NCBI GenBank assembly: GCA_964352425.1
Contig: CAYGRZ010000001.1
Span: 64,672-128,671 of the forward strand
DNA: 64,000 nucleotides
Source: an uncultured Planctomycetia bacterium
GTDB lineage: Bacteria > Omnitrophota > Gorgyraeia > 2-01-FULL-45-10
Reading direction: 5' to 3'
Shown here: in pieces, positions 1 to 64,000 of the stretch
Position numbering within the stretch: position 1 is the first letter of the stretch
Layout: each line of letters starts with the position of its first letter
Position numbers and translations under genes: made by a program
The notes under the pieces: generated by a model
The model's database searches: none
What the model was told of the DNA's origin: nothing
The model's input: the letters and a program-made list of their open reading frames with translations, nothing else

Positions 1-278
1 ACCGGCTGGCCAAAGAGATAGAGAAGGCGACCGGTTATGAAACGCGCTCGACCGTTTTTGGCCATATCCAGAGGGGCGGATCGCCGACCGCATACGACAG
101 GTACCTCGGCACACGTTTCGGGATAACGGCGATGGAGCTGGTGCTGGCCGGGAAGTACGGTTACATGGCAAGCCTGAAAGGCACCGACGTCGTCGGAGTG
201 CCGCTGCAGGATGCCGTCGGCACGTTGAAGACGGTCGACAGCACGATGTATGAGCTTGCCAGGACCTTCTTCGGATAA
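1..278 (+). CDS. pfkA: 6-phosphofructokinase, C-terminal fragment (frame 3, truncated by window edge)
   Basis: Translation ...GHIQRGGSPTAYDRYLGTRFG...MYELARTFFG* carries the classic PFK C-terminal motif; stop TAA at 276-278. Confidence 0.8.
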   Translation, partial: RLAKEIEKATGYETRSTVFGHIQRGGSPTAYDRYLGTRFGITAMELVLAGKYGYMASLKGTDVVGVPLQDAVGTLKTVDSTMYELARTFFG

Positions 279-289
279 AACGAGGTGGT

Positions 290-859
290 ATGAAAAAGAC
301 TATCGATGAGATCATTAAAGAGAGCCTGCAAGTAACGGAGAGCCTGTCGCAGAACTCTTCAGCGGCGATCGAGAAGGCGGCCGTCGCTATAATCGATTCG
401 CTGAAGGCCGGCGGCAAGGTCATCGTCTTCGGCAACGGCGGAAGCGCCGCCGACAGCCAGCATTTAGCTGCTGAGCTTGTCGGGCGCTTCAAGAAGGAGC
501 GCCGGCCGCTCGCGGCGCTGGCGCTGACGACGAACACGTCGACGCTGACGGCGGTGGCGAACGACTACAGCTTTGAGGCGGTATTTTCGCGGCAGATCGA
601 AGCGCTTGCCAAAAAAGGTGACATAGCGATCGGGATATCGACGAGCGGTAACTCGAGGAACGTGATCGAGGGCGTACGGATGGCGAAGGCCTATGCGCTG
701 ACCACGATCGCGCTCACCGGCTGTAGCGGCGGGATATTGAAAGAGCTGTGCGATATCTCGATCATAGCCGATTCCAATGATACCGCCAGGATCCAGGAAG
801 CGCACATAACCGTTATCCATATCATCTGCGAGCTGATCGAGAGATGGATGCTAAGATAA
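290..859 (+). CDS. gmhA: D-sedoheptulose-7-phosphate isomerase (SIS domain)
   Basis: GNGGSAADSQHLAAEL SIS motif; GAGG RBS upstream of the ATG at 290. Confidence 0.85.
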   Translation: MKKTIDEIIKESLQVTESLSQNSSAAIEKAAVAIIDSLKAGGKVIVFGNGGSAADSQHLAAELVGRFKKERRPLAALALTTNTSTLTAVANDYSFEAVFSRQIEALAKKGDIAIGISTSGNSRNVIEGVRMAKAYALTTIALTGCSGGILKELCDISIIADSNDTARIQEAHITVIHIICELIERWMLR

Positions 860-1314
860 AAAGCCGCCGGGCGCTGGCAAAGATCATCGCGGGCCTGCGC
901 GCGCGCTCGAAAAGGATAGTCTTCACGAACGGGTGCTTCGACATCCTGCATGTCGGCCACATCGTGTACCTGAAGAAAGCCCGCGCGCTGGGAGACACGC
1001 TCGTCGTGGGCTTAAACAGCGACGCTTCGGTCCGCAGGATCAAAGGCAGGCAGAGACCGATAAACGCTCAGGCCGACAGGGCACAGATACTCGCGTCGCT
1101 CTATTTTGTCGATTACGTGACCGTCTTCGGCGAGCCGACCCCGGATACGCTGATACGGGCGCTGAAGCCCGACATCCTCGCCAAGGGCGCGGACTGGAAG
1201 GCGCCGGATATCGCCGGCGGCGACTTTGTACGGTCGTACGGCGGCCGCGTCGCGCGGATACCGCTGGTCAAAGGTTATTCGACGACGGCCACCATCAGGA
1301 AGCTGGGCTCATAG
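844..1314 (+). CDS. D-beta-D-heptose-1-phosphate adenylyltransferase (RfaE domain II-type cytidylyltransferase)
   Basis: FTNGCFDILHVGHIVYLKKAR nucleotidyltransferase motif; overlaps gmhA by 16 nt. Confidence 0.8.
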   Translation: MDAKIKSRRALAKIIAGLRARSKRIVFTNGCFDILHVGHIVYLKKARALGDTLVVGLNSDASVRRIKGRQRPINAQADRAQILASLYFVDYVTVFGEPTPDTLIRALKPDILAKGADWKAPDIAGGDFVRSYGGRVARIPLVKGYSTTATIRKLGS

Positions 1315-1755
1315 ATGAAGCCGGGGCGGGATATCTACCGCATCATCGACGCGAACTTCAACCGGTCACGGGAAGGGTTGAGGGTCTGCGAGGACATCGC
1401 GCGTTTTATCATGAATCGGTCCTCGGTCTCGCGGGAACTGAAATCTCTGCGGCACGGGGTATCCGCGATCATCCGGTTGTCGCCGGCGACGGCAAAGATC
1501 CTCCTTGAGTCGCGCAGCGCCGCCAAGGATGTCGGACGGTCGATCAGGCTCAAGACCGAAGTCGAGCGCTCCGGCTATGCCGACATATTCGTGGCGAGCA
1601 TTCAGCGCGTGAAAGAAAGCTTGCGGGTATTGGAGGAGTTCTTTAAGTTGATAGACATAGAACTTGCGGTCAAATTATCTGACTTGCGCTTCAGGACATA
1701 TGACATCGAAAAAAAAGCTGTTAAGTCGCTCGCTTCTCTGCGTCATCGTCGATAA
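1315..1755 (+). CDS. ThiE-associated protein (ThiD2-like family, assignment uncertain)
   Basis: ORF starts directly after the rfaE stop and overlaps thiE; DIYRIIDANFNRSREGLRVCEDIARF resembles the domain found N-terminal to or adjacent to ThiE. Confidence 0.5.
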   Translation: MKPGRDIYRIIDANFNRSREGLRVCEDIARFIMNRSSVSRELKSLRHGVSAIIRLSPATAKILLESRSAAKDVGRSIRLKTEVERSGYADIFVASIQRVKESLRVLEEFFKLIDIELAVKLSDLRFRTYDIEKKAVKSLASLRHRR

Positions 1756-2332
1756 AAGCTTTTGCGACGATGCCCGGGCGTGTTCTGTGGCAAGGAAGGC
1801 TGCCGCGGCTGGCGCGGACATGATACAGCTGAGAGGCAAGCGCGCCGAGACTGCAGCTCTAATAAGAACAGCGAAGCTCATTAAAAGGATCACAGGCCGT
1901 TACCGGATACCGCTCGTCATCAATGACCGGATCGATGTTGCGCTCGCCTCAGGTGCTGACGGGCTGCACATAGGATGCGGCGATATCAGCGCTGAAGCCG
2001 CGCGTAAACTGCTCGGCAGGGATGCGATCATCGGCATTTCTGCTGCAACCATCGGGCAGGCCAGGAGGGCGGTGCGGCAGGGCGCATCGTATATCGGCGC
2101 AGGACCGGTCTTCGCGACGCCGCTCAAGAAGGCCAAGCCAGCGGCCGGTATACGGCTTCTCAACAGGCTGCGAGGGTTCAGCGTGCCGGTCGTCGCGATC
2201 GGCGGTATTAGTGCTAAGAATATATACAAGCTTACTGAGCAGGGCTTTAATAAAGTAGCGGTTATCCGGGCTGTGATGAATTCGCGTGATCCGTTAGGCG
2301 CGGCCAGAAGATTGAAAGAGGCTTTGACATAA
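1700..2332 (+). CDS. thiE: thiamine-phosphate synthase
   Basis: Internal ATG of ORF 1664..2332 (MTSKKKLL...); VINDRIDVALASGADGLHIG and GGIS motifs typical of ThiE. Confidence 0.85.
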   Translation: MTSKKKLLSRSLLCVIVDKSFCDDARACSVARKAAAAGADMIQLRGKRAETAALIRTAKLIKRITGRYRIPLVINDRIDVALASGADGLHIGCGDISAEAARKLLGRDAIIGISAATIGQARRAVRQGASYIGAGPVFATPLKKAKPAAGIRLLNRLRGFSVPVVAIGGISAKNIYKLTEQGFNKVAVIRAVMNSRDPLGAARRLKEALT

Positions 2333-3619
2333 ATGACACAGCTGGAGATGGCACGAGCCGGCAGGATATCCGCCGAGATGCGCCGCGTAGCGAAAGACGA
2401 AGCCTTAAGCGTCGAGTTCATCCGTCGCGGCATTGCGGCAGGGCGCATCGTCATCCCGAAGAACTGTCTTCGCCGCGTCGCGAAACCATGCGGCATAGGC
2501 TCAGGTCTCAAGACGAAGATCAACGCGAATATCGGGACGTCGAAAGGCCAGTCGAATATAGCGCGAGAGCTCAGGAAGATGGATGCCGCGGTCGGGCTGG
2601 GCTCCGATACGATAATGGACCTCTCGACCGGTAGAGACATAGCCGGGACCAGGCGCAGGATACTTCGAGCGGCAACGGTGCCGGTCGGCACGGTCCCTAT
2701 TTACGAGATCGTGATAAACGGCCTTAAGAAATACGGCCGTATAAAGGATATCACTGTCGCTGAGATGCTCGCCGTATTGGAGGTACAGGCCAAAGACGGC
2801 GTCGACTTCTTCACGATCCACGCAGGCGTCGTTCGTAGTGCGCTCGCTTCTTTGCGCGCCAACCCAAGGCTGCTCGATATCGTAAGCAGGGGCGGCGCAT
2901 TCCTCGCGCAGTGGATGATAGAGAACGCTCAGGAGAACCCGTTTTACACGCGTTTTGACGCCGTCATCGATATCGCGAGAAAATATGACGTCACGCTGAG
3001 CCTGGGCGACGGCCTGAGGCCGGGCGCCATCGCCGATGCAACCGACTGCCCGCAGGTCCTGGAACTGCTCACGCTGGGCCAGCTGCAGAAGAAGGCGACC
3101 AGGAGGGGCGTACAGGTCATGATAGAAGGCCCCGGCCACGTTCCACTCAATCAGATCGAGGCGAATGTTGTGATGGAGAAGGCGCTCTGTAGCGGCGCCC
3201 CGTTCTATGTGCTCGGACCGCTCGTCACAGATATCGCGCCCGGCTACGACCATATCACCGCGGCCATAGGCGGCGCGCTCGCGGGCGCGAAAGGCGCCGA
3301 CTACCTGTGTTATGTGACGCCGGCTGAACACCTGCGGCTGCCGACGCTTGACGATGTAAAAGAGGGCGTGATCGCGACCAAGATAGCCGCTCACGCGGCG
3401 GACGTCGCGAAGGGGCTGAAAGGCGCCATCGACCGTGATATCGCCATATCGAAAGCGCGCCGCGCGCGGGACTGGAAGCGACAGTTCGCGCTCGCGATAG
3501 ACAAGGTTAAGCCGACAAAGTACAGACGCTCGTCGCGGCCGGGCAGCAAAGACGTATGTACCATGTGCGGCGAATACTGCTCCATCAAAGTCGCCGATAC
3601 GTGTTTTGGGAGGAAATAA
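2333..3619 (+). CDS. thiC: phosphomethylpyrimidine synthase (radical-SAM ThiC)
   Basis: 428 aa; ThiC-type sequence with C-terminal CTMCGEYCSIK Fe-S motif; ATG directly after the thiE stop. Confidence 0.9.
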   Translation: MTQLEMARAGRISAEMRRVAKDEALSVEFIRRGIAAGRIVIPKNCLRRVAKPCGIGSGLKTKINANIGTSKGQSNIARELRKMDAAVGLGSDTIMDLSTGRDIAGTRRRILRAATVPVGTVPIYEIVINGLKKYGRIKDITVAEMLAVLEVQAKDGVDFFTIHAGVVRSALASLRANPRLLDIVSRGGAFLAQWMIENAQENPFYTRFDAVIDIARKYDVTLSLGDGLRPGAIADATDCPQVLELLTLGQLQKKATRRGVQVMIEGPGHVPLNQIEANVVMEKALCSGAPFYVLGPLVTDIAPGYDHITAAIGGALAGAKGADYLCYVTPAEHLRLPTLDDVKEGVIATKIAAHAADVAKGLKGAIDRDIAISKARRARDWKRQFALAIDKVKPTKYRRSSRPGSKDVCTMCGEYCSIKVADTCFGRK

Positions 3620-3642
3620 ATTTTTCGGCTACCCGGGGCGGT

Positions 3643-3660
3643 GAACTTTTGGGCACTCGC
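3643..3660. repeat. repeat module A (aacttttgggcactcgc), copy 1; copy 2 at 11298..11316, same orientation
   Basis: Identical 17-mer downstream of the thiC stop and downstream of the dgt stop. Confidence 0.6.
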
Positions 3661-3688
3661 CTCCGGCTGAGGATCGCGAAAATCTTCC

Positions 3689-3822
3689 GGGTCCTGCCGC
3701 TCGGTCGCCTTTCGGCGCTCGCGCGGGGTTCACAAGCGATGAGCTGACAGGCGGGTGTCTGTACTGCCCCATCCCGCGCTTCGCACCTCAAGGCTGGACC
3801 GAGCGTCACCCGTAAGATTTTC
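3689..3822. repeat. ~135 bp repeat module B, copy 1 (inverted relative to copy 2 at 11462..11650)
   Basis: Reverse complement of 3689-3822 aligns at ~80-85% identity with 11462-11595, sharing a core ...gcgggatggggcagtacagacacccgcctgtcagc...gtgaaccccgcgcgagcgc... Confidence 0.7.
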
Positions 3823-3856
3823 GCCTGCATATGATGATATCGGCAGTGCACAAAAG

Positions 3857-3886
3857 TTCCGCCACTCGAGGAAGCCGAATAATTTC
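3857..3886. repeat. repeat module C (ttccgccactcgaggaagccgaataatttc), copy 1; copy 2 at 11371..11400, same orientation
   Basis: ~30 bp near-identical segment in both loci. Confidence 0.55.
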
Positions 3887-3951
3887 TAAGAGTGGCTGAA
3901 GAATTGCTCCAGATACCGTCTCGGCTGTGAGGATGCTATAGGAGAAGTGAT

Positions 3952-4188
3952 ATGCCAGGGTATAGAGCTGATCCAGAAGAGATAAAAAAGGTGTTTTTAA
4001 TAGTTATTGGCATTTTCTTTTTTATAATAGGCGTTTTTTTTATTTTGCAACTTACCGGAGTTGCAAATATGGAGATATTTCGTAGTTCCGGTTTGGACTG
4101 GCTAAGAATTCTCTTATTTGTAATCGTAGTTATTCTGATTCTTTCTTTAGTATTTGGTATTTTGAAGAAGTTGTACGGTGATGAATAG
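3952..4188 (+). CDS. small two-TM membrane protein (hypothetical) in an AT-rich island
   Basis: 78 aa with two strongly hydrophobic helices; GGAG RBS 8 nt upstream of the ATG; local GC well below the window average. Confidence 0.4.
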   Translation: MPGYRADPEEIKKVFLIVIGIFFFIIGVFFILQLTGVANMEIFRSSGLDWLRILLFVIVVILILSLVFGILKKLYGDE

Positions 4189-4556
4189 CAAGGGGAGTGG
4201 CCATCCCGCGATAGAAGGGAAGTTTCTAGTATTTGAGATGGTCGCAGGCGGCGGGACTTTTGCGCGAAGCCTGAAGCGGCGAATTTAAGACCTATGCCGA
4301 TGTTATGTGAGCACAATGAAAATGTTAGGTCTTTTGTGAAGAAGAAAAAGGGTTATATATAAGGATTTTTCCATATTAAAAGAACCGAGGATGCCCGAGG
4401 CCGCTTCCATGCGGCCGAGTTCCGCAGGTTCCCCTTTTTCGACTGAGCAAAAGACCGACCTCGAGCGAAGCGAGAGGGAACATTTTCGCTGCCACCTTTT
4501 AGGAGGCTTGTGCGAACATAGCGAGGCATAGGTCTGGAAACAAAAAAAGGATAGCG

Positions 4557-5456
4557 ATGAGCATTCTGGTAATAGGATCGGTGGCGCTTGATTCGGTGCA
4601 GACGCCATTCGGGAAAAAGACGGAAGTGCTCGGAGGGTCGGCGACGTTCTTCTCTCTCGCGGCATCATTCTTCAACAAGGTCGATATCGTGGCGACCGTC
4701 GGCGAGGACTTCCCGAAGCGGTACGTGACGATGTTCAGGAACAAGGGGATAGGTACCGTTGGGCTTACCGTATCGAAAGGCGAGACCTTCAGATGGAAGG
4801 GCCGCTACGACTACGATCTGAATACCGCGCACACGATATCGACGCACCTCAACGTATTCAGGGACTTCGACCCGCAGGTCCCCAGGCACCTGCGCTCGCC
4901 CGATTTCCTGTTCCTGGCAAACATTGACCCGGACCTTCAATACCGGGTTCTGCAGCAGGTCAAGCGCCCCCGGCTTGTCGCGTGCGATTCGATGAATTAC
5001 TGGATAGCCACGAAGCGCAAATCGCTCGAGCGGCTGCTCGACAAGATCGACATCCTGCTCCTGAACGACGCCGAGGCGCGGCAGCTGAGCGGTGAATCCA
5101 ACCTGATCAGGGCCGCGCGGCTCGTCATATCGTTCGGGCCGAAGGCGGTCATCATCAAGCGGGGAGAGCACGGCGTCCTTTACTTCTCCAAGAAAGCCCA
5201 TTTCGTTGCGCCGGCATACCTTCTCGATACGATATGCGATCCCACTGGCGCAGGCGATACGTTCGCGGGCGGCATGATGGGTTATTTAAGCAGGTCGAAG
5301 GTTGTAGATGACGCACGCATCAGGAAGAGCATCATTTACGGGAGCATCATGGCTTCGTTCACTGTCGAGGATTTCAGCGTAAACAGGCTCCTCGAGATAT
5401 CGAAGAAGGACATACGGGGCCGGTTCGATCATTTCAGGAGCATAACGAAATATTAA
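4557..5456 (+). CDS. PfkB-family carbohydrate/nucleoside kinase (ribokinase-like)
   Basis: DPTGAGDTFAGG PfkB signature and an N-terminal GG motif. Confidence 0.85.
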   Translation: MSILVIGSVALDSVQTPFGKKTEVLGGSATFFSLAASFFNKVDIVATVGEDFPKRYVTMFRNKGIGTVGLTVSKGETFRWKGRYDYDLNTAHTISTHLNVFRDFDPQVPRHLRSPDFLFLANIDPDLQYRVLQQVKRPRLVACDSMNYWIATKRKSLERLLDKIDILLLNDAEARQLSGESNLIRAARLVISFGPKAVIIKRGEHGVLYFSKKAHFVAPAYLLDTICDPTGAGDTFAGGMMGYLSRSKVVDDARIRKSIIYGSIMASFTVEDFSVNRLLEISKKDIRGRFDHFRSITKY

Positions 5457-5484
5457 AGCGGTCTGCTGTGCGGGCGAGCGTAGT

Positions 5485-5531
5485 TTCCGCCTTCGCCTTT
5501 TCTTGTTAGGCTGCGAGAGGCTTCGGCGGAC
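5485..5531. repeat. 47 bp GC-rich repeat (ttccgccttcgcc-N19-gaggcttcggcggac), copy 1; copy 2 at 6480..6525
   Basis: Both 13-mer and 15-mer arms are identical with an 18-19 nt spacer; the copies flank tRNA-Gly and the LysM/M23 gene. Confidence 0.6.
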
Positions 5532-5592
5532 TTCGCCATGAATAGAGTGATGTGGGGTTTAGGCTTGCACACTATGCTATTGAAATATTTAA

Positions 5593-5666
5593 GCGAGCGT
5601 AGTTCAATGGTAGAATACTAGCTTCCCAAGCTAGATACGGGGGTTCGATTCCCCTCGCTCGCTCCA
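5593..5666 (+). tRNA. tRNA-Gly (anticodon CCC)
   Basis: Cloverleaf folds by hand: acceptor GCGAGCG/CGCTCGC, D-stem GTTC/GAAT, anticodon stem CTAGC/GCTAG with loop TTCCCAA, T-arm GGGGG-TTCGATT-CCCCT, 3' CCA encoded. Near-identical in pattern to E. coli glyU. Confidence 0.9.
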
Positions 5667-5681
5667 GTTTTACCGAAAGAG

Positions 5682-6428
5682 ATGAAGATGAAGGTAATTA
5701 TTATTATAGTGTCGGCCCTTGCGCTCGCCGGATGCGCGACGACACACCAGCGCACATACACCTGCGCTACGCCGGTGTATTCCCATGAATACGACTCGGT
5801 GAACCTCGCTCCGACTGTCGGGGGCCTCCAGCCGATGGCGCCTGCGCAAGTTCGTCATACCGTACGGCCCGGCGAGACGCTCTGGGGCATCTCGAAGGCA
5901 TATGATGTCGATCTCGACGACCTCGTGAAGGCTAACTCGATAAAGGATACAGGCTCGATCGAAAAAGGTCAGATCCTGGCCATACCCGGCAGGGCGCGGT
6001 CCGGGCCTGTAGCAAGGGCCGCCACGACCACCTATGCGCGGTCACGATCCGCGGTCTCTTTTGTCTGGCCGGTAAAGGGCGCTGTTCTGTCCCGTTTCGG
6101 ATCGACCGCCGACAAGGTCGTGAATAAAGGCATCGATATCAAAGCGAATGAAGGCTCAGGCGTTGCCGCCTCCCGGGAGGGGAAGGTCGTGTTTTGCGAT
6201 GAATATCTGAAAGGGTTCGGCAAGACCGTCATCATAGACCATATGGACGGCTACCAGACGGTCTACTCCTATAATTCTGATATTACCGTCAGGGTCGGCG
6301 ACACGGTCCGGCAGCGGGATGTGATCGCAAAGGTCGGTTCAAGCGGCCGCGCCCGGGTGTCGATGCTCCATTTCGAGATACGCAGGAACGGGGAGCCGCA
6401 GAACCCGGAGTTTTATCTGACGAAATAG
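5682..6428 (+). CDS. LysM-domain M23 metallopeptidase lipoprotein (NlpD-like)
   Basis: Signal peptide with lipobox LAGC; LysM (VRPGETLWGISKAYDVDLDDL); M23 motifs (KGIDIKA...IIDHMDGYQTVYSYN...HFEIRRNG). Confidence 0.85.
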   Translation: MKMKVIIIIVSALALAGCATTHQRTYTCATPVYSHEYDSVNLAPTVGGLQPMAPAQVRHTVRPGETLWGISKAYDVDLDDLVKANSIKDTGSIEKGQILAIPGRARSGPVARAATTTYARSRSAVSFVWPVKGAVLSRFGSTADKVVNKGIDIKANEGSGVAASREGKVVFCDEYLKGFGKTVIIDHMDGYQTVYSYNSDITVRVGDTVRQRDVIAKVGSSGRARVSMLHFEIRRNGEPQNPEFYLTK

Positions 6429-6567
6429 TAACGGTTGTACATCCTCCTTCGCCTGTGCATGTGATTGAGGGAGATTGGCTTCCGCCTTCGCCGTCACGCC
6501 TGGACCGGATGAGGCTTCGGCGGACAGGTCGGCGGATGATTTCACCGGAATAAATTATGAGGAAATC

Positions 6568-8199
6568 ATGTTTAGCGAACCGGTAGTGGGACAGGATTTT
6601 TTCGGCCGTGAAGAAGTGCTCGAGATACTGAATAAGAGGGTGCTCGCCCTGAAGGACGGCTACAGGCAGAACGTCGCGCTGACCGGCCAGAGCCTCGCCG
6701 GCAAATCATCGATCATCCTTCATTTCCTGCACACGATACAGGAAGAGGGCTTTATACCCATCTATGTGGAAGTGGTCAGGGAGCCGTTCCGGTCATTCGC
6801 GAACAAATTTATCGCGACGATGCTCTTCCACGCCATGCTGAAGAAGGGCGAACAGCCTGCCTCGGACCTGGCCTCCCTGCTGGAGACCGGCCAGGATGTG
6901 CTCCCGAAGACCTCATCCGCGATAAAGCAGGTGAGCGCCTATATCGAGCGCGGGGAATGCGAAACCGCGTATCAGTCGCTCCTCGAACTCACCTCGGTCC
7001 TGAAGGCCGAGCTCGGAACCCCGTGCATTGTCATACTGGACGAATTCGACAATCTCGAAGGCCTCGGCATAAAGAACCCGTTCCTGAGTTTCGGCAAGGT
7101 CATCATGGTCCAGAAGGACACGATGTATATAGTCTCGAGCTCCCGGAACCTTGCGATAAAGAAGATCATCTCCGAAAAGCTCTCGCTCCTTTTCGGGAAC
7201 TTCGAGGTCGTCAAGGTCGAAAATTACGGTATTAAGGTATCCTGCGATTTTCTCCATACAAGGCTCGGCGGGTTCGAAATCGATGAGTTTGCGAAGAAGT
7301 TCCTGATAGCCTTCACCGACGGCAACCCCTTCTACCTGAGCAGGATGGCGGGCCTGTTGAAAGAGACGGCTATCGGGCGCATGACGAGCCTGATAGACGC
7401 CGATATGGTTTCCGACGCGATACTCGAGCTCGTCTATAACTCGAACGGCACGATCCACCAGTATTTGATGAACTACATCCTCGAGCTGCTCGACACCAGG
7501 ACGAGGGACTACCATATAGCGATACTCGTGGCTATAGCCGGCGGCTGTAACAAGCATGCCGATATTGCCAGGCTCATCAGGACGACCCAGCGCGATGTGA
7601 TAGCCTCTCTCTCGCGCCTCTGCGAGCAGGGGCTGGTTTCCAAGAACGGCGTATTCTACGCGATTGACGATGTGATGCTCGAGTTCTGGCTCAAATACGT
7701 CTACCAGAGGAAGAAGGATCTCCTCGTCGACGGCGCGTTCGACAAGACGGCGCTCTTCAGGGAAGAGATCAAGGCCTATATGGCCTCGTTCGCGCAGGAA
7801 TACGGGATGAGCATCACCGCGCGTGTCGCCAGGCTTTTCAACCTGTTCTCGAACGAGCTCGTGCAGCTCGAATCGAAGAGCGCGAGGCTGCCGCACTTCA
7901 CCAAGGTCGAGGCGAAATCTTTTGCGGACGCTACGCACTACGTCGCGGCATCTTTCAGGGGGAATTTCTGGATAACGCAGGTCTTCGAGCGGGATGTGAA
8001 TGAAAATGACATCGTCTCATTCATACGGAACGTCAAGGGCCTGAACTGCACAATATCCAACAAGCTTTTAATATCGCTGAAGGGTATGGATGAGAACACA
8101 AAACTCCTTGCCAAGGAGCTGAAAATATCGATCTGGGACAGCCGCACCCTGAACAATCTGCTGAACCTCTACCGGATGAAAAGGATCATCATGCCGTGA
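6568..8199 (+). CDS. AAA+ ATPase (archaeal-ATPase/DUF234-type)
   Basis: Walker A GQSLAGKSS and Walker B IVILDEFDNL; the internal ATG at 6568 has a GAGG RBS, so the 31-aa N-terminal extension of ORF 6475 is rejected. Confidence 0.8.
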   Translation: MFSEPVVGQDFFGREEVLEILNKRVLALKDGYRQNVALTGQSLAGKSSIILHFLHTIQEEGFIPIYVEVVREPFRSFANKFIATMLFHAMLKKGEQPASDLASLLETGQDVLPKTSSAIKQVSAYIERGECETAYQSLLELTSVLKAELGTPCIVILDEFDNLEGLGIKNPFLSFGKVIMVQKDTMYIVSSSRNLAIKKIISEKLSLLFGNFEVVKVENYGIKVSCDFLHTRLGGFEIDEFAKKFLIAFTDGNPFYLSRMAGLLKETAIGRMTSLIDADMVSDAILELVYNSNGTIHQYLMNYILELLDTRTRDYHIAILVAIAGGCNKHADIARLIRTTQRDVIASLSRLCEQGLVSKNGVFYAIDDVMLEFWLKYVYQRKKDLLVDGAFDKTALFREEIKAYMASFAQEYGMSITARVARLFNLFSNELVQLESKSARLPHFTKVEAKSFADATHYVAASFRGNFWITQVFERDVNENDIVSFIRNVKGLNCTISNKLLISLKGMDENTKLLAKELKISIWDSRTLNNLLNLYRMKRIIMP

Positions 8200-8678
8200 A
8201 GATACTCGTCATTTCCGATACGCATATCCCGAGAGTGGCCCAGGACCTTCCTCAAAGCATCTATGATCAGATCGCGAAGGTCGATATGATCCTTCACGCC
8301 GGAGATTTTGTCGACGAAGACGTCCTGGTAAAATTGAAGAAGCTTAAAACGACGCATGCCGTCTATGGCAACATGGATTCGATCGTGCTTCGCCGCACGC
8401 TGAAGGCCAAGGAGGTCATTATGGCGGGCAAATTCAGGATAGGGTTGATACACGGTTACGGGGCGCCGCGCGATCTCTTAGATACGGTACGCTCGGAGTT
8501 CGGCACCGTTGACGCTATAGTCTTCGGCCATTCACATACGGCCGTGAGCACCATCAAGGACGGGATACTGTTCTTTAATCCGGGCAGCCCGACCGACACG
8601 ATATTCGCCGCCACAAATTCTTACGGCATCCTGGACGTGACCGACAAAAAGATAGAAGGCAGCATCGTCACATTATGA
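8196..8678 (+). CDS. YfcE/MJ0936-family metallophosphoesterase
   Basis: ISDTHIP...HAGDF...GHSH calcineurin-like motifs; 4-nt overlap with the upstream ATPase. Confidence 0.85.
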   Translation: MKILVISDTHIPRVAQDLPQSIYDQIAKVDMILHAGDFVDEDVLVKLKKLKTTHAVYGNMDSIVLRRTLKAKEVIMAGKFRIGLIHGYGAPRDLLDTVRSEFGTVDAIVFGHSHTAVSTIKDGILFFNPGSPTDTIFAATNSYGILDVTDKKIEGSIVTL

Positions 8679-9499
8679 GAAAAAGAGAGATCCCCGTATT
8701 TACAATCGAGGGCCAGACACTGCCGGAGGTATGGGAAAAAGCGGTCATAGCGACATGGAACGGCGGGGCCGATATCAAGACCGAATATGACAAGCCCGAT
8801 GACCCGGCGAGCAAGGATTCGACGATGATCATGGTCATCAACGATCCGATGAAAGAGCCCCGGATCCACCGCGCGTTCCCCGGAGGGCTTGAGGACCTCG
8901 AGGTCTACAGGCAGGAGGTCGTCTCGGGGATCCATGACCACTGGATTGCCCCGGAAGAGGGTAAGTGGACATACACCTACCACCAGCGGCTGGCGAACTT
9001 TCCGATCGAAGGCGAACATGTCGACCAGCTGGACTACATAATAAGGAAGCTCTCTGCCACACCGTATACGAGAAGGGCGCAGGGGATAACATGGAATCCG
9101 AAATGCGATCCGGTCACCGACGACCCGCCGTGCCTGCAAAGGATATGGTGCCGGCTCGTACAGCAGGATGACGGCTCTTACTCGCTCGACATGAACACCC
9201 ACTGGCGGTCACGTGACGCCTACAAGGCGAGCTTCATGAACATATTCGCGCTGACCGACCTCCAGAGGGCGATGGCCGGCGAAATATCGAAGAGATTGGG
9301 CCGGGTAGTTTCCGTCGGCAGGTACGTCGATATAAGCGACAGCTTCCATATCTACGGCAGCTACTTCGACGATTTCAAGAATTTCCTGAAGATGGCTACC
9401 GAGAGGACGTTCGATGAGAAGACGTGGCCGACCGAGTTTGCCGAGCCGTTCTTTGAGGACGCGAGGATAAAGCTCGAAAAAGAAAAGCAGGGAGTATAA
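8675..9499 (+). CDS. thymidylate synthase (ThyA)-family enzyme, divergent
   Basis: TS-fold motifs map onto ThyA: TRRAQGITWNP (RRxIxSAWNP), PPCLQRIWC (PCH Cys retained), NTHWRSRDAYKASFMNIFAL (QRSxDxxLGxPFNIA), DSFHIY. 4-nt overlap with the phosphoesterase. Confidence 0.75.
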   Translation: MRKREIPVFTIEGQTLPEVWEKAVIATWNGGADIKTEYDKPDDPASKDSTMIMVINDPMKEPRIHRAFPGGLEDLEVYRQEVVSGIHDHWIAPEEGKWTYTYHQRLANFPIEGEHVDQLDYIIRKLSATPYTRRAQGITWNPKCDPVTDDPPCLQRIWCRLVQQDDGSYSLDMNTHWRSRDAYKASFMNIFALTDLQRAMAGEISKRLGRVVSVGRYVDISDSFHIYGSYFDDFKNFLKMATERTFDEKTWPTEFAEPFFEDARIKLEKEKQGV

Positions 9500-9648
9500 T
9501 GAGTAAAGAACAAAGTACAGAGAACAGAGTCAAAAGTACAGCTAATTATCGTTTAGAATCTGTTCATTTGGCCTTGTCTGTTCTTTGTTCTTTTTGATAT
9601 GTTTGTACTTTGTATTTTGTGATTTGTACTTTAAACGAGGAGTTTAGT
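9500..9648. promoter_or_regulatory. AT-rich intergenic region with an imperfect inverted repeat and TTTGTACTTT direct repeats
   Basis: aaagaacaaagtacagagaacagag ... ctgttctttgttcttt inverted; TTTGTACTTTGTATTTTGTGATTTGTACTTT just upstream of the HIT-gene RBS. Confidence 0.45.
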
Positions 9649-10119
9649 ATGGATAAGCTATGGGCCCCGTGGAGGAGCAAATACATATATCTGCGCAAGA
9701 TTAAGGCCTGTATATTCTGCGGCGCCAAGTATGCCCGCGACCACAAGGCACGGTATATACTTGAGCGCTCAGGCCATTCGTTTTCGATGCTGAACCTGTA
9801 TCCTTACAACAACGGCCATGTGATGGTCGCGCCGTACCGGCACGTATCGAGCCTTGAACTCCTGTCTGAAGAAGAGCTCGCCGACCTGATACGGCTGGTG
9901 AACGCTGCGAAAAGAGAGATCGACAGGAAGATGAAGCCCCACGGGTACAACATCGGATGGAACCTGGGCAAGGTCGCCGGCGCGGGGTTTTCCGGCCATG
10001 TCCATGTGCATATAGTGCCGCGCTGGACCGGCGATACCAACTTCATACCGGTCATCGGCAACACGAAGGTTGTCTCGGAATCGCTCGACGCGATGTACGC
10101 TCTCCTCAAAAAGAGATAA
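9649..10119 (+). CDS. HIT-family protein (HxHxHxx; Ap4A-phosphorylase/GalT-like branch)
   Basis: HVHVHIVPRW histidine triad and an N-terminal CIFC motif; the ATG at 9649 is preceded by a GAGGAG RBS. Confidence 0.8.
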   Translation: MDKLWAPWRSKYIYLRKIKACIFCGAKYARDHKARYILERSGHSFSMLNLYPYNNGHVMVAPYRHVSSLELLSEEELADLIRLVNAAKREIDRKMKPHGYNIGWNLGKVAGAGFSGHVHVHIVPRWTGDTNFIPVIGNTKVVSESLDAMYALLKKR

Positions 10120-10123
10120 GGCC

Positions 10124-11275
10124 ATGCTGAAGAGAAGGGACCTCGAAAAGAAGGAAAGCCTCCTCGCCCCGTATGCGCAGAAGAGCCGCATGACGAAGGG
10201 AAGGGTCTACAAGGAACCTGAGCACGGCTACAGGTCATGTTACCAGCGTGACCGTGACCGGATCATCTATTCGACCGCGTTCCGCAGGCTTGAATACAAG
10301 ACGCAGGTCTTCGTGAACCACGAGGGCGATTATTACCGGACGCGGCTCACGCACACGCTCGAGGTCAGCCAGATAGCCCGCGCGATAGCGCGCGCGCTGA
10401 AACTGAACGAGGACCTTGTCGACGCGATAAGCCTCGCCCACGACCTCGGCCACACCCCATTCGGCCATTCGGGCGAAGATGCCTTGAACGAGATGATGAA
10501 ATCCCACGGCGGGTTCGAACATAACGCCCAGGGCCTGAGGGTCGTCGACATCCTTGAGCAGCGCTACCCGGATTTCCCCGGCCTCAATCTCACGCATGAG
10601 GTAAGGGAAGGCATCATACGGCACTCCACCGCATACGACCGTCCGCACCCTGTCGTGCCGTTCACTACGAAAGGTTCGCCGCTCCTGGAGATTCAGGTCG
10701 TCGATATCGCCGACGAGATCGCGTACGATAATCACGATCTTGACGACGGCATCACGAGCGGCCTTATCAAGGAATCTGACCTGCGGCATATTAAGTTGTG
10801 GGCCGACAAGAAGAGAGCGATCGAGAAGAAGTACCGCTCGATCAAGGACGAGATACGGAAGTATCAGATCATCCGCTCGCTGATAAACGAGCAGGTCACC
10901 GATGTCATCTTCCGGACCGAGGCGAACATCCGCAGGCGCCGGGTCCGGTCGGCGGCTGATGTGGCGAAGATACCCGAAAGGATCGTCACGTTCTCGGACA
11001 CTATGCGGCTCTTGCGCCTGCCGATGCGCGAATTTCTCATCAAGGGCCTCTACCAGCATTACCGGGTCGTCAGGATGGCCAACAAGGCTTACCGCTTCAT
11101 AGAGAGCCTGTTCAATATTTATCTCGATAAGCCGGAGCAGCTTCCGCCGGGGACCCAGTCGAGGCTGAAGATTGAGTCAAAGCACCGCGTGATATGCGAT
11201 TACATCGCCGGCATGACCGACCGCTATGCGCTGGACGAGTACAAGAAGTTCTTTGAGCCGTACGAGAGGGTGTAA
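10124..11275 (+). CDS. dgt: dGTP triphosphohydrolase (Dgt-family HD phosphohydrolase)
   Basis: YRTRLTHTLEVSQIARAIA...HDLGHTPFGH HD motif, Dgt-like N-terminus; starts 5 nt after the HIT stop. Confidence 0.85.
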   Translation: MLKRRDLEKKESLLAPYAQKSRMTKGRVYKEPEHGYRSCYQRDRDRIIYSTAFRRLEYKTQVFVNHEGDYYRTRLTHTLEVSQIARAIARALKLNEDLVDAISLAHDLGHTPFGHSGEDALNEMMKSHGGFEHNAQGLRVVDILEQRYPDFPGLNLTHEVREGIIRHSTAYDRPHPVVPFTTKGSPLLEIQVVDIADEIAYDNHDLDDGITSGLIKESDLRHIKLWADKKRAIEKKYRSIKDEIRKYQIIRSLINEQVTDVIFRTEANIRRRRVRSAADVAKIPERIVTFSDTMRLLRLPMREFLIKGLYQHYRVVRMANKAYRFIESLFNIYLDKPEQLPPGTQSRLKIESKHRVICDYIAGMTDRYALDEYKKFFEPYERV

Positions 11276-11405
11276 TTTTTCCGCTTTTATCAGGGCGTTA
11301 ACTTTTGGGCACTCGCTTTTATTAGTTGAGCAAGCCCTTGCGGCCTGGGGGGATGGGGGCACGCTAAAAGCTCCGCCGCTCGAGGAAGCAGAAATATTTG
11401 TGGTA

Positions 11406-11434
11406 GGGCAGGTGAGCGAAAAGCGAACCTGCCC
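11406..11434. repeat. hairpin-repeat family member (stem GGGCAGG/CCTGCCC, loop tgagcgaaaagcgaa)
   Basis: Same conserved loop family as the copies at 11615, 18267 and 36439. Confidence 0.5.
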
Positions 11435-11461
11435 GATGAGGGGCTTAGGGCGAGCAAATTT

Positions 11462-11650
11462 TTACGGGTGACGCGAGGGGGCCTTGAGAAGCGCACAAGC
11501 GAGCGCGGGATGGGGCAGTACAGACACCCGCCTGTCAGCATGTCACTTGTGAACCCCGCGCGAGCGCGGAGCATCGCAAAGGACACCGAGCGGCACCTCG
11601 ACAAGCTCGGTGCTCGCCCTGAGCGAAGTCGAAGGGCGGCAGGACCCGTA
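11462..11650. repeat. ~135 bp repeat module B, copy 2 (carries a ~45 bp hairpin insertion at 11596-11640)
   Basis: Aligns to the reverse complement of 3689-3822; the flanks ggcaggacccg..aaaattt match across the insertion. Confidence 0.7.
11615..11638. repeat. hairpin-repeat family member (stem CGCCC/GGGCG, loop tgagcgaagtcgaa)
   Basis: Conserved 14-nt loop with a covarying stem. Confidence 0.55.
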
Positions 11651-11713
11651 AAAATTTCCTGCGACCCTGGCCTGTTACTAACAAGAGCCAGGGCAGACAA
11701 GCGGAAGGCAGCC

Positions 11714-11860
11714 ATGAAGTTTCTGATCATTACGGTATTGGCGTTAATGCTGTCCGGGTGCTCCAGCATCCGGATCAAGGAAGGCGGGCTCGCCGTCGGT
11801 AAAGATACGACTGCGACTGTGGACGACGTGGGAGTGGCGAGGGTGACCAACCAGTTCTGA
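11714..11860 (+). CDS. small lipoprotein (48 aa, hypothetical)
   Basis: MKFLIITVLALMLSGCSS lipobox signal peptide; internal start of ORF 11468..11860, whose upstream part lies on the repeat. Confidence 0.45.
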   Translation: MKFLIITVLALMLSGCSSIRIKEGGLAVGKDTTATVDDVGVARVTNQF

Positions 11861-11950
11861 CCCCTGCCGGGCGTATATAGCCTTCACGAAAAAGGCGTCC
11901 AAATAGGCGTTGACACGGCTTAAGCGTTCGCCGTATAATCGTTTACCGGC

Positions 11951-13480
11951 ATGGAAGAGACAAAGAACCATACTTATCAGAGGGAACTGTTCGACAGGCT
12001 GAAGAAGAGCCCCAGCCTCAAGAAGGCCCAGGAGTGCTTCGGCTGTGTCATCAAGCCGGCCGCGTGGTGGATCGTCGAAAAGCCCAGCCCGAAATTCGCG
12101 GACGTGCAGAAGCTCATCTGCGGCAACTGCCCCTCGGTAAAGAGATCATCCCCCAGGCAACTGCGCCAATGCGTGAAAGAAGTCCTCGGGATGCTTGCCG
12201 GGGCCGCCGAAGAGAAGCGGCTGATCAAGTTCGACTGCCCTGAAGGCATGCACGGGTTTATATGCCCGGTCATTCAGGCAGATAAGATATTCGGCTACCT
12301 GGGCGCCTGCTACGCCAAGAAAGAGATCTCGCCGCAGGTGCTTGAGATTTTCTCAGCGTTCATCGCCACGATCGTCAAAGAGGTGCAGAAGGAGCTGGAG
12401 CTCTCAAAGCTGTATGAGACGCTTCGGCCGCGCGCGATAGCCCTCTCGACCGTTCACACCGTCCACCGCCTGATCAGCTCGACGCTGGACTTAAACGAGC
12501 TGCTGCCGCGCATCGCGAGGCTTTCGCTCCAGGTCATGAGGGCCAACCGCTGTTCGATAAAGCTCGTCGACTCGAAGCGCAAGGTCCTGCTGCCGAAAGT
12601 CACCGTCGACCTCAGGGAAAAGAACATCAGGCTGAAGAAGGTGAAGGTTGGCAGGTGGGCGCCGGGCAAGGCCGTCAAGTTCGGCAGGCCGATACGCGGC
12701 CGCGACTACCTGGCCACACCGCTCATCGACGAGGACGTGATCGGCGTCATAACATTGTATGACAAGATCGACAAGAAGCCGTTCAGCATATTCGACCAGG
12801 AGATCATGTCGACTATGACCGAGCAGGCGGTCATAGCGATAAAGAACGCCCAGCTGTACAAGGAGCAGGAGAAGCTGACGATGGGCACGATCAAGGCGCT
12901 GGCCAAGGTGCTCGATACGCGCGCGCCCGGGACGTACATACCGCGCGCCTCATTTATAAAGATCACCCTTGCGATCGGGCAGGAGCTGCACATGGACAGC
13001 GACAGCCTGAAGAGCCTCCAGTACGCTTCGATCCTGCACGATGCCGGCGAAATATTCGTGCCCGAGGCCGTTCTCGCCAAGCCGGCGAAACTGACCGGCG
13101 CGGAGTACGATATGGTCAAGGAGCACCCGGCCGCGGGAGTCGAGATAATCAAACACATGAAGGCGCTCAAATCCGCAACGCCTATCATCCTGTACCACCA
13201 TGAAAATTACGACGGCACCGGATATCCGAAAGGCCTGAAGAAGGACCAGATACCGCTCGGCGCCAGGATTATGGCCGCGGTCAGCGCATTCGAAGCGATG
13301 ATAACGATGAAACCTTACAGGGTGACGAAGACGCTCGATGAGGCGATCGATGAGATAAAGGCCAACGCCGGCACCCAGTTCGACCCGAAAGTGGTCGAGG
13401 TGTTCCTGAAAGTGACAAAGAAGAAGGATATAAGGGCATTGCTCGAGAAAGAATTGTATGGACCTAAACCGGCTGCTTAA
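11951..13480 (+). CDS. GAF-domain HD-GYP phosphodiesterase (c-di-GMP) with a Cys-rich N-terminus
   Basis: HD...HHENYDGTGYPKGL HD-GYP signature with a GAF region upstream. Confidence 0.85.
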   Translation: MEETKNHTYQRELFDRLKKSPSLKKAQECFGCVIKPAAWWIVEKPSPKFADVQKLICGNCPSVKRSSPRQLRQCVKEVLGMLAGAAEEKRLIKFDCPEGMHGFICPVIQADKIFGYLGACYAKKEISPQVLEIFSAFIATIVKEVQKELELSKLYETLRPRAIALSTVHTVHRLISSTLDLNELLPRIARLSLQVMRANRCSIKLVDSKRKVLLPKVTVDLREKNIRLKKVKVGRWAPGKAVKFGRPIRGRDYLATPLIDEDVIGVITLYDKIDKKPFSIFDQEIMSTMTEQAVIAIKNAQLYKEQEKLTMGTIKALAKVLDTRAPGTYIPRASFIKITLAIGQELHMDSDSLKSLQYASILHDAGEIFVPEAVLAKPAKLTGAEYDMVKEHPAAGVEIIKHMKALKSATPIILYHHENYDGTGYPKGLKKDQIPLGARIMAAVSAFEAMITMKPYRVTKTLDEAIDEIKANAGTQFDPKVVEVFLKVTKKKDIRALLEKELYGPKPAA

Positions 13481-13727
13481 ATCCGAGAGGCATTTCAAGA
13501 TACTGGCGTTCTTCCACGAGAACCAGGCGTCGATAGATACGCCGCGCGGCGTTGCCACATGGATCGGAGACGAACGCTCGAAGGTGCAGCGTGCTCTCGA
13601 AGACCTCGTCAAACTCGATATCCTCGTCGCCCACCGATCTACATCAACTACCGGCTACAGCTACACCCGCGACGCCAAACTTATCTCGAAGATAGGCAAG
13701 CTCCTGAAGCAGCACAGGCCCGCATAA
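13458..13727 (+). CDS. small winged-helix-like protein (hypothetical)
   Basis: 89 aa ORF overlapping the HD-GYP 3' end by 23 nt; GC3-rich codon usage consistent with neighbours. Confidence 0.45.
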   Translation: MDLNRLLKSERHFKILAFFHENQASIDTPRGVATWIGDERSKVQRALEDLVKLDILVAHRSTSTTGYSYTRDAKLISKIGKLLKQHRPA

Positions 13728-13752
13728 CCGCCGAAGACCGCCTCCTGACACT

Positions 13753-16700
13753 ATGCAAGAATATCTGAAATTCTACAAGCAGCTGAATACACTGCAACAA
13801 CAGGCTGTCGATACGATCGACGGCCCGCTGCTCGTCCTGGCCGGCCCCGGCACCGGCAAGACGCAGCTCTTGTCCGTCAGGGCAGGGTCGATACTGCGGA
13901 CGGCAAAAGCCAAGCCGGACAATATCCTGATACTCACCTATACCAATTCTGCCGCGAAGGCGATGAAGGAGCGGCTTGCCGCGGTGACGGGCGCGCAGGG
14001 CTACGATGTCGAGGTCGGCACCTTCCACAGCTTTGCCAATTCGATCATCCAGGATTCGGTCGAGGCCGCCAATTACGCAGGAGACAGGATCCTGATGGAC
14101 GACGTCGAGGCGGCTAAGGCGGTACAATACATACTCGATACGACCGATGGCCTTGACGAGATCAGGCCGTTCAGGGCTCCGTACACCTATCTTAAGGACA
14201 TCCTGAAGAAGATGAGCGAGCTGAAGAAAGACGATATCACGCCGGCCGATCTCCAGCGATACCTGAAATCAAGCGGCAGCCACTACCGCTCGATGGAGGC
14301 AAAGCATAGAGAGCGCCTGAAGGCGTTCTCGGTCGTCTACAGAAGATATGAGGAATTGAAGAATGGCCTGACGAAGGGGATATTCGATGAGCGCGGCCGC
14401 TATGACTTCGACGATATGATACTCTTTGCGGTCCAGGCGATGCGCAAGGAAGAATCGCTCTGCAAGGAATACCGGCAGCAATACCGGTATATCATGGTCG
14501 ACGAGTACCAGGATACCAACGGCGCGCAGCTGGACCTTCTCTTCACGCTGCTCGACTATAAGGACCCGAACATATGCTGCGTCGGCGACGACGACCAGTC
14601 GATATACCGTTTCCAGGGCGCCAACGTCGCCAATTTCAGGAGGCTCCAGCGGCAGTTTCCCGGCATACGGAAGCTGTCCCTTACCGACAACTACCGATCC
14701 TCCGACGAGCTGATACAGGCATCGAAACAGATAATCGGCCTCATCCCTGCCGGCGAGCGCGTCGAAGACAAGCCGCAGAGATGCATCAACGATTACGCCG
14801 CCAAAGAGATACTTTACAAAGAACTCTCGACCCCCGAAGAGGAGCTCATCTACATCGTCGACAAGGTGAGGCAGCTGAAAGACAGGATCGAGAAGGACCG
14901 CTCCTTAAGCGAGGAAGAGCGTACACACCCCTATAATAACATAGCCGTCCTCGTGAGGAAGCGCGACCAGATACTGAAGGTGATAGATTCTTTCCTGCAG
15001 GCGGGGATACCGTACGCTACCGACGGCAAGGAGGATATAAGCGGCGAGAGGCGCGTCACGCAGCTCCTGGACGCCCTCCAGCTCGCCCATATCGACCCGA
15101 GGGACTACGAAGCGAAAGACACGGCGCTCTACAAGGTCCTTTCGGCCGATTATTTCGGCATACCGCAGCCGGACATACTCGCATTCCTGCAGTATGTCAG
15201 CGAAAAGAGGAAGGCCGAGAAGACGGATGTCACGGTCCTCGGCGAGTTCCTTTCCTACTTTTCGTCCGAAAGGCACGACATCGTGTTCCGCAGACCCGAT
15301 TGCTTACGCCGGGCTGCCGGGGCGATAAAAAAACTGATCGACGAAGCCAACGATATGCCGGTCCACACCGTCCTGATCGACTTCATCAAGGATGCGGGAA
15401 TCTATACGTACATACTCGCCGAATACGCCGATAACGGCATACTGAGGATACGGCACCTCCGGGCGGTAGGTTCATTCGTCAACATGGTCAAGGCGAGCGA
15501 CCTCGCGAATCCGGCGATAAGGCTCGACGGTTTTCTCGCCGAGATGGAGACGCGCGCAAGCCACGGCCTTCCGATCAAGGGCGACCTCGTCACGCTCACG
15601 CAGGCGGGCGTGCGCGTCTACACTGCCCACGGGTCAAAGGGGCTCGAGTTCCATTCCGTTATACTGCCGTTCTGCCTGCAGAACAAGAGCTGGCCGGCCA
15701 AACCCATACCCGACAAGCTGCCTCTTCCGTTCGATCTCTTCAAGACAAGGCAGGCGCTCAGGGATAAGGACACCCTGAAAAGGCTTGCCTTCCAGGACGA
15801 GACACGGCTCTTTTACGTCGCGATGACAAGGGCAAAATCCACTCTTATATTTACCGCAAGCCCCACCGAAGACAATGTCCCGGCCCAGTATCTGGAGAAG
15901 CTTGGCTTTTCCGTAAGGCAGATAGCGGGAGAGCCCGGCAACGAGGAGGCCCTGATCGGAAAGTCGCTCGAGGCTACCGACGCAGCGGACCCGTTCATCG
16001 GCACCGATGAGATCCTGAAAGACATGGTCTCGCACATCACGCTCAACCCGACCAGGCTCAACAATTACATCACCTGCAGGCGCGCCTTTCTGTACAACGA
16101 CGTGCTGAAGCTGCCGGGCGCCAGGAAGAAGAGCCTCGTATTCGGAAACTGCGTGCACAAAGCCCTTGAAGGGACATACCGCTCGTACAAGGAGAGCGGG
16201 AAGTTCCCCGCATTCAGTTTCTTCGAATCGGAATTCGGGAAAGAGTTGAAGTACCAGGGCGCGGACACGATGATGGCGCGGGACTGCCTGAACAAGCTGA
16301 AGACGCTGAAGGACTGGTTCGCGCGCGCCGCGAAGGCGGCCGTGATGCCGGTGGACCTTGAGAAGAAGCTGATGGTCACGATCGGCGATAACATTATATT
16401 CACGGGAAAATACGATAAGGTGGAGTGGGAGGATCAGGCGAAGGGGCTTGTCAGGATACTCGATTACAAGACCGGCAAGCCCGACGAGCACCTGAGGGCG
16501 ATCGATCTGTGCGCAGACCTCGCCAGCCCGGAGTGCGACGGGTACCTGCGGCAGCTCGTGGCATATAAGCTGCTCTTTGAAAAAAACAAAAAAGAGTCCC
16601 GGGGCCGGAAGGTGAGCCACGGCGTCCTCGTCTTCATCGAGCCCGTTTCGGGCACTATCGGCCGCAAGGGCCACAGGAAGGGCGACTATGTCGCCAAGCG

Positions 16701-16851
16701 CGTGGAGATATCGGACGGCATGGTCGATCAGCTTGAGCGCGTCATACAGGAGGCGTGGTCCGACATAAAGAGCCTCAAGTTCGAAAAACTGAAGGAACGT
16801 GACAAAAAGAGGTGCGGAAAATGCGATTTCGAAAATATCTGCTGGGGATAA
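13753..16851 (+). CDS. UvrD/PcrA-family helicase fused to a C-terminal PD-(D/E)XK (Cas4/AddB-like) nuclease with an Fe-S Cys cluster
   Basis: N-terminal LLVLAGPGTGKTQLL Walker A with UvrD helicase motifs; C-terminal DYKTGKP...RCGKCDFENICWG. Confidence 0.85.
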   Translation: MQEYLKFYKQLNTLQQQAVDTIDGPLLVLAGPGTGKTQLLSVRAGSILRTAKAKPDNILILTYTNSAAKAMKERLAAVTGAQGYDVEVGTFHSFANSIIQDSVEAANYAGDRILMDDVEAAKAVQYILDTTDGLDEIRPFRAPYTYLKDILKKMSELKKDDITPADLQRYLKSSGSHYRSMEAKHRERLKAFSVVYRRYEELKNGLTKGIFDERGRYDFDDMILFAVQAMRKEESLCKEYRQQYRYIMVDEYQDTNGAQLDLLFTLLDYKDPNICCVGDDDQSIYRFQGANVANFRRLQRQFPGIRKLSLTDNYRSSDELIQASKQIIGLIPAGERVEDKPQRCINDYAAKEILYKELSTPEEELIYIVDKVRQLKDRIEKDRSLSEEERTHPYNNIAVLVRKRDQILKVIDSFLQAGIPYATDGKEDISGERRVTQLLDALQLAHIDPRDYEAKDTALYKVLSADYFGIPQPDILAFLQYVSEKRKAEKTDVTVLGEFLSYFSSERHDIVFRRPDCLRRAAGAIKKLIDEANDMPVHTVLIDFIKDAGIYTYILAEYADNGILRIRHLRAVGSFVNMVKASDLANPAIRLDGFLAEMETRASHGLPIKGDLVTLTQAGVRVYTAHGSKGLEFHSVILPFCLQNKSWPAKPIPDKLPLPFDLFKTRQALRDKDTLKRLAFQDETRLFYVAMTRAKSTLIFTASPTEDNVPAQYLEKLGFSVRQIAGEPGNEEALIGKSLEATDAADPFIGTDEILKDMVSHITLNPTRLNNYITCRRAFLYNDVLKLPGARKKSLVFGNCVHKALEGTYRSYKESGKFPAFSFFESEFGKELKYQGADTMMARDCLNKLKTLKDWFARAAKAAVMPVDLEKKLMVTIGDNIIFTGKYDKVEWEDQAKGLVRILDYKTGKPDEHLRAIDLCADLASPECDGYLRQLVAYKLLFEKNKKESRGRKVSHGVLVFIEPVSGTIGRKGHRKGDYVAKRVEISDGMVDQLERVIQEAWSDIKSLKFEKLKERDKKRCGKCDFENICWG

Positions 16852-17513
16852 CACTGCTCGTGGCGGCTAGCGTGGCCGTATTCTTTTTTTACGGCCACGC
16901 GGCGGTCTACGTTTTTGCGAAGGCCAACAACATGGAGATCGCCTACAAGCAACTGAGGGTCTTGCGCATGAACGAATTCCTGTTCGATGGCCTCACAGTA
17001 AGACAGAAGAAGAGCGGGATGGGCCTTTTTGCCACGTCCGCGCGGGTCGGCTTTTCGTGGAAGGGCGCCGATGTGAGGCGGATCGCCACGGCATTCGACC
17101 TGAAGATGGTCAATTTCCTGACAGGGGCCTCCGCGAAACCCCTGTCATACAGCAATATTGACGGCCTCGTTGCGGCCCCGTTCAATAGCGCGTGGACCTA
17201 CGAGAGCATTTCCGGGAAGATATACCAGGAGCCCGATGGCGTGCGGATCGAGGACTTGATGGCCAGGAGCAATGAACTGAAGATGCGGCTGGCCGGAACA
17301 TTGAAGGATGCCAGCAGGATATCATCGGATATCACTATCTATTTCGCGGATTCACTGACCGGCACAATACCGCCCGAATATTTGGGCATGGTCCTGAAGA
17401 ACGAAGAGCCCGGATGGAAGAGCCTCTCGGTGAGGCTCGAAGGAGATTTCGCCAAACCGTCTATTCAGGTATCCGGCAAGCTCTTCAGGTTGAATATCGG
17501 GGCCAAAGATTAG
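16821..17513 (+). CDS. membrane-anchored hypothetical protein
   Basis: MRFRKYLLGITLLVAASVAVFFF signal anchor; AAGAGGTG RBS 7 nt upstream. Confidence 0.6.
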   Translation: MRFRKYLLGITLLVAASVAVFFFYGHAAVYVFAKANNMEIAYKQLRVLRMNEFLFDGLTVRQKKSGMGLFATSARVGFSWKGADVRRIATAFDLKMVNFLTGASAKPLSYSNIDGLVAAPFNSAWTYESISGKIYQEPDGVRIEDLMARSNELKMRLAGTLKDASRISSDITIYFADSLTGTIPPEYLGMVLKNEEPGWKSLSVRLEGDFAKPSIQVSGKLFRLNIGAKD

Positions 17514-17575
17514 CAAGCTCTTAAATTGCATTTTGTGGCCTTCTGTGTTATACTACACAAAAATCAGATGCCTGT

Positions 17576-18217
17576 ATGGAAGAAGAAAAATATCAGAAAG
17601 ACCTGTTCGAGTTCGAAGAACCGAAGCGGTCATTTTCAAAGCTGACCAGCATACTGCCGAAGGCCGACCTCGAAGGACGGATGGTAATGACGTTCACGAT
17701 GGAGAAGATGGTCTTTATCTCCATCGGTATCGTGATGGCGATGGTCGTCGTCTTTGCCCTGGGCGTGGAAAACGGCAAGGCGCGCGCGAAGTCAGGCGCT
17801 CCCGCCGTGCGGAAGGCAGCCGCACCGAAGGCGCCGGTCCTGCAGGCCAAAGCCGTCGGACCCGTCACGGTGCCGGCGGCCGTTCGGAGCCGGGCGGCAA
17901 TTATCGGTCAGAAGAGCATCCTCAACACATCGCCGGTCGGCGCTGCTACACCGGCCGCGGCCACGCAAAAAACCGCCGCTGCGGCAGATGTCCCCACGCC
18001 GTATTCTGTGCTCGCCGCCAGCTTCCTCAAGAGGGATACGGCACAGGCGACACTGACGATGCTGCGCAAAGAGGGCTTGAGCGCGTTCATTATATATTCC
18101 GAGCCTTACTACAGGGTGTACGTCGGGCTGTACGCCGACAGGGCAAACGAGCAGGCCCGTAAGGACCTGGCGAGAGTAAAGCGAACCTTCAGAGACGCGC
18201 TTATTAAACTTCGATAA
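17576..18217 (+). CDS. SPOR-domain protein with one TM helix
   Basis: C-terminal YSVLAASFLKRDTAQATLTMLRKEGLSAFII...YYRVYVGLY matches the SPOR fold; Ala/Pro-rich linker. Confidence 0.8.
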   Translation: MEEEKYQKDLFEFEEPKRSFSKLTSILPKADLEGRMVMTFTMEKMVFISIGIVMAMVVVFALGVENGKARAKSGAPAVRKAAAPKAPVLQAKAVGPVTVPAAVRSRAAIIGQKSILNTSPVGAATPAAATQKTAAAADVPTPYSVLAASFLKRDTAQATLTMLRKEGLSAFIIYSEPYYRVYVGLYADRANEQARKDLARVKRTFRDALIKLR

Positions 18218-18253
18218 CGGTTATAACGGAAGACAGTAGAAGTCCTTCGGCGG

Positions 18254-18288
18254 GCTCAGGACATATATCCTGAGCGAAGTCGAAGGAT
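18254..18288. repeat. overlapping alternative hairpins: GCTCAGGA-catata-TCCTGAGC (18254-18275) and ATCC-tgagcgaagtcgaa-GGAT (18267-18288)
   Basis: Sits immediately 5' of the RBS (agaaggagg) of the 18302 gene; the conserved loop-family member shares CCTGAGC with a mutually exclusive upstream stem. Confidence 0.5.
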
Positions 18289-18301
18289 AGAAGGAGGAAC
18301 C

Positions 18302-18628
18302 ATGTCGCAACATCCGAGCCTGCGGTCATCAGAGAAGGATAAAAAGCACAGATCCGTGCTGAAGAGGTACGAAAGGGTCAAGCTCCTGAAAGAGAAGGAC
18401 AAGTGGGAAGAGAAGAAGGATTCGGTCTACGGCCTTCCGAAGGTCAAGATCATCCGCTTCAAGATCAAAAAAGAGAAGGCCGCCGCAGCGGCAGTCGAAG
18501 GCGCCGAAGGCGCGGCAGTACCGGGCGCAGCACCGGCAGTACCGGGCGCAGCGCCTGTCAAGGCGGCAGCTCCGGGCAAAGAAGCAGCAAAGCCGGCCGC
18601 TCCGGAGTCGAAGAAGCCTGCGAAATAA
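18302..18628 (+). CDS. small basic Lys/Ala/Pro-rich protein (hypothetical, possibly nucleic-acid binding)
   Basis: 108 aa with a strong AGGAGG RBS; K/E-rich N-terminal half and an Ala/Pro/Lys low-complexity tail. Confidence 0.6.
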   Translation: MSQHPSLRSSEKDKKHRSVLKRYERVKLLKEKDKWEEKKDSVYGLPKVKIIRFKIKKEKAAAAAVEGAEGAAVPGAAPAVPGAAPVKAAAPGKEAAKPAAPESKKPAK

Positions 18629-18635
18629 GAGACGC

Positions 18636-19727
18636 ATGAAGACGATACGAGTTGCCTTACGGTCGAGGTCGTACGATATATGTATCGGGAGCGGCCTGCT
18701 GAAGACCTGCGGGGCCGCTCTGAAAAAATTACGCATCGGCACCGATGCCGTCGTGATAACGAACAGGCGGCTCTGGGGCCTCTACGGGAAACGGCTGCAG
18801 GCAACGCTGCGGCGTAACGGATTCTCCGTCCGCTTCGAGATAGTCCCCGACTCAGAAAAAGCAAAATCGGTCCGTATAGCCGCGAAACTGTTGACGGCCC
18901 TGGCGGAGTACGACGTGCGCAGGCGCGTCTTCATCATCGCGCTCGGCGGCGGCGTTGTCGGCGATCTCGCCGGATTCGTCGCTGCCACGTACAAGAGAGG
19001 CATACCGTACGTCCAGATACCGACGACGCTGCTCGCGCAGGTCGATTCGGCGATCGGCGGCAAAGTCGCGATCGACCTCGCGGTCGCAAAGAACCTCGCA
19101 GGAGCATTCTACCAGCCGCGTATAGTCATCTCGGATATTTCTCTGGTCAAAACTCTCCCGCCGCGTCAGGTAAGGAGCGGCATTGCCGAGATCATCAAAT
19201 ACGGCGTTATAAAGGATCCGAAACTGTTCCGGTTCCTCGAAACCGGCTACAGGGAGGTGTTGAAGCTCGACACAGGCACGCTCGAATACGTGATCGCGGC
19301 CTCCAGCAGGATAAAGGCTGCGGTGGTGGCGAAAGATGAATTTGACAGGACCGGCGCGAGGGCCATCCTGAACTACGGCCATACGATAGGCCACGCGATA
19401 GAAGCCGCTTCCGGATACTCGGACCGGTTCAGCCATGGCGAGGCGGTGGCGATAGGCATGGCCGCGGCCTCGCGGATATCGGCCTCACTCGGGATATTTA
19501 AAGAGGCGGACGCCGACCGTATCGAGGCGCTTTTGAAGAAAACAGGCCTTCCGGTAAAGGCGGAAGGCCTGAAGCCTGCGGCCGTGTACGGCTCACACCT
19601 GCACGATAAAAAATTTATCCGCGGCACGAACCGGTTCGTCCTGCCCGTTAAGATCGGTTCCGTCAGGGTCGTCGAAGGCGTACCCGAGCGTATCGTCAAA
19701 TCGGTTATCAGGGATCTTGTCCGGTGA
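18636..19727 (+). CDS. aroB: 3-dehydroquinate synthase
   Basis: GGGVVGDLAGFVAATYKRGIPYVQIPTTLLAQVDSAIGGK. Confidence 0.9.
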   Translation: MKTIRVALRSRSYDICIGSGLLKTCGAALKKLRIGTDAVVITNRRLWGLYGKRLQATLRRNGFSVRFEIVPDSEKAKSVRIAAKLLTALAEYDVRRRVFIIALGGGVVGDLAGFVAATYKRGIPYVQIPTTLLAQVDSAIGGKVAIDLAVAKNLAGAFYQPRIVISDISLVKTLPPRQVRSGIAEIIKYGVIKDPKLFRFLETGYREVLKLDTGTLEYVIAASSRIKAAVVAKDEFDRTGARAILNYGHTIGHAIEAASGYSDRFSHGEAVAIGMAAASRISASLGIFKEADADRIEALLKKTGLPVKAEGLKPAAVYGSHLHDKKFIRGTNRFVLPVKIGSVRVVEGVPERIVKSVIRDLVR

Positions 19728-19760
19728 TCGCCGAAATACACATATCCACAAGGGGGTCGT

Positions 19761-20222
19761 ATGGCACATGAGTTGCGCGCTTTTAAGAAGGAAGACGCCG
19801 AAGGCGTGAAGGAACTGATATTGACTATCCTTACCAGGGAATACCCGTTCGACAAGTCGGCATATTCCGACAGCGACCTCGAGAGGATCGGCGAGACGTA
19901 TGGCGCCGGGAAGGACGCCTTCTTCGTCGTCGAGGACGACGGCGAGATAGTCGGCACGATCGGCGTGAAGGGGGAGTCGGACGAGGACGCGCTGCTGCGC
20001 AGGCTCTTCGTCAACCCGAAGCACCGCAAGCACGGTTACGGCAGCGCGCTGCTGGAGAAGGCGGTCGATTTCTGCATCAAGAACGGCTACAAGCGAATAT
20101 TCTTCCGGTGCACCGACAGGATGTCGGACGCGATGAAGCTCTGCATCAAGAAAGGGTTCAGGAAGGCCGAAAGCCTTGCGGTGAGCGGTTTCAATATCCA
20201 CAAGCTGGAGATCGACCTTTAA
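19761..20222 (+). CDS. GNAT-family N-acetyltransferase
   Basis: RRLFVNPKHRKHGYGSALLEKAV acetyl-CoA binding motif. Confidence 0.8.
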   Translation: MAHELRAFKKEDAEGVKELILTILTREYPFDKSAYSDSDLERIGETYGAGKDAFFVVEDDGEIVGTIGVKGESDEDALLRRLFVNPKHRKHGYGSALLEKAVDFCIKNGYKRIFFRCTDRMSDAMKLCIKKGFRKAESLAVSGFNIHKLEIDL

Positions 20223-20644
20223 TGAAGGTCCACGAGACCGAGATCCGCGTCAGGTACCAGGAGACGGACAATATGGGCGTCGTGTACTACGCGAATTACC
20301 TCGTCTGGTTCGAGGTGGCGCGGACCGAATACATGCGCGCCTCAGGCATCTGCTACCGTACGATGGAAGAGAAGGGGATGTACATGATGGTCGCCGAGGC
20401 CCGCTGCCGGTATAAGGCACCCGCCCGATACGACGATATGGTCAAGATCCAGGCCTGGATATCGAAGATAAAAAATTCAAGCATGCAGTTCGAGTACAAA
20501 CTATGTATCGGGGACAAGCTTATTGCTACGGGCGAGTCGGTCCATGTATTTACGGGCCGTTCCGGAAGGCCCATGAGGATCCCCGAAGATATCAGAAGGC
20601 TTTGCAGGGAGGACGGTACCCCCCGCACGATCATTTCAGGTTGA
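20222..20644 (+). CDS. YbgC/4HBT-family acyl-CoA thioesterase
   Basis: MKVHETEIRVRYQETDNMGVVYYANYLVWFEVAR hot-dog fold; TAATG overlap with the GNAT stop. Confidence 0.85.
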   Translation: MKVHETEIRVRYQETDNMGVVYYANYLVWFEVARTEYMRASGICYRTMEEKGMYMMVAEARCRYKAPARYDDMVKIQAWISKIKNSSMQFEYKLCIGDKLIATGESVHVFTGRSGRPMRIPEDIRRLCREDGTPRTIISG

Positions 20645-21185
20645 GCGTTATCTCAACATCATTATAGACGAGCACGACGCTTTTCCTGTCTATCCTGACC
20701 ACCTTCGCGCCGCTGGCATATTCTCCGACTTCGACCATCGCATTATTGACTATCGCGCGCGGGCCTTCCTCGAGATACATGATCCCGTTCAATACCAGCT
20801 TCGGGGCTGTCGAGGCGAGCTCGGCGGCTTGCCGGGCGGTGGCTTGCGCCTCAACGCCGGCGGACTGGTCCAGTTCGGCCTTCGGCAGCGCCCTGTAGCG
20901 AACTTCCTGCGCGGGCGGCGTGGGCGCCTGGGCCCCCGCGTCCCGGCCGGGGCGTGTCGCGACGAGCGGCCCAAGCGATAATGAGACGAGCGCTATCGCG
21001 GCGATCAGCAGGGCCGTTGAAACCAGGATAATGGATTTCGGCAGCGGCTTCGCTTTCGCTGGCGCAGGCGCCTTGTGAGGCGCCTGTCCGGCCTCAACAG
21101 CCTTCGTCTGGCAGGGCGCGGCCTTCGATGCACCAATGCCGATGGCACCCTGAGCTTTCTTCAGCGCTTCCTGTATGATACTCAT
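20631..21185 (-). CDS. ExeB/GspB-like secretion-system protein (TM anchor plus C-terminal domain)
   Basis: Internal Met of ORF 20631..21287; TM helix IILVSTALLIAAIALVSL; translationally coupled (ATGA) to the ExeA-like ATPase. Confidence 0.6.
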   Translation of the reverse strand: MSIIQEALKKAQGAIGIGASKAAPCQTKAVEAGQAPHKAPAPAKAKPLPKSIILVSTALLIAAIALVSLSLGPLVATRPGRDAGAQAPTPPAQEVRYRALPKAELDQSAGVEAQATARQAAELASTAPKLVLNGIMYLEEGPRAIVNNAMVEVGEYASGAKVVRIDRKSVVLVYNDVEITLNLK

Positions 21186-21997
21186 CTTCCTATATTTCCT
21201 TCCATCTCCTGGATGCTCTTTTCGATTATCGGCAATGTTATCGTGCGCGTCTCCATCACGTAGGCGGTGAGCATCGATTTGTCGCACACCATGTTTATGA
21301 TCCGCGGTATGCCTCCCGTAAACCGGTAGACGCAGTCGATCGCTTCAGGAGTGAATGATATCTGGCCCGTCGCGCCGGCGACGGTGAGCCGGTGGTTGAT
21401 ATAGTCTCCGACCTCGTCTTTCTCGAGAGGCGTTATATGAAACCTCACCGCGATGCGCTGGCGCAGCTGCTTCAGGCTCGGCGAACTCAGCTTGTTCTTC
21501 AGTTCCGGCTGGCCCACGAGGATTATCTGGAACAGCTTCTCCTTATCCGTCTCGAGGTTGGAGAGCATGCGAATCTCTTCGAGGATCGAGGCTTTGAGGT
21601 TCTGCGCCTCGTCTATTATGAGGATGACATTGTTGCCCCTGGTCAACTCTTCGATAAGGAAGTTATTCAGCTGTTTGATCAGCGCGACCTTGGTCTTCTT
21701 CGTGACGACCATCCCGTAATCTTCGAGTATCGCCTGCAGGAGCTGCATTTCGGGAAGCGTGGAATTGAAGATGAAGGCGCTCTTTGTGTTCCGGTCGAGC
21801 TTGCTTAAGAGCGCCCTGCAGAGCGTCGTCTTGCCGGCGCCGATCTCGCCGGTTATCTCGATAAAACCCTTGCGCTCCTTTATGCCGTACAGCAGGTGGG
21901 AGAAGGCCTCCCGGTGCACGCGGCTTAAGTAAAGGAAGTTCGGGTCGCTCGTTATGTTGAATGGCTTTTCTTTGAGGCCGAAAAATTCTCTATACAT
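21182..21997 (-). CDS. ExeA/GspA/MshM-like AAA ATPase
   Basis: FGLKEKPFNITSDPNFLYLSRVHREA...GEIGAGKTTLCRAL...IIDEAQNL. Confidence 0.85.
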   Translation of the reverse strand: MYREFFGLKEKPFNITSDPNFLYLSRVHREAFSHLLYGIKERKGFIEITGEIGAGKTTLCRALLSKLDRNTKSAFIFNSTLPEMQLLQAILEDYGMVVTKKTKVALIKQLNNFLIEELTRGNNVILIIDEAQNLKASILEEIRMLSNLETDKEKLFQIILVGQPELKNKLSSPSLKQLRQRIAVRFHITPLEKDEVGDYINHRLTVAGATGQISFTPEAIDCVYRFTGGIPRIINMVCDKSMLTAYVMETRTITLPIIEKSIQEMEGNIGR

Positions 21998-22119
21998 TGG
22001 CGTGTTTAATTATACACCTGCCTTCAGCGCATTGTAAATATATTATTTCGGAGAATTGACTTGCATTTATAACGGGCCTTATGTATAATACTCACGAAAA
22101 ATCGGAGGAGCGCTATTGT

Positions 22120-22491
22120 ATGTGGAACGGCATCAACAGAAGAAGATTCCCGAGAGCAAATTACAAATGCCTCATATCGATAAAGAAGAGGCTCACGTCG
22201 AAGACCATATCGACGCATACCGAGAATATCGGCGCAGGCGGCATCTGCGTACTACTGAAGGAAGACCTCGGCCTGTTCCAGGGTGTTGATATCGAACTCT
22301 ATCTTGATGAAGCGAAGCCGCCGATAAAGAGCGGCGGTACGATCGTCTGGGTCGTGAAGAAGTCCGAGCCGAAGCAGAAGGGCGTCTACATGTACGACAC
22401 CGGCGTGGAGTTCATCGATATTCGCCCGGAAGACCGCGAGAAGATCACCGGGATCGTGGAAAACATACTGAAGGCGCGCAGACAAAAATAG
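22120..22491 (+). CDS. PilZ-domain protein (c-di-GMP receptor)
   Basis: RRRFPR (RxxxR) and TENIGAGGI (DxSxGG) PilZ motifs; GGAGGAG RBS before the ATG at 22120. Confidence 0.75.
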   Translation: MWNGINRRRFPRANYKCLISIKKRLTSKTISTHTENIGAGGICVLLKEDLGLFQGVDIELYLDEAKPPIKSGGTIVWVVKKSEPKQKGVYMYDTGVEFIDIRPEDREKITGIVENILKARRQK

Positions 22492-22511
22492 CATGTAAAT
22501 GCTATAAATAC

Positions 22512-22540
22512 TTGACAAGCGGGTGTTGGTGTGTTATACT
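22512..22540 (+). promoter_or_regulatory. sigma70-like promoter (TTGACA-17-TATACT)
   Basis: Near-consensus -35 and -10 with a 17-nt spacer, ~30 nt upstream of the 22572 RBS. Confidence 0.45.
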
Positions 22541-22571
22541 TAAGCAAATTCAGAATGGGGGGAGGTGACAG

Positions 22572-22904
22572 ATGATGAAGATGGTTAAGGGTATTATTAT
22601 ACTTGTTGCTATATTGATGGTTCTGAATATAGCGACAGCTAGTTACGCTCAGGATATGGGTAAGAAGCTCTACAGAGGTCTTGCTAACGTGGTGACCGGA
22701 TGGGTCGAGCTTCCGAAGAATATCTATGACACTAGCGTAGAGGACAACGTGCTCTCTGGTCTGACTGTCGGCTTAGCGAAAGGCGTTGGGATGACGATCG
22801 TGCGCACTGGCGCAGGAGTGTATGAAACAGCTACATTCCCGTTCCCCATACCGGAAGGCTATTGCCCGGTGTTAGAGCCGGAGTTTGTGTTCAGGGGAAA
22901 ATAA
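22572..22904 (+). CDS. small secreted protein (hypothetical, signal peptide)
   Basis: MMKMVKGIIILVAILMVLNIATASYA signal peptide; GGGGGAGGTGA RBS. Confidence 0.65.
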   Translation: MMKMVKGIIILVAILMVLNIATASYAQDMGKKLYRGLANVVTGWVELPKNIYDTSVEDNVLSGLTVGLAKGVGMTIVRTGAGVYETATFPFPIPEGYCPVLEPEFVFRGK

Positions 22905-22930
22905 TCCACAAGATTATATTTTCCGGAAAT

Positions 22931-22969
22931 AAGGGGATAGAAAGAACACTTTTTATCCCCTTATTTTTT
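22931..22969 (+). terminator. rho-independent terminator
   Basis: AAGGGGATA-13-TATCCCCTT stem followed by ATTTTTTAT. Confidence 0.55.
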
Positions 22970-23004
22970 ATACCGCCTGTATAACCCGCGCCAAGAGGAC
23001 TTAC

Positions 23005-23349
23005 GTGACCGAAAGAAGAAGGTTTTTAAGGTTTGAGACTGCCCTAAGCGCCATCTGCGATATCCTTCACGAGAAAAGCAAGGCCGCTTCCAGGGTAAAA
23101 AATATATCGAAGGAAGGCGCTCTGCTCGTCATCGACAAGAAGCTGAGAGAAGGCGACGAAATAAACCTCGCCGTTGATGTGCCCGGAGATAATGTCCCGA
23201 TATTCGCGACGTGCCAGGTTGCGTGGCAGAAGAACGCCGAGACAAATTATGAGACCGGCGTGAAGTTCACCAAGATCGCTAATTCCGATAAAGGCAGGCT
23301 TTTAGAATATATATATTTACAGTGGTTGAGGTTCCTGGACAGAGAGTAA
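23005..23349 (+). CDS. PilZ-domain protein
   Basis: RRRFLRF and NISKEGA PilZ motifs. Confidence 0.75.
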   Translation: MTERRRFLRFETALSAICDILHEKSKAASRVKNISKEGALLVIDKKLREGDEINLAVDVPGDNVPIFATCQVAWQKNAETNYETGVKFTKIANSDKGRLLEYIYLQWLRFLDRE

Positions 23350-23369
23350 CAAACACAAAACGGTGAGGT

Positions 23370-23732
23370 ATGGCGGAAGAAAAAAAAGAAGAACGGAAAG
23401 CAGAAACTCCAGCGCAGCCAACGGCCGCCGAAGCGCCCAAGGCAGAAGCGCCCAAGCAGGAAGCGCCTGCTGCAGCACCCGAGCCGCAGGCTCCGATGGC
23501 TGAGGCAGCTGGGCAGGCAGCGCCCGCAAACCCGGCGCCGGTCGCAAAGGAAGAGAAGAAGGAAACGGCGCCTGCGAAGAAAGAGAAGCCGGCGAACTGC
23601 GCGGGCTGCAAGAAGTCGATAAAGAAGAAGCGCTGGTATTACAGGGACGGCAACTACTATTGCACCAAGCGGTGCTGGACATCGGCGAAGAAGAAGGCGG
23701 AGATACCGCAAGAGACCGCGCCGGCAAGCTGA
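23370..23732 (+). CDS. Ala/Pro/Glu/Lys-rich protein with a C-terminal zinc-ribbon-like Cys motif
   Basis: Low-complexity N-terminus; CAGCKK...YYCTKRCW. Confidence 0.55.
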   Translation: MAEEKKEERKAETPAQPTAAEAPKAEAPKQEAPAAAPEPQAPMAEAAGQAAPANPAPVAKEEKKETAPAKKEKPANCAGCKKSIKKKRWYYRDGNYYCTKRCWTSAKKKAEIPQETAPAS

Positions 23733-23738
23733 TAGATT

Positions 23739-24299
23739 ATGTCGAAGGTGCAGATCCCACCCAACGAAGCCCTTTATCCGGTTCCCGTTGTCCTCGTAAG
23801 CTGCCTGGACAAAGCCAATAAGAGAGCCAACGTCATAACGATAGCGTGGTGCGGCATCGTGGCGTCGCAGCCGCCGCAGATATCGGTTTCGATCCGGCCA
23901 TCGCGCCATTCCCACGCCCTGATAACAGCCGAGAGATCGTTCGTCATAAACATCCCCACAAGCCGGATCATGGAAAAGGCCGACCTCTGCGGCATCCTTT
24001 CCGGGAAAGAGACCGATAAGTTCAAGGCCTGCTCGTTCACCGCCATCCCGGCATCAAAGGTATCCGCCCCGATGATACAAGAGTGCCCTGTCAATATCGA
24101 ATGCAAGCTTAAGGAAGTGCTGAAGCTCGGCTCCCATGACGTCTTCATCGGCGAGGTCGTGGCCGTCCACGCCGATCAGTCCGTCGTCAATAACAAGGGC
24201 CGCATCGACTACGGCAAGACTGAGCCATTCGTCTTCAACCAGGGCGAATACTGGGACCTCGGCAAAAAGATCGGCTCCTATGGCTGCTCCTCAAAATAG
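23739..24299 (+). CDS. flavin reductase-like (FMN-binding split-barrel) protein
   Basis: VVLVSC...NVITIAWCGIV...FVINIPT pattern typical of flavin reductase domains. Confidence 0.8.
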   Translation: MSKVQIPPNEALYPVPVVLVSCLDKANKRANVITIAWCGIVASQPPQISVSIRPSRHSHALITAERSFVINIPTSRIMEKADLCGILSGKETDKFKACSFTAIPASKVSAPMIQECPVNIECKLKEVLKLGSHDVFIGEVVAVHADQSVVNNKGRIDYGKTEPFVFNQGEYWDLGKKIGSYGCSSK

Positions 24300-24777
24300 A
24301 GACGCCCGAAAGAGACCCTCCTATATATTCCTGGTCAGCGCCTGCCTCGCAGGCATACACTGTACTTATAAAGGAAAGAATAAGCTGGACAGGCGCGTCA
24401 GGAGACTCGCGGACCTTGGCCTCGCCCTGCCCGTGTGCCCGGAAGTGATGGGCGGCTCATCGGCTCCCCGCCAGACGTGCGAGATAGTCGGCGGAGACGG
24501 CGCCGACGTGCTCGACAAAAAGGCGAGAGTGGTAACGCCCTCGGGGCAGGACATTTCGCGCATAGTGCTCAAAGGCGCCCGCGAGGCGTTGCGGATGGCA
24601 CAGAGATGCGGGATAAAGAAGGCCATACTGAAGTCAAAAAGCCCGTCATGCGGATGCGGCCATATATATGACGGGACATTCACCCGCCGCCTGAAGAAGG
24701 GTGACGGCGTAATGGCAGCGCTGCTGCGCCGCAACCATATCAGGGTATATACCGAAAAGGACAAAGCGCATGCCTAG
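24280..24777 (+). CDS. DUF523-family protein (TudS-like Fe-S protein)
   Basis: YIFLVSACLAGIHCTYKG...PVCPEV...SPSCG Cys motifs of DUF523; start overlaps the upstream gene by 20 nt. Confidence 0.7.
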   Translation: MAAPQNRDARKRPSYIFLVSACLAGIHCTYKGKNKLDRRVRRLADLGLALPVCPEVMGGSSAPRQTCEIVGGDGADVLDKKARVVTPSGQDISRIVLKGAREALRMAQRCGIKKAILKSKSPSCGCGHIYDGTFTRRLKKGDGVMAALLRRNHIRVYTEKDKAHA

Positions 24778-25846
24778 CAAAGTATACTACATACAATCGG
24801 ATGCCTCAGACTCGGTGACATCAGTATCTGAGAAACTGGCGAAGCTGATCGATACAAGCGGCGTCCTCGGCTGTATACAGAAGGACGATTTTACGGCCAT
24901 CAAGATGCACTTCGGCGATGAGGGCAACACAGGGCATATCAGGCATGAATGGGCACGCGAGGCCGCACGGCACGTCAGCAGGAAGACGGCCAACGCCTTC
25001 CTGGCCGACTCGAATGTAATATACAAGATCGGTAAGCGCGCTCATTCGGTAGAGCATCTGAAGATCGCCAACGAGCACGGGTTTAACCTGAACAATATCG
25101 GCCTGCCCATCCTGATAGCGGACGGGCTGCGCGGCAGGAACTTTGTCGAGGTGCCGGTTGACGGAAAGCATTTCAGCAAAGTTAAGATAGCTTCTGACTT
25201 TGCCGACTGTGACAGCATCATCGCGATGTCGCACATGACCGGCCATATAGTGACCGGCATGGGCTGCGCTATCAAGAACATCGGCATGGGCTGCGCGGCC
25301 AGGCGCGGTAAATACGAACAGCACTGCGGGGCTGCTCCGGACGTGGTTCCTGAGCATTGTGTGGGTTGCGGAGCGTGCGTCAACGTCTGTCCTGCAGGCT
25401 GCCTGACGCTCAAGGGAAAGGTGATCTCCTTCGCAAAAGAGAAATGCCTGGGCTGCGGCGAGTGCGCAGTCGTATGCAAAACGAAGGCCATAGAGATACG
25501 GTGGAGCGAGACGCTTGAAAACCTGCAGGAAAAGATGGTAGAATATGCCTGCGGGCTGGTCAAGGCAGTACGCGGGAATCTCGGGTACATAAATTTCCTG
25601 ATCAAGGTGACGAAGGACTGCGACTGCCTGGCAAAGGACGATCCGAGGATCGTCCGGGACCTCGGGATCCTCGCATCCCGCGATCCGGTCGCTATCGATA
25701 CGGCATCCGTGGACCTCATAGTGAAAGCGGCCGGCAGCGACGTCTTCAAGGCAGGGTATCCGGAGACGGACTGGTCAGTGCAGTTACAATACGCCGCCGC
25801 GTTCGGGCTCGGCAGCAGGGACTACGAATTAGAGGTAGTGAAATAA
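24770..25846 (+). CDS. DUF362-domain protein with an inserted 2x[4Fe-4S] ferredoxin module
   Basis: CVGCGACVNVCP and CLGCGECAVVC ferredoxin motifs inside a DUF362-like scaffold. Confidence 0.8.
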   Translation: MPSKVYYIQSDASDSVTSVSEKLAKLIDTSGVLGCIQKDDFTAIKMHFGDEGNTGHIRHEWAREAARHVSRKTANAFLADSNVIYKIGKRAHSVEHLKIANEHGFNLNNIGLPILIADGLRGRNFVEVPVDGKHFSKVKIASDFADCDSIIAMSHMTGHIVTGMGCAIKNIGMGCAARRGKYEQHCGAAPDVVPEHCVGCGACVNVCPAGCLTLKGKVISFAKEKCLGCGECAVVCKTKAIEIRWSETLENLQEKMVEYACGLVKAVRGNLGYINFLIKVTKDCDCLAKDDPRIVRDLGILASRDPVAIDTASVDLIVKAAGSDVFKAGYPETDWSVQLQYAAAFGLGSRDYELEVVK

Positions 25847-26196
25847 TGAATAAGGGCGACTGCATCTTCTGCAGGATCGTACGTAAAGAGATACCCGCCA
25901 CGATAGTCTTCGAAGATAAGACAACCCTGGCGTTCGAGGACGCCAAGCCGCAGGCGCCCGTACATATTCTCATCGTCCCGAAAAACCACATCGAGAAGAC
26001 CGCAGACCTCTCAAGCGCGGACATGCACATGATCGGTGAGCTCATCCTCACTGCGAAAGATATAGCGAAACAGCGGAATATCCAGGAATCGGGATACAGG
26101 ATCGTCCTGAATTGCAACCGGGACGCCGGCCAGGAGGTGTTCCATATACACCTGCACCTGCTCGGAGGCAGAAAATTCTCCTGGCCGCCGGGATAA
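25846..26196 (+). CDS. histidine-triad nucleotide-binding protein (HINT)
   Basis: CIFCRIV...HIHLHLLGG HIT motif; 116 aa. Confidence 0.85.
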   Translation: MNKGDCIFCRIVRKEIPATIVFEDKTTLAFEDAKPQAPVHILIVPKNHIEKTADLSSADMHMIGELILTAKDIAKQRNIQESGYRIVLNCNRDAGQEVFHIHLHLLGGRKFSWPPG

Positions 26197-26212
26197 TATA
26201 AGGAGTACCACA

Positions 26213-26587
26213 ATGGCTCAGCAAGAGAGAAGAAGGGCTCCCCGCATAGATGACGAGGAGTTGTCGCTGGAGCTGCACGCGGGTAATTTTGACGCGATGG
26301 CCCATACGCTGAACATCAGCGCGTCCGGCCTGTACTGCAAGGTCGACAGGGAGATGCCGCTGATGTCGAGGGTCAAGCTGATGTTGATGATCCCGGATCA
26401 GTCCGGCGCCGCCAAAGAGGTCAGGAATGTCGAAGTGGAGGGCGTGGTGGTCAGGGCCCATCCGGTGATCATCGACGGCCAGATCAAGCACTACGATGTC
26501 GCCATATTCTTCGACAGCCTCCCGCCGAAGGCCCGCGAGCTGATAGCGGGCTATATCGCCCGCAAAAAGGGCGGCGCCGGCAGGTAG
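26213..26587 (+). CDS. PilZ-domain protein
   Basis: RRRAPRI and LNISASGL PilZ motifs. Confidence 0.7.
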   Translation: MAQQERRRAPRIDDEELSLELHAGNFDAMAHTLNISASGLYCKVDREMPLMSRVKLMLMIPDQSGAAKEVRNVEVEGVVVRAHPVIIDGQIKHYDVAIFFDSLPPKARELIAGYIARKKGGAGR

Positions 26588-26600
26588 CGCGAATTTTAAG

Positions 26601-27128
26601 ATGGGCAAGATCGGGAAGCCGCACAAAGTCAAGCTGATCGTCGGATTGCTGTCGAACGATATCCCGGCGATCGAAAAGGCCACTATCCTACTGAAGAGGG
26701 AGTTCGGCAGGACGGACTTCGAAAGCGGGTGCCTTAACTTCACCCACACCGACTATTACGAAGGCGAGATGGGGACTTCCTTGAAGCGCAAATTCCTCAG
26801 CTTTGCAAAGCCGTTTAGTCTGGACCATATATGCGCGGCCAAGCTCAGGACCGACAGGCTGGAAAAGACCTTCATGCGCCGAGGCGGGCGCACGGTCAAC
26901 ATCGACCCCGGATACGTCGACTGTTCGAAGCTCGTGCTCTTCTCGACAAAAGATTATACTCACAGGATATACCTGGAGAAGGGGATTTTCGCGGAAGTCA
27001 CACTGTTCTATAAAGGCGGGACGTTCAAGGCCTGGCCGTGGACATATCCGGATTACAAGAGCGCCCCGTACATCGATATATTCAATTCGATCAGGGAGAT
27101 CTATACAACAGGGACCTCTCAGTGCTGA
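26601..27128 (+). CDS. conserved hypothetical protein (DUF4416-like)
   Basis: 175 aa ORF with an RBS; no recognisable catalytic motif. Confidence 0.65.
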   Translation: MGKIGKPHKVKLIVGLLSNDIPAIEKATILLKREFGRTDFESGCLNFTHTDYYEGEMGTSLKRKFLSFAKPFSLDHICAAKLRTDRLEKTFMRRGGRTVNIDPGYVDCSKLVLFSTKDYTHRIYLEKGIFAEVTLFYKGGTFKAWPWTYPDYKSAPYIDIFNSIREIYTTGTSQC

Positions 27129-27700
27129 TAAAGAAGAAGAGCCTCATCGTAGCGCTTGTATCGAGTTTCGTAATATGCCTCGTCCTGATCATGACGCTCG
27201 TCGGATACGCCATATACCTCGAATTGAAAGACGAGGAGTCGAGGAAGGTGTATCAGGCCATGCTCCAGAAAGTGAATGCGCAGTATTACGCTAAACATAT
27301 CGAAGTGGCGCGGCTGGGCGCTACGGTTGAGTCCGCCGGCGCGCTTAAAGGCCAACCGGTCGTCGAGGGCATTGTCAGGAACAGCGGGTATAAAGACATA
27401 TCGGACATCCTGCTGAAAGTGAAGTTCCTCGACCGCGACGGCGCCATAGTGTATGAGGCGGTATTCCACCCGCAGGAGCCGTCGCTTGGCTCTTCAAGCC
27501 TTTCGAAGGTCTCGATCCCTTATTTTTCAGAGCACTCAAAAACCGTCATCAGGCCTGAAGGGTCTCTTCCATTTAAACGGATACTCACTAACTGCCCCGC
27601 GGAGATCGTCGGTGAACTCAAAAACGGGAAGGCCGCTAAGGGTGTGGCCGGCAGATGGTCCGGCACGTTCGATTACGAGATCCTCGCCATAAACTTCTAG
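27122..27700 (+). CDS. membrane-anchored hypothetical protein (GTG start inferred)
   Basis: N-terminal TM LIVALVSSFVICLVLIMTLVGYAIY; in-frame GTG overlaps the upstream stop. Confidence 0.5.
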   Translation: MLIKKKSLIVALVSSFVICLVLIMTLVGYAIYLELKDEESRKVYQAMLQKVNAQYYAKHIEVARLGATVESAGALKGQPVVEGIVRNSGYKDISDILLKVKFLDRDGAIVYEAVFHPQEPSLGSSSLSKVSIPYFSEHSKTVIRPEGSLPFKRILTNCPAEIVGELKNGKAAKGVAGRWSGTFDYEILAINF

Positions 27701-27708
27701 ACCCCAAT

Positions 27709-29418
27709 ATGAGAAATATTTATATCGCGGTCGCTGCGTTCCTCCTCATCAGCCTCGTCCTCTTCATCTTATCATTCGTCTTCCTGGACATCGCGAAACA
27801 TACAACCTACCATTACATCGTCAATGCCGGCGGGCGCGACATCGGCACCATCCGCGTCGATACATTCATCACGGAAGACAAACTGATCTATAAATCTGCG
27901 GCCAACATGCCGTGCGCGCCGCAATTCACGGAATACAGGACGCGGCTCGACCTGGACAGGAAATATAATCTCGAAAGCTTCACCAAGGAGAGGACGGCCG
28001 GCCGGGCCACGGATCTTATCTACATTGAAATTTTCAGGAACATGGCCTCGTTCGTATCGAGATTTCAGTCAAAGTTCGCCTGCGTCGAGGGCATGCCGGT
28101 GAAGAGGGGCACATTCGTATTTGAGGAAGACGCGCCGGTCACCTATATCCCGCTCATAGAAAATTATAATTTTATCAGAGGCCGGTCCCAGGGATTTAGT
28201 GCGCTTATCCCGGCTGCGGCGTTGGGTATGCCCCCGATGAAACGGTTTGTCATCCTGACATCACTGCGGGATGAATACGTCAAGATCGGGCCGAGGAAGA
28301 TCAAGACCGAAAACCTCGTGGTGAAGATACGCGATTACCCGCAGGCGAACATATGGGTGTCAAAGGCCGACAGGGCCATCATCAGGATCGAGATACCGTC
28401 GCAGAACCTCACAATAACGAGGGCCTTCGGTCTCAAGGCGCTGCAGGCAAGGCAATACCGGCCGAAGGCCGATGGCTACGCTACGCGGGAGGTCACCGTC
28501 AAATCCAGGTCCGCGGAACTGGGCGGCAGCCTGGCCATCCCATCCGGCGAGGGCGCATTCCCCGCCGTCCTGCTCGTGTGGGGCCAGGGCGCGCAGGACA
28601 GATATCATCAGGGCCTCTTCGCATCGGTCGCGGACTATCTGGCGAAGAACGGTTTCTGCGTCTTAAGCCTCGACAAGCGCGGCGTAGGCTCCAGCGGCGG
28701 CGACATCGCATCGACGACTGCCGCTGATATCGTCGATGACATAGATGCTGCGGTCTCATTTCTGGCAAGCCGGCCGCAGGTCGATGCCAGGATGATCGCG
28801 CTGATAGGGCACGGCAGGGGGGCCTCTTATGCGATGAAAGCTGTTACAAGAAACGAGGCCGTTCGCGGGTTAATCCTGATGTCGCCGTCTATCGGCGCTG
28901 CTTACGATACGCGCTCACGCCTGGAAACGCTCAAGGCAGCTGCTTCCAGGACGAGATGGAGCGATGAATACCTGAGCCTTGTCGCCAGGACTCTTGAGGA
29001 GACCGAAAGCAGGGTCCTGGCAACGAAGGGAAACTGGGCTTATATCCTGGGCAAGAAATGTTTCATGGGGAGCCTGAGGGAAGAGATGGGCGATAAGCCC
29101 ATAGAAACGATAAGCAGGGTGAAGGTGCCGGTCCTTATCCTGCAGGGCGGCAATGATGATGAGGCCCTGGGAGAATCCGGTTCATATCTGGACAAGGCGC
29201 TGTCAGATGCCGGCAACCAGGCGCGAACCCTGACCTATTATGCTTATCTTGGACCGTTCCTGGGGGAGGCTGTCAATGACGGCATCCACCGGATACATTA
29301 CGAGACAGACAAGCAGGTGCTGGAAAATATAAAAAGTTGGCTCAACAAGCTGCCGGCCCAAGCCGCACGCGCGCCTGAAGAGGTACCGACGGAGCAGTCG
29401 GCACCCGCAGGCTCGTAA
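27709..29418 (+). CDS. membrane-anchored alpha/beta-hydrolase-fold protein (S9/dienelactone-hydrolase-like); nucleophile position reads GHGRGA
   Basis: TM anchor, then an alpha/beta hydrolase C-terminal region (VLLVWGQGAQ...LIGHGRGASYAM...LILQGGND). Confidence 0.8.
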   Translation: MRNIYIAVAAFLLISLVLFILSFVFLDIAKHTTYHYIVNAGGRDIGTIRVDTFITEDKLIYKSAANMPCAPQFTEYRTRLDLDRKYNLESFTKERTAGRATDLIYIEIFRNMASFVSRFQSKFACVEGMPVKRGTFVFEEDAPVTYIPLIENYNFIRGRSQGFSALIPAAALGMPPMKRFVILTSLRDEYVKIGPRKIKTENLVVKIRDYPQANIWVSKADRAIIRIEIPSQNLTITRAFGLKALQARQYRPKADGYATREVTVKSRSAELGGSLAIPSGEGAFPAVLLVWGQGAQDRYHQGLFASVADYLAKNGFCVLSLDKRGVGSSGGDIASTTAADIVDDIDAAVSFLASRPQVDARMIALIGHGRGASYAMKAVTRNEAVRGLILMSPSIGAAYDTRSRLETLKAAASRTRWSDEYLSLVARTLEETESRVLATKGNWAYILGKKCFMGSLREEMGDKPIETISRVKVPVLILQGGNDDEALGESGSYLDKALSDAGNQARTLTYYAYLGPFLGEAVNDGIHRIHYETDKQVLENIKSWLNKLPAQAARAPEEVPTEQSAPAGS

Positions 29419-29426
29419 TATTAGGT

Positions 29427-29455
29427 TTGACTTTATTTTTTTCGTATGATATACT
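29427..29455 (+). promoter_or_regulatory. sigma70-like promoter (TTGACT-17-TATACT)
   Basis: Consensus-like hexamers with a 17-nt spacer, ~95 nt upstream of the PilZ gene at 29553. Confidence 0.45.
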
Positions 29456-29552
29456 CCGACAATATTACGCCGGGAACAGGAAATTGCGGCAATCCTGCCG
29501 TAAAGCCGGACTGATCGAAACGAAGAATGCGCTACAGGAGCGACCCAGACCT

Positions 29553-29957
29553 ATGGTAAAAAAGGTACAGGATATTTTCGTAGAGAGAAGGCGCTACGTT
29601 CGCCTGCAGACGCCGATACCGATCGCCTATACCGTCCCGCAGACCGGCAGCGTGCATACCACCAGCACCAAGAATATTTCCGCGGACGGCCTGAGGCTGG
29701 AGACCCATGATAGGGCGCTCAAAGAGGGCGACCTGATAGAGTTGAAGATGACGATTGCAGGCGCGCCGAATCCCGTTCATGCCAAAGGCAAGGTTATCTG
29801 GAAGAAGAAGATGTCGCTCGAAGACGCCGCGCCCTTCGACTGCGGCATAGAGTTCGCCGAGATCGAAGAGGACAACAAAAATACGTTCCTGAAGTTCCTG
29901 TGCGACCTCATATATGATATCAAAAAGGAGCCAAAACATGCCCGTAAGAAAGAATGA
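29553..29957 (+). CDS. PilZ-domain protein
   Basis: RRRYVRLQ and KNISADGL PilZ motifs; internal ATG of ORF 29427 (the upstream part overlaps the promoter). Confidence 0.75.
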   Translation: MVKKVQDIFVERRRYVRLQTPIPIAYTVPQTGSVHTTSTKNISADGLRLETHDRALKEGDLIELKMTIAGAPNPVHAKGKVIWKKKMSLEDAAPFDCGIEFAEIEEDNKNTFLKFLCDLIYDIKKEPKHARKKE

Positions 29958-30291
29958 TCCGTCCCTCAGCATGATCGTCGGGTCCGTCACGCTTGCGCTC
30001 TTGTGTATATGCGGATGTTCGATCGTCAATACGATACCCCGGCCGGATCAGGTGATGAAGACGCCTCTCGGCACGGAATCGATCAAGATAGGGATGACGA
30101 AGCAGGAGGTCGAGTCAAAATGGGGCAAGCCCGATTCTGTGCAGACGGTCGAGAATAAGAAGCGGTGGGCAGGAGCGCGCGAGATGTGGGTGTACCGGGC
30201 CAGTTACGGATCGATACCGGTCGATGCCGGCTACCTCTCGGAGACCAAGAAGCTGTACTTCGACGGCGTTAACCTCACCGAGATCGAATAG
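29938..30291 (+). CDS. BamE/SmpA-OmlA-like lipoprotein
   Basis: LALLCICGCS lipobox; GMTKQEVESKWGKPDSV BamE-like motif. Confidence 0.6.
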   Translation: MPVRKNDPSLSMIVGSVTLALLCICGCSIVNTIPRPDQVMKTPLGTESIKIGMTKQEVESKWGKPDSVQTVENKKRWAGAREMWVYRASYGSIPVDAGYLSETKKLYFDGVNLTEIE

Positions 30292-30318
30292 CCTGCGCGC
30301 CGGGGGAAGGTTCGATAC

Positions 30319-30669
30319 ATGCTGCGATTGATGTGTAAATCAAAGATCCACAGGGCAACATTGACGAAGGTCGATCTCCACTACGAAGGATCGATTGGCA
30401 TCGATACACTGCTGCTGAAAAAAGCCGACATCCTTCCGGGCGAGATCGTCGCAGTGGTCAATATCAATAACGGCTCCCGGTTCGAGACCTATGCGTTTGA
30501 AGAGAAGGCCGGTTCAGGCACGATCGGCCTCTACGGCGCCGCGGCGCATCTCGGCAATGTGGGCGACCTGGTCATCATCCTGTCATACGGCATGTTCGAG
30601 GACAAGGACGCCCGGCGCGTCAAGACCAAACGCGTCTACGTCGACGCCAAGAACAGGATCGCTCCATAG
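30319..30669 (+). CDS. panD: aspartate 1-decarboxylase
   Basis: MLRLMCKSKIHRATLTKVDLHYEGSIGID... colinear with E. coli PanD, including the Gly-Ser self-processing site. Confidence 0.9.
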   Translation: MLRLMCKSKIHRATLTKVDLHYEGSIGIDTLLLKKADILPGEIVAVVNINNGSRFETYAFEEKAGSGTIGLYGAAAHLGNVGDLVIILSYGMFEDKDARRVKTKRVYVDAKNRIAP

Positions 30670-30671
30670 TC

Positions 30672-31157
30672 ATGGCTGATCTCACAATCAGGAAATTCCC
30701 CGATTTAGTCCTTCGCACCAAGGCCTCCAAGGTCACAGCGGTCACACAAGCGGTAAGGCAGATGCTGAGCGAGATGGCGCAGACCATGTATATAAGCCAG
30801 GGCGTCGGCCTGGCCGCTGTCCAGGTCGGCATCAACAAGCAGCTTGCGGTCATCGACGTGGGCGAAGGGCTTATCAAGATGATCAACCCCGTCATCGTGA
30901 AGCGGGAAGGCTCCGAGGCGTTCGAGGAAGGGTGCCTGAGCTGTCCGGGGGCCTCCGTCAAGATCAAGAGGGCAAAGCAGGTCGTGGTGAGCTTCCTGAA
31001 CGAGAAGGGCGATATGATGGAGCTCCGGGCGCATGGTTTGCTGGCGCGCGCCGTCCAGCACGAGCTCGACCACTTATCCGGCAAGCTCATCATCGATTAT
31101 ATGGGCCCCTTAAAGAAGATGCTCGCGGGAAAAAAGATCAGGAGGAACAGATCATGA
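30672..31157 (+). CDS. def: peptide deformylase
   Basis: GVGLAAVQVG, EGCLSCPG and QHELDHL motifs. Confidence 0.9.
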   Translation: MADLTIRKFPDLVLRTKASKVTAVTQAVRQMLSEMAQTMYISQGVGLAAVQVGINKQLAVIDVGEGLIKMINPVIVKREGSEAFEEGCLSCPGASVKIKRAKQVVVSFLNEKGDMMELRAHGLLARAVQHELDHLSGKLIIDYMGPLKKMLAGKKIRRNRS

Positions 31158-31600
31158 CGTTGTACGAGAAGATGGAGAGTGATATGAAGAGCGCCCTCAA
31201 GGGCGGGGAGGCGGGCAAGCTTTCGGTGCTGAGGATGCTCGTCGCGGCGATCAGGCAGTTTGAGATCGACAAGAATGTCAAGGCGCCGGCAGAGGCCGAT
31301 GTCCTGCAGATACTCTCGCGCCAGATCAAGCAGCACAGGGAATCGATCGAGCAATTCAACGGCGGCAACAGGCCGGACCTGGCGATGAAAGAAGCGGCGG
31401 AGCTGAAGATACTCGAGGCGTACATGCCCGCACAGCTCGGCGAAGGCGAGCTGCTGGAGATCGTACAGGCTGCTGTCGCTGAGGCGGGCGCGGCAACGAA
31501 AGCTGACATGGGTAAGGTCATGAAACTCGTTATGGAGAAGGCACAGGGCAGGGCGGACGGGAAGACGATAAACCAGCTCGTGATGAAATTCCTGAAATGA
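31154..31600 (+). CDS. GatB/YqeY-domain protein
   Basis: MTLYEKMESDMKSALKGGEAGKLSVLRML... YqeY family; ATGA overlap with def. Confidence 0.8.
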   Translation: MTLYEKMESDMKSALKGGEAGKLSVLRMLVAAIRQFEIDKNVKAPAEADVLQILSRQIKQHRESIEQFNGGNRPDLAMKEAAELKILEAYMPAQLGEGELLEIVQAAVAEAGAATKADMGKVMKLVMEKAQGRADGKTINQLVMKFLK

Positions 31601-31633
31601 TCATGATGCCGGCCAGGTAGGGCCGTATTTTCC

Positions 31634-31698
31634 TTGATACTTCGGTAGATCTATTGTATAGTAAACCCCGTTAGAAAGGACGGGGCTTTCTAACGGGG
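31634..31698 (+). promoter_or_regulatory. sigma70-like promoter (TTGATA-17-TATAGT) followed by a perfect 13-bp inverted repeat around +1
   Basis: ccccgttagaaag-gacgggg-ctttctaacgggg (31666-31698) directly downstream of the -10. Confidence 0.45.
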
Positions 31699-31724
31699 TA
31701 AATCAATTGCGAAAGGAGGAAAAG

Positions 31725-32066
31725 ATGAAGAAAAGGTATATAGTTTTTTTGTGCGTTGCGATCGCCGCGTGCGTAGTGTGTGCCGCAACGGCCGGCGCTG
31801 CAGAGGAGACGGCGAAGAGTTTCTGGCAGAAGCTCTTTAACTACCCTGCCAATGTGACGAAAGAGTCTGTCAATGTCATCGCGGACACAGGAAAGAAGGG
31901 GACCGAGACCGTCGTCAATGAGGTAAAGACTATCGGGAAGGTCACCTCCGGAGACACCGACAAGGCAAAGGACCTGGTCACCGAGCCGGTAAAAGGAACG
32001 GTTGAGACCGCCAGGACGGCAGTCGAGGGAACCGCGAACGTCCCCGTTACCGCAGCAAAAGAATAA
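31725..32066 (+). CDS. small secreted protein (hypothetical)
   Basis: MKKRYIVFLCVAIAACVVCAATAGAA signal peptide; AAAGGAGGA RBS. Confidence 0.6.
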   Translation: MKKRYIVFLCVAIAACVVCAATAGAAEETAKSFWQKLFNYPANVTKESVNVIADTGKKGTETVVNEVKTIGKVTSGDTDKAKDLVTEPVKGTVETARTAVEGTANVPVTAAKE

Positions 32067-32180
32067 GACGCCCGTTGCGAGTAAGCCACGTCAAGCGTAT
32101 AGATGAATAAACGGGAGAAGCCATATCATCCGAAAATAGATATGGCTTTTTCTGTAGAGACTAATTATACTATTGATATC

Positions 32181-32705
32181 ATGCGATCGCGCGTTTCACT
32201 TATCCTGACGGTGATCGTCACCGCCGTCATCACTATAGCATTGTACCGGCCGGTATCCGTTGTGGCGTTCAGGGTCGCGGAGCCGTACTACGGTTTTCCG
32301 ATCAAGGCCGCCGCTACCGGCGGCAAGCTCGTCATACGTAATGACGTTCTCGGCGACGGCGATTTCGGCACCAAGCGCGGCGGCGGGCGGTCGCATGCCG
32401 GCATCGACATCCTGGCTGCCGTAGGAACGCCTGTCTTCGCTTCGAAGAGCGGCATCGCGTTCTGCGGAAACGTGCCGACGGGATACGGGCGGTATGTGAT
32501 GATCTATCATCCCGACGGCACGCAGACGATGTACGGCCATCTCTCCAACTGGGCCGTCGGGTCGACACAGCAGGTCCGCAAAGGCGAGATGATCGGATAT
32601 GTGGGCAAGACCGGTAATGCCAAAAGCTTGCTTATGCAGGCGCATCTGCACTTCGAGATCAGGAAGGGCGGTGAGCCGGTCGCGCCGCAGCCATTGATGC
32701 GGTAA
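32181..32705 (+). CDS. M23-family metallopeptidase (start uncertain: 32103, 32142 or 32181)
   Basis: HAGIDI...YHPDGTQTMYGHL...HLHFEIR M23 motifs; TM anchor MRSRVSLILTVIV; a candidate promoter TTGCGA-17-TATAGA at 32075-32103 argues against the 32103 start. Confidence 0.7.
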   Translation: MRSRVSLILTVIVTAVITIALYRPVSVVAFRVAEPYYGFPIKAAATGGKLVIRNDVLGDGDFGTKRGGGRSHAGIDILAAVGTPVFASKSGIAFCGNVPTGYGRYVMIYHPDGTQTMYGHLSNWAVGSTQQVRKGEMIGYVGKTGNAKSLLMQAHLHFEIRKGGEPVAPQPLMR

Positions 32706-32728
32706 TTCTACAAAGGGAGACAAGTCCT

Positions 32729-32866
32729 ATGAAAAAATATGCTCTTGCGGTGCTGCTGCTCGCCGTCTGTGCCGTACTGCTCGGCTGCGGCGAAACGGTA
32801 TCGGGGGTCGGTAAAGACGCCAGCAGGATGGGGCGCGGCGTCAATACGTTCTTCTTCAGGCAATAA
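32729..32866 (+). CDS. entericidin (EcnA/EcnB)-like small lipoprotein, 45 aa (not in the supplied ORF track)
   Basis: MKKYALAVLLLAVCAVLLGCGETVSGVGKDASRMGRGVNTFFFRQ; AAGGGAGA RBS; matches the entericidin pattern of lipobox plus G-VG-D...G. Confidence 0.6.
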   Translation: MKKYALAVLLLAVCAVLLGCGETVSGVGKDASRMGRGVNTFFFRQ

Positions 32867-32880
32867 TCGAGCAGGCCCTT

Positions 32881-33594
32881 ATGCCAATTCGTATACGTGA
32901 GATCGACAACATCGGGATACTTGACGTTGACGGGCGGCTCGATATCAATTCGTCCGACATCATCGAGACCGTCGGATGGATGACCAGCACCGGCAAGGTC
33001 AACATGATCATGAACTTCGAGAATGTCGACCTCGTCGATTCCAGCGGCCTTTCGGTGCTGGCGATAGCGTATAAGAACGTTGTGAACCATAAAGGCAGGC
33101 TGAAGTTCGCCGGTGTCCCTCCGTACGTCATGGAGCTTTTCAAGATTGCAAAACTTGATGCCGTCTTCGAAGTCTACCCCGACGAGGAGTCGGCTTTCAG
33201 CAGCTTCCACGAAGAAGAGATAGACCATATCCCGCTGCGGCGCAGGTTCCCGCGTCTCGACATCCATCTCAGCGTCAAATTCGTCCTCTCAAGCGACCGG
33301 AAACACCCGAAGGCTTATAAGGGGCAGGTCATTAATATCAGCGCGGCCGGTCTCTACGTATACACCCCTCACACCTTTCCGGTCAACAGCTCCTTACACA
33401 TGGTCTTCAGCCTCCCGAACAGGCAGGCCGTACTGACGGCCGACGGCAAGGTATCGTGGCTCTCCGACAAGGAGATCCAGTCGCATTATTCTCCCGGCAT
33501 GGGCATCGCGTTCAGCCGCCTCACGCCCGCAAAAGAGCGGGTGATCGTTGACTTTATCGATAAGAACATAAGCCACAGGACAGAGCCGGTATGA
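32881..33594 (+). CDS. STAS-domain (anti-sigma-antagonist-like) / PilZ-domain fusion protein
   Basis: N-terminal STAS-like region (DVDGRLDINS...VDSSGLSVL) and C-terminal PilZ motifs (RRRFPRL, INISAAGL). Confidence 0.75.
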   Translation: MPIRIREIDNIGILDVDGRLDINSSDIIETVGWMTSTGKVNMIMNFENVDLVDSSGLSVLAIAYKNVVNHKGRLKFAGVPPYVMELFKIAKLDAVFEVYPDEESAFSSFHEEEIDHIPLRRRFPRLDIHLSVKFVLSSDRKHPKAYKGQVINISAAGLYVYTPHTFPVNSSLHMVFSLPNRQAVLTADGKVSWLSDKEIQSHYSPGMGIAFSRLTPAKERVIVDFIDKNISHRTEPV

Positions 33595-34607
33595 CACAGG
33601 TTGGGTGCGGTTTTAAAGGATGCGCGGAACAGGCGGTAGCGCTCTCGGAATTCTGTTGGGACCACGTACGCGATAAGGATGCGTATAGCGGGACCCTCGT
33701 GAAGGCCTCCGCCGGCGGCCGGGACTTTAGCTTCTGTAACTTTAAGAAGATCATCCTGAAGAAGGCCCGGTTCGAAAAGGCCTGCATGGCAAAGGCGGAC
33801 CTGTCGCAGGCGGACCTGTCCGGGACTCATTTTTTTGACTGCACGCTCTCCGGCGCCGACCTCATTGGCGCAAACCTCTCGGACTGCGACCTCTCGCACT
33901 GCGACCTGAAGAACGTCGACCTGACAAAGGCGCACCTGGTCAAGGCGAGACTGTGGAACACCGAGCTCGCCGACGCCAACCTCACGGAATGCGACCTGTC
34001 CGGCGCGGACCTGTGGAACGCGGGCCTTTTTAATGTCAAGCTATGGCACACCGTCCTGACAGGCGCACGATCGATCACGAAGATGAGTTTTTCCAGCGGC
34101 GCCAGGATGTATGATAATCCGAAGATAAACGAATCCGGGGCGCTATCTGCCGAGGAATCCTACAGGGACCTGAAGCAATATTTCATGAACAGCGGTATGT
34201 ACAACGATGCGAGCTGGGCGTCATTCAAGGAAAAATCGATGGAGCGGGTCATCCTGAAAAAGAAGGGCGACTGGATCTATATACCGAGCCTGATCATGAA
34301 CATCCTGTGCGGTTACGGCGAGAAGCCATACAGGATCGTCCTGTCCGCTATCGGCACGATAGCCTTATTCGCTATCCTCTATCATTCTTTCAACGCCGTC
34401 CAGGGCCCGTGCAATCCTTCATACCTGATGAGATGGTACGACTACCTCTACTACAGCGCGATAACGTTCACGACCGTCGGATACGGCGATTTCGTGCCGA
34501 AGCCGATCGGCGCTTTCCGCCTGCTTGCCGCAGCCGAGGCGTTCTGCGGCGTGTTCGTTACCGGCCTCTTCATCTTCACGCTCGCAAGGAAATATTCTGC
34601 GAGATAA
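33591..34607 (+). CDS. pentapeptide-repeat protein fused to a 2-TM K+-channel pore (TVGYGD)
   Basis: Tandem A(D/N)LSG(A/T)DL pentapeptide repeats; C-terminal M1-pore helix-TTVGYGD-M2 architecture; ATGA overlap with the STAS-PilZ gene. Confidence 0.75.
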   Translation: MTQVGCGFKGCAEQAVALSEFCWDHVRDKDAYSGTLVKASAGGRDFSFCNFKKIILKKARFEKACMAKADLSQADLSGTHFFDCTLSGADLIGANLSDCDLSHCDLKNVDLTKAHLVKARLWNTELADANLTECDLSGADLWNAGLFNVKLWHTVLTGARSITKMSFSSGARMYDNPKINESGALSAEESYRDLKQYFMNSGMYNDASWASFKEKSMERVILKKKGDWIYIPSLIMNILCGYGEKPYRIVLSAIGTIALFAILYHSFNAVQGPCNPSYLMRWYDYLYYSAITFTTVGYGDFVPKPIGAFRLLAAAEAFCGVFVTGLFIFTLARKYSAR

Positions 34608-34621
34608 ATAAAATACAAATA

Positions 34622-35593
34622 ATGGACCGCAAAAAGCTGGAAGCCGTAAAAAGGGCAAACGCCCTCCTTGGAAACTGCCTCAAAAGCTGCTCGATATGCC
34701 CGCGTACGTGCGGTGTCGACCGCACGGCAGGTAAGTCTGGCTACTGCCGCGCGGCCTTTAACTCCGTCGTGTACAGTTATTCGCCCCACCACGGCGAAGA
34801 GCCGCCGATATCAGGAACCAGGGGCTCGGGCACGATATTCTTCTCCCACTGCAATATGAAATGCGCCTATTGCCAGAATTACGACTTCAGCCAGCTCAAT
34901 AAGGGTGAGGAAGTGACAACCGACAAGCTCGCGGCGATGATGCTCTCGCTGCAGAAGAGAGGATGTCATAATATCAATCTCGTCACGCCGACGCATTACG
35001 TTCCGCAGATACTTGCCTCTCTCGAGATGGCGCTTGAGGGCGGGCTCGAAATACCCATTGTCTATAATACCAGCGGCTATGACCTGGTCGAGACTATCAG
35101 GGCCCTCGATGGGGTCGTCGATATTTACCTGCCCGACATGAGATACTCGGACGATACAATGGCAGGCAAGTACTCCGATGCGGTGCGGTATGTCGAGCAT
35201 AACCGGGCCTGTGTGCGCGAGATGCAGGCCCAGGTGGGGGATCTGGTAATGGACGGTACAGGCATAGCCAAGAGGGGGATCATCATCAGGCTCCTGGCGC
35301 TGCCGGGCGGTATTTCGGGCACGGAGCGGTCGCTGCGCTATATTCGTGAGCATGTCAGCCCTGGCGCTTATTTAAGCATCATGAGCCAGTACTATCCGAC
35401 GTTCAAGGCGCACCAGTACACGGAGATATCCCGCAGCATCTCCGTCGGAGAGTATAAGAATGTAGTTGACGCGGCGCATCTTTTGAGCTTAAATAAAGGT
35501 TGGATACAGGAAGCCCCCGAAGAATTTGAACCGAGATTTTTCGGCACTAACATCAAACCCACAATAGACCGCGATGGCAAAGAAGATCAGTAA
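34622..35593 (+). CDS. radical-SAM protein (PflX/activase-like)
   Basis: CNMKCAYCQN (CX3CX2C); the internal ATG at 34622 is used because the upstream extension of ORF 34307 is Arg-rich shadow. Confidence 0.8.
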   Translation: MDRKKLEAVKRANALLGNCLKSCSICPRTCGVDRTAGKSGYCRAAFNSVVYSYSPHHGEEPPISGTRGSGTIFFSHCNMKCAYCQNYDFSQLNKGEEVTTDKLAAMMLSLQKRGCHNINLVTPTHYVPQILASLEMALEGGLEIPIVYNTSGYDLVETIRALDGVVDIYLPDMRYSDDTMAGKYSDAVRYVEHNRACVREMQAQVGDLVMDGTGIAKRGIIIRLLALPGGISGTERSLRYIREHVSPGAYLSIMSQYYPTFKAHQYTEISRSISVGEYKNVVDAAHLLSLNKGWIQEAPEEFEPRFFGTNIKPTIDRDGKEDQ

Positions 35594-36287
35594 AAAAAGC
35601 TCATACGAAAAACATATAGAGGCCATATCGAAGGTCTCGCAATCGATCACGTCCAACCTCTACCTCGAAGATATCCTGAAGCTCATCGTCACCGTTACCG
35701 CGGAGATTATGGATTCAAAGATATGCTCTCTCATGCTTATAGAGCCAAAGACCGGCAGGCTCGTCCTCAAGGCAACCCAGTCGATGAGCGAAGAGTACAA
35801 TAAGAAGCCGACGCTCAAGATAGGCCAGGGCATAGCCGGTAAGGTAGCTCTCGAAAATAAGCCGCTCGCCGTCTTTGACATATCGGAAGAGCCGGAGTAT
35901 GTATCCAAGGATATCGCGACCAAGGTGGGCCTGCAGTCGCTTCTATCTGTGCCGCTCTCGGTCAAGGGTACGGTGATCGGCGTCCTGAATAATTATACCT
36001 CGCACCCGCATCGTTTTACCCAGTATGAGGTCGATATCATGACGACGGTGGCCAGCCAGGCCGCCATCGTCATCGAGAACGCCGAGCTTATGTTAAAAAC
36101 CAAGGTCATCCAGGATGAGCTTGAATCGCGGAAAGTCGTCGAGAGGGCCAAGGGCATCATGATGCGGCAGCAGGGCATGACCGAAGAAGAGGCCTTCCGG
36201 AAGATCCAGAAGCAGAGCATGGATATGAGAAAGACTATGCGCGAGATAGCAGAGGCGATAATACTTATCGAGAACATGAAGAAGTAG
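35574..36287 (+). CDS. GAF-ANTAR RNA-binding antitermination regulator
   Basis: GAF region, then an ANTAR helix bundle (RKVVERAKGIMMRQQGMTEEEAFRKIQKQSMDMRKTMREIAEAI). Confidence 0.8.
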   Translation: MAKKISKKSSYEKHIEAISKVSQSITSNLYLEDILKLIVTVTAEIMDSKICSLMLIEPKTGRLVLKATQSMSEEYNKKPTLKIGQGIAGKVALENKPLAVFDISEEPEYVSKDIATKVGLQSLLSVPLSVKGTVIGVLNNYTSHPHRFTQYEVDIMTTVASQAAIVIENAELMLKTKVIQDELESRKVVERAKGIMMRQQGMTEEEAFRKIQKQSMDMRKTMREIAEAIILIENMKK

Positions 36288-36320
36288 CCGGTTAGAATAA
36301 AAATAGCCGGCACAAGCCCA

Positions 36321-36349
36321 TTGACAATACTGCGTTTGATGCTATGCTG
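36321..36349 (+). promoter_or_regulatory. candidate sigma70 promoter (TTGACA-16-TATGCT) for the nadE leader
   Basis: Consensus -35; the -10 is weaker; ~180 nt leader to nadE. Confidence 0.35.
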
Positions 36350-36426
36350 TATATGATAAGCTCAAAGACAATGATGTCTTCCCGCTATGATAGCCGGAAG
36401 GCGTTTGTGTGTTTATCCTTCGACAG

Positions 36427-36468
36427 GCTCAGGATAAACACCCTGAGCGAAGTCGAAGGGTGTTTTAT
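36427..36468. repeat. alternative hairpins in the nadE leader: GCTCAGG-ataaacac-CCTGAGC (36427-36448) versus CACCC-tgagcgaagtcgaa-GGGTG (36439-36462) plus TTTTAT
   Basis: Member of the conserved-loop hairpin family; the second hairpin is followed by a U-tract (terminator-like). Confidence 0.5.
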
Positions 36469-36531
36469 GGGGACGCAGGCGTCCAGATCCCATGATGGGT
36501 ATGGACGCTTTCTGTTTAATAGGGTGAATCC

Positions 36532-38205
36532 ATGAAGCTCAGGTTGGCAATAGCACAGATCAATTGCACGGTAGGCGACCTTGAAGGCAACTGCAGGAAG
36601 GTTGCAGGATGCCTCGAGAGGGCCGGCGAGTTCGGTGTCGATTTGATCGCATTCCCGGAACTGGCGGTAACAGGCTACCCACCGGAGGACCTTCTGCTGA
36701 AACCGAAGTTCATCGCGGATAACATCGACGCGCTGAGGGAGACGGCCAAGTCTGTCGGTGACATGATAGCGGTCATAGGGTTCGTGAACCGCGTAGGCAA
36801 GGATATATTCAACGCCGCAGCGATCATTCACAAAGGCGAGGTAAAGGCGGTCTACCACAAGATGCTATTGCCGAACTACGGCGTCTTTGACGAGAACCGG
36901 TATTTCAAGCCAGGTTCAGCGCCAGGCGTGTTTAAGGCGGGCGGCATGGCATTCGGCGTCAATATATGCGAGGACATATGGCATAAGGCCGGACCGATAA
37001 AGGCTCAGGCTGCTGCCGGCGCAAGTCTTATCCTGAACATCAACTCTTCGCCATATCACGCCGGCAAAATGAAAGAGAGGGAAGACCTGATCAAGCGCGA
37101 GGCTAAATCAAACAATGTCTTTATAGCGTACGCGAACCTCGTAGGTGGCCAGGATGAGCTCGTATTCGACGGCCATAGCATCATCGTTGATCCGGCAGGA
37201 AAGATCATATGCCGCGGCCCGGGCTTCAAGGAAGACCTCCTCATGGTTGACCTCGATCTCCCGGCCCTCAAGACAAAACGTATAAAGAAAGCTGTCGAGA
37301 TCGCAAAGAAGTTTGAACCGAGACAGAAGAGGCCGCCTCTTACAAAGAATGAGGTAAAACCGCTCGATCCCGTCGCGGAGGTATATGAGGCACTCCTCCT
37401 CGGGCTTAAAGATTATGTAACAAAGAACGGGTTCTCAAAAGTCATTATCGGGATATCCGGCGGCATAGATTCTTCGCTCGTCGCCGTGCTTGCGGCCGAC
37501 GCGCTCGGCAAAGAAAATGTCACCGGCGTATTCCTGCCGACGCGGTATTCGTCGGAAGAGTCGGGACGCGACGCAAGCGCTCTTGCGTCCAACCTTGGGA
37601 TCAAGTATATAGAGATGTCTGTCGACCAGATCTACAAGTTGTACCTGATGGCGTTCGAGACCCAGTTCGTCGGGCTCGGCAGGGATATCACCGAGGAGAA
37701 TATACAGGCGCGCATACGCGGCAACATGCTGATGGCATTTTCCAACAAGTTTGGGTGGCTCGTCCTGACAACAGGCAATAAGTCCGAGATGAGCACCGGC
37801 TACGCGACGCTGTATGGCGACATGGCAGGGGGGCTGGCGGTCATAAAGGACGTGCCAAAGACGCTCGTCTACAAGCTTGCGAAATACAGAAATACGCTCG
37901 GGAAGGTGATCCCGGATGCCGTCTTTACAAAAGAACCCACGGCAGAGCTCAGGCCCGACCAGAAAGACAGGGATACGCTTCCCGCCTATGATGTGCTCGA
38001 CCCGATCATTAAAGCGTACGTCGAGGAGGATAAAAGCCCCGGCGAGATCGCTTCGGCCGGCTTTGACAGGGAGATTGTTGCGCGGGTCATTCGGATGGTG
38101 GATTCGAGCGAGTATAAGCGCAGGCAATCGCCGCCGGGCATCAAGATCACGCCCAAGGCGTTCGGCAAGGACAGGAGGATGCCGATAACGAACAGGTATA
38201 AATAG
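36532..38205 (+). CDS. nadE: glutamine-dependent NAD+ synthetase (nitrilase domain + NAD synthetase domain)
   Basis: N-terminal CN-hydrolase region and C-terminal SGGIDSSLVAVLA PP-loop. Confidence 0.9.
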   Translation: MKLRLAIAQINCTVGDLEGNCRKVAGCLERAGEFGVDLIAFPELAVTGYPPEDLLLKPKFIADNIDALRETAKSVGDMIAVIGFVNRVGKDIFNAAAIIHKGEVKAVYHKMLLPNYGVFDENRYFKPGSAPGVFKAGGMAFGVNICEDIWHKAGPIKAQAAAGASLILNINSSPYHAGKMKEREDLIKREAKSNNVFIAYANLVGGQDELVFDGHSIIVDPAGKIICRGPGFKEDLLMVDLDLPALKTKRIKKAVEIAKKFEPRQKRPPLTKNEVKPLDPVAEVYEALLLGLKDYVTKNGFSKVIIGISGGIDSSLVAVLAADALGKENVTGVFLPTRYSSEESGRDASALASNLGIKYIEMSVDQIYKLYLMAFETQFVGLGRDITEENIQARIRGNMLMAFSNKFGWLVLTTGNKSEMSTGYATLYGDMAGGLAVIKDVPKTLVYKLAKYRNTLGKVIPDAVFTKEPTAELRPDQKDRDTLPAYDVLDPIIKAYVEEDKSPGEIASAGFDREIVARVIRMVDSSEYKRRQSPPGIKITPKAFGKDRRMPITNRYK

Positions 38206-38250
38206 TAGTACCGTATCTCAACGCTGAGATAGGATCCCAAAGAGCAAAGA

Positions 38251-38289
38251 TGCCCTTTTGGCGCATAGAAACGCGCAAAAGGGCTTTTT
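38251..38289 (+). terminator. rho-independent terminator of nadE
   Basis: GCCCTTTTGGCGC-ataga-aacGCGCAAAAGGGC followed by TTTTTAT. Confidence 0.6.
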
Positions 38290-38447
38290 ATTTGAGCACA
38301 TGACTTATGGAGCCGAAGGCGACATAAGTCATGTGTGCGAAAAAAATCCGCCGACTAGTCCTCCGAAGCCAAGCCTGACCAAAGACATTCACAGGCGAAG
38401 GAGGAAGCCAATCTTGACAAGAACCATGCAACGGCGAAGGCGGATGA
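38283..38447 (+). repeat. leader repeat R1, copy a (palindrome CACATGACTTATG-N13-CATAAGTCATGTG plus a conserved 3' block), upstream of the sigma-factor gene
   Basis: ~80% identical to 43503-43657, with compensatory changes in the palindrome arms. Confidence 0.7.
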
Positions 38448-38995
38448 AGAAGGTGGTGGTCACGATGTACAAGCGATTCGATGAGATGATGAAGAAGCTG
38501 TCACCGACACTGCGGGGCATAGCGCACCGCATGAACGGCCATTTCACGTTCTTCACGGATGATGACCTCTACCAGGAAGCGCTCGCGCATCTGTGGGCCA
38601 GTTTCGGGAGAGGCGCCCTGAGGGACAAGACGGATAGCTACATTCTCCAAGGGTGCTATTTCTACCTGAAGAACTACCTGCGCACCTCTCTCGACAAGGC
38701 AAAACTCGTGAGCCTGAGCGAGCTCATCGACGGTCAGGACGTTTCTATCGAGGAGTCGCTCGCATCGAAGGATACGAATGCGCGCGACGATTTAGATGCA
38801 GGACTTCTTGCGGAAAACATCGTATTCAAGAGTCTGGACGCGCGGGAGAGGCTGGTCCTGCGGTACTCGACGGAAGGCCTTACGATCAGAGAGATAGGTA
38901 AGCGCCTCGGCGTTTCCCACGTCATGGTGGTCAAGATAAGGTCGAAGATACGGAAAAAGTGCGATGCATTAAGACGGGGTGGGCATCATGGTTAG
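38444..38995 (+). CDS. RNA polymerase sigma factor (small sigma-70 family, ECF/SigH-like); start 38444 or 38465
   Basis: Region-2-like DDDLYQEALAHLWASFGR and region-4 HTH LTIREIGKRLGVSHVMVVKIRSKIRKK; the 5' part of ORF 38258 lies on the nadE terminator and is rejected. Confidence 0.65.
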   Translation: MKKVVVTMYKRFDEMMKKLSPTLRGIAHRMNGHFTFFTDDDLYQEALAHLWASFGRGALRDKTDSYILQGCYFYLKNYLRTSLDKAKLVSLSELIDGQDVSIEESLASKDTNARDDLDAGLLAENIVFKSLDARERLVLRYSTEGLTIREIGKRLGVSHVMVVKIRSKIRKKCDALRRGGHHG

Positions 38996-41576
38996 TACTG
39001 GTCTTAAGGGGCTCGACAAGGTCATCACTGGGCTGCAGATGGGCGACAATGTCGTCTGGCAGATGGACGCCATTGAAGATTATCACGAATTCGTGAAGCC
39101 CTTCGTAAAAAAAGCTGTCGATGAAAAGCGAAGGCTCGTCTATATCCGGTTCGCGAACCACCCGCCCATCCTCGAGAACAACAAGAACATCACCGTCTAC
39201 TCACTTGACGCCACAGCCGGCTTTGAGACATTCTCATCGCAGCTGAACGGCATCATCAGGAAGGAGGGGGAGGGAGTCTTTTACGTCTTCGACTGCCTGT
39301 CAGACCTTCTCTCTGCCTGGTCAAACGACCTGATGATAGGCAATTTCTTCAAGATCACCTGCCCGTATCTTTTCGAGCTCAATACGATCGCCTATTTCGC
39401 CCTCCTGCGCAACAGCCATTCATTCAAGACCATCGCCCGCATCAGGGACACGACCCAGCTTCTCATAGACGTCTATCATTACGGCGGGAACTATTACATC
39501 CACCCCCTCAAGGTGTGGAACAGATATTCACCGACCATGTTCCTGCCGCACGTGAAGAAGGACGACAAATTTCTTGCCATCGCCAACAGCGTAGATACCG
39601 CGAGGCTCTTCTCCCACATATTCAAGAAGGGGGCCAAGTCGATCAAGCGCAAGCTGGATTACTGGGACCGACTCTTTATGACCGCCGAGGACCTGGCAGC
39701 AGGTAAGGGCTGCCCGAATGAAAAGATACAGCAGATGGTCGACGTGCTGTCAAGGATAGTCATCGCACGGGATGAAAAGATGCTGAAGCTGGCCAAAGAG
39801 TACATCACGCTTGAGGATTTCCTTAATATCAAATCGAGGATGGTCGGAACGGGCTTTATCGGCGGCAAATCCGTAGGCATGCTGATCGCCAGGAGCATAC
39901 TCCTGAGAGATAAGGCGCTGGAGGCAGAGAAGTTCTTTGAGCCGCACGATTCATTTTATGTCGGCTCGGACGTCTTCTATACCTATATCGTCGAGAACGG
40001 CTGGTGGAAGGCGCGCATGGAGCAGCGGACAAAAGAAGGGTACTTTGAGGTAGCGCTCACCCTCAAAGACAAGCTCCTGACAGGCGTATTCCCCGAGGAG
40101 ATCAAAGAGCAGCTCCAGCAGATGATCGAGTATTTCGGCCAGTCGCCGATCATTGTGCGCTCATCGAGCCTCCTGGAGGACAGCTACGGGAACGCATTTG
40201 CAGGTAAATACGAGAGCATCTTCCTGGCGAATCAGGGGACTCCCGATGAGCGCTACGCGAAGTTCGTTGACGCTGTCAGGCGGATCTATGCCTCTACGAT
40301 GAACGAGGACGCGCTCGCGTACCGCCTGCAGCGCGGCCTCGACCAGATGGACGAGCAGATGGCGCTTCTGGTCCAACGCGTATCAGGCGCATACCACACG
40401 GACTATTTCTTCCCGGACGTCGCCGGCGTAGGCATATCCTACAACGCCTTCGTATGGAAGAGTACGATGGACCCGAAAGCCGGGATGCTGCGCCTTGTCC
40501 TGGGCCTCGGCACGAGGGCTGTTAACCGCGTTGAGGGCGATTATCCGCGCATAGTTGCCCTGGACGACCCGCTCCTCAAAGCGCATGCCGGCATTAAGGA
40601 TACCGCACGCTACTCCCAGCACGATGTGGATATGATCAACATCAAAGAGAATTCCTTCCAGACTATGTCGCTTAGGGAGCTTCTCATGAAAAAGGTCGAT
40701 ATAAATCTGGAGCTTATGGCCATAAAGGACCATCAGGCCACAGAGAAGCTGCGCGAGATGGGCATGGACGAGGAATCATGGATCATCACCTTCGATGAGC
40801 TCGTCTCAAAGACCGCATTCGCAAAGACGATGCAAAACATCCTGCACGCCCTGGAAACGGCGTACGGATACCCGATCGACATAGAGTTCACGGTAAATTT
40901 CAGGAAGGACGGGTCGTACCAGATAAACCTCCTGCAGTGCAGGCCGATGCAGACCAAGGGACTGGGGCACAAGGTAACCATCCCGCGGGGCATACCGAGC
41001 GAGAATATCCTGTTCAGCTCTTCGGGAAATTTCCTTGGCGGGAATATATCGCAGTCGATCGACAGGATCATCTATGTCGATCCGAAAGCCTATTGCGCCC
41101 TCGCGTCCCAGTCGGAAAAATACGATATCGCGCGTCTGGTCGGCGTCCTTAACGGGCAGGCAGGGCCCAGGGAAAAGATGTCGGTCATGCTTCTGGGGCC
41201 AGGCAGATGGGGTACGACCACGCCATCGCTCGGCGTTCCGGTCTCGTTCGCGGAGATAAACAACATCTCGATCCTGGGAGAGATGGCCTTCACCAGCGAG
41301 AATGTCTCGCCGGAGATATCGTACGGCACTCACTTCTTCCAGGACCTTGTGGAAACGGGGATCTTCTACATAGCGCTCTTCCCGGACAACCGCGGGGCGC
41401 AGGTAAACAAGAAGTTCTTCGCCTCGATGCCTAAGGGCCTGAAGAAACACGTTCCTCAATACAGCAAATACGATGACGTCGTCAAGGTCATCGACGTTCG
41501 CGAGCGCGGCCTCAAGATAGTTGCCGATATAATCTCCCAGAAAGTCGTATGCTACTTCCGTCAGGAAAAGAAATAG
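38979..41576 (+). CDS. degenerate KaiC/RecA-like N-terminal domain fused to a PEP-synthase/PPDK_N-type ATP-grasp (pyruvate-phosphate-dikinase nucleotide-binding) domain
   Basis: GLKGLDKVITGLQMGDNVV resembles a KaiC/RadA start but no GxxGxGKT follows; IIVRSSSLLEDSYGNAFAGKYESIF matches the PPDK_N signature. Confidence 0.75.
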   Translation: MGIMVSTGLKGLDKVITGLQMGDNVVWQMDAIEDYHEFVKPFVKKAVDEKRRLVYIRFANHPPILENNKNITVYSLDATAGFETFSSQLNGIIRKEGEGVFYVFDCLSDLLSAWSNDLMIGNFFKITCPYLFELNTIAYFALLRNSHSFKTIARIRDTTQLLIDVYHYGGNYYIHPLKVWNRYSPTMFLPHVKKDDKFLAIANSVDTARLFSHIFKKGAKSIKRKLDYWDRLFMTAEDLAAGKGCPNEKIQQMVDVLSRIVIARDEKMLKLAKEYITLEDFLNIKSRMVGTGFIGGKSVGMLIARSILLRDKALEAEKFFEPHDSFYVGSDVFYTYIVENGWWKARMEQRTKEGYFEVALTLKDKLLTGVFPEEIKEQLQQMIEYFGQSPIIVRSSSLLEDSYGNAFAGKYESIFLANQGTPDERYAKFVDAVRRIYASTMNEDALAYRLQRGLDQMDEQMALLVQRVSGAYHTDYFFPDVAGVGISYNAFVWKSTMDPKAGMLRLVLGLGTRAVNRVEGDYPRIVALDDPLLKAHAGIKDTARYSQHDVDMINIKENSFQTMSLRELLMKKVDINLELMAIKDHQATEKLREMGMDEESWIITFDELVSKTAFAKTMQNILHALETAYGYPIDIEFTVNFRKDGSYQINLLQCRPMQTKGLGHKVTIPRGIPSENILFSSSGNFLGGNISQSIDRIIYVDPKAYCALASQSEKYDIARLVGVLNGQAGPREKMSVMLLGPGRWGTTTPSLGVPVSFAEINNISILGEMAFTSENVSPEISYGTHFFQDLVETGIFYIALFPDNRGAQVNKKFFASMPKGLKKHVPQYSKYDDVVKVIDVRERGLKIVADIISQKVVCYFRQEKK

Positions 41577-41577
41577 C

Positions 41578-41700
41578 GGTTACCAAAACGAGCCCGGATT
41601 TACTTGTAGATATGTAAGTAGCTTGCTTTAAACACATTGAAGTGTGCAGCACAAAGGCGTTCTCAAGAGAGAGCGCTTTTCTATTTAGACGCAGGCGTCT
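41578..41700 (+). repeat. nitrogen-leader repeat, copy c (upstream of amt)
   Basis: Shares ggttaccaa..tttacttgta..tgtaag..cacattgNagtg..gagcgcttttYtattt with 43364-43520. Confidence 0.6.
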
Positions 41701-41758
41701 TTTGGCCCATGGAGGGGAAGAAAGGCGTCTTTTTATTGTTTAATACGGAGGAACAGCT

Positions 41759-42994
41759 ATGATAAATACTGGAGATACTGCCTGGATCCTGATGTCGACG
41801 GCACTCGTCATGATGATGACTGCGCCGGGCCTGGCATTCTTCTATGGAGGGCTGGTGAGAAGGAAGAATGTGCTTGCTACCATGATGCAATCGTTCTTCG
41901 TACTGTGCCTCTTAAGCATACAGTGGATACTGTGGGGGTACAGCCTGGCGTTCGGGCCTGACATAGGGCACTTTATCGGAAGCCTGGCATGGTTCGGCCT
42001 CAAAGGGGTGGGCATGGCGCCGAACCCGGATTATGCGGCGACCATACCGCACCTTCTCTTCATGGTATATCAGATGATGTTCGCGGTCATTACGCCTGCC
42101 CTGATCACCGGTGCATTCGCCGAGAGGATGAAGTTCTCGACCTATGCGGTCTTCACGCTCGTCTGGGCAACCCTCGTCTATGACCCGATATGCCACTGGG
42201 TATGGGGTGCCGGAGGCTGGTTATGGAATATGGGAGCTCTGGACTTCGCCGGCGGAACGGTTGTGCACATATCCTCAGGGATAGCCGCACTCGTCTGCGC
42301 GCTCGTACTGGGTAAGAGGCGCGGTTACGGCCGCGAGCCGATGAGCCCACACAACCTGCCGCTGACCATTCTTGGCGCGGCGCTCCTATGGTTCGGCTGG
42401 TTCGGGTTCAATGCGGGAAGCGCCCTCGGAGCCAATGAGCTTGCAGTATGGGCCTTCATCGCGACGAACACCGCTGCGGCAGCGGCAGGCCTTACATGGA
42501 TGTTCATAGAATGGAAAGCCATAGGCAAGCCAACGATACTGGGCGGCGCTACGGGCGCGGTCGCAGGACTTGTTGCCATAACACCGGCTGCAGGTTTCGT
42601 CTCGCCGCTGTCCGCGATATGCATCGGCATATTGGTAAGCGCAGTATGCTATACGGCGGTAGCCGTCATCAAGCTCAAGTTCGGCTATGATGACTCGCTC
42701 GATGCCTTCGGCGTGCACGGCGTCGGCGGCACGGTCGGAGCGCTTGCGACAGGGCTTTTCGCGCAAAAGATCATAAACGTGGCAGGCAATAACGGGCTCT
42801 TCTTCGGCAACGCCAAGATGTTGCTGACACAGGCCATAGGCGTAGGTGCAACAATGATCTATTCCGTCACGGTCACCTTTATACTGCTGAAGGTCCTCGA
42901 TGCGACAATGGGGCTGAGGGTCCCCGATGAGGAAGAGGTCGTCGGTCTGGATATAACACAACACGAAGAGAGCGCATATACGCTACTCGATTAA
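41759..42994 (+). CDS. amt: ammonium transporter
   Basis: 411 aa, ~11 TM helices; Amt/MEP signature blocks (YGGLVRRKN, AGGTVVHISSG, FGFNAGSAL). Confidence 0.9.
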   Translation: MINTGDTAWILMSTALVMMMTAPGLAFFYGGLVRRKNVLATMMQSFFVLCLLSIQWILWGYSLAFGPDIGHFIGSLAWFGLKGVGMAPNPDYAATIPHLLFMVYQMMFAVITPALITGAFAERMKFSTYAVFTLVWATLVYDPICHWVWGAGGWLWNMGALDFAGGTVVHISSGIAALVCALVLGKRRGYGREPMSPHNLPLTILGAALLWFGWFGFNAGSALGANELAVWAFIATNTAAAAAGLTWMFIEWKAIGKPTILGGATGAVAGLVAITPAAGFVSPLSAICIGILVSAVCYTAVAVIKLKFGYDDSLDAFGVHGVGGTVGALATGLFAQKIINVAGNNGLFFGNAKMLLTQAIGVGATMIYSVTVTFILLKVLDATMGLRVPDEEEVVGLDITQHEESAYTLLD

Positions 42995-43006
42995 GGGGGG
43001 TATGTC

Positions 43007-43348
43007 ATGAAACTGATAGTCGCAATACTGCAACCGGAGAAGCTTGAAGATGTCCTTCAGGAGTTGGACAGAGAAGAGATCTACTTAAAGACAGTCTCCA
43101 GCGTGCTTGGGTGCGGCCGCCAAAAAGGCCGTACCGAGGTATATAGAGGAAGGAAAGAGACCGGCAACCTCTTGAAGAAGGTCCGCCTCGAGATAGGGGT
43201 CAATGAACAATTCGTGGAGGCGACGATCCGGGCGATCGTGAGAGGCGCAAAGACAGGCACTATAGGGGACGGCAAGATATTCGTCCTGGACCTGGCAGAA
43301 TGTGTCAGGATACGGACCGGTGAAAGGGGCGGGGATGCTATAGGGTAA
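43007..43348 (+). CDS. glnB: PII nitrogen regulatory protein (GlnB/GlnK family; short T-loop without Tyr51)
   Basis: [16 protein letters not shown]...GCGRQKG...[24 protein letters not shown], colinear with E. coli GlnB. Confidence 0.85.
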
Positions 43349-43363
43349 CTTTTGTTAAAAAAT

Positions 43364-43520
43364 GGTTACCAAGCGAGGCTCCTTTTTACTTGTATAGTTG
43401 TAAGACCGGTTTTTAGGCACATTGTAGTGCATAAGTAGGCAAAGACGTTTATTTGAACATAGGCGTTCAGTTTGGTCAATGAGTATGACCAAAATGAGCG
43501 CTTTTTTATTTGAGCACATA
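43364..43520 (+). repeat. nitrogen-leader repeat, copy d (upstream of glnA; contains GCAC-attgta-GTGC and a TTGGTCA/TGACCAA hairpin)
   Basis: Aligns with 41578-41700; merges 3' into repeat R1 copy b. Confidence 0.6.
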
Positions 43521-43657
43521 ATTTATGGAGCGATAGCGACATAAATTATAAGTGCGAAAATAATCCGCCGACTAGTCCTCCGAAGCTTCGCAGAGTCTAT
43601 GAGTAGAAGCGAAGGCGGAAGCCAATCTTGACCAGAAACATACAACGGCGAAGGCGG
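43503..43657 (+). repeat. leader repeat R1, copy b (palindrome CACATAATTTATG-N11-CATAAATTATAAGTG) upstream of glnA
   Basis: Direct repeat of 38283-38447. Confidence 0.7.
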
Positions 43658-43687
43658 ATATCAACCATAGCCATAAAGGAGGGCACC

Positions 43688-45880
43688 ATGTCTGTCAGGC
43701 AAGATGCATTGTTCAGGATCAATGGCAACAAGGTCGACGCGATCGAGGAGATAAAGAAGGTTTCCTCGTATTACGGAGAGAATACTTTCAACCTATCGAC
43801 GATGAAGAAGCATATCTCCGAGGCGACATTCAACGCTTTCAAGCGCTGGATGTCGGAAGGCGCGATCATCTCGCTCGAAGAGGCCAATGAAATAGCCAAT
43901 GCCATGAAGGAGTGGGCGATGGCCAAGGGTGCGACTTATTACACGCACTGGTTCCAGCCCATGACCGGCCTCACCGCAGAAAAGCACGACAGCTTCATCT
44001 CTATCGTGGAGCACGGCAAGGTCATCGAAAAGTTTTCCGGCTCCAAGCTTATCCAGGGCGAGCCGGACGCATCGAGCTTCCCTTCAGGCGGGATACGCGC
44101 CACGTTCGAAGCGCGCGGCTATACCGCATGGGACCCCTCGAGCCCGGCGTTCATCATCGAATCGAAGCTCGGCAAGACGCTCTGCATCCCTACGATATTC
44201 ATATCATATAACGGAGAGGCCCTGGACAAGAAGCTCCCATTGCTGCGATCAGACAATGCCCTGAACAAAGCGGCGATAAACCTGCTGAATCTCTTTGGTC
44301 ACAAGGACGTGAAGAAGGTCTTCTCGACATGCGGGCCGGAGCAGGAGTATTTCCTGATCGATAAAAACTACTACAATCTGCGGCAGGACCTAATCATGAC
44401 GGGCCGCACGCTTGTCGGCGCGCCATCCCCGAAAGGACAACAGCTCGAAGACCAATATTTCGGCACGATCAAGGAACGCGTGATAAATTACATGTTCGAG
44501 GTCGCTGAAGAGGCATACAGGCTCGGCATTCCCTTAATGACCAGACACAACGAGGTTGCGCCGCACCAGTACGAATTCGCTCCGATATTCGAGGAGTCGA
44601 ATATTGCAGCCGACCATAACCAGTTACTCATGGAGATCATGAAGAAGGTCGCCTTGAGACACGGGCGCGTCTGCCTGCTGCACGAGAAGCCGTTCGCAGG
44701 GATTAACGGCAGCGGTAAGCACCTGAACTGGTCCCTTGCCGATGACAAGGGCAACAACCTGCTTAATCCCGGCGAGACGCCGGAGGATAACCTGCAGTTC
44801 CTCACGGTGCTTGTGGCGGTATTGCGGGCTGTGTACGTGCACGCAGATCTTCTGCGTGCCAGCGTCGCGCTGGCCGGCAACGAGCACCGGCTTGGCGCAA
44901 ATGAAGCTCCACCTGCCATCATCAGCGTCTTCCTTGGCGACCAGCTCACGTCAATCCTTGACATGATAGAGAAGGGCGTAAAGACGAAGGTCTCGAAGCA
45001 CGACATTGTCGATCTCGGCATTGCGACGTTACCGCAATTCAATAAGGATGCGACCGACCGCAACCGCACGTCGCCGTTCGCGTTCACCGGCGCAAAGTTC
45101 GAGTTCCGTGCAGTCGGCTCATCGCAGAACATATCGACGCCGATAGCGGTGGTGAACACGATCATCGCGGAGTCGCTCGACTACGTAGCCGACAGGATAA
45201 AGAAGGCAGCCGCAGGCAAGGATTTTAATACCGCGGTCCTGAAGACGATAGCCGAGCTCATTAAAGAGACGAAGGCGATCCGGTTCGAGGGCAATAACTA
45301 TGCAGAAGAGTGGCTGAAAGAAGCGAAGAAGAGGAAGCTGCCCAATGTGGCATCTACGGCAGAGGCGCTCGAAGCGTTGATCGAAAAGAAGAATATCGAG
45401 CTTTTCGAAAAATACAAAGTATTCTCAAAGGAAGAGATCGTGGCGCGATACCATATCTGGATCCACATGTATAATACGATCCTCGAGATCGAGGCTAATA
45501 CGCTCAACGAAATGGTCAATGCGAGCGTCGTGCCGTTCGGCCTGGAATATGAAAAGCTCCTGGCCGAGAACCTCGCCGACCTTGTGGGGCTCAAGAAGAA
45601 TGCGAAACTGAAGGTCGAGCCCGCGGCACTCGAAGACCTGAAGAGGCACCTGGGCGATGTCGTCTCAATGATCTACTATGTCAGGCGCAATACTGCTGCT
45701 ATGGTCAAGCTTTTGGAGAAGACCAAGAGAGCCCATCATGAAGAACGCGCTGCCATATATTTCATTGAGCTGAAGCCGATCATGGAGCACATCCGCAAGC
45801 ACGTCGATGCGCTCGAATGCGTCGTATCGGACGAGCACTGGGATCTGCCGAAGTACAGGGAGATGCTCTTCATTAAGTAA
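43688..45880 (+). CDS. glnA: glutamine synthetase, type III (GlnN-like)
   Basis: ~730 aa with GS-III architecture; AAGGAGGG RBS before the ATG at 43688; the upstream part of ORF 43628 lies on the repeat. Confidence 0.85.
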   Translation: MSVRQDALFRINGNKVDAIEEIKKVSSYYGENTFNLSTMKKHISEATFNAFKRWMSEGAIISLEEANEIANAMKEWAMAKGATYYTHWFQPMTGLTAEKHDSFISIVEHGKVIEKFSGSKLIQGEPDASSFPSGGIRATFEARGYTAWDPSSPAFIIESKLGKTLCIPTIFISYNGEALDKKLPLLRSDNALNKAAINLLNLFGHKDVKKVFSTCGPEQEYFLIDKNYYNLRQDLIMTGRTLVGAPSPKGQQLEDQYFGTIKERVINYMFEVAEEAYRLGIPLMTRHNEVAPHQYEFAPIFEESNIAADHNQLLMEIMKKVALRHGRVCLLHEKPFAGINGSGKHLNWSLADDKGNNLLNPGETPEDNLQFLTVLVAVLRAVYVHADLLRASVALAGNEHRLGANEAPPAIISVFLGDQLTSILDMIEKGVKTKVSKHDIVDLGIATLPQFNKDATDRNRTSPFAFTGAKFEFRAVGSSQNISTPIAVVNTIIAESLDYVADRIKKAAAGKDFNTAVLKTIAELIKETKAIRFEGNNYAEEWLKEAKKRKLPNVASTAEALEALIEKKNIELFEKYKVFSKEEIVARYHIWIHMYNTILEIEANTLNEMVNASVVPFGLEYEKLLAENLADLVGLKKNAKLKVEPAALEDLKRHLGDVVSMIYYVRRNTAAMVKLLEKTKRAHHEERAAIYFIELKPIMEHIRKHVDALECVVSDEHWDLPKYREMLFIK

Positions 45881-45896
45881 TGATAATGGCGTGCAT

Positions 45897-46163
45897 ATGA
45901 TGACGATCCTGATGGAACATGATGAGAACAAGATCCGGGAGATGCTCAATCAGCTCCTGACTGAAGAGCATTCGGAAGCAAAACGCGGCATCCTGTACAG
46001 GACGATCGTCAACGCGATCGAACGACCGCTCTTCGAGCATGTGCTGGAGCGAACAGATGGCAACCAGCTCAAGGCGGCCAGGATACTGGGGATCAACCGG
46101 AATACCATGCGTGCCAAGATAAGGAAGCTCGGCATAGACGTGCATAGATGGAAGGTGCATTAA
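45897..46163 (+). CDS. stand-alone Fis-type HTH DNA-binding protein (NtrC C-terminal-domain-like)
   Basis: GNQLKAARILGINRNTMRAKIRKLGI Fis/NtrC HTH; 88 aa. Confidence 0.6.
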   Translation: MMTILMEHDENKIREMLNQLLTEEHSEAKRGILYRTIVNAIERPLFEHVLERTDGNQLKAARILGINRNTMRAKIRKLGIDVHRWKVH

Positions 46164-46164
46164 G

Positions 46165-49100
46165 ATGAAGGACCAGCGAAGACCGGACAGGCAGGGCTTA
46201 TACGACCCGTCGTTCGAGCACGATGCGTGCGGGGTCGGATTCGTCTGCAATATCGCCGGTGCCGCATCGAATGAGATTGTCCGGCAGGGGATCGATGTCC
46301 TGAAGCGCCTGTCCCATCGCGGCGCCACGGGCGCCGACCCGAAGACGGGTGACGGCGCCGGCATCCTCATCCAGATGCCTCACGAGTTTCTCGCGCATGC
46401 CTGCTCCGCCATAGGCATACAGCTCCCGCCAAAGGGCGGCTACGGCACGGGGCTCATATTCCTGCCCGCGCAGGACGACGAGCGCACATTCTACAAACAG
46501 ACCATCGAGAAGGCGGCCGCCGAAGAGGGGCAGAAGGTCCTGGGATGGCGTACCGTGCCTGTAGACGATTCAGACATCGGCACCACTGCCAAAGAGACGA
46601 AACCTGCCATCGAGCAGATCTTCATAGCCAGGAGCGCCGACATCGCCGACACATTAGCGTTCGAGCGCGCGCTCTATATCATCCGTAAGAAGGCGGAGAA
46701 TGCCGTTTGCGAATCGGCGATCGCTCATAAATCGTTCTTCTACATCACCAATCTTTCGGCGAGGACGATCTCCTATAAAGGCCTCCTGATGCCGGGCCAG
46801 GTCGACGGCTTCTTCCTTGACCTCAAGGACCCGCTTGTGAAGAGCGCCATTTGCCTTGTGCATTCGCGCTACAGCACGAACACGTTTCCTACATGGGACC
46901 TCGCGCAGCCTTTCCGTTTCATAGCTCACAACGGCGAGATCAATACCCTGCGCGGCAACATCAACTGGATGAAGGCGCGCGAGAGCCTTCTGGAAAGCGA
47001 GCTCTTTGGTAAGAACCTGAAGAATATCAAGCCGGTCATCGTTCCGGGCGGCAGCGATTCGGCGACCATAGATAATGTCTTTGAGCTGTTGGCATTGTCC
47101 GGCAGAAGCCTGTCGCACGTAATGATGATGCTGATCCCGAGCGCGTGGGAACGCAATCTCTCTATAGACGCCAAGCAGCGCGACTTCTACAAATATCACG
47201 CCTGCGTCATGGAACCGTGGGACGGCCCGGCAGCCATTGTATTTACCGATGGCACGAGGGTAGGCGCGGTCCTCGACCGGAACGGTTTGAGACCGGCGCG
47301 CTATATTATTACGAAGAACGGCGTCGCGGTGATGGCGTCAGAGGCAGGCGTGATAGACATACCTCCGCAGGATATAGCACACTCGGGCAGGCTTGAACCA
47401 GGCAGGATATTCTTTATCAACACGGATGACAGTCGCATCATACATGACGACGAGCTGAAATCAATAATGGCGAAGAAACAGCCCTATGGCCAGTGGCTGA
47501 AAGAAGCCTTAGTCGAGCTCGAGGACGTTGCCGCGCACAAAGGCACAGGCCGCAGCAAAGCCGGTGACGATGTCTTCACGCTCATGCAGGCATTCGGCTA
47601 TACCAGAGACGACATGAAATACATCCTTAAACCCATGGCTCAGGACGGTAAAGAGCCTATCGGGTCGATGGGGAATGACACGCCGCATGCGCTTCTTTCG
47701 ATGAGGCCTCAGCTTTTGTACGCCTATTTCAAACAACTCTTCGCGCAGGTCACCAATCCGCCAATCGACCCCATACGGGAAGAATGTGTCATGAGCCTCG
47801 ACAGCTACATCGGGCCGCAGAAGAATCTACTCTCAGAGAGCCCGAAGCACTGCCATAAGCTGCATGTCAAAACGCCTGTCCTGACAAATGAAGAGCTGGA
47901 AAAGATACGCCATATTAAGGAGAACAGTTTCAGGACGAAGACGATATCGACTCTCTTTGCGCCGGACAATGAAAAGAACCTCTCCACCGCGCTCGACCGC
48001 GTGTGTGCCGAGGCGGAGGCGGCGATCGCTCATGGGTACAGCTTCATAATCCTGAGCGACAGGAACGTCGGCAGCGACGCCGCGGCTTTACCCGCCCTTG
48101 CCGTGATAGGCGCTGTCCATCACCACCTCGTGCGCAAGGCGCTCAGGACGCATATCGGGATCATCATAGAAAGCGGCGAGCCAAGGGAGGTACATCATTT
48201 CGCACTCCTCTTCGCATACGGCGCTGACTGCGTGAACCCGTATCTGGCGTATGACGCAGTATCATATCTTATTGAAACGAAAGAGCTTGATCTGGACAGG
48301 AAGAAAGCGCTCAATAATTACCGCCATGCCGTAGAGCACGGTATCCTGAAGATCATTTCGAAGATGGGCATCTCGACGCTCCAAAGCTACCGGGGCGCCC
48401 AGATATTTGAAGCGCTCGGTCTGCATGATGAAGTCATAGAGAAATGCTTTGAAGGGACCGTATCGAGGATAGGCGGCGCGCGGCTCGAGACGATCGCGAA
48501 AGAGACGATAGCCCGACACCGCGTGGCATATCCGGACGTGCCCTATAGGGCACCGATACTTGAAACCGGCGGCCTCTACCAGTACAAGATGGATGGCGAG
48601 TTCCACATGTGGAATCCGGACACGATCGCGAGCCTCCAGGACGCGACGCGGGAGAATGATTACAATAAATACAGGCAGTTCGCCAAACTTGTCAACGACC
48701 AGTCAAACTACCCGACGACGCTGCGCGGTCTTTTACAGTTCAAACAGGGCACGCCCGTTCCCATAGAAGAGGTCGAGCCCGTAGAATCAATATTCAAGCG
48801 GTTCGCGACAGGCGCCATGAGTTTCGGTTCCATTTCGAAGGGCGCACATGAGACGCTGGCGATCGCCATGAACAGGATAGGCGGCCGCTCGAATACAGGC
48901 GAAGGAGGGGAGGACCCTGCAAGGTTCTCGCCTCTGGCAAACGGAGATTCTACACGGAGTGCCATCAAGCAGGTCGCCTCAGGCAGGTTCGGCGTCACGA
49001 CGAATTACCTGGTCAATGCCGACGAACTGCAGATCAAGATAGCGCAGGGCGCGAAACCCGGTGAAGGCGGGCAGCTGCCCGGCCATAAAGTGAGCGCGAT

Positions 49101-50700
49101 AATAGCGCGTACACGCTATACTACGCCGGGCGTGACTTTAATATCGCCTCCACCACACCATGACATCTATTCGATCGAAGACCTGGCGCAGCTCATCTTT
49201 GACCTGAAGAACGTCAATCCCAGGGCGCGCATAAGCGTGAAGCTCGTATCGGAGGCCGGTGTCGGCACCGTCGCTGCCGGCGTCGCAAAAAGCCGCGCCG
49301 ACATGATACTGATCTCGGGCGGCGACGGCGGGACCGGGGCATCGCCCTTAAGCTCGATCAAACATGCAGGCCTCCCGTGGGAACTCGGCCTTTCCGAGAC
49401 ACACCAGACGCTGGTCCTCAATGACTTGAGAAGCCGCGTGCGGCTGCAGACGGACGGACAGATGAGGACGGGCAGGGACGTTGCCATCGCCGCACTCCTA
49501 GGCGCCGAGGAATACGGGTTCTGTACTGCCGCGCTCATCGTCCTCGGCTGCGTCATGCTGCGCCACTGCAACCTGAACAACTGCTCCGTCGGCGTCGCGA
49601 CACAGGACGATATCCTGCAGAAGCGGTTCCGCGGCAGGCCCGAATATATAATCAATTACCTGACCTTCGTTGCCCAGGAACTGCGCGAGATCATGGCCTC
49701 TCTTGGTTTCAGGACGGTCGACGAGATGATCGGCAGGACGGACCTCCTGGAAGTGAATACCGGGATACTGCCGTGGAAGGCGCAGGCAATTGATTTTTCA
49801 AAGATATTGCATAAACCCGATGTCAGGCCAGGCGTCGCTACGCATTGCACTATCAAACAGGACCATGTTATAGAGCAGATACTCGACCGAAAACTTATTG
49901 AAATGGCAAAAGCCGCCATCGACGAAGGCTGTCCTGTCAGGGTAGAGCTCGATATAACCAACCGCGACAGGGCCACAGGCGCTCACCTAAGCGGCGAGAT
50001 CTGCGCTCGCCACGGCGAGGAGGGCCTCCCTGAGGATTCCGTTCATTGCTTGTTCAAAGGCATTGCAGGCCAGAGCTTCGGGGCGTGGTTGACGAGGGGT
50101 GTGACATTCGAGCTTGAGGGGATGGCCAATGACTACGTCGGCAAGGGCATATCCGGCGGCAGGATCATCATATATCCGGACAAGAAATGCGGTTATAAAC
50201 CGGAGGAGAACGTTATCATAGGCAATACCGCCTTCTATGGCGCTATCAACGGCGAGGCATATATACGGGGAGTTGCCGGCGAGCGGTTCTGCATACGCAA
50301 CTCCGGCCTCAACGCCGTTGTCGAGGGCGTCGGCGACCACGGCTGCGAATACATGACCGGCGGAAGGATCGTGGTGCTTGGCCGCACGGGCAGGAACTTC
50401 GGGGCGGGCATGTCCGGCGGCATCGCGTACGTCTACGATGCAGACGGCACATTCAAGGATAAGTGCAATATGGAGATGGTGGAACTCGAACGGGCTTCCG
50501 TCGATGACGAGATCACGGTCAGGGAACTGGTGACCAACCACTATAAGGCAACGGGAAGCACCGTAGCGAAGAAGGTGCTTGGTGATTTCACGAACAGTAT
50601 GAAGCACATGGTCAAGGTGATGCCTATTGAATACAAGCGCGTGCTGGGCTCAAAAGAGATAGAGGCCTCGATGGACCTCTCAGAGGTGTACGATGGGTGA
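46165..50700 (+). CDS. gltB: glutamate synthase large subunit
   Basis: 1511 aa; N-terminal amidotransferase CGVGFV; FMN and Fe-S domains. Confidence 0.9.
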   Translation: MKDQRRPDRQGLYDPSFEHDACGVGFVCNIAGAASNEIVRQGIDVLKRLSHRGATGADPKTGDGAGILIQMPHEFLAHACSAIGIQLPPKGGYGTGLIFLPAQDDERTFYKQTIEKAAAEEGQKVLGWRTVPVDDSDIGTTAKETKPAIEQIFIARSADIADTLAFERALYIIRKKAENAVCESAIAHKSFFYITNLSARTISYKGLLMPGQVDGFFLDLKDPLVKSAICLVHSRYSTNTFPTWDLAQPFRFIAHNGEINTLRGNINWMKARESLLESELFGKNLKNIKPVIVPGGSDSATIDNVFELLALSGRSLSHVMMMLIPSAWERNLSIDAKQRDFYKYHACVMEPWDGPAAIVFTDGTRVGAVLDRNGLRPARYIITKNGVAVMASEAGVIDIPPQDIAHSGRLEPGRIFFINTDDSRIIHDDELKSIMAKKQPYGQWLKEALVELEDVAAHKGTGRSKAGDDVFTLMQAFGYTRDDMKYILKPMAQDGKEPIGSMGNDTPHALLSMRPQLLYAYFKQLFAQVTNPPIDPIREECVMSLDSYIGPQKNLLSESPKHCHKLHVKTPVLTNEELEKIRHIKENSFRTKTISTLFAPDNEKNLSTALDRVCAEAEAAIAHGYSFIILSDRNVGSDAAALPALAVIGAVHHHLVRKALRTHIGIIIESGEPREVHHFALLFAYGADCVNPYLAYDAVSYLIETKELDLDRKKALNNYRHAVEHGILKIISKMGISTLQSYRGAQIFEALGLHDEVIEKCFEGTVSRIGGARLETIAKETIARHRVAYPDVPYRAPILETGGLYQYKMDGEFHMWNPDTIASLQDATRENDYNKYRQFAKLVNDQSNYPTTLRGLLQFKQGTPVPIEEVEPVESIFKRFATGAMSFGSISKGAHETLAIAMNRIGGRSNTGEGGEDPARFSPLANGDSTRSAIKQVASGRFGVTTNYLVNADELQIKIAQGAKPGEGGQLPGHKVSAIIARTRYTTPGVTLISPPPHHDIYSIEDLAQLIFDLKNVNPRARISVKLVSEAGVGTVAAGVAKSRADMILISGGDGGTGASPLSSIKHAGLPWELGLSETHQTLVLNDLRSRVRLQTDGQMRTGRDVAIAALLGAEEYGFCTAALIVLGCVMLRHCNLNNCSVGVATQDDILQKRFRGRPEYIINYLTFVAQELREIMASLGFRTVDEMIGRTDLLEVNTGILPWKAQAIDFSKILHKPDVRPGVATHCTIKQDHVIEQILDRKLIEMAKAAIDEGCPVRVELDITNRDRATGAHLSGEICARHGEEGLPEDSVHCLFKGIAGQSFGAWLTRGVTFELEGMANDYVGKGISGGRIIIYPDKKCGYKPEENVIIGNTAFYGAINGEAYIRGVAGERFCIRNSGLNAVVEGVGDHGCEYMTGGRIVVLGRTGRNFGAGMSGGIAYVYDADGTFKDKCNMEMVELERASVDDEITVRELVTNHYKATGSTVAKKVLGDFTNSMKHMVKVMPIEYKRVLGSKEIEASMDLSEVYDG

Positions 50701-52138
50701 CGCGAAGGGTTTCCTGAAATTCGGAAGGGCATATCCGGGATACAGGCCGGCATGGGAGCGCCTGTCAGATTACGATGAGGTAGCCTTGCCGCGGCCGGAG
50801 ACCTTCTCCAAAGAGCAGGCCTCGCGGTGCATGGACTGCGGCACGCCGTTCTGCCACTGGGCATGCCCGATCGGCAATTACATACCCGAGTGGAACGACC
50901 ACATGTTCCGCGGACGATGGGATAAGGCGCTCGAGTTGCTCCATGCGACCAATAACTTCCCTGAGATCACCGGGAGATTATGCCCGGCGCTGTGCGAATA
51001 CGCCTGCGTTCTCGGTATCAATGATGAGGGTGTCACGATCCGGGAGAACGAGCTTGCCATTATCGAGCACGCCTTCAAGGCCGGCATGATCAAAGCACAC
51101 AGGCCGAAGAAACGGACCGGTAAAAAAGTTGCGGTTGTTGGCTCAGGGCCAGCAGGCCTTGCGGCGGCCGACCAGCTTAATAGGGCCGGCCATACCGTTA
51201 CGGTCTTCGAAAGAGACGATAAGCCTGGTGGCATACTACGCTACGGGATACCGGACTTCAAGCTGGATAAGTCGCTCCTCGACAGGCGTATTACCCTGTT
51301 GAAGAAAGAGGGCATTGAATTCATAACCGGCACATGCGTCGGCAAAGATATTATGCCGGCAAAGCTGGTAAAAGAGTATGACGCGGTCTGCTTTGCGGCA
51401 GGAAGCCGCGTCCCGCGAGACCTTACAATACCGGGCAGGGAGCTTTGCGGCATACATTTTGCAATGGATTACCTCATACAATCCAACAAAGTCGTTGCCG
51501 GCTGCAAGATCCCCGCAGATAAGCGTATCAATGCCAAAGGCAAGCACGTCGTTGTGATCGGTGGCGGCGATACCGGCGCCGACTGCGTCGGCACTGCGCA
51601 CCGGCAAGGCGCGTTATCCGTAGTCCAGATAGAGGTTTTGCCTAAGCCGCCTGAGTGCCGCACGAACGATTACTCGTGGCCTAAATATCCGCTCCTCCTA
51701 AAAACAACGACGAGCCATGAAGAGGGCGGTGAGCGCCACTGGTCGATATTAACGAAGGCGTTCACGGGCGAAGACGGCCGCGTGAACAGGATATCATGCG
51801 CCAGGATCGATTTTTCTCAAAAGGACGCTAAAAGCTGTCCGACCATGATAGAAGTGCCGAACAGCCAATTCACGATCAAGACCGACCTCGTCATCCTGGC
51901 CATCGGGTTCGTCCATCCTGAACATGACGGTCCCGTTAAAGACCTGGGGCTCGTCCTCGACAAGCGAGGAAATGTTCAAACGGGGGACGATTATCAAACC
52001 TCAGTAAAAGGGGTCTTTTCGGCCGGCGATATGAGGAGGGGTCAGTCGCTCGTAGTGTGGGCCATATCGGAAGGCAGGCGCGCCGCGCACGCGATTGATA
52101 AATATCTGATGGGCACCACCAACCTGCCTGCGATCTGA
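50693..52138 (+). CDS. gltD: glutamate synthase small subunit (NADPH)
   Basis: Cys clusters CMDCGTPFCHWACP and VAVVGSGPAGLAAA FAD/NAD-binding motif; ATG overlaps the gltB stop. Confidence 0.9.
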   Translation: MGDAKGFLKFGRAYPGYRPAWERLSDYDEVALPRPETFSKEQASRCMDCGTPFCHWACPIGNYIPEWNDHMFRGRWDKALELLHATNNFPEITGRLCPALCEYACVLGINDEGVTIRENELAIIEHAFKAGMIKAHRPKKRTGKKVAVVGSGPAGLAAADQLNRAGHTVTVFERDDKPGGILRYGIPDFKLDKSLLDRRITLLKKEGIEFITGTCVGKDIMPAKLVKEYDAVCFAAGSRVPRDLTIPGRELCGIHFAMDYLIQSNKVVAGCKIPADKRINAKGKHVVVIGGGDTGADCVGTAHRQGALSVVQIEVLPKPPECRTNDYSWPKYPLLLKTTTSHEEGGERHWSILTKAFTGEDGRVNRISCARIDFSQKDAKSCPTMIEVPNSQFTIKTDLVILAIGFVHPEHDGPVKDLGLVLDKRGNVQTGDDYQTSVKGVFSAGDMRRGQSLVVWAISEGRRAAHAIDKYLMGTTNLPAI

Positions 52139-52194
52139 TAAGGCATTGACAGCCGCACCCTGTGCTGATAAACTACCCGATAATAGGCTTAAAT

Positions 52195-52275
52195 ATGGAT
52201 ATGTTGTTCATAGGGATCATAGTCATTCTTTCTGCAGTCTCATTCCTCCTCATCGTGCTATGCGACAGCCTGTAA
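52195..52275 (+). CDS. 26-aa hydrophobic peptide (MDMLFIGIIVILSAVSFLLIVLCDSL), possible leader or KdpF-like micropeptide
   Basis: Single TM-like ORF between a candidate promoter (TTGACA at 52146) and kdpF; no clear RBS. Confidence 0.3.
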   Translation: MDMLFIGIIVILSAVSFLLIVLCDSL

Positions 52276-52288
52276 GGAGCGGAGATCT

Positions 52289-52381
52289 ATGGTAATTATT
52301 TATTGGATCGCCGGTTCTATTGCGCTTCTGTTATTTGCCTATCTCTTACTAGCGCTCCTCAAGCCGGAGATCTTTTCGTGA
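52289..52381 (+). CDS. kdpF: K+-transporting ATPase subunit F, 30 aa (not in the ORF track)
   Basis: MVIIYWIAGSIALLLFAYLLLALLKPEIFS resembles E. coli KdpF (...LLGYLVYALINAEAF); AAGGAGCGGAG RBS; its stop overlaps the kdpA GTG. Confidence 0.6.
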   Translation: MVIIYWIAGSIALLLFAYLLLALLKPEIFS

Positions 52382-54123
52382 TCTGGCATAATCTCATCCA
52401 AAGCTCCGTTTTTATCGGCGTGCTGCTTCTGGCGGTCAAGCCGCTTGGTCTCTATATGGCGCGAATATATGAGGGGAAGAGCACCGGCCTTACTGTATGG
52501 TTCGCGCCCCTAGAAAGCTCCATCTACCGCCTTTCGGGGGTTGATCCCGAAAAAGGCATGTCGTGGAAGCAATACGCTGTGGCACTGATGTTATTCAACA
52601 TCATCGGCATAGCAGCCGTCTACGCCATCCAACGTCTCCAGCCACATCTCCCTTTAAACCCTATGTCCATGCCGCCGGTGGCCCCTGATCTGGCATTTAA
52701 TACGGCGGTGAGTTTCGCGACAAATACGAACTGGCAGAGTTACGGCGGCGAAACTACATTGAGTTATTTTACGCAAATGGTTGCCCTGACAGTCCAGAAC
52801 TTCGTTTCCGCCGCGACCGGCATGGCTGTCCTTGTGGCGTTGACAAGAGGTTTTATACAAAAACAGGCCCAGACGATAGGAAATTTCTGGGTAGATCTGG
52901 TCAGGTCAACGCTATACATCCTTTTACCGCTATCACTGGCCTTATCCATCGCGCTGGTCTCGCAGGGCACAGTACAGACTTTCAGGCCATATGAGAAAGT
53001 TACGCTTATCCAGCCTGTAACAGACAGCGATGGGAAAATTGTCCGGGAACAGGTCATTGCCCTTGGTCCGGCTGCGTCGCAAATCGCTGTCAAGCAACTC
53101 GGAACGAATGGCGGCGGATTTTTCAATGTGAACTCTTCGCATCCATTCGAGAATCCGACACCCTTGTCTAATTTCCTTGAAGTCATCGCGATACTCCTGA
53201 TCCCGGCCGCATTGTGCTACACATTCGGATGCATGGTCAGGGACAGGCGTCAGGGGTGGGCACTTCTTACGGCAATGCTTATCATCTTTATTCCGTGTAT
53301 GTGGGCTTGCATGCACTTTGAACAAGCAGGCAATCCATTATTGAACAACCTATCTATCGATCAAAGAGCGACCCCCTTACAGGCCGGCGGCAACATGGAA
53401 GGAAAGGAAACCCGTTTCAGCATTGCAAGCTCCGCCATCTGGGCCACCGCCACAACAGCGGCTTCCAATGGCTCGGTGAACTCGATGCATGATTCGTACA
53501 CGCCCCTGGGGGGCATGGTCCCGATGTGGCTTATGCAGGTGGGGGAAGTGGTCTTTGGCGGAGCGGGATCGGGCCTTTACGGAATGATCGCCTTTGCGAT
53601 CCTCGCTGTTTTTATAGCCGGCCTCATGATAGGAAGGACCCCCGAGTATCTGGGAAAAAAGATCGAATCCTACGAAATGAAGATGGTGTCACTTGTGATC
53701 CTGATCCCGCCGATCATAGTTCTTCTTGGCACGGCTATATCGATCCTTGTGCCGCAGGGAAGATCGGCGATATCCAACCCCGGTCCCCATGGCTTAAGCG
53801 AGGTCCTGTATGCATTTTCGTCCGCAGGCAACAACAACGGCAGTGCCTTCGCGGGTCTTTCAACTAACAATCTTTTTTATAACATAGCTCTGGGATCGGC
53901 GATGTTTCTAGCGCGGTACTGGCTTATAATCCCGATGCTTGCTGTTGCCGGCTCGCTTTCCGGGAAGAAGAATGTCCCGGCCAGCCAGGGAACCCTGCCT
54001 ACGCATACGCCGCTTTTTATTGTGATCCTGGCCATGGTCGTATTGGTTGTCGGGGCCCTTACATTCTTTCCGGCCCTCGCATTAGGCCCAATTGCTGAGC
54101 ACGTAATGTCAGGCGGTCATTAA
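52378..54123 (+). CDS. kdpA: K+-transporting ATPase subunit A (GTG start inferred)
   Basis: KdpA-type 10-TM protein with selectivity-filter-like NGGGF; the start is placed at the GTG overlapping the kdpF stop. Confidence 0.85.
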   Translation: MIWHNLIQSSVFIGVLLLAVKPLGLYMARIYEGKSTGLTVWFAPLESSIYRLSGVDPEKGMSWKQYAVALMLFNIIGIAAVYAIQRLQPHLPLNPMSMPPVAPDLAFNTAVSFATNTNWQSYGGETTLSYFTQMVALTVQNFVSAATGMAVLVALTRGFIQKQAQTIGNFWVDLVRSTLYILLPLSLALSIALVSQGTVQTFRPYEKVTLIQPVTDSDGKIVREQVIALGPAASQIAVKQLGTNGGGFFNVNSSHPFENPTPLSNFLEVIAILLIPAALCYTFGCMVRDRRQGWALLTAMLIIFIPCMWACMHFEQAGNPLLNNLSIDQRATPLQAGGNMEGKETRFSIASSAIWATATTAASNGSVNSMHDSYTPLGGMVPMWLMQVGEVVFGGAGSGLYGMIAFAILAVFIAGLMIGRTPEYLGKKIESYEMKMVSLVILIPPIIVLLGTAISILVPQGRSAISNPGPHGLSEVLYAFSSAGNNNGSAFAGLSTNNLFYNIALGSAMFLARYWLIIPMLAVAGSLSGKKNVPASQGTLPTHTPLFIVILAMVVLVVGALTFFPALALGPIAEHVMSGGH

Positions 54124-56205
54124 ATGGCTAGAAGAAAATCATATAAGACCGTATCTTTATTCGAACCATCTATAGTGGTGCCCGCGATGGTCGAGTCTGT
54201 CAGAAAACTCGATCCCCGCCACCAGATCAAAAATCCAGTCATGTTCGTCGTGTTGGCCGGGAGCATCCTGACCAGCGGCCTCTATATCCATGCACTGATG
54301 GATCAGGCAGAGGTGCCAGCAGGCTTCATCCTGGCCATTTCTTTATGGTTGTGGTTTACGCTGATATTCGCGAATTTTGCCGAAGCGATGGCCGAAGGCC
54401 GCGGGAAGGCGCAGGCCGCGAGCCTGAGACGCGCCAGGAAAGACACGTTTGCCAAAAAGCTGCCAACGCCGAAGTACGGCGCTGATTTCGAAACAGTATC
54501 GGCTGCCACGCTTCGGAAAGGCGATATAGTCCTGGCGGAAGCCGGCGACGTTATCCCTATGGACGGTGAAGCCGTTGAAGGGATAGCGTCTGTGGACGAA
54601 AGCGCCGTTACCGGAGAAAGCGCGCCGGTCATACGCGAAAGCGGAGGGGATCGCAGCGCCGTTACCGGCGGCACGCGAGTCCTTTCCGACTGGCTTATCA
54701 TCCGTATCAGCTCAAATCAGGGAGAAACCTTCCTCGACCGCATGATCGCTATGGTAGAAGGCGCTAAACGGCAGAAGACCCCGAATGAAATTGCGCTCAG
54801 CATTTTACTCTCCGCCCTTACGATAATCTTTCTCCTGGCCACTGTAACGCTTCTTCCTCTTTCAATATACAGCGTCAGTACATCGGGCAGCGGCACTGTC
54901 GTTAGCGTAACGGTGCTTGTCGCGCTACTTGTATGCCTTATTCCGACCACGATAGGGGGGCTCCTTCCTGCCATCGGCATCGCCGGCATGGACAGGCTGA
55001 TCCAGGCGAATGTTATCGCAACATCAGGGCGCGCGGTTGAAGCTGCAGGCGATGTCGATGTGCTCCTGCTGGATAAGACGGGGACGGTAACGCTCGGTAA
55101 CAGGCAGGCCGTGGCATTCATACCCGCGCAGGGAGTCTCTGCAGAATCGCTTGCGGATGCCGCACAGCTGGCTTCTCTTTCGGATGAAACGCCGGAAGGG
55201 AGAAGCATAGTAGTGCTCGCGAAACAGAAATACGGGATCAGAGAACGGCATATACACGAACTGTCAGCAAAATTCATCCCGTTTTCAGCGCAGACACGCA
55301 TGAGCGGTGTTGAGCTCGGCGGAGGCAGGGAGATCAGGAAAGGCGCCGTTGATGCCATCGAAAAGTATGTAAAAGATCACGGTTGTGTGTTTCCTGAAGA
55401 GGTAAAAGGAAGCGTGGAAACGATCGCGAAAAGCGGCGGGACACCTCTCGTAGTTGCGGAAAATAAGCGTGTGCTCGGCGTTATCCACCTTAAAGATATC
55501 GTTAAGGGCGGAATTAAAGAGCGTTTCGCTGAGCTCCGGCGCATGGGCATCAGGACCGTAATGATAACAGGAGATAATCCTTTGACCGCCGCGGCTATCG
55601 CGGCCGAAGCCGGCATGGATAATTTCCTGGCCCAGGCAACACCGGAGAAGAAGCTCAAACTCATCCATGAAATGCAGGAAGGCGGAAGGCTTGTCGCGAT
55701 GACAGGGGACGGCACCAATGACGCGCCCGCGCTCGCCAAGGCGGACGTCGCCGTAGCGATGAATACGGGAACTCAGGCGGCTAAAGAGGCGGGCAACATG
55801 GTCGATCTCGACTCAAATCCTACCAAGCTCATCGAGATCGTCGGCATCGGAAAGCAGCTCCTGATCACGAGGGGCTCCCTGACGACCTTCAGCATCGCTA
55901 ATGATATATCGAAATATTTCGCTATCATACCGGCAGCTTTCGCCGGCACGTATCCGGCGCTCGCATCGCTCAATATAATGCATCTGGCGACGCCCCGCAG
56001 CGCTGTCTTATCGGCCGTAATATTCAACGCGGTCGTCATTATATTACTGATACCTCTCGCGATAAAAGGCGTTCCCTATAGAGCTTCGCCGGCAAGTCGG
56101 CTTTTACGCGACAATTTATTGATCTACGGGGCAGGGGGCTTCATCGCCCCTTTCCTGGGCATAAAACTCATTGATATGCTTCTTGCGGGGCTTCACCTTG
56201 TCTGA
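54124..56205 (+). CDS. kdpB: K+-transporting P-type ATPase subunit B
   Basis: DKTGTVT phosphorylation motif and [12 protein letters not shown]. Confidence 0.9.
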
Positions 56206-56222
56206 TAAAAAAGGATCATGAT

Positions 56223-56801
56223 ATGATCGGCCAGCAATTGAGGATTGCGATTTTAATATTCATCTTTCTTACGGTAATTACCGGGGTGCTGTACCCGATT
56301 CTTATTACCGGCATATCGCAGGCATTTATCCATCATCAGGCAAACGGAAGCTTGATCTACCGAAACGGTAAAGCGGTCGGTTCTTCACTTATAGGACAGC
56401 AATTCAACGATCCTGAATACCTGTGGGGAAGGCCTTCCGCCACGTCGCCGGCGCCCTATAACTCGGCATCATCAGCCGCATCAAATATAGGACCGTCAAA
56501 CCCCGCCTTTAAGGAGATCATAGAAACGCGTATCCGAATACTGAAATCGGCCGACCCCAGGAATACCAATCCGATCCCTGTGGATCTCATTACCTCATCG
56601 GCAAGCGGCCTCGATCCGCACATCAGCCCGGCAGCTGCCTATTACCAGATCCCCAGGATCGCCAGGACGAGGGGGATACCTGAAGACGCCGTGATGAAGA
56701 TCATACAAGTCAATTCGAGCAGGCGGCTGTTCGGCTGCATCGGCGAGAACGTTGTCAATGTAGTAAAGGTTAATTTAGATTTGGGCTCTTACAAAAAATA
56801 G
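56223..56801 (+). CDS. kdpC: K+-transporting ATPase subunit C
   Basis: 192 aa with one TM; typical KdpC N-terminus and SGLDPHISP motif. Confidence 0.85.
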   Translation: MIGQQLRIAILIFIFLTVITGVLYPILITGISQAFIHHQANGSLIYRNGKAVGSSLIGQQFNDPEYLWGRPSATSPAPYNSASSAASNIGPSNPAFKEIIETRIRILKSADPRNTNPIPVDLITSSASGLDPHISPAAAYYQIPRIARTRGIPEDAVMKIIQVNSSRRLFGCIGENVVNVVKVNLDLGSYKK

Positions 56802-56809
56802 AGTATATT

Positions 56810-59008
56810 ATGGATATGACGGAAGAAAAGTCCGACATAGAACAGATCCTGGCGCGCGTCAAGGCCGAGGAACCCGTCCGCGGAAAACTGAAGATATTTT
56901 TCGGTGCCATGGCCGGGGTGGGGAAGACCTACTCCATGCTCGAAGCCGCACGGGTGCGCAAGAAGGAAGGTGTCGACGTGGTTGCCGGTTATGTGGAAAC
57001 GCATAAGCGTGCCGAAACCGATGCCCTTCTTGAAGGGCTGGAGATCCTGCCCGTACAGACGGTCGCCTACAAGAATATCGAGATACGTGAATTTGATATC
57101 GATGCCGCCCTCAAGCGGCACCCTTCACTCATTTTGGTTGATGAGCTGGCGCATTCGAACGCTCCCGGTTCGCGCCATGTGAAACGCTGGCAGGACGTCG
57201 AGGAGCTGCTTGACGCGGGGATCGACGTATATACGACCATGAATGTCCAGCACCTTGAAAGCGCGAATGACGTTGTTGCCCAAATCACCGGCGTGACCGT
57301 ACGGGAAACGATCCCCGATACGTTTGTGGAGAAGGCGGATGATCTGGAGCTTGTCGACCTGCCGCCCGAGGACCTTCTGAACCGCCTCAAGGAAGGCAAG
57401 GTATACCTCGGTGAACAGGCCGAGCGGGCGATCCAGAATTTCTTCCAGATAGGCAACCTTATCGCTTTACGCCAATTGGCCCTGCAGTATACCTCCAAGA
57501 TCGTAGACGCTAAGATGCGTTCCTATAAACAGGCCTATTCCATATCAAAGGTCTGGGGCGTCAAAGACCGCTTCCTGGTGTCCATCAGTCCAAGCCCCCG
57601 CGCCGTGCGATTGATCCGCGCCGGAAAGCGTATAGCTTCAAGCCTTGGCGTCGAATGGATCGTCGCCTTTGTCGAATCACCGGCTCAGGTCTACAGCAGG
57701 AAAGACAGGGCCACTACTGCCGAGATGATGCGGCTGGCCGAAAAATTGGGCGCCGAGACAGTGACGCTCAGCGGGCACAATGTCGCCGATACATTGATAG
57801 CATTCGCCCGTTCGCGTAATATAACAAAGATCGTAGCGGGAAAATCTGAAAGACGCCGCTGGCAGGAGATAATATTCGGGTCGGTGATCAATGAGCTTGC
57901 CAGGAAGTGCGGCGAAATAGACCTCTATCTTATCAGCGGGGAAACGCAGGGACAGCCTGTAAAATTTGATCTGCGGCGCCCGAAGCCTTTTTCGTGGAAA
58001 GGCCTCATCTGGGCCTTTGCGATCGTCGCTCTGTGCACCATCATGGGAAGGATGTTATCCCGGTACCTGAACATCGAAAATGTAGTAATGATATACTTGC
58101 TGGGCGTTGTGTGGATCGCGTACAGGCATGGCCTCAGGGCGTCGGCCATTGCGGCTTTTTTCAGCGTGCTGTCCTTCGATTATTTCTTTGTGCCGCCATT
58201 CTTCAGATTTGTTGTAGATGATGTCGAGAAGGATCTCATAACTTTTGCTGTCATGCTTATTGTCGGCGTTACGATAAGCGTCTTAACAGGCCGTCTAAGC
58301 CAGCAGACCGCTGCCATGCGGCTGCGGGAAAACAGGACGCAGGCCCTTTACAATCTGAGCCGTGACCTGGCAAGGACATCTAACCCCGATGAATTGTTTG
58401 AAATAGGAGGGCTCCATATACAGAAGATCTTTAGATGCCCTGTTGCTGTTTTTTCTTATGATAAGAAGAGAGGGATTGAGGCGCGTTTCGATAATTCAAA
58501 AGGTATCGCCGCCACGGAAAATGAGCAGGCTGTCGCCCACTGGGCATACCAGCACGAAAAGATAGCGGGCAGGGATACGGACACCCTCCCCGGGTCAAGA
58601 GGCTTATACCTGCCGCTTGCCGGCGCTGAAAAAGTGGTGGGGGTCATCGCCCTTTTCCCGAGAGAAGAGAAGCAATTTACAGACCCGGAGCAATTGCATA
58701 TGCTTGAGATGTATGTGAGCCAGACTGCGCTTGCAGTTGAGGGAGCGCAACTCGCTGCTGCGGCTGTCAAGGCAGAGTCCGATATCGAACATGAACGCCT
58801 GCGCAACATGCTTTTAAGCACATTCTCTTTTGATCTCCCTGCACCGTTAAAGGCTATCTCGAAAGCCGCATCGGATCTGTTACTGCAGGCAAATATCAAT
58901 GACCAGTCAAAACGGAATGATCTGATACAGAAGATCAAGGCCGAGGCTGAGCGTCTGAATAAACTGTCCCAAGAGATGACGGATATCATCAGCTCGGATA
59001 AGCAATAG
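56810..59008 (+). CDS. kdpD: KdpD-like sensor protein lacking the kinase catalytic domain (KdpD N-terminal domain + USP + 4 TM + GAF + DHp-like helix with His replaced by Phe)
   Basis: GAMAGVGKTYSML KdpD N-domain P-loop; 4 TM helices; ERLRNMLLSTFSFDLPAPL aligns to the E. coli KdpD H-box ERLRNALLAALSHDLRTPL with H to F; the ORF ends ~160 aa short of a full HK. Confidence 0.85.
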   Translation: MDMTEEKSDIEQILARVKAEEPVRGKLKIFFGAMAGVGKTYSMLEAARVRKKEGVDVVAGYVETHKRAETDALLEGLEILPVQTVAYKNIEIREFDIDAALKRHPSLILVDELAHSNAPGSRHVKRWQDVEELLDAGIDVYTTMNVQHLESANDVVAQITGVTVRETIPDTFVEKADDLELVDLPPEDLLNRLKEGKVYLGEQAERAIQNFFQIGNLIALRQLALQYTSKIVDAKMRSYKQAYSISKVWGVKDRFLVSISPSPRAVRLIRAGKRIASSLGVEWIVAFVESPAQVYSRKDRATTAEMMRLAEKLGAETVTLSGHNVADTLIAFARSRNITKIVAGKSERRRWQEIIFGSVINELARKCGEIDLYLISGETQGQPVKFDLRRPKPFSWKGLIWAFAIVALCTIMGRMLSRYLNIENVVMIYLLGVVWIAYRHGLRASAIAAFFSVLSFDYFFVPPFFRFVVDDVEKDLITFAVMLIVGVTISVLTGRLSQQTAAMRLRENRTQALYNLSRDLARTSNPDELFEIGGLHIQKIFRCPVAVFSYDKKRGIEARFDNSKGIAATENEQAVAHWAYQHEKIAGRDTDTLPGSRGLYLPLAGAEKVVGVIALFPREEKQFTDPEQLHMLEMYVSQTALAVEGAQLAAAAVKAESDIEHERLRNMLLSTFSFDLPAPLKAISKAASDLLLQANINDQSKRNDLIQKIKAEAERLNKLSQEMTDIISSDKQ

Positions 59009-59114
59009 CTGTAGCGATTGTGCGTAATTATTGTTGAGCGGTACAATGTTGTGTGTTAGTATATCTTTGATAGTTAATATAACTAGAAAGACATGGCGGG
59101 TTGGAGCCATCGGG

Positions 59115-59147
59115 GCCCACCTAGCAATAATGGTGGGCTTCTTTTTT
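59115..59147 (+). terminator. rho-independent terminator after kdpD
   Basis: GCCCACC-tagcaataat-GGTGGGC followed by TTCTTTTTT. Confidence 0.6.
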
Positions 59148-59185
59148 AATAGCTGTATGAATTATAGGGCAAGGAATGTATCGGC

Positions 59186-60631
59186 ATGAACCCTAAGATT
59201 ATTTTACTGGCAGCGGTTTTCGTTCCGATTACAGGCTCATTCTTTCTTCCTGTTATCGGCAGGCTGTCTGAGCGCATCAGGAACTTTTGCGCACTCGGCC
59301 TTGTGCTCACATCCCTGATCGCCTCGTGCACGCTTATACCATCGGTCCTGTCCGGCAATACCACAACGTTCACCCTGAACCTGCCCTTAGGATTCAATCT
59401 CATCCTTACCGCTGACTGCCTTGCAGTCTTCATGGCCATAACATCGTCGCTTATCGGTGCTATCATAGTCCTATACTCTTTTGATTACATCAGCCACTAC
59501 GACAACCGCAACGAGTACTACTTCATGGTCGCGCTCTTCCTCGGCTCGATGATGGGCATCGTCTTTTCGGGCAATCTCATATTCCTGTATATATTCTGGG
59601 AGATCACCGCGCTGGCGAGCTGGCGGCTCATCGGGTTCTTCAGGGAAAAGCGTTATGTCATGAAGGCGGACAAGGCCTTCCTCGTCACCGTTTCCGGCGC
59701 CCTGGCAATGCTGATCGGATTCATCATCATATTCTCCCAGACAGGGTCGTTCGACCTTGCCGTCATCCGACAGGGCCTGCAGGGAAGGGCTCTTCCCAAT
59801 ATCGCTGTGCTCCTGATACTCTTCGGCATACTCTCGAAGTCAGCGACGCTTCCGTTCCACACGTGGCTGCCGGATGCCGGCGTCGCTCCGTCACCGGTGA
59901 CCGCGCTCCTGCATGCCGCCATCCTCGTAAAGATAGGCGTCTACGTATTCGCGCGGCTCTTCATAGCGACATTCACCGTAAGCGCGATATGGCACACCGT
60001 GATCCCTGTCATAGCAGCCGTAAGCGCTCTCGTATCTGCCGGCGCCGCGCTTGTAGAAACGGATATGAAGCGCATAATCGCGTATTCGACCGTGAGCCAG
60101 ATCGCCTTCATATTTTTGGGGTTTGCCGTGGGCAACGAAGTCGGCATCGCCGGCGCTCTCCTGTATATACTGATGCACGGCCTGGCAAAGGGGGGACTCT
60201 TCCTGTGCGCAGGCATAGTCGAGCAGAACACGCACACCAAAGACATAACGAAGATGGGAGGCCTCATCACGACGATGCCGGTGACGGCCATATCATTCCT
60301 TGCCTGTGCATTCTCTGTCATGGGCATACCGCCGTTCGGCGGCTTCTTCTCAAAATACCTGGTCTTTTCCGGCGCTGTTACAGCCGATCATATGTGGATA
60401 ACGATCACGTTCCTTTTTGGCGCGGTCCTGACCATACTCTACCTCTTTCGGATATTTAACCACATATTCCTGTATGCGAACGATTCACAGACGCTCGATG
60501 CAAAGGAGGGGTCGCGCGTGATGGTCGCCTCGGTCGCCATCCTCGCGGTGCTGTCACTTGCGTGCGGTATCTATATACAATATCCGGCGGGTTTCGTCCA
60601 GACGACTGTCAAATATATGCTGGGTCTATAA
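59186..60631 (+). CDS. NuoN/MnhD/HyfB-family proton-conducting antiporter-like membrane subunit
   Basis: 481 aa, ~14 TM, complex-I antiporter-subunit signature (HTWLPDA, AYSTVSQ). Confidence 0.8.
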   Translation: MNPKIILLAAVFVPITGSFFLPVIGRLSERIRNFCALGLVLTSLIASCTLIPSVLSGNTTTFTLNLPLGFNLILTADCLAVFMAITSSLIGAIIVLYSFDYISHYDNRNEYYFMVALFLGSMMGIVFSGNLIFLYIFWEITALASWRLIGFFREKRYVMKADKAFLVTVSGALAMLIGFIIIFSQTGSFDLAVIRQGLQGRALPNIAVLLILFGILSKSATLPFHTWLPDAGVAPSPVTALLHAAILVKIGVYVFARLFIATFTVSAIWHTVIPVIAAVSALVSAGAALVETDMKRIIAYSTVSQIAFIFLGFAVGNEVGIAGALLYILMHGLAKGGLFLCAGIVEQNTHTKDITKMGGLITTMPVTAISFLACAFSVMGIPPFGGFFSKYLVFSGAVTADHMWITITFLFGAVLTILYLFRIFNHIFLYANDSQTLDAKEGSRVMVASVAILAVLSLACGIYIQYPAGFVQTTVKYMLGL

Positions 60632-60634
60632 AAT

Positions 60635-62452
60635 ATGAATATACTATTATTGCCCATCCTGTTACCGCTGGCCGCGGGCATCATAGCGCTCGTCATCCCG
60701 AGAAAGCTCAAAGAAGCATGGGTGCTCACGGTAACAGTGGTGAACATGGCGCTTGCCATATTCCTGTATGCAAAGAGGCTTGCCTTTACACTGCCGTGGG
60801 CTGGATCCGGCATTGAATTATCGCTGCGGCTCTACCACTTTAGCGCATTCATCATGCTTGCCACAGCCTTCTTTGGACTGCTCGTCGCACTCTATGCTAC
60901 GGCATCGCTTCGCGATAAAGGTTATGCGAAACAGTTCTTCGCATACCTTTTGCTCACCATCGGTCTTGCAAACGGCGCCGTCCTTGCCGACAACCTTGTC
61001 GCAATGCTCTTCTTCCTTGAGGGGCTTCTCGTAACGACGTTCGGCATGATCGCGATAGGCAGAAAAGAGGCGTTCAAGGCCGCCACGAAGGCATTTATTA
61101 TCATCGGTGTGGGCGACCTGTGCATGATGGTCGGCATAGCCCTGTGCGGCCACATAGGCGGCACGCTTACCATATCAAAACTCAGCATCGCGACCAGCGG
61201 CCTTGGCGGCCTGGCATTCATATTGATGATGATCGGCGCCCTCGGAAAGTCCGGATCCATGCCGCTCCATACATGGATACCGGATGCCGCGACTGAGGCG
61301 CCGCTGCCTTTCATGGCTATGCTGCCCGGCGCAATGGAGAAACTTGTGGGCATTTATCTATTGACCAGGATATCGCTCGACATCTTCAGGCTTTCGCCGC
61401 ATTCCTGGGCCAGCATGACGCTCATGATCATAGGCGCCGTCACGATCGTGGGCGCTGTCATGATGGCGCTCATCCAGAAGGACTATAAGAGGCTCCTGTC
61501 CTATCACGCCATAAGCCAGCTCGGTTACATGATACTGGGAATTGGGACTCTCGTGCCGGCAGGTATCGTTGGCGGGCTATTCCACATGATCAACAATGCC
61601 CTCTATAAGAGCTGCCTGTTCCTCACCGGCGGCTCCGTAGAGAAACAGGCCGGCACAACGAATCTCGAGGAGCTCGGCGGGCTAGGGAAGATGATGCCGG
61701 TCACATTCGGCTGCTTCATCATCACGGCGCTGGCGATATCCGGCGTGCCGCCGTTCAACGGATTCTTCTCGAAAGAGCTTGTCTATGACGGCGCGCTGGA
61801 AAGAGGCCGTATCTTCTATATTGCCGCTGTCCTCGGATCATTCCTGACAGCTGCGTCGTTCTTGAAACTCGGCCACGCCGCTTTTTTGGGAAGACCGAAC
61901 AGGGAAGGGGTAAGGGAAGCGCCGCTCGCGATGCTCGTGCCGATGATCATTATAGCGGCCTTATGCATCGTATTCGGCGTCTGGAATGCGCTTCCGCTTA
62001 AACTTTTCATCCAGCCGATACTGGGTGAGAGGCTTGCAGGCCATGATTACTCCGGAATGCACGTGAACATTATGCTCACCACCATCACTATCATTGTTCT
62101 TCTCGGCGCGCTCGCAAATCACCTCTACGGCGCAAAGAAGACCGGCAGCGGGCTTAAGGCAGCCGACCATATACATTACGCGCCATTTCTGCATCCGCTA
62201 TACGATAAGGCGGAGAAGGGGAAACTCGACCCCTACAATATTGGGATGGGCTTTACGAGCATGTTCGCGGCAGCCGCCTCATGGTGTGACGGCGCGATAA
62301 ACTGGGTCTACGACGACCTGGCCCCGGGCGCAACCGGCGCCATAAGCGCCGCGATACGGAAGTTGCATGACGGAAGTTACCGGACGTACATACTATGGTC
62401 GGTGGCCGCTCTCGCTATCGTAGTCATCGTGATGCTGAACGGATTAAGGTGA
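60635..62452 (+). CDS. NuoL/NuoM/MnhA-family proton-conducting antiporter-like membrane subunit
   Basis: 605 aa polytopic; HTWIPDA and SYHAISQLGYM motifs. Confidence 0.8.
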   Translation: MNILLLPILLPLAAGIIALVIPRKLKEAWVLTVTVVNMALAIFLYAKRLAFTLPWAGSGIELSLRLYHFSAFIMLATAFFGLLVALYATASLRDKGYAKQFFAYLLLTIGLANGAVLADNLVAMLFFLEGLLVTTFGMIAIGRKEAFKAATKAFIIIGVGDLCMMVGIALCGHIGGTLTISKLSIATSGLGGLAFILMMIGALGKSGSMPLHTWIPDAATEAPLPFMAMLPGAMEKLVGIYLLTRISLDIFRLSPHSWASMTLMIIGAVTIVGAVMMALIQKDYKRLLSYHAISQLGYMILGIGTLVPAGIVGGLFHMINNALYKSCLFLTGGSVEKQAGTTNLEELGGLGKMMPVTFGCFIITALAISGVPPFNGFFSKELVYDGALERGRIFYIAAVLGSFLTAASFLKLGHAAFLGRPNREGVREAPLAMLVPMIIIAALCIVFGVWNALPLKLFIQPILGERLAGHDYSGMHVNIMLTTITIIVLLGALANHLYGAKKTGSGLKAADHIHYAPFLHPLYDKAEKGKLDPYNIGMGFTSMFAAAASWCDGAINWVYDDLAPGATGAISAAIRKLHDGSYRTYILWSVAALAIVVIVMLNGLR

Positions 62453-62457
62453 CATAA

Positions 62458-63888
62458 ATGCCATCACTGCTCATACTGATACCGCTTTTCGGGATAGTGA
62501 TACTGAACCTTCCGTTCGGAAATGTAATGAGAAGGCTGGCGTTCTGGTTCGCATTCTCGATCTTCACCACCCAGATAATCCTGGCCATGACCCACCAGCC
62601 GATATTCTGGGGCAATGAGCTCGAGCAGATGGACGCGTTCTTCCACGTCAATTTCTCGATCGATCATCTGAGCTTTATAATGCTTCTCTGTATCGGCATC
62701 GTGTCGATCGCGAGCCTCTTAGTCACGCGAAACACCGTCCACGACCTTAAGGAGCGTTTCAAATTCATAAACCTGCTGATCATCACATCAATAGGGATGT
62801 GCGGCATCGTCATGGTGACCGACATATTCACGCTCTATGTATTCCTGGAGATCACCGCGATAGCGTCATTCATCCTGATAGCGTTCGAGAAAGACGTATA
62901 TGCCCTCGAAGGGGCCTTCAAATATATGATACTCTCGGCGGTGGCGACCGTCATGATGCTCGCATCGATCGCGCTCCTGCTGCTTGCCTCCGGAAGCACG
63001 TCGTTCGCGGATATTTCCACCGCATTACAGTCGGCCGACAATAACCTGATGCTCGTGGCTGTAGCCCTCTTCATCTGCGGCCTCTTCATAAAGGGAGGGC
63101 TGGTACCTTTCCACGGATGGGTGCCCGACGCGTATACCGCCGCCTCACCGGCAGTATCGGTGCTGCTGGCAGGCATCGTGACCAAGGTCGCGGGCATATA
63201 TACACTCATGCGGGTCGTGACCTCCATATTCGGTTTCGGCGCGAACATCAAGGCGCTCCTCATGGTGTTCGGGACCATATCGATAATCGTCGGCGCGTTC
63301 GCGGCGATAGGGCAGAAGGACTTCAAGCGCATGCTCGCATACTCGAGCATCAGCCAGGTCGGATATATCGTGCTGGGCTTCGGTTGCGGCACCGCGCTCG
63401 GAATAGCGGGCGCGGTCTTCCACCTCTTCAACCATTCGATATTCAAGTCGCTCCTCTTCGTGAACTCGGCCGCGATCGAAACGCGCCTCGGCACGACCGA
63501 CATGGATAAGATGGGAGGCCTCTCCGCCAGGATGCCGTTCACGGGTGCGACATCGGTAATAGGGATGCTCTCGGCCGCCGGCATACCGCCTCTTTCGGGA
63601 TTCTGGTCAAAGCTTATCATTATAATCGCGCTGTGGCAGGCACAGCACACGGCGTACGCCGCGATCGCGGTCGGCGCGAGCATACTGACGCTGGCATATC
63701 TCCTGGTCATGCAGCGGAAGGTCTTCTTCGGCAAACTCGGCCCCGGCCTCGAGGACACGGTCGAAGCCCGGCCCGGGATAACGGCCGCCGCTGTCATGCT
63801 TGCGGCTATCCTGGTCGGCACGGGCGTATTTTTCCCGGCGGCCTACAGAATTTTTATAGTCCCCATCCAGGAGATGCTCATAAAATGA
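62458..63888 (+). CDS. NuoM/NuoN/MnhD-family antiporter-like membrane subunit
   Basis: 476 aa; HGWVPDAY and AYSSISQVGY motifs. Confidence 0.8.
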   Translation: MPSLLILIPLFGIVILNLPFGNVMRRLAFWFAFSIFTTQIILAMTHQPIFWGNELEQMDAFFHVNFSIDHLSFIMLLCIGIVSIASLLVTRNTVHDLKERFKFINLLIITSIGMCGIVMVTDIFTLYVFLEITAIASFILIAFEKDVYALEGAFKYMILSAVATVMMLASIALLLLASGSTSFADISTALQSADNNLMLVAVALFICGLFIKGGLVPFHGWVPDAYTAASPAVSVLLAGIVTKVAGIYTLMRVVTSIFGFGANIKALLMVFGTISIIVGAFAAIGQKDFKRMLAYSSISQVGYIVLGFGCGTALGIAGAVFHLFNHSIFKSLLFVNSAAIETRLGTTDMDKMGGLSARMPFTGATSVIGMLSAAGIPPLSGFWSKLIIIIALWQAQHTAYAAIAVGASILTLAYLLVMQRKVFFGKLGPGLEDTVEARPGITAAAVMLAAILVGTGVFFPAAYRIFIVPIQEMLIK

Positions 63889-64000
63889 CAGCGGGACATA
63901 TAACGATAGATACGGTCCTCCTCGTGGCGATGATGATTGCCGCGCTATGGACGGTCATGGGCAGAAGCCTCCTCAAGGCGGCCATAGGCCTTGCCGTCAC
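63885..64000 (+). CDS. hydrophobic membrane protein, 5' fragment (possibly an Mrp/Mbh small subunit)
   Basis: ATGA overlap with the upstream gene; MTAGHITIDTVLLVAMMIAALWTVMGRSLLKAAIGLAV. Confidence 0.35.
   Translation, partial: MTAGHITIDTVLLVAMMIAALWTVMGRSLLKAAIGLAV

Follow-up and report, generated by a model that had tools for sequence, protein, structure and literature searches.

Our analysis of a 64,000-nucleotide stretch of DNA (the window) indicates that four overlapping genes within it, which invite a reading as one biochemical pathway, are likely four independently acting genes whose adjacency was inherited as part of a gene block in a single Candidatus Omnitrophota clade. They encode a flavoredoxin-type protein (ORF1), a DUF523 protein of the TudS family (ORF2), a DUF362 protein with a ferredoxin insert (ORF3) and a HINT hydrolase (ORF4). 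We take them to be probably old neighbours, not a dedicated pathway or its four steps, because related genomes keep or lose the genes singly.

All four reading frames are confirmed on the + strand (Table 1). ORF1 and ORF2 share 20 nt, ORF2 and ORF3 share 8 nt, and ORF3 and ORF4 share 1 nt, just as an earlier note on this DNA had described, and independent gene calling on a contig with identical proteins gave these four genes too. The assignments to Flavin_Reduct, DUF523, DUF362 and HIT, for the last three of which that note had proposed profile searches, all score above the Pfam thresholds. Its description of the genes as a four-gene operon does not hold: the segment is not bounded, with the preceding gene stopping 6 nt before the start of ORF1 and a PilZ gene beginning 16 nt past ORF4, a spacing as tight as that within the segment. 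Ten genes between 23005 and 29418 form one run with spacers of at most 20 nt, and the spacers of the downstream backbone are all 16 nt or less, or overlaps. The overlaps are not special to these four genes, since elsewhere on the source contig overlaps are seen in 4 of 15 further pairs of same-strand neighbours. Scans for promoters and terminators gave no excess over shuffled sequence and no boundary inside the block: there are 9 promoter-like sites against 5.8 ± 2.8 expected from shuffles, and no + strand terminator-like site from 22881 to 27551. Searching with Rfam models and for tRNAs turned up neither a riboswitch nor any other RNA element in the vicinity of the block. We conclude that the four genes are probably co-transcribed as a segment of a longer packed block of at least 10 genes.

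Table 1. Features of the gene block, with positions in the window.
Feature	Position	Strand	Basis
PilZ, upstream backbone	22120-22491	+	Pfam
Best sigma-70-like match near block start, TTGACA-17-TATACT, 11/12	22512-22540	+	Consensus match only
110-aa protein, without Pfam match	22572-22904	+	
PilZ, upstream backbone	23005-23349	+	Pfam
Lys/Ala/Pro-rich 120-aa protein, C-terminal CxxC...CxxxC	23370-23732	+	
ORF1, 186 aa, flavoredoxin-type FMN-binding split-barrel protein (Flavin_Reduct)	23739-24299	+	Pfam, PDB matches
ORF2, 165 aa, stand-alone TudS-family (DUF523) [4Fe-4S] desulfidase homologue	24280-24777	+	Pfam, alignment
ORF3, 358 aa, DUF362 protein with LarA-like fold	24770-25846	+	Pfam, AlphaFold, Foldseek
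2x[4Fe-4S] ferredoxin insert of ORF3, residues ~188-246	25331-25507	+	Fer4, Fer4_7 and related families
ORF4, 116 aa, canonical HINT-branch histidine-triad hydrolase	25846-26196	+	Pfam, PDB matches
PilZ, downstream backbone	26213-26587	+	Pfam
DUF4416, downstream backbone	26601-27128	+	
192-aa DUF3426-like protein	27122-27700	+	
Alpha/beta hydrolase	27709-29418	+	

Evidence for inherited adjacency comes from comparing the slot that the four genes occupy, between the upstream Lys-rich gene (K) and the downstream PilZ gene (P), across related genomes. We write F for the flavoredoxin-type gene, T for DUF523, D for DUF362 and H for HINT. The upstream backbone keeps its order in loci L003, L004, L006, L008, L088-L111 and L169-L172, and the downstream backbone is also kept after the slot in related loci. 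Across 29 lineages, dereplicated at 95% on DUF362, together with DUF523- and flavoredoxin-anchored loci, the slot holds nine different subsets in constant order: FTDH, FTD, TD, FD, D, DH, TH, FH and F alone. The four genes do recur together elsewhere, a point on which the earlier note had staked its case: the full set, or an arrangement consistent with it, is present in 10 lineages. The partial arrangements are FTD-P (L095, L100), TD-P (L104), K-TD (L094), FD-P (L101, L102), K-D-P (L091, L109), K-DH-P (L097), K-TH-P (L008), K-FH-P (L169/L170) and K-F-P (L171/L172). Wherever all four genes recur, the whole neighbourhood of ~10 kb is syntenic as well. In a neighbour-joining tree of the single protein DUF362, which carries no support values, lineages with partial sets branch among those with full sets, and the full set of L113 is basal. 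The four genes are not gained or lost jointly at the locus level, at which a gene missing from the slot may have moved elsewhere in the genome, and losses turn up at scattered points of the DUF362 tree. These observations suggest that FTDH was ancestral in the clade and that repeated, independent single-gene losses followed.

The FTDH order spans DUF362 identities of 45-100% to the window protein, and F and T form the tightest pair, occurring together in 13 of the 15 lineages that have T, with overlaps of 4-20 nt. This persistence over deep divergence and the tightness of F-T could reflect selection, not only inertia, and to that extent they count against inherited adjacency.

Outside the clade, the same families are found in other company. 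We examined 76 loci outside Omnitrophota that encode the DUF523 subfamily of ORF2 and found no flavoredoxin, HIT or true DUF362 neighbour at any of them; for flavoredoxin, this was judged with an HMM trained on close relatives, which might overlook more distant members of Flavin_Reduct. The genes that do recur beside DUF523 there are MutS2 (32 loci), U32 peptidase (25), FMN_dh (14), RNase R (7) and ThiI-like (7) genes. Similarly, 48 other DUF362-Fer4 loci, at 41-47% identity, have no conserved same-strand neighbour and none of the partners. Adjacency in distant lineages without the surrounding synteny was found at none of these loci (0/76 for DUF523, 0/48 for DUF362-Fer4). Two kinds of apparent DUF362 neighbour were rejected on inspection: those of DUF523 in Clostridia (E ~1e-7) are ferredoxin-domain matches only, and the one in Hadesarchaea L012 (1e-76) is in fact a MinD/ParA-Fer4 protein. 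Within Omnitrophota, L025, L028 and L040 have DUF523 without the partners, and L025, read directly, shows a different context. The context of ORF1 was sampled within the clade only, because the matches listed in its homologue search are all close relatives (at least 61% identity in all 120 matches listed, the named ones being Omnitrophota).

The same comparisons bear on a looser arrangement, in which the segment would contain a redox pair (F and D) and/or a salvage pair (T and H) interleaved by history, or in which F would serve a DUF523 enzyme with a fourth conserved cysteine, C28. We consider this unlikely. L101 and L102 have F next to D with no T in the slot, L008 has T next to H with neither F nor D, the F-T adjacency described above fits the third variant, and the M. 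acetivorans flavoredoxin reportedly takes electrons from ferredoxin; however, every pair is broken somewhere (D alone, D-H, T-D without F, F-H, F alone), and the lineage counts are not phylogenetically independent. Moreover, the DUF523 subfamily with C28 does without a flavoredoxin neighbour in the 76 other loci, and DUF362-Fer4 elsewhere usually has no conserved same-strand neighbour.

ORF1 matches PF01613 (Flavin_Reduct) at 1.3e-30 (107 bits, cut-off 27), and its nearest solved relatives are flavoredoxins, those of D. gigas (2d5m, 6.4e-34) and M. acetivorans (3bnk, 1.3e-27). It resembles the D. gigas protein in length (186 versus 190 aa), with 168 residues aligned. In contrast to the curated NAD(P)H:flavin reductases of two-component monooxygenases, ORF1 belongs to none of the NCBIfam flavin-reductase equivalogs (RutF, StyB, HpaC, HsaB and others), falling far under all their cut-offs; the best of these, RutF, scores 44 bits against a cut-off of 255. 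The most likely role of ORF1 is that of a flavoredoxin-like FMN electron carrier.

ORF4 belongs to the HINT family, a near-universal housekeeping family, which we counted against a one-pathway reading. It matches PF01230 (HIT) at 1.5e-27 (96.5 bits, cut-off 21.5), and its PDB matches are 6d6j (5.3e-41), rabbit and human HINT1 (~1e-34 to 2e-35) and E. coli hinT (2.5e-31). With the HINT1/HinT nucleoside phosphoramidases it shares similarity over the full length, the HxHxHxx motif (H100-I-H102-L-H104-L-L) and an N-terminal CxxC. It differs from the E. coli-type HinT equivalog (NF007965) in scoring 120.4 bits, under the cut-off of 206, and the profile and PDB comparisons revealed nothing else unusual relative to HINT1/HinT. 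This close similarity to HINT1 and HinT makes ORF4 most likely a general HINT nucleoside-5'-phosphoramidase.

ORF2 matches PF04463 (2-thiour_desulf/DUF523) at 1.3e-40 (139.2 bits, cut-off 34.7) and aligns to TudS (6z92/6z96) over 144 residues (2.4e-19) with cluster and catalytic residues in register. In TudS_A (6Z92/6Z96), C10, C43 and C104 are the [4Fe-4S] ligands and Glu45, Ser101 and Ser103 are catalytic (PMC10611767). The ligand cysteines correspond to C22, C53 and C124 of ORF2, invariant in the subfamily alignment, and the catalytic residues to E55, S121 and S123; E55 and S121 are invariant across the subfamily, and the position of S123 is Ser or Ala. The assignment to DUF523 made in the earlier note is thus upheld by both the HMM and the kept TudS residues. 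Like TudS, ORF2 is a stand-alone protein of about 165 aa that keeps all six of these residues. It shares the TudS catalytic domain with RudS (a TudS-DUF1722 fusion that erases tRNA s4U), but, unlike RudS, neither ORF2 nor its neighbours has a DUF1722 domain; overexpression of stand-alone TudS in E. coli leaves the s4U content of tRNA unchanged (PMC11417400). Relative to TudS_A, ORF2 and its Omnitrophota orthologues are extended at the N-terminus by a basic stretch of 16 aa. An alternative start for ORF2, the ATG at 24136, was rejected: it lies 164 nt inside ORF1, and the start at 24280 gives the N-terminus conserved among orthologues. Judging from the conserved residues, ORF2 is most likely a desulfidase, and as a TudS-type enzyme it would remove sulfur hydrolytically from 4-thiouracil, 4-thiouridine or 4-thio-UMP; these substrates would come from tRNA turnover, the products would be uracil or UMP plus sulfide, and the step would require no external electrons.

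These enzyme predictions bear on the proposal of the earlier note, that the four genes form one dedicated pathway for the salvage or detoxification of thio-nucleobases or phosphorothioates, with TudS and HINT desulfurating while flavoredoxin and DUF362-Fer4 handle electrons. We now regard this as quite improbable. Such a pathway accords with the co-directional, overlapping genes, with their same-order recurrence in about 10 dereplicated lineages and with the TudS residues kept in ORF2. In addition, HINT1 frees H2S from nucleoside 5'-phosphorothioates in vitro (PMC8775712); T and H therefore share a product and a substrate class, which counts against the independence of the four genes. The proposal is opposed, however, by the nine subsets found in the same slot, with each gene lost independently and the whole backbone syntenic, by the lack of any association of the partners at the loci outside the clade, and by the continuation of the supposed operon, at equally tight spacing, into unrelated PilZ and DUF4416 genes. 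The suggestion that a flavin reductase supplies the electrons is also without basis in known chemistry: the TudS reaction is non-redox, and reductants and oxidants have no effect on it (PMC10611767), so no electron donor is needed.

An objection to the desulfidase assignment itself comes from within the DUF523 subfamily: ORF2 might not be of the TudS type at all, its C28 ligating the fourth iron or bearing a persulfide in a different, possibly redox, Fe-S enzyme. C28 lies 6 residues past the ligand C22, at the V16 position of TudS_A; it is invariant in the subfamily alignment, and about 91 of 100 subfamily members have Cys there. The neighbouring Arg17 of TudS_A contacts the phosphate in docking and accounts for the preference for 4-thio-UMP (PMC10611767). 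ORF2 has T29 here, and the subfamily as a whole shows no fixed residue (R 34, K 27, T 21, A 4), although Arg17 is an auxiliary feature that does not define the TudS family. An insertion of ~10 aa (GGDGxDVLD) relative to TudS_A points in the same direction. We nevertheless find a departure from TudS chemistry highly doubtful, as all three cluster cysteines, E55, S121 and S123 are kept, Cys and Arg coexist in some subfamily members (CRYDG), and Bacillota members of the subfamily adjoin genes for RNase R, ThiI-like proteins and MutS2, a setting consistent with a role connected to RNA or nucleotides. The invariant fourth Cys of this DUF523 subfamily is a minor lead.

ORF3 matches PF04015 (DUF362) at 5.7e-43 (147.7 bits, cut-off 24); JGI names the protein 'uncharacterized Fe-S center protein', and a search of the literature turned up no described function for DUF362. 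The ferredoxin insert (Fer4 match 45.7 bits) matches polyferredoxins and ferredoxins in the PDB, and its eight cysteines are all invariant in the DUF362 alignment. The earlier note had reported two ferredoxin motifs ending in CP: both motifs are present, and the first ends so (C197/200/203/207-P), but the second ends in Lys (C226/229/232/236-K). Also invariant are K45, H47, H96, H103, H155, H159, K169, C175, H185, C284, D285 and C286. The AlphaFold model (pLDDT 81, pTM 0.82) has structures of the lactate racemase LarA as its top Foldseek matches in the PDB (8ezf, 6c1w, 2yjg; E 2e-4, probability 1.0), at a TM-score of ~0.4 and an identity of only about 10%. We know of no LarA with a 2x[4Fe-4S] insert or with equivalents of C175, C284 and C286, and the insert and these invariant cysteines set ORF3 apart. 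A PDB profile search with the DUF362 core, the ferredoxin insert removed, did not reach LarA and gave only chance matches (E > 1). DUF362 and DUF2088/LarA belong to the same Pfam clan, CL0471 (PMC11770544). The spacing of H159, K169 and H185 (+10/+16) equals that of H174, K184 and H200 in LarA1, which together with R75 and H108 are the NPN-binding and catalytic residues of this NPN-dependent racemase; this is a comparison of spacing and not a residue-level alignment, and this LarA-like His/Lys/His spacing in DUF362 is likewise a minor lead. ORF3 is probably a LarA-fold enzyme wired to two [4Fe-4S] clusters, and might, speculatively, exchange electrons with ORF1. We judge two further, separate readings very unlikely: that F-T-D-H was an ancestral Omnitrophota module in which a four-Cys TudS and HINT strip sulfur from thio-nucleotides while flavoredoxin and DUF362-Fer4 process sulfide or persulfide or maintain the cluster, and that ORF3 is a LarA-like, Fe-S-wired enzyme with a cofactor tethered at H159, K169 and H185.

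The significance of inherited adjacency as the preferred reading is mainly cautionary: when genes of a compact genome overlap at their starts and stops and their domain names combine plausibly, a pathway is not thereby established. Should the minority readings prove true, the segment would supply a first functional setting for DUF362, a large uncharacterised family, and it would define a four-Cys branch of TudS, possibly with different chemistry. An Fe-S-wired DUF362 enzyme with such a tethered cofactor, if real, would give the LarA superfamily a new branch, one with redox function.

The four plus-strand open reading frames lie where the earlier note had placed them, with overlaps of 20, 8 and 1 nt, and independent gene prediction on a contig encoding the identical proteins gave the same result. 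All four family assignments (flavin-reductase-like, DUF523, DUF362 and HINT) exceed curated Pfam thresholds. The proposed operon is not bounded at these four genes, however, being flanked by equally tight neighbours: the gene at 23370-23732 stops 6 nt 5' of ORF1, a PilZ gene starts 16 nt 3' of ORF4, spacers are at most 20 nt throughout a ten-gene run (23005-29418), and a scan from 22881 to 27551 found no plus-strand terminator-like site. Elsewhere on the source contig, 4 of 15 same-strand gene pairs overlap as well, so overlap is the local norm and no mark of special coupling. We regard it as probable that the four are a segment of a long, compact, probably polycistronic block, functioning independently and being neighbours by descent.

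Positions of the genes and sites discussed (Pfam scores all above curated thresholds)
Feature	Position	Strand	Family or description	Score (bits)
ORF1 (F)	23739-24299	+	Flavin_Reduct	107
ORF2 (T)	24280-24777	+	2-thiour_desulf/DUF523	139
ORF3 (D)	24770-25846	+	DUF362, plus Fer4 families	148
ORF4 (H)	25846-26196	+	HIT	96.5
ORF2 C28	24361-24363		fourth Cys
ORF3 H159, K169, C175, H185	25244-25324		invariant residues
ORF3 C284-D-C286	25619-25627		invariant residues
ATPase and Ala/Pro-rich pair	20631-21997	-	AAA_22/AAA_16 (271 aa) and ~184 aa, 4-nt overlap, divergent
tRNA-Gly(CCC)	5593-5666		sole RNA gene found in the 64 kb window

The four genes do occur together elsewhere, and the named closest homologues come from Candidatus Omnitrophota MAGs. 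In the first three relatives (DUF523 identity 58-61%) the entire ~10 kb neighbourhood is syntenic, running from YjbQ, GNAT and 4HBT genes past several PilZ genes as far as DUF4416 and an alpha/beta hydrolase, so that recurrence by itself is uninformative about the four specifically. The backbone, conserved in the window (22120-29957) and in L003, L004, L006, L088-L111 and L169-L172, comprises three to five small PilZ-domain genes, a 110-aa protein without a family match, DUF4416, a DUF3426-like gene, a ~570-aa alpha/beta hydrolase, and a Lys/Ala/Pro-rich protein (K) with a C-terminal CxxC...CxxxC. In every related Omnitrophota locus that we looked at, the ATPase and Ala/Pro-rich pair occurs in the corresponding place.

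The informative interval is the slot between K and a PilZ gene (P). Among 29 lineages dereplicated at 95%, with absence scored at locus level and counts phylogenetically non-independent, the slot holds the full F-T-D-H set, or contents consistent with it, in 10. Other subsets, in constant order, are FTD, TD, FD, D alone, DH and TH, the last in L008, which keeps the backbone with only DUF523-HIT; loci reached by anchoring on flavoredoxin extend the list by FH (L169/L170) and F alone (L171/L172). In L111, a 253-aa gene (4215-4976) ahead of D-H replaces flavoredoxin and TudS; by eye it resembles a fumarylacetoacetate-hydrolase family member, indicating that the slot also takes in unrelated genes. 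In a neighbour-joining tree built from the single protein DUF362, without support values, a full set (L113) branches at the base and partial sets lie between full ones; L091 (K-D-P), for example, falls within the clade of the window itself. The most economical interpretation has F-T-D-H as the ancestral order, from which HIT and TudS were each lost four or more times and flavoredoxin three or more, in independent events.

These patterns bear on two rival explanations. Looser coupling in pairs, whether F with D (redox), T with H (nucleotide) or F with T, is rather unlikely: F-T is the most persistent adjacency (13 of 15 lineages with T), but each pair is broken in some locus. Components of an obligate pathway would be expected to be lost jointly, whereas we observe partial subsets, most simply read as independent losses; a full four-gene pathway is very unlikely, and the dedicated desulfuration route once proposed is unsupported beyond the shared ancestry of the arrangement.

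Outside the backbone the genes part company. The ORF2 subfamily is widespread (Omnitrophota, Bacillota, Chloroflexota, Poribacteria, several archaea). We scanned 80 DUF523-anchored loci, one genome per species, using HMMs made from the proteins of the window (that for flavoredoxin from close relatives), and found flavoredoxin, HINT or true DUF362 nearby in 0 of 76 non-Omnitrophota loci; weak "DUF362" matches there were rejected as ferredoxin domains only. Recurrent neighbours are MutS2 (32 loci, DUF523 directly 3'), a U32 peptidase (25, ~2.4 kb upstream), an FMN-dependent dehydrogenase (14), adjacent RNase R (7) and a ThiI-like/NFACT-R protein (7), for example at L034 3151-5880, L015 702-3185, L018 422-3166 and L042 5994-7478 (from L009-L087), which suggests an RNA-turnover context. 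The same scan included four Omnitrophota loci, L008 and three (L025, L028, L040) where DUF523 lacks any partner; the L025 context, read directly, is unrelated. In a DUF362-anchored metagenome scan of 80 loci, 48 (41-47% identity) show no conserved same-strand neighbour, six have K-rich, PilZ, DUF4416, DUF362 and PilZ genes without F, T or H, and the remainder have the backbone as in the window. DUF362 keeps K-rich, PilZ and DUF4416 as company even in a second arrangement (L132, L133, L136, L144, L159).

The nearest solved relatives of ORF1 are two flavoredoxins, 2d5m from Desulfovibrio gigas (6.4e-34) and 3bnk from Methanosarcina acetivorans; it falls far under the cut-off of every curated flavin-reductase equivalog, and would be an FMN electron carrier. 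The earlier note had suggested that it could supply electrons. TudS desulfuration is hydrolytic and non-redox, unaffected by Ti(III) citrate, dithionite or four oxidants (PMC10611767), so the known mechanism leaves no place for the proposed electrons from ORF1 or ORF3.

ORF4 is a textbook HINT, with the HxHxHxx motif and matches to HINT1 (~1e-34 to 2e-35) and E. coli hinT (2.5e-31). HINT is a near-universal housekeeping enzyme, and ORF4 probably acts as a general phosphoramidase. HINT1 does convert nucleoside 5'-phosphorothioates to phosphates and H2S, as had been stated, but this is an in vitro activity (PMC8775712).

Of the two ferredoxin motifs of ORF3, both given earlier as CxxCxxCxxxCP, the second ends C-K. 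Outside the ferredoxin insert ORF3 has no sequence relatives among solved structures, but its predicted model (pLDDT 81, pTM 0.82) best matches lactate racemase LarA (Foldseek probability 1.0, TM ~0.4), in agreement with Pfam clan CL0471, which contains both DUF362 and DUF2088 (PMC11770544). Across 31 orthologues K45, H47, H96, H103, H155, H159, K169, C175, H185, C284-D-C286 and all eight ferredoxin cysteines are invariant. The H159/K169/H185 spacing (+10/+16) equals that of LarA1 H174/K184/H200, only a lead towards a possible LarA-like site; loop 172-187 has pLDDT below 50. C175, C284 and C286 could form another metal site, and ORF3 is probably a LarA-fold Fe-S enzyme.

ORF2 aligns with crystallised TudS (6z92/6z96) at 2.4e-19, with C22/C53/C124 in register with the three cluster cysteines and E55/S121/S123 with the catalytic Glu/Ser/Ser (roles from PMC10611767). 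Its subfamily differs from TudS_A, the crystallised enzyme, in a ~10-aa insertion (GGDGxDVLD) and a fourth Cys at the V16 position, invariant in our subfamily alignment and present in ~91 of 100 members; phosphate-contacting Arg17 is Thr in ORF2 and R/K/T/A across the subfamily. That this variant is other than a TudS-type enzyme seems highly improbable, the cluster and catalytic residues being in register. Three proteins (P0071, P0087, P0118; 285-287 aa) carry two complete tandem TudS-like domains, each with the three cluster Cys and Glu/Ser motifs, and a Hadesarchaea ORF (L012 5254-6447) joins YjeF_N (NAD(P)HX epimerase-type) and DUF523 domains uninterruptedly. Judging from its residues, ORF2 probably salvages 4-thiouracil or 4-thio-UMP out of tRNA turnover, a role that the RNase R and ThiI-like neighbours elsewhere fit. 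The observation is confirmed and the annotation correct. The genes are new members of known families, and two small leads, the fourth Cys of ORF2's TudS subfamily and the possible LarA-like site of DUF362, are perhaps worth biochemical study.

What the first reader, a model, noticed from the sequence alone, without database searches (positions are those of the whole stretch)
32881..34607. Translationally coupled STAS-PilZ fusion and pentapeptide-repeat K+-channel: candidate c-di-GMP-gated channel module
ORF 32881-33594 fuses an N-terminal STAS-like domain (anti-sigma-antagonist/SulP type) to a C-terminal PilZ domain. Its stop overlaps (ATGA) the start of 33591-34607. That gene encodes a Cys-rich N-terminus, ~8 pentapeptide repeats (A[DN]LSGADL), and a C-terminal 2-TM potassium-channel pore with an intact TVGYGD selectivity filter. 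Neither architecture is among the textbook ones. The pairing suggests a receptor (PilZ) / partner-switch (STAS) element controlling an ion channel.
Basis: partly seen in the sequence, partly recalled or inferred. Interest (0 to 1): 0.7.

Follow-up and report, generated by a model that had tools for sequence, protein, structure and literature searches.

The report
HalA-like K+ channel beside STAS-PilZ gene
Both genes are real: a likely cyclic-di-GMP sensor protein overlaps a potassium channel built like the anti-phage channel HalA. Related genomes often carry one gene without the other, so they are neighbours that may cooperate, not a proven sensor-channel unit.

Summary
ORF 32881-33594 encodes a STAS+PilZ protein with intact c-di-GMP motifs. 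It overlaps by ATGA ORF 33591-34607, which encodes a Cys/His knuckle, about 24 pentapeptide units and a 2-TM pore with TVGYGD.

The channel architecture has a characterised precedent, the Hailong effector HalA (PDB 9nyi). HalA is the only whole-chain structural match, but this protein is not a HalA member: 47 bits against a cut-off of 250, no HalB gene, and no defence context.

Both genes sit in a vertically inherited Omnitrophota gene string (PanD-Def-YqeY-M23-STAS/PilZ-channel-rSAM-GAF/ANTAR-NadE).
- 14 of 18 channel loci carry STAS-PilZ.
- Only 25 of 64 STAS-PilZ loci carry the channel.
- The channel was lost at least about 14 times.
- STAS-PilZ is equally conserved without the channel.
- Mirror-tree analysis shows no excess co-variation between the two.

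Three things favour coupling. The adjacency is ancient. The 4-nt overlap is the tightest junction in the block (46% of loci). Other c-di-GMP genes (HD-GYP, YajQ) flank the channel in other lineages.

Best reading: two independently functional genes, possibly a facultative regulator and its target. About 0.3 probability of a true c-di-GMP-controlled channel.

The parts
32881..33594 (+). STAS-PilZ gene (237 aa), a soluble candidate c-di-GMP receptor
   Evidence: ORF. Pfam STAS 55 bits and PilZ 53.6 bits. Family of 280 clusters of about 237 aa. AF2 model pLDDT 67; its two halves match SpoIIAA/RsbV and Alg44/YcgR PilZ structures.
32887..33195 (+). STAS domain (residues 3-105). Invariant DINSS at residues 21-25. 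Ser54 sits at the SpoIIAA Ser58 position, where the family consensus is Tyr.
   Evidence: site 54: Y 58, S 2, H 1; TM about 0.8 to anti-sigma antagonists, normalised to target.
33238..33561 (+). PilZ domain (residues 120-227) with RxxxR (R121-R125, nt 33241-33255) and NxSxxG (N152-G157, nt 33334-33351)
   Evidence: Motifs intact in 47 of 48 family members tested.
33577..33594 (+). Junction: AGGA Shine-Dalgarno-like motif (33577-33580) inside the end of gene 1, and the ATGA stop/start overlap (33591-33594)
   Evidence: Read from the sequence. The exact 4-nt overlap occurs in 46% of 35 loci, the tightest junction in the block.
33591..34607 (+). Pentapeptide-repeat 2-TM K+ channel gene (338 aa) with HalA-like architecture
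   Evidence: AF2 pLDDT 88.8. The only whole-chain PDB match is HalA 9nyi_A.
33606..33665 (+). N-terminal C-x4-C-x10-C-x2-H knuckle (residues 6-25), a putative Zn site
   Evidence: Conserved in 95 of 120 homologues. Also present in Thermococci, Agarilytica and Hydrogenedentota relatives. Absent from the 287-300 aa forms. Metal binding is inferred.
33723..34082 (+). Right-handed beta-helix of about 24 pentapeptide units (residues 45-164), the cytoplasmic 'crown' domain
34140..34319 (+). Highly conserved three-helix linker (residues 184-243, containing SAEESYRDLK...YNDASWASFKEK...CGYGEKP) between the beta-helix and TM1
   Evidence: Invariant columns; helices.
34323..34589 (+). Pore module: TM1 (245-268), pore helix (282-294), filter TVGYGD (295-300, nt 34473-34490) and TM2 (305-333). 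The protein ends 5 residues after TM2.
   Evidence: Filter is TVGYGD in 111 of 120 and TVGFGD in 6 of 120.
31707..36287 (+). Putative transcription unit containing the pair: x119, M23 peptidase (32103-32705), 45-aa lipoprotein-like ORF (32729-32866), STAS-PilZ, channel, radical SAM (34622-35593), GAF-ANTAR (35574-36287)
   Evidence: Terminator-like site at 31610-31625 plus promoter-like site at 31634-31662 upstream, and the next promoter-like site at 36321-36348 (consensus matches only). Pfam. Synteny.

Best explanation
These are two real and separately functional genes. They sit in a vertically inherited, co-directional gene string of an Omnitrophota genome.

Gene 2 encodes a 2-TM potassium channel. 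By analogy with K+ channels and with HalA it is tetrameric. Its only cytoplasmic part is N-terminal: a Cys3His knuckle, a six-turn pentapeptide beta-helix and a conserved helical linker. This is the same build as the Hailong effector HalA, so the pore is most likely gated from below by this 'crown' in response to a cytosolic ligand or partner (inferred).

Gene 1 encodes a soluble PilZ c-di-GMP receptor with a STAS output domain that is not phosphorylatable in most of the family.

The two genes are probably co-transcribed and co-translated (ATGA overlap), but they are not an obligate module. Each occurs without the other in the same genomic slot in many relatives. STAS-PilZ therefore has a main function that does not need the channel. 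Any c-di-GMP control of the channel would be an optional extra, comparable to a signal protein with several targets.

Shown here: domains, motifs, fold, synteny and independent presence/absence. Inferred: tetramer, K+ selectivity, c-di-GMP binding and the gating mechanism.
For: - Domains and motifs.
- Structure: channel model pLDDT 88.8. HalA 9nyi_A is the only full-length PDB match, 331 columns at E 2.6e-9. The STAS and PilZ halves match solved homologues.
- Vertical inheritance: the same order PilZ-PanD-Def-YqeY-x119-M23-[STAS-PilZ]-[channel]-[HD-GYP]-rSAM-GAF/ANTAR-NadE appears across dozens of loci.
- Slot contents in 46 loci with both flanks visible: SP+CHAN 22, SP alone 17, SP+HD 3, SP+CHAN+HD 2, CHAN+HD 1, CHAN alone 1.
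- P(SP|CHAN)=14/18 and P(CHAN|SP)=25/64. These fit independent presence at about 0.78 and about 0.39.
- At least 14 state changes of channel presence on the STAS-PilZ tree, with the root inferred as 'present'.
- No pseudogene remnants in loci that lack either gene.
- STAS-PilZ without the channel is at least as conserved as with it: 0.632 against 0.587 mean pairwise identity, and PilZ motifs intact in 22 of 22.
- Mirror-tree: SP-CHAN r 0.86 (partial 0.47) is no higher than CHAN-rSAM at 0.88 (partial 0.53).
- Tight or overlapping junctions also join unrelated genes in this block, e.g. PanD-Def with |gap|<=10 in 75% of loci.
- Distant pentapeptide K+ channels in Thermococci, Peptostreptococcaceae, Planctomycetota and others have unrelated neighbours.
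Against: - The SP->channel junction is the tightest in the block: exact 4-nt overlap in 46% of loci, against at most 23% elsewhere.
- The adjacency is ancestral and survives where the flanks are rearranged (L016, L142, L012, L013).
- When both genes are present they are adjacent, with one exception (L136) where a PilZ gene lies between them.
- Other c-di-GMP-related genes flank the channel in other lineages: HD-GYP directly downstream in L001 and L003, and YajQ/DUF520 directly downstream in L019-L021.
- The asymmetric co-occurrence is also what a multi-target regulator such as GlnK with AmtB would show (own knowledge).
- Sampling was anchored on one gene or the other, not on the backbone, so a true association statistic could not be computed.
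- Whether channel-less loci have a channel elsewhere in the genome is unknown.
Confidence: 0.5

Rival explanations
1. STAS-PilZ is a c-di-GMP-dependent accessory subunit. It docks on the channel's cytoplasmic beta-helix or linker and opens or closes the K+ pore, linking c-di-GMP level to K+ flux or membrane potential. In genomes without the channel it serves another target.
For: - The adjacency is ancient and survives rearrangement.
- The 4-nt overlap is the most frequent of any junction in the block, and there is an AGGA 10 nt before the channel start.
- PilZ binding motifs are intact family-wide.
- HalA shows that this channel architecture is gated through its cytoplasmic crown by a ligand supplied by the neighbouring gene.
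- HD-GYP and YajQ (a family with c-di-GMP effectors, PMC4199771) flank the channel in other lineages.
- STAS domains regulate membrane transporters elsewhere, e.g. SLC26/SulP and MlaB (own knowledge; SLC26A11 and STAS hits).
Against: - The two genes are lost independently, many times.
- STAS-PilZ constraint is not relaxed without the channel.
- There is no excess co-variation.
- The adjacency formed only once in evolution, inside a block that is syntenic anyway.
- PilZ genes are dense in this genome (3 in 64 kb), which raises the chance of adjacency.
- Channels lacking the N-terminal knuckle, and channels lacking STAS-PilZ altogether, persist.
Confidence: 0.3
2. A Hailong-like guard or abortive-infection module. 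STAS-PilZ (or its ligand) holds a toxic depolarising channel closed, and an insult such as phage infection releases it.
For: - Whole-length similarity to the HalA model (E 1.6e-12) and to the HalA structure.
- A two-gene arrangement with the putative regulator next to the channel, as for HalB-HalA.
Against: - HalA score is 47 bits against a cut-off of 250, and sequence identity is 14%.
- No nucleotidyltransferase neighbour.
- No PADLOC hit.
- The pair is embedded in housekeeping synteny and vertically inherited, not in a defence island.
- No relatives found on viral contigs.
- STAS-PilZ was lost at least 4 times with the channel retained (L001/2, L006, L008, L017). That would be lethal for a guard-toxin pair, since loss of HalB activity is toxic.
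- The canonical K+ filter argues for a physiological K+ channel.
Confidence: 0.03
3. STAS-PilZ is a classical partner-switching anti-sigma-factor antagonist whose availability is tuned by c-di-GMP. It acts on an RsbW-like anti-sigma kinase encoded elsewhere and has nothing to do with the channel.
For: - The STAS half superposes best on SpoIIAA, RsbV and RsbS.
- TIGR00377 anti-sigma antagonist scores 53.4 bits against a cut-off of 53.45.
- The window copy has Ser at the phospho-site.
- RsbW-STAS pairs exist in Omnitrophota (L061, L076).
- This would explain why STAS-PilZ persists without the channel.
Against: - The family consensus at the phospho-site is Tyr (58 of 61).
- No RsbW-like kinase, PP2C phosphatase or anti-sigma gene lies within about 20 kb or in the conserved synteny.
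- The nearby sigma-70-r4 protein (38420-38995) is four genes away and separated by a promoter-like site.
Confidence: 0.12

Closest known systems
HalA, effector of the Hailong anti-phage system (PDB 9nyi; Tan et al. 2025, as summarised in PMC13434031 and PMC13586616)
   Same: Same whole-chain architecture and size (333 against 338 aa): a cytoplasmic N-terminal pentapeptide-repeat domain, a helical linker and a C-terminal K+-channel-type 2-TM pore. It is the only solved structure that aligns over the full length (331 columns). The NCBIfam HalA model aligns from residue 41 to 335. In both cases the neighbouring gene encodes a soluble protein tied to a nucleotide ligand.
   Different: 14% identity and 47 bits against the 250-bit cut-off. 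The partner is a STAS-PilZ protein, not the HalB nucleotidyltransferase. The setting is a chromosomal housekeeping one, not a mobile or defence locus. The partner is dispensable in nature. The filter is the canonical TVGYGD, whereas HalA is reported to depolarise with Na+ influx. I could not read HalA's own filter sequence.
Canonical 2-TM / pore-loop K+ channels (KcsA, KvAP pore, NaK, MlotiK1; Pfam Ion_trans_2)
   Same: TM1, pore helix, TVGYGD and TM2 topology.
   Different: There is no C-terminal gating domain (no RCK, no CNBD, no C-terminal bundle); the protein ends 5 residues after TM2. All the cytoplasmic mass is an N-terminal beta-helix.
PilZ-domain c-di-GMP adaptors (YcgR, MotI/DgrA, Alg44, VCA0042/PlzD, MrkH, PlzA)
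   Same: PilZ beta-barrel with a flexible RxxxR loop and the D/NxSxxG motif. These are small soluble proteins that act through protein-protein contacts.
   Different: The N-terminal partner domain is STAS instead of YcgR-N/PilZN. The fusion is rare, about 25-30 clusters at 50% identity among 1.84 billion representatives. No paper describing it was found. No solved chain covers both domains.
STAS proteins: SpoIIAA/RsbV anti-sigma antagonists, and transporter-associated STAS (SLC26/SulP C-terminal domains, MlaB)
   Same: The fold matches at TM about 0.8, normalised to target. STAS domains are established regulators of membrane transport proteins (own knowledge).
   Different: Tyr replaces the phosphorylatable Ser in 58 of 61 family members. 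There is an invariant DINSS motif of unknown role. The domain is fused to PilZ. No kinase or phosphatase partner lies nearby.
Cyclic-dinucleotide control of K+ transport by c-di-AMP (KtrA/KtrC, CpaA, KhtT, KdpD; own knowledge), and GlnK-AmtB as a model of a multi-target signal protein encoded next to one membrane target
   Same: Concept: a small nucleotide-binding protein or domain plugs or modulates a cation channel or transporter. The co-occurrence is asymmetric and non-obligate.
   Different: The messenger here would be c-di-GMP acting through PilZ. I found no ion-channel target reported for that route. No interaction has been demonstrated.

Membership tests
Hailong HalA (NCBIfam NF051894 equivalog) | Score at or above the curated cut-off of the HalA model | tested here: not met
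   47.3 bits against a cut-off of 250, although the alignment is end to end. Ten distant homologues score 25-38 bits or not at all.
Hailong HalA | Adjacent HalB nucleotidyltransferase gene | tested here: not met
   Neighbours are STAS-PilZ upstream and radical SAM (or HD-GYP) downstream in every locus examined. No PADLOC hit.
Hailong HalA | Pentapeptide-repeat cytoplasmic domain plus a C-terminal K+-channel-like TM domain, with the same overall fold | tested here: met
   Pfam. Foldseek 9nyi_A, 331 aligned columns, E 2.6e-9. Literature description.
Hailong HalA | Tetramer gated by oligodeoxyadenylate; toxic or depolarising when unguarded; anti-phage phenotype | not testable with these tools
   Indirect evidence only. 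The partner gene has been lost repeatedly in nature with the channel kept, which argues against unguarded toxicity.
K+ channel pore family (Pfam Ion_trans_2, PF07885) | Two TM helices flanking a pore helix and a T-V-G-Y-G-D selectivity filter | tested here: met
   50.3 bits against a cut-off of 22.5. TM1 245-268, pore helix 282-294, filter 295-300, TM2 305-333. Filter conserved in 117 of 120.
K+ channel pore family | K+-selective conduction | not testable with these tools
   Inferred from the canonical filter only.
Pentapeptide-repeat proteins (PF00805 / Rfr fold) | Tandem A(D/N)LXX units forming a right-handed quadrilateral beta-helix | tested here: met
   99.8 bits. About 24 units in register. 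AF2 model pLDDT above 90 across residues 45-160. Matches PRP structures.
PilZ c-di-GMP receptors (PF07238) | PilZ fold with RxxxR and (D/N)xSxxG binding motifs | tested here: met
   53.6 bits. R121-R125 and N152-G157 are invariant or near-invariant. The fold matches c-di-GMP-bound Alg44, YcgR and VCA0042.
PilZ c-di-GMP receptors | Actual c-di-GMP binding | not testable with these tools
   Requires DRaCALA, ITC or similar.
Anti-sigma-factor antagonists (SpoIIAA/RsbV, TIGR00377) | STAS fold and a score above the model cut-off | tested here: inconclusive
   Pfam STAS is clearly met (55 against 22.6). TIGR00377 scores 53.4 against 53.45, marginally below. The fold matches SpoIIAA and RsbV at TM about 0.8.
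Anti-sigma-factor antagonists (partner switching) | Conserved phosphorylatable Ser (SpoIIAA S58 position), and a cognate RsbW/SpoIIAB kinase or PP2C phosphatase | tested here: not met
   The site is Tyr in 58 of 61 family members, and Ser only in this window and its 93% twin. No kinase or phosphatase in the conserved neighbourhood or within about 20 kb.
   14 of 18 channel loci have STAS-PilZ, but only 25 of 64 STAS-PilZ loci have the channel. At least 14 state changes. No relaxation of constraint and no excess co-variation.

The most novel reading that the evidence does not exclude
STAS-PilZ is a c-di-GMP-dependent gating subunit of a HalA-type potassium channel. That would be the first ion channel shown to be controlled by c-di-GMP through a PilZ adaptor.

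It would also mean that the ligand-gated 'crown' mechanism found in the Hailong defence effector comes from a widespread family of housekeeping K+ channels in bacteria and archaea (pentapeptide beta-helix plus 2-TM pore), whose gating inputs are swapped between lineages: STAS-PilZ, YajQ, HD-GYP-linked c-di-GMP signalling, and oligo-dA in Hailong.
Probability: 0.3. Interest if true: 0.75.

Novelty: new variant of a known kind. Interest (0 to 1): 0.42.

Why it matters
HalA (2025) showed that a pentapeptide-repeat 'crown' can gate a K+-channel-like pore in response to a nucleotide ligand made by the neighbouring gene.

This window shows that the same architecture also exists as an ordinary, vertically inherited chromosomal gene with a canonical K+ filter. 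It is abundant in Omnitrophota, and remote relatives occur in Thermococci, Peptostreptococcaceae, Planctomycetota and other groups, always outside Hailong. What gates these channels is unknown.

The frequent, though not obligatory, pairing with a rare STAS-PilZ c-di-GMP receptor gives one concrete and testable candidate, and HD-GYP or YajQ genes flank the channel in other lineages. If confirmed, it would connect c-di-GMP signalling to K+ flux or membrane potential, a link so far known only for c-di-AMP. It would also suggest that the defence effector evolved from a physiological channel.

If not confirmed, the case is a useful caution. An ATGA overlap and conserved adjacency inside a long syntenic block do not by themselves establish a functional module.

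Tried and rejected
- **Hailong membership.** Rejected. The HalA score is far below cut-off, there is no HalB and no PADLOC hit, and nothing was found on viral contigs. The viral scan used patterns specific to the Omnitrophota orthogroup, so it says nothing about remote relatives.
- **Phospho-dependent partner switching as a family trait.** Rejected on the Tyr at the phospho-site and the lack of a kinase or phosphatase.
- **Independent STAS-channel associations.** The stand-alone STAS genes near K+ channels in L061 and L076 belong to RsbW-STAS-MlaE-MlaF clusters, so this was a false lead. L082 (short Ion_trans_2 channel followed 7 nt later by a STAS gene) is a single unreplicated case.
- **Relaxed-constraint test on STAS-PilZ in channel-less lineages.** No relaxation found.
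- **Mirror-tree co-variation.** No excess over the radical-SAM neighbour. Only 17 non-redundant loci, so power is low.
- **Pseudogene remnants** in loci lacking either gene: none.
- **Sequence-profile search of the PDB for HalA.** Not found at E<=1e-6, so I could not compare HalA's filter residues.
- **The primary Hailong paper (PMC12360457)** is not in the held library. I relied on two secondary descriptions.
- **Literature searches** for a PilZ-regulated K+ channel or a STAS-PilZ protein found nothing relevant.
- **Look-up of the window's own long contig.** It returned only 4-kb Logan contigs, so no precomputed annotation of the wider region was available.
- **Minus-strand ORFs overlapping the two genes** (e.g. 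32659-33267, 33486-33935). Not pursued. The plus-strand frames are explained by large conserved families.
Full report
**1. Observation**

32881-33594 (+) encodes 237 aa and 33591-34607 (+) encodes 338 aa. The stop of the first and the start of the second share ATGA at 33591-33594, and an AGGA lies 10 nt upstream of the second start.

Pfam confirms all four domains above their curated cut-offs: STAS 55.0 bits (residues 3-105), PilZ 53.6 (120-227), Pentapeptide 99.8 and Ion_trans_2 50.3 (259-334). The TVGYGD filter (residues 295-300) lies between hydrophobic segments 245-268 and 305-333, directly after a modelled pore helix. The N-terminal C-x4-C-x10-C-x2-H motif is conserved in 95 of 120 homologues.

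One correction: the beta-helix has about 24 pentapeptide units (six turns, residues 45-164), not about 8. Both proteins belong to conserved families, with 1129 and 280 clusters at E<=1e-5. Every named member is a Candidatus Omnitrophota MAG. These are real genes from an Omnitrophota genome.

**2. The two proteins**

*Channel.* The AF2 model is confident (mean pLDDT 88.8). From N- to C-terminus it shows:
- a knuckle (1-28) and a helix (29-41);
- a beta-helix (45-160);
- three linker helices (184-243), which carry the most conserved sequence of the family;
- TM1, pore helix, filter and TM2, with the protein ending 5 residues after TM2.

All the cytoplasmic mass is therefore N-terminal. The filter is TVGYGD in 111 of 120 homologues and TVGFGD in 6.

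*STAS-PilZ.* The model is moderate (pLDDT 67). Its halves match anti-sigma antagonists (SpoIIAA, RsbV, 4hyl; TM about 0.8 normalised to target) and c-di-GMP-bound PilZ domains (Alg44, YcgR, VCA0042). No solved chain covers both halves. The c-di-GMP motifs RxxxR (R121-R125) and NxSxxG (N152-G157) are intact throughout the family.

At the SpoIIAA Ser58 position the family has Tyr in 58 of 61 members. Only this window and its 93% twin have Ser. No RsbW-type kinase or PP2C phosphatase occurs in the conserved neighbourhood or within about 20 kb. Phospho-dependent partner switching is therefore not a family property.

The STAS-PilZ fusion is rare: roughly 25-30 full-length clusters at 50% identity among 1.84 billion representatives. 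I found no paper that describes it.

**3. A known precedent for the channel**

NCBIfam's model for HalA, the effector of the Hailong anti-phage system, aligns with the channel from residue 41 to 335, but at 47 bits against a cut-off of 250. Foldseek against the PDB returns HalA bound to oligodeoxyadenylate (9nyi_A) as the only whole-chain match: 331 columns, E 2.6e-9, 14% identity. Every other hit covers only the beta-helix.

The literature describes HalA as pentapeptide repeats plus a K+-channel domain. It forms a tetramer with a cytoplasmic crown that binds oligo-dA made by the neighbouring HalB nucleotidyltransferase, and it depolarises the cell when the ligand is removed.

The window protein shares the architecture but is not a HalA. 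The score fails, there is no HalB, PADLOC gives no hit, the context is housekeeping, and no relatives were found on viral contigs.

A scan of species-representative genomes found full-length relatives at 23-32% identity in Thermococci, Agarilytica, Polyangiaceae, Planctomycetota, Hydrogenedentota, Nitrospirota, ANME-1 and many Peptostreptococcaceae. All have unrelated neighbours and none reaches the HalA cut-off. Their TVGYGD is partly an ascertainment effect, because the scan pattern contained it. The Cys3His knuckle recurs in the Thermococci, Agarilytica and Hydrogenedentota proteins.

**4. Is the pair a module?**

*Anchoring on the channel.* Of 18 orthologous loci, 14 have STAS-PilZ immediately upstream. 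The exceptions are L001/L002 (the closest relative, 72% identity), L006, L008 and L017. Deeper Omnitrophota channels (L019-L021, 35-41% identity) sit in a different context, SucC-SucD-channel-YajQ, without STAS-PilZ.

*Anchoring on STAS-PilZ.* In 80 metagenome loci, 64 have at least 300 nt downstream. Only 25 of those carry the channel and 39 do not.

*Synteny.* All these loci share one backbone: PilZ-PanD-Def-(CSD)-YqeY-(TauE)-x119-(M23)-(45-aa ORF)-[STAS-PilZ]-[channel]-[HD-GYP]-radical SAM-GAF/ANTAR-NadE. In 46 loci with both flanks visible the slot holds:

| Slot contents | Loci |
|---|---|
| SP+CHAN | 22 |
| SP alone | 17 |
| SP+HD | 3 |
| SP+CHAN+HD | 2 |
| CHAN+HD | 1 |
| CHAN alone | 1 |

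*Independence.* P(SP|CHAN)=0.78 and P(CHAN|SP)=0.39 are exactly what independent presence at about 0.78 and about 0.39 would give.

*Losses.* On a STAS-PilZ tree of 61 loci, channel presence changes state at least 14 times, with the root inferred as 'present'. That means repeated loss. No remnants remain in loci lacking either gene.

*Constraint.* STAS-PilZ from channel-less loci is at least as conserved as from channel-bearing loci: 0.632 against 0.587 mean pairwise identity, with PilZ motifs intact in 22 of 22.

*Co-variation.* Pairwise-distance correlation between STAS-PilZ and the channel (r 0.86, partial 0.47) does not exceed that between the channel and the unrelated radical-SAM neighbour (r 0.88, partial 0.53).

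Together these results show that STAS-PilZ has a function independent of the channel, that the channel works without STAS-PilZ, and that the adjacency can be explained by a single ancestral arrangement inside a conserved block.

**5. What still speaks for a link**

- The STAS-PilZ->channel junction is the tightest of all junctions in the block: exact 4-nt overlap in 46% of 35 loci, against at most 23% elsewhere. However, unrelated PanD->Def are equally close (|gap|<=10 in 75%).
- The pair stays adjacent in deep lineages where M23 or the radical-SAM gene have moved (L016, L142, L012, L013).
- Other c-di-GMP-related genes touch the channel in other lineages. An HD-GYP protein (HHERPDGSGYP) lies directly downstream in L001 and L003. 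YajQ/DUF520, a family with demonstrated c-di-GMP effectors (PMC4199771), lies directly downstream in L019-L021.
- On the other hand, PilZ genes are dense here (three in 64 kb), and the YajQ case is a single evolutionary event.
- The asymmetric, non-obligate co-occurrence also resembles a multi-target signal protein encoded next to one of its membrane targets, such as GlnK-AmtB (own knowledge).

**6. Transcriptional context**

Consensus scans place a terminator-like site (31610-31625) and a promoter-like site (31634-31662) upstream of x119, and the next promoter-like site (36321-36348) before NadE. This suggests a seven-gene unit, 31707-36287, of which the pair is only a part. The evidence is weak, since these are consensus matches only.

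**7. Mechanism**

*Most likely (0.5).* The channel is a K+-selective tetramer gated from the cytoplasm by its own beta-helix crown and linker, as in HalA, by an unknown ligand or partner. STAS-PilZ is a c-di-GMP adaptor whose principal target lies elsewhere. The two are co-expressed neighbours, not an obligate unit.

*Rival (0.3).* STAS-PilZ additionally docks on the crown and makes gating c-di-GMP-dependent.

*Minor rivals.* A c-di-GMP-tuned anti-sigma antagonist unrelated to the channel (0.12). A Hailong-like guard module (0.03), which is contradicted by the repeated natural loss of the supposed guard with the channel kept.

*Shown:* domains, motifs, fold, synteny, independent presence/absence.
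*Inferred:* oligomeric state, selectivity, c-di-GMP binding, gating.

**8. Novelty and limits**

This is a new variant of a known kind: a non-defence, canonical-filter relative of the HalA architecture, next to a rare STAS-PilZ fusion.

Limits:
- Sampling was anchored on one gene or the other, not on the backbone.
- Genome-wide absence of the channel could not be checked.
- The NJ tree from 237 residues probably inflates the count of state changes.
- The mirror-tree test used only 17 non-redundant loci.
- No complex prediction was possible.
- The primary Hailong paper was not available.

Noticed in passing
L001 6034-6921; L003 6011-6898; also L089, L099, L104, L105: A 295-aa HD_5 protein with a full HD-GYP signature (HHERPDGSGYP / HHERLDGSGYP), a candidate c-di-GMP phosphodiesterase. 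It is a third facultative occupant of the same slot, directly after the channel or after STAS-PilZ. It is absent from this window.
   Followed up: partly
L019 1751-2254; L020 5277-5777; L021 2769-3272: In deeper Omnitrophota lineages the channel sits in a different context (SucC-SucD-channel). It is followed at 10-16 nt by YajQ/DUF520 (203-213 bits), a family with known c-di-GMP effectors.
   Followed up: partly
window 32729-32866 (+): A conserved 45-aa ORF with a lipoprotein-type signal (MKKYALAVLLLAVCAVLLGCGETVSGVGKD...), entericidin-like by eye, between the M23 peptidase and STAS-PilZ. It is called as a gene in L001, L003, L005 and L086. No Pfam hit.
   Followed up: partly
L082 118-612 and 619-978: A short (164 aa) Ion_trans_2 K+ channel without pentapeptide repeats, followed 7 nt later by a stand-alone STAS protein (67 bits), in another Omnitrophota MAG. 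This is a single independent channel-STAS adjacency.
   Followed up: no
L061 144-2368; L076 2306-4644 (-): RsbW-like kinase, STAS (with the canonical DSSG phospho-site), MlaE-like permease and MlaF-like ATPase clusters lie next to K+ channel genes in two Omnitrophota contigs. The STAS looks MlaB-like but is paired with a kinase.
   Followed up: partly
window 52303-59008 (+): kdpA-kdpB-kdpC followed by a KdpD-like protein (KdpD sensor, Usp, DUF4118 and GAF domains), with no histidine-kinase domain detected in the Pfam hits. This K+-uptake system lies 18 kb from the channel.
   Followed up: partly
window 11951-13480 (+); 22081-22491 (+); 29553-29957 (+): More c-di-GMP machinery in the window: a GAF-HD_5 (HD-GYP-type, 139.6 bits) protein and two stand-alone PilZ proteins. 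The PilZ at 29553 is part of the conserved synteny. PilZ genes are unusually dense, three in 64 kb.
   Followed up: partly
window 32941-32955 (residues 21-25 of STAS-PilZ): An invariant DINSS motif in the STAS half, together with Tyr at the usual phospho-Ser position. The function is unknown and this is not a feature I know from SpoIIAA or RsbV.
   Followed up: no
L022 7947-11123; L023 7965-9098: Thermococci have full-length pentapeptide K+ channels with the same Cys3His knuckle. In L022 the next gene encodes a 662-aa Ser/Thr protein kinase.
   Followed up: no
L043, L044, L051, L056-L058, L060, L062, L064, L069, L076, L077: A second Omnitrophota K+ channel family of about 258 aa. It has a helical, TPR-like N-terminus (conserved ...EKEA..FL.Q.K..EA..LF.KA...Y...G.H...A.C.ASA.SCW...) in place of pentapeptide repeats. 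Only the pore resembles the window channel.
   Followed up: no
window 41759-52138 (+): A nitrogen-assimilation block: Amt ammonium transporter, PII, type III glutamine synthetase and large glutamate-synthase-like ORFs. It includes an Amt-PII pair, the textbook example of a signal protein encoded next to its membrane target.
   Followed up: partly

Follow-up and report, generated by a model that had tools for sequence, protein, structure and literature searches.

Three copies of a palindromic element of 40-45 bp, all of them intergenic, were found in the window (the whole 64-kb stretch of DNA that was analysed). The element is probably a mobile insertion that carries a direct-inverted-direct signature of its target, and not a conserved regulator. 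Its inherited parts are two distinct arms, X and X', which enclose a short centre. Insertion leaves the order F-X-rc(F)-X'-F, in which F is a target sequence of about 3-8 nt that is present in direct orientation on both sides and inverted in the middle. Our verdict is that of a non-autonomous, REP/MITE-like mobile palindrome, the centre of which appears to be templated by the target.

Arms and folding of the window copies

The invariant block of the element is the 18-nt sequence CCTGAGCGAAGTCGAAGG (X'). It is found exactly at positions 11618, 18269 and 36442 of the 64-kb window, always on the + strand, i.e. three times where 0.03 occurrences are expected by chance. In every window copy X' is preceded, 7-8 nt upstream, by the nearly complementary arm X. 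Each arm consists of two conserved half-sites with a variable stretch of 2-4 nt in between: X reads CCTTCGAC-N2-4-GCTCAGG and X' reads CCTGAGC-GAA-GTCGAAGG. The ends of the element are thus the inverted repeats CCTTCGAC...GTCGAAGG, extended inward by GCTCAGG/CCTGAGC. Among the doublets (X and X' in the window-type arrangement) that were collected from metagenomes, the middle of X is usually AG and that of X' is GAA, which indicates that X' is not a copy of X.

The copy in the leader of nadE comprises X (CCTTCGACAGGCTCAGG, 36417..36433), the centre (ATAAACAC, 36434..36441) and X' (36442..36459), and lies between a left target copy GTGTTTAT (36409..36416) and a right target copy GTGTTTTAT (36460..36468). 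The second copy is located in the leader of the gene at 18302, which matches TIGR04137 (Chlamydiae/Verrucomicrobia small basic protein). Here X is a G.T variant (CCTTCGGCGGGCTCAGG, 18244..18260), followed by the centre ACATATAT (18261..18268) and X' (18269..18286); the direct repeat TAGAAG is found at 18237..18242 and again at 18288..18293, where it overlaps the region of the ribosome-binding site (RBS). The third copy, at 11.6 kb, lies in a repeat-rich spacer and has a decayed X (CCTCGACAAGCTCGG, 11596..11610), the centre TGCTCGC (11611..11617) and X' (11618..11635), flanked by the direct repeat GCGGCA at 11590..11595 and 11636..11641. All these features are on the + strand.

At each site the minimum free energy (MFE) fold is one long hairpin, made by pairing of X with X' around a small internal loop (AG versus GAA). 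The three sites have folding energies of -29.2, -31.1 and -25.6 kcal/mol, respectively, against -17.5, -11.7 and -20.2 kcal/mol for the hairpins that an earlier note on this DNA had described, and the folds of -29 and -31 kcal/mol have z-scores of -5.9 and -6.6. The cap plan is stable, with G.A pairs in tandem, a GC helix of 2 bp and a loop of GAA. Mismatches in the arms of the doublets, read on the X-to-X' strand, are G.T in 19 cases and A.C in 2, with a single variant making up 13 of the 19 wobbles, which suggests that this strand folds in single-stranded form, be it as ssDNA or as RNA.

These folds change the picture given in the earlier note, which had proposed four hairpins with different stems around a shared 14-nt loop. 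The 14-mer TGAGCGAAGTCGAA is indeed exact at three sites (11620, 18271 and 36444), but the conserved unit is 18 nt long and the "loop" is one arm of the palindrome. The stems that had been listed are all present (9, 6, 6 and 8 bp at 36436-36465, 18266-18289, 11615-11638 and 11406-11434, respectively), although the inner CC(T)/(A)GG of each supposedly covarying stem lies inside the conserved block. The fourth hairpin (11406..11434, + strand; stem GGGCAGGT/ACCTGCCC, loop GAGCGAAAAGCGA) shares the cap plan GA-GC-loop-GC-GA but lacks both half-sites, and its membership is uncertain. The same holds for a weaker relative, noted near 4440 and found as a 4-bp stem CCTC/GAGG around GAGCGAAGCGA (4459..4477, + strand), which also shares the cap plan. 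The window contains 10 hairpins of the plan "stem + GAGC-N-(G/T)CGA or complement", where chance would give about 0.45; the mean over shuffled sequences was 0.89, in which every hairpin is scored once per strand. Two more hairpins with the GA-GC-loop-GC-GA cap, at 38294-38340 and 43512-43557, are part of a different conserved leader.

The alternative pairing of GCTCAGG(A) with CCTGAGC, on which the idea of two mutually exclusive hairpins was based, is possible, but it forms only the inner half of the long stem that is made with the whole arm CCTTCGAC-NN-GCTCAGG. The competing hairpins can be drawn as well; the long hairpin is favoured over them by 5-19 kcal/mol. Since both flanks are possible pairing partners of the inverted centre, short hairpins with a seemingly conserved loop can be drawn around either arm.

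Target signature at filled and empty sites

Exact direct repeats of 6 nt were found at the ends of all three window copies, or at most 2 nt away from them (null probability 0.004 per site). These are GTGTTT at nadE, which extends to 8-9 nt with one indel, TAGAAG at the 18302 gene and GCGGCA at 11.6 kb; the flanking repeats measure 6-8 nt, next to centres of 7-8 nt. The centre matches the reverse complement of the flank in 8/8 positions at nadE, where ATAAACAC is the exact reverse complement of GTGTTTAT, in 6/7 positions at 11.6 kb, where its reverse complement GCGAGCA equals the flank GCGGCA but for one extra base, and in 6/8 positions in the 18302 leader, where the flank is ATAGAAGT.

The same arrangement was observed outside the window. 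A metagenome scan for the window-type doublet yielded, among the matches listed, 74 unique doublets, of which 49% are flanked by direct repeats of at least 4 nt, compared with 6% when the flanks are randomly re-paired. The reverse-complemented centre is 61% and 63% identical to the left and right flank, respectively, versus 37-38% for centres that were permuted (46% was the highest value among 1000 permutations), and in 29 of the 74 it has at most one mismatch to both flanks. The length of the repeat tracks that of the centre. The duplication measures 3-8 nt and varies even inside the window, and F is different in almost every copy, the three window copies included. As nearly every copy has its own F, F must be set at each insertion, and the centre has most likely been written from the target each time, not inherited. 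Some doublets are nested within the arms of others.

Covariation of the stems had been put forward in the earlier note as the hallmark of a functional RNA. Its cause is mechanical instead, as the variable stem bases are the duplicated target, present in the direct flanks and inverted in the centre. The short stems between flank and centre of the 74 doublets have G.T mismatches about as often as A.C mismatches, and these stems thus appear to lack the wobble signature of RNA; the observation suits exact templating better than selection for RNA pairing.

The window derives from a Candidatus Omnitrophota genome, going by the names of its NadE homologues, and the organism is present in the metagenomes ERR3804373 and ERR3804374. 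Related Omnitrophota genomes allow a comparison of filled and empty sites. The nadE neighbourhood is syntenic in relatives whose NadE proteins are 81%, 78% and about 70% identical to that of the window. The nadE leader, with its promoter, hairpins and U-runs, can be aligned between the window and three relatives (L123, L125 and L126), and in this four-genome alignment a block of 51-52 nt that contains the element is found in the window only; those without it include relatives with 81% and about 70% NadE identity. In a fourth relative (L124) the intergenic gap at nadE is just 51 nt. The other two sites give the same result: in three relatives the small basic protein gene is preceded by an unrelated leader of 12-76 nt that lacks the element, and the spacer between the dGTPase and lipoprotein genes, which is 440 nt of repeat-rich DNA in the window, is practically missing in L128. 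No element copies were found in about 120 kb of syntenic DNA of the relatives. The absence from orthologous leaders and spacers rules out a conserved leader element, and the proposal of a cis-regulatory RNA is not supported.

A second filled/empty pair comes from another phylum, namely from recA of a Daviesbacteria-like CPR bacterium. This intein-containing gene carries a doublet near its 5' end as a 45-nt in-frame insertion (L177), which adds the peptide VLRQAQDNPERSRRI to the protein; the insertion is absent from an 86%-identical homologue (L351). The empty site reads AAAAAATTGAAAAAG and the filled site AAAAAATTG-T-X-ACAAT-X'-ATTG-AAAAAG, the target F being ATTG, 4 nt that occur in single copy in the empty site. 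At nadE and at recA, the two pairs on which the comparison of filled and empty sites rests, the target pre-exists once, and insertion brings both arms, the inverted copy and a second direct copy. The inserted lengths of 51 nt (nadE) and 45 nt (recA) equal X + centre + X' + one F.

The nadE leader sits downstream of a GAF-ANTAR gene. It shares with the relatives a sigma-70-type promoter (36321-36348), a first terminator stem (36376-36402) and a second antiterminator/terminator pair (36471-36517), and a hexaloop hairpin, AAGAC-AAUGAU-GUCUU (36365-36380), overlaps the first terminator stem in the conserved part of the leader. Judged from its sequence, the leader would be an ANTAR-type attenuator, and the element splits the U-run of its first terminator, to which the left target copy belongs; the real regulatory parts are presumably the features common to the relatives. 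The ANTAR target RNA described by Ramesh et al. in 2012 reportedly consists of dual hexaloop hairpins (A at position 1, G at position 4) that overlap a terminator. The element does not follow this plan, as its loops are different and measure 11-12 nt, whereas the hexaloop hairpin of the flanking leader, outside the element, is a candidate.

The nadE copy resembles an intrinsic terminator or attenuator in that a stable GC-rich hairpin is followed by UUUUAU in a leader with terminator and antiterminator hairpins. However, the conserved attenuator hairpins flank the element, and the element itself is an insertion in a U-run. The TTTTAT tail that had been read as terminator-like does follow the hairpin, but it is a duplicate of the U-run that the first terminator already had in the ancestral leader. 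A simple terminator scan did not call the nadE copy. A 50-aa open reading frame (ORF) was called across the nadE copy (L121). The 18302 copy has a stop codon on one side and, 4 nt beyond its end, the next RBS on the other, so that the earlier description of a hairpin adjoining the RBS is accurate. The window copies are probably passengers, and any influence on the expression of nadE or of the gene for the small basic protein, through the added stable hairpin (terminator-like at nadE), is probably incidental.

Distribution across genomes and viral contigs

The exact 18-mer was found in at least 120 loci of one-genome-per-species GTDB contigs, whereas about 17 are expected by chance in the 596 Gb searched. 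The hosts belong to the Acidobacteriota, Bacteroidota, Alphaproteobacteria, Patescibacteria, Chloroflexota, Omnitrophota, Verrucomicrobiota, Planctomycetota, Cyanobacteria and other groups. Isolates are among them, and the core is present in complete genomes such as that of Flavobacterium anhuiense FLA4 and Henriciella chromosomes. The 18-mer is also present on 101 IMG/VR viral contigs. A literature search with the DNA strings, the encoded peptides and topic words did not retrieve a description of the element.

The foreign 18-mers form the core of larger repeat families, such as CGTTCGC-core-GC, TGTCAC-core and AGCCTGC-core. Around them a single extra closing base pair is constrained: it is of the Watson-Crick type in 79% of the cases, against 15-27% in slid registers (C-G 60, T-A 34, T.G 18, G-C 10 and C.A 4). 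Long variable stems or duplications at the edges of single foreign 18-mers were considered and rejected, as only this one base pair is constrained and direct repeats are lacking there. The invariance of X' is partly an ascertainment effect, since the foreign copies were collected by exact-match patterns. In a scan anchored on the other arm, the half-sites CCTGAGC and GTCGAAGG are conserved and the intervening 2-4 nt are variable. An arm-anchored scan of viral sequences, performed to counter the bias, gave one match.

According to crude ORF calls, the foreign copies are mostly intergenic, at a median distance of about 60-70 nt from the end of the upstream gene and about 80 nt from the start of the downstream gene. 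A preference for leaders, as the earlier note expected, is not seen across genomes: copies follow genes as often as they precede them, and one was inserted in frame into recA. The doublets are oriented about 2:1 toward the sense of the neighbouring genes by the same crude calls, which leaves some room for selection at the level of RNA or of the replication strand.

Within 2.5 kb of about 240 foreign copies no recurring mobility gene was found among about 3100 ORFs; the recurrent neighbours (sigma-54 activators, histidine kinases, ABC/UvrA and SDR proteins) are all ubiquitous. A full-length parent with X...X' ends was not found in 2.7 Mb of repeat-rich loci, in which none of 12 candidates had flanking repeats. 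Three X'...rc(X') pairs, 2-3.4 kb apart, were dismissed as parent ends; the DNA between them contains a group II intron, genes for phage structural proteins and an oxidoreductase. The lack of a mobility gene and of a parent in these searches speaks against a mobile reading, as does the varying length of the duplication (3-8 nt), which one would not usually expect of a classical DDE transposase, whose stagger is fixed.

Relation to known systems and possible insertion mechanism

The element acts like a REP/REPIN or a MITE, yet it fails defining features of both. With the REP/REPIN-RAYT systems of E. coli and Pseudomonas it shares that it is a short, mostly extragenic, imperfect palindrome that is multicopy and non-autonomous, that two inverted units form one long bulged hairpin, and that folding is strand-specific. 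The earlier suggestion of a REP-like sequence therefore pointed in the right direction, the element being a short, repeated, mainly extragenic palindrome. Passages of PMC3337134 and bioRxiv 10.1101/2022.05.22.493013 describe REPINs as lineage-specific and mostly vertically inherited, in contrast to the 18-mer, which is identical across many phyla and on viral contigs and absent in sister Omnitrophota. One end of a REP is marked by a conserved tetranucleotide tag, GTAG or CGTC (PMC3733652); our element begins with CCTTCGAC and ends with GTCGAAGG, without such a tag, and is flanked by a variable target. Unlike REPINs, it has flanking direct repeats and a centre complementary to the target. No RAYT was seen near the approximately 240 foreign copies, although this is weak evidence, as RAYTs are single-copy genes.

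With MITEs (Correia/CREE, RUP, ERIC, Nezha) and the Rickettsia palindromic elements (RPEs) it has in common terminal inverted repeats, target duplications and empty sites in relatives, as well as a non-autonomous nature and a location next to genes or, occasionally and as for RPEs, in frame within ORFs. However, with two arms of 17-18 nt it is about 3-10 times smaller than MITEs, its duplication of 3-8 nt is not of fixed length, and its interior is an inverted copy of the target that is most likely not inherited; a parent IS is lacking in the 2.7 Mb mentioned above. Hammerhead and other small ribozymes, the K-turn, lambda boxB, integron attC, lox/dif-type recombinase core sites, restriction-site mimicry and the likeness of GCTCAG-NNN-GAACG to the 5' end of 16S rRNA were set aside for lack of fit.

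It is possible, though rather unlikely, that the copies represent in the first place a REP-like sequence retained by its hosts for a function in DNA or RNA, e.g. as a 3'-end stabiliser, a terminator or a protein-binding site, with mobility being secondary. Such a function would be compatible with the mobile reading, and a widespread protein that reads the 18-mer would account for the conservation across phyla. The exact conservation of the core fits this, as do the covariation of the one extra closing pair, the proximity of the copies to gene ends, the stable cap plan and the fact that X' is intact in 3/3 window copies despite the drift of X. On the other hand, the sister genomes lack copies, which implies that a lineage-wide function is not required, and a copy is tolerated in the coding region of recA; a candidate binding protein was not identified. 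The conservation is, moreover, partly a matter of ascertainment, given that copies retrieved via the other arm differ in the middle 2-4 nt.

Movement of single-stranded DNA, as in IS200/IS605 elements or REPINs, would explain the centre in a different manner. The unit would be X-rc(F)-X'-F, with the centre as an inherited guide that pairs with the target F; the left F would then be the target and the right F the element's own end, and the direct repeat a pseudo-duplication. In IS608, guide tetranucleotides base-pair with the tetranucleotides of the cleavage site; the target tetranucleotide is fixed, there is no duplication, and the element encodes TnpA. Our element likewise forms an imperfect hairpin on one strand, with an internal loop and G.T wobbles, beside which a short sequence pairs with the flanking target. 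The pairing between centre and flank is strongest over the 4 nt adjoining each arm (66-92% in the doublets), and the inserted lengths at nadE and recA agree with such a unit. Nevertheless, this mode of movement is unlikely: an inherited guide predicts recurring targets, whereas F varies from copy to copy and is found on both flanks, and the left and right flanks agree with each other even where the centre mismatches them (the 18302 copy, L168 and L234). In addition, neither a TnpA nor any other Y1/HUH gene was seen near the approximately 240 copies, and the GTAG/CGTC tag typical of REPs is absent.

The doublets could also be the immobile excision scars of a larger transposon ending in X and X', of which a staggered cut would leave 17-18 nt per end, with the gap filled in repair by an inverted copy of the target duplication. 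P-element excision leaves footprints of the transposon ends at the donor site, and the order duplication, 17-nt end, filler, 18-nt end, duplication resembles such transposon footprints; the consistent difference between X and X' is also what one would see between the two ends, left and right, of a parent element. We consider scars quite improbable, because a full-length X...X' element with flanking repeats and a recurrent transposase were not found in the loci searched, the duplication length is variable, and doublets are nested in other arms, which fits repeated insertion of a small unit.

Finally, a cis-regulatory RNA switch, in which the loop hairpin and an alternative hairpin would set termination (nadE) or translation (18302 gene), could call on the position of the nadE copy in a transcribed leader downstream of a good promoter, on the adjoining UUUUAU and RBS, on the existence of alternative pairings and on the sense bias of the doublets, but it is most improbable, being largely refuted already by the otherwise conserved orthologous leaders without the element, and further by the copies after genes and within recA, by the greater stability of the long hairpin, by stems that are target duplications without an excess of G.U, by the ancestral origin of the U-rich tail and by the absence of Rfam matches to the element, the nadE leader or the foreign copies (at the gathering threshold in the whole window, and at permissive thresholds in 11200-11950 and 36250-38450 and in 18 foreign loci).

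For the mobile palindrome itself we propose that the target acts as the template of the centre in the course of insertion or repair. A trans-acting enzyme would read the half-sites on single-stranded or extruded DNA and move the element, and phages may help to carry it between phyla. One conceivable route is a snap-back reaction, in which the two arms would be joined to a staggered cut in the target, the free 3' ends of the arms would fold back on their self-complementary CCT/AGG termini and copy the adjacent target duplication, and the resulting tails, rcF and F, would anneal by virtue of their complementarity, after which the flaps would be trimmed. Such copying would, speculatively, explain why the centre is as long as the duplication; this specific chemistry is a model, however, and a doubtful one. 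That the insertion chemistry is new in some form is a suggestion that we make with reserve.

Tentatively, the element could belong to an undescribed class of mobile DNA, in which the heritable parts are only two arms of 17-18 nt with the half-sites CCTGAGC and GTCGAAGG, and in which the target is triplicated in direct, inverted and direct orientation. If this is true, its integration or repair pathway, either arms-only integration with snap-back or target-templated rewriting of the loop, would be unlike those of IS elements, MITEs, REPINs and IS200/605. In the source lineage, the insertion at nadE may have altered the control of this gene. For annotation, the 18-mer and its relatives yield stable hairpins, terminator-like signals, spurious small ORFs and in-frame peptides, such as VLRQAQDNPERSRRI in RecA, and recognising the element avoids mistaking it for a riboswitch or a gene. 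The core shared across phyla and the target-templated centre point to an unrecognised, widely distributed DNA-mobilising activity, and the order F-X-rcF-X'-F provides a simple sequence signature that makes the question of its mobilisation testable.

Two conserved leaders

The leader of nadE (36321-36531), which lies 3' of a gene with GAF and ANTAR domains (35574-36287), contains a conserved attenuator-like structure that is common to the window and to the loci of three relatives (L123, L125 and L126). A promoter (36321-36348) is followed by a hexaloop hairpin, AAGAC-AAUGAU-GUCUU (36365-36380), the 3' strand of which is overlapped by a terminator stem, GUCUUCC/GGAAGGC (stem 36376-36402), with a U-run. 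Further downstream, the helix GGACGC-AG-GCGUCC (36471-36484) is in competition with GCGUCC...GGACGC and its U-run (to 36517). The structure corresponds to no Rfam family, the sole Rfam match within the window being a tRNA gene (5593-5663; 71 bits). The leader may belong to an ANTAR-controlled nitrogen/NAD regulon. In L121, which represents the same species in another sample and carries a SNP in the X arm of the palindromic element (CTTTCGAC), gene callers placed a 50-aa ORF (452-604, equivalent to 36343-36495 of the window) across the nadE-leader element; this ORF is very probably spurious.

Another leader, roughly 130 nt long, is conserved between the window and the closest relative, the only two places where it was seen; it likewise has no Rfam match. 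Its two window copies, both on the forward strand (38283-38420 and 43503-43635), precede a gene resembling GerE/sigma70_r4 and the gene of a type III glutamine synthetase. In L123 (6240-6330) this leader precedes nadE. Its long hairpin (38294-38340 and 43512-43557), capped by GGAGC-loop-GCGAC, shows compensatory changes in the stems from copy to copy, and 3' of it lies a CCUCC...GGAGG helix that would sequester the RBS.

Inverted repeats in a spacer and a doublet inserted in recA

In the window, 440 nt of non-coding, repeat-rich sequence (11276-11713) separates the dGTPase gene from an ORF for a small lipoprotein (11714-11860). It contains nested inverted repeats, e.g. AGCAAATTTTTACGGGT (11453-11469) with ACCCGTAAAAATTTCCT (11644-11660). 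In the relative L128 the two genes are directly adjacent and the spacer is essentially missing. The spacer looks like a place where palindromic insertions accumulate.

A doublet (the pair of arms X and X') can also lie within a coding sequence. In a Daviesbacteria-like CPR bacterium (L177 10593-13010; also L142 and L219) it has entered a recA gene with an intein, after codon 8 and without shifting the reading frame, so that the encoded RecA gains the peptide VLRQAQDNPERSRRI, whereas an 86% identical recA homologue (L351 601-2964) lacks both the doublet and its peptide.

Arrays of the 18-mer and a group II intron

Unlike in the doublets, the 18-mer X' is arranged head-to-tail in the arrays of L015 (358-423), L068 (about 2530-2600) and L100 (7616-7869). 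The period is 24 nt in one alphaproteobacterial and one acidobacterial MAG, and 118 nt in L100.

In L098 (2705-4721) two inverted 18-mer copies enclose a group II intron, with an ORF (3173-4549) encoding RVT_1 and GIIM domains; the sequence GTGCG starts 9 nt 3' of the first 18-mer hairpin. Class C group II introns are described as homing just 3' of stem-loops (PMC1702495). Since the layout in L098 fits this behaviour, the 18-mer repeats may serve group II introns as landing sites.
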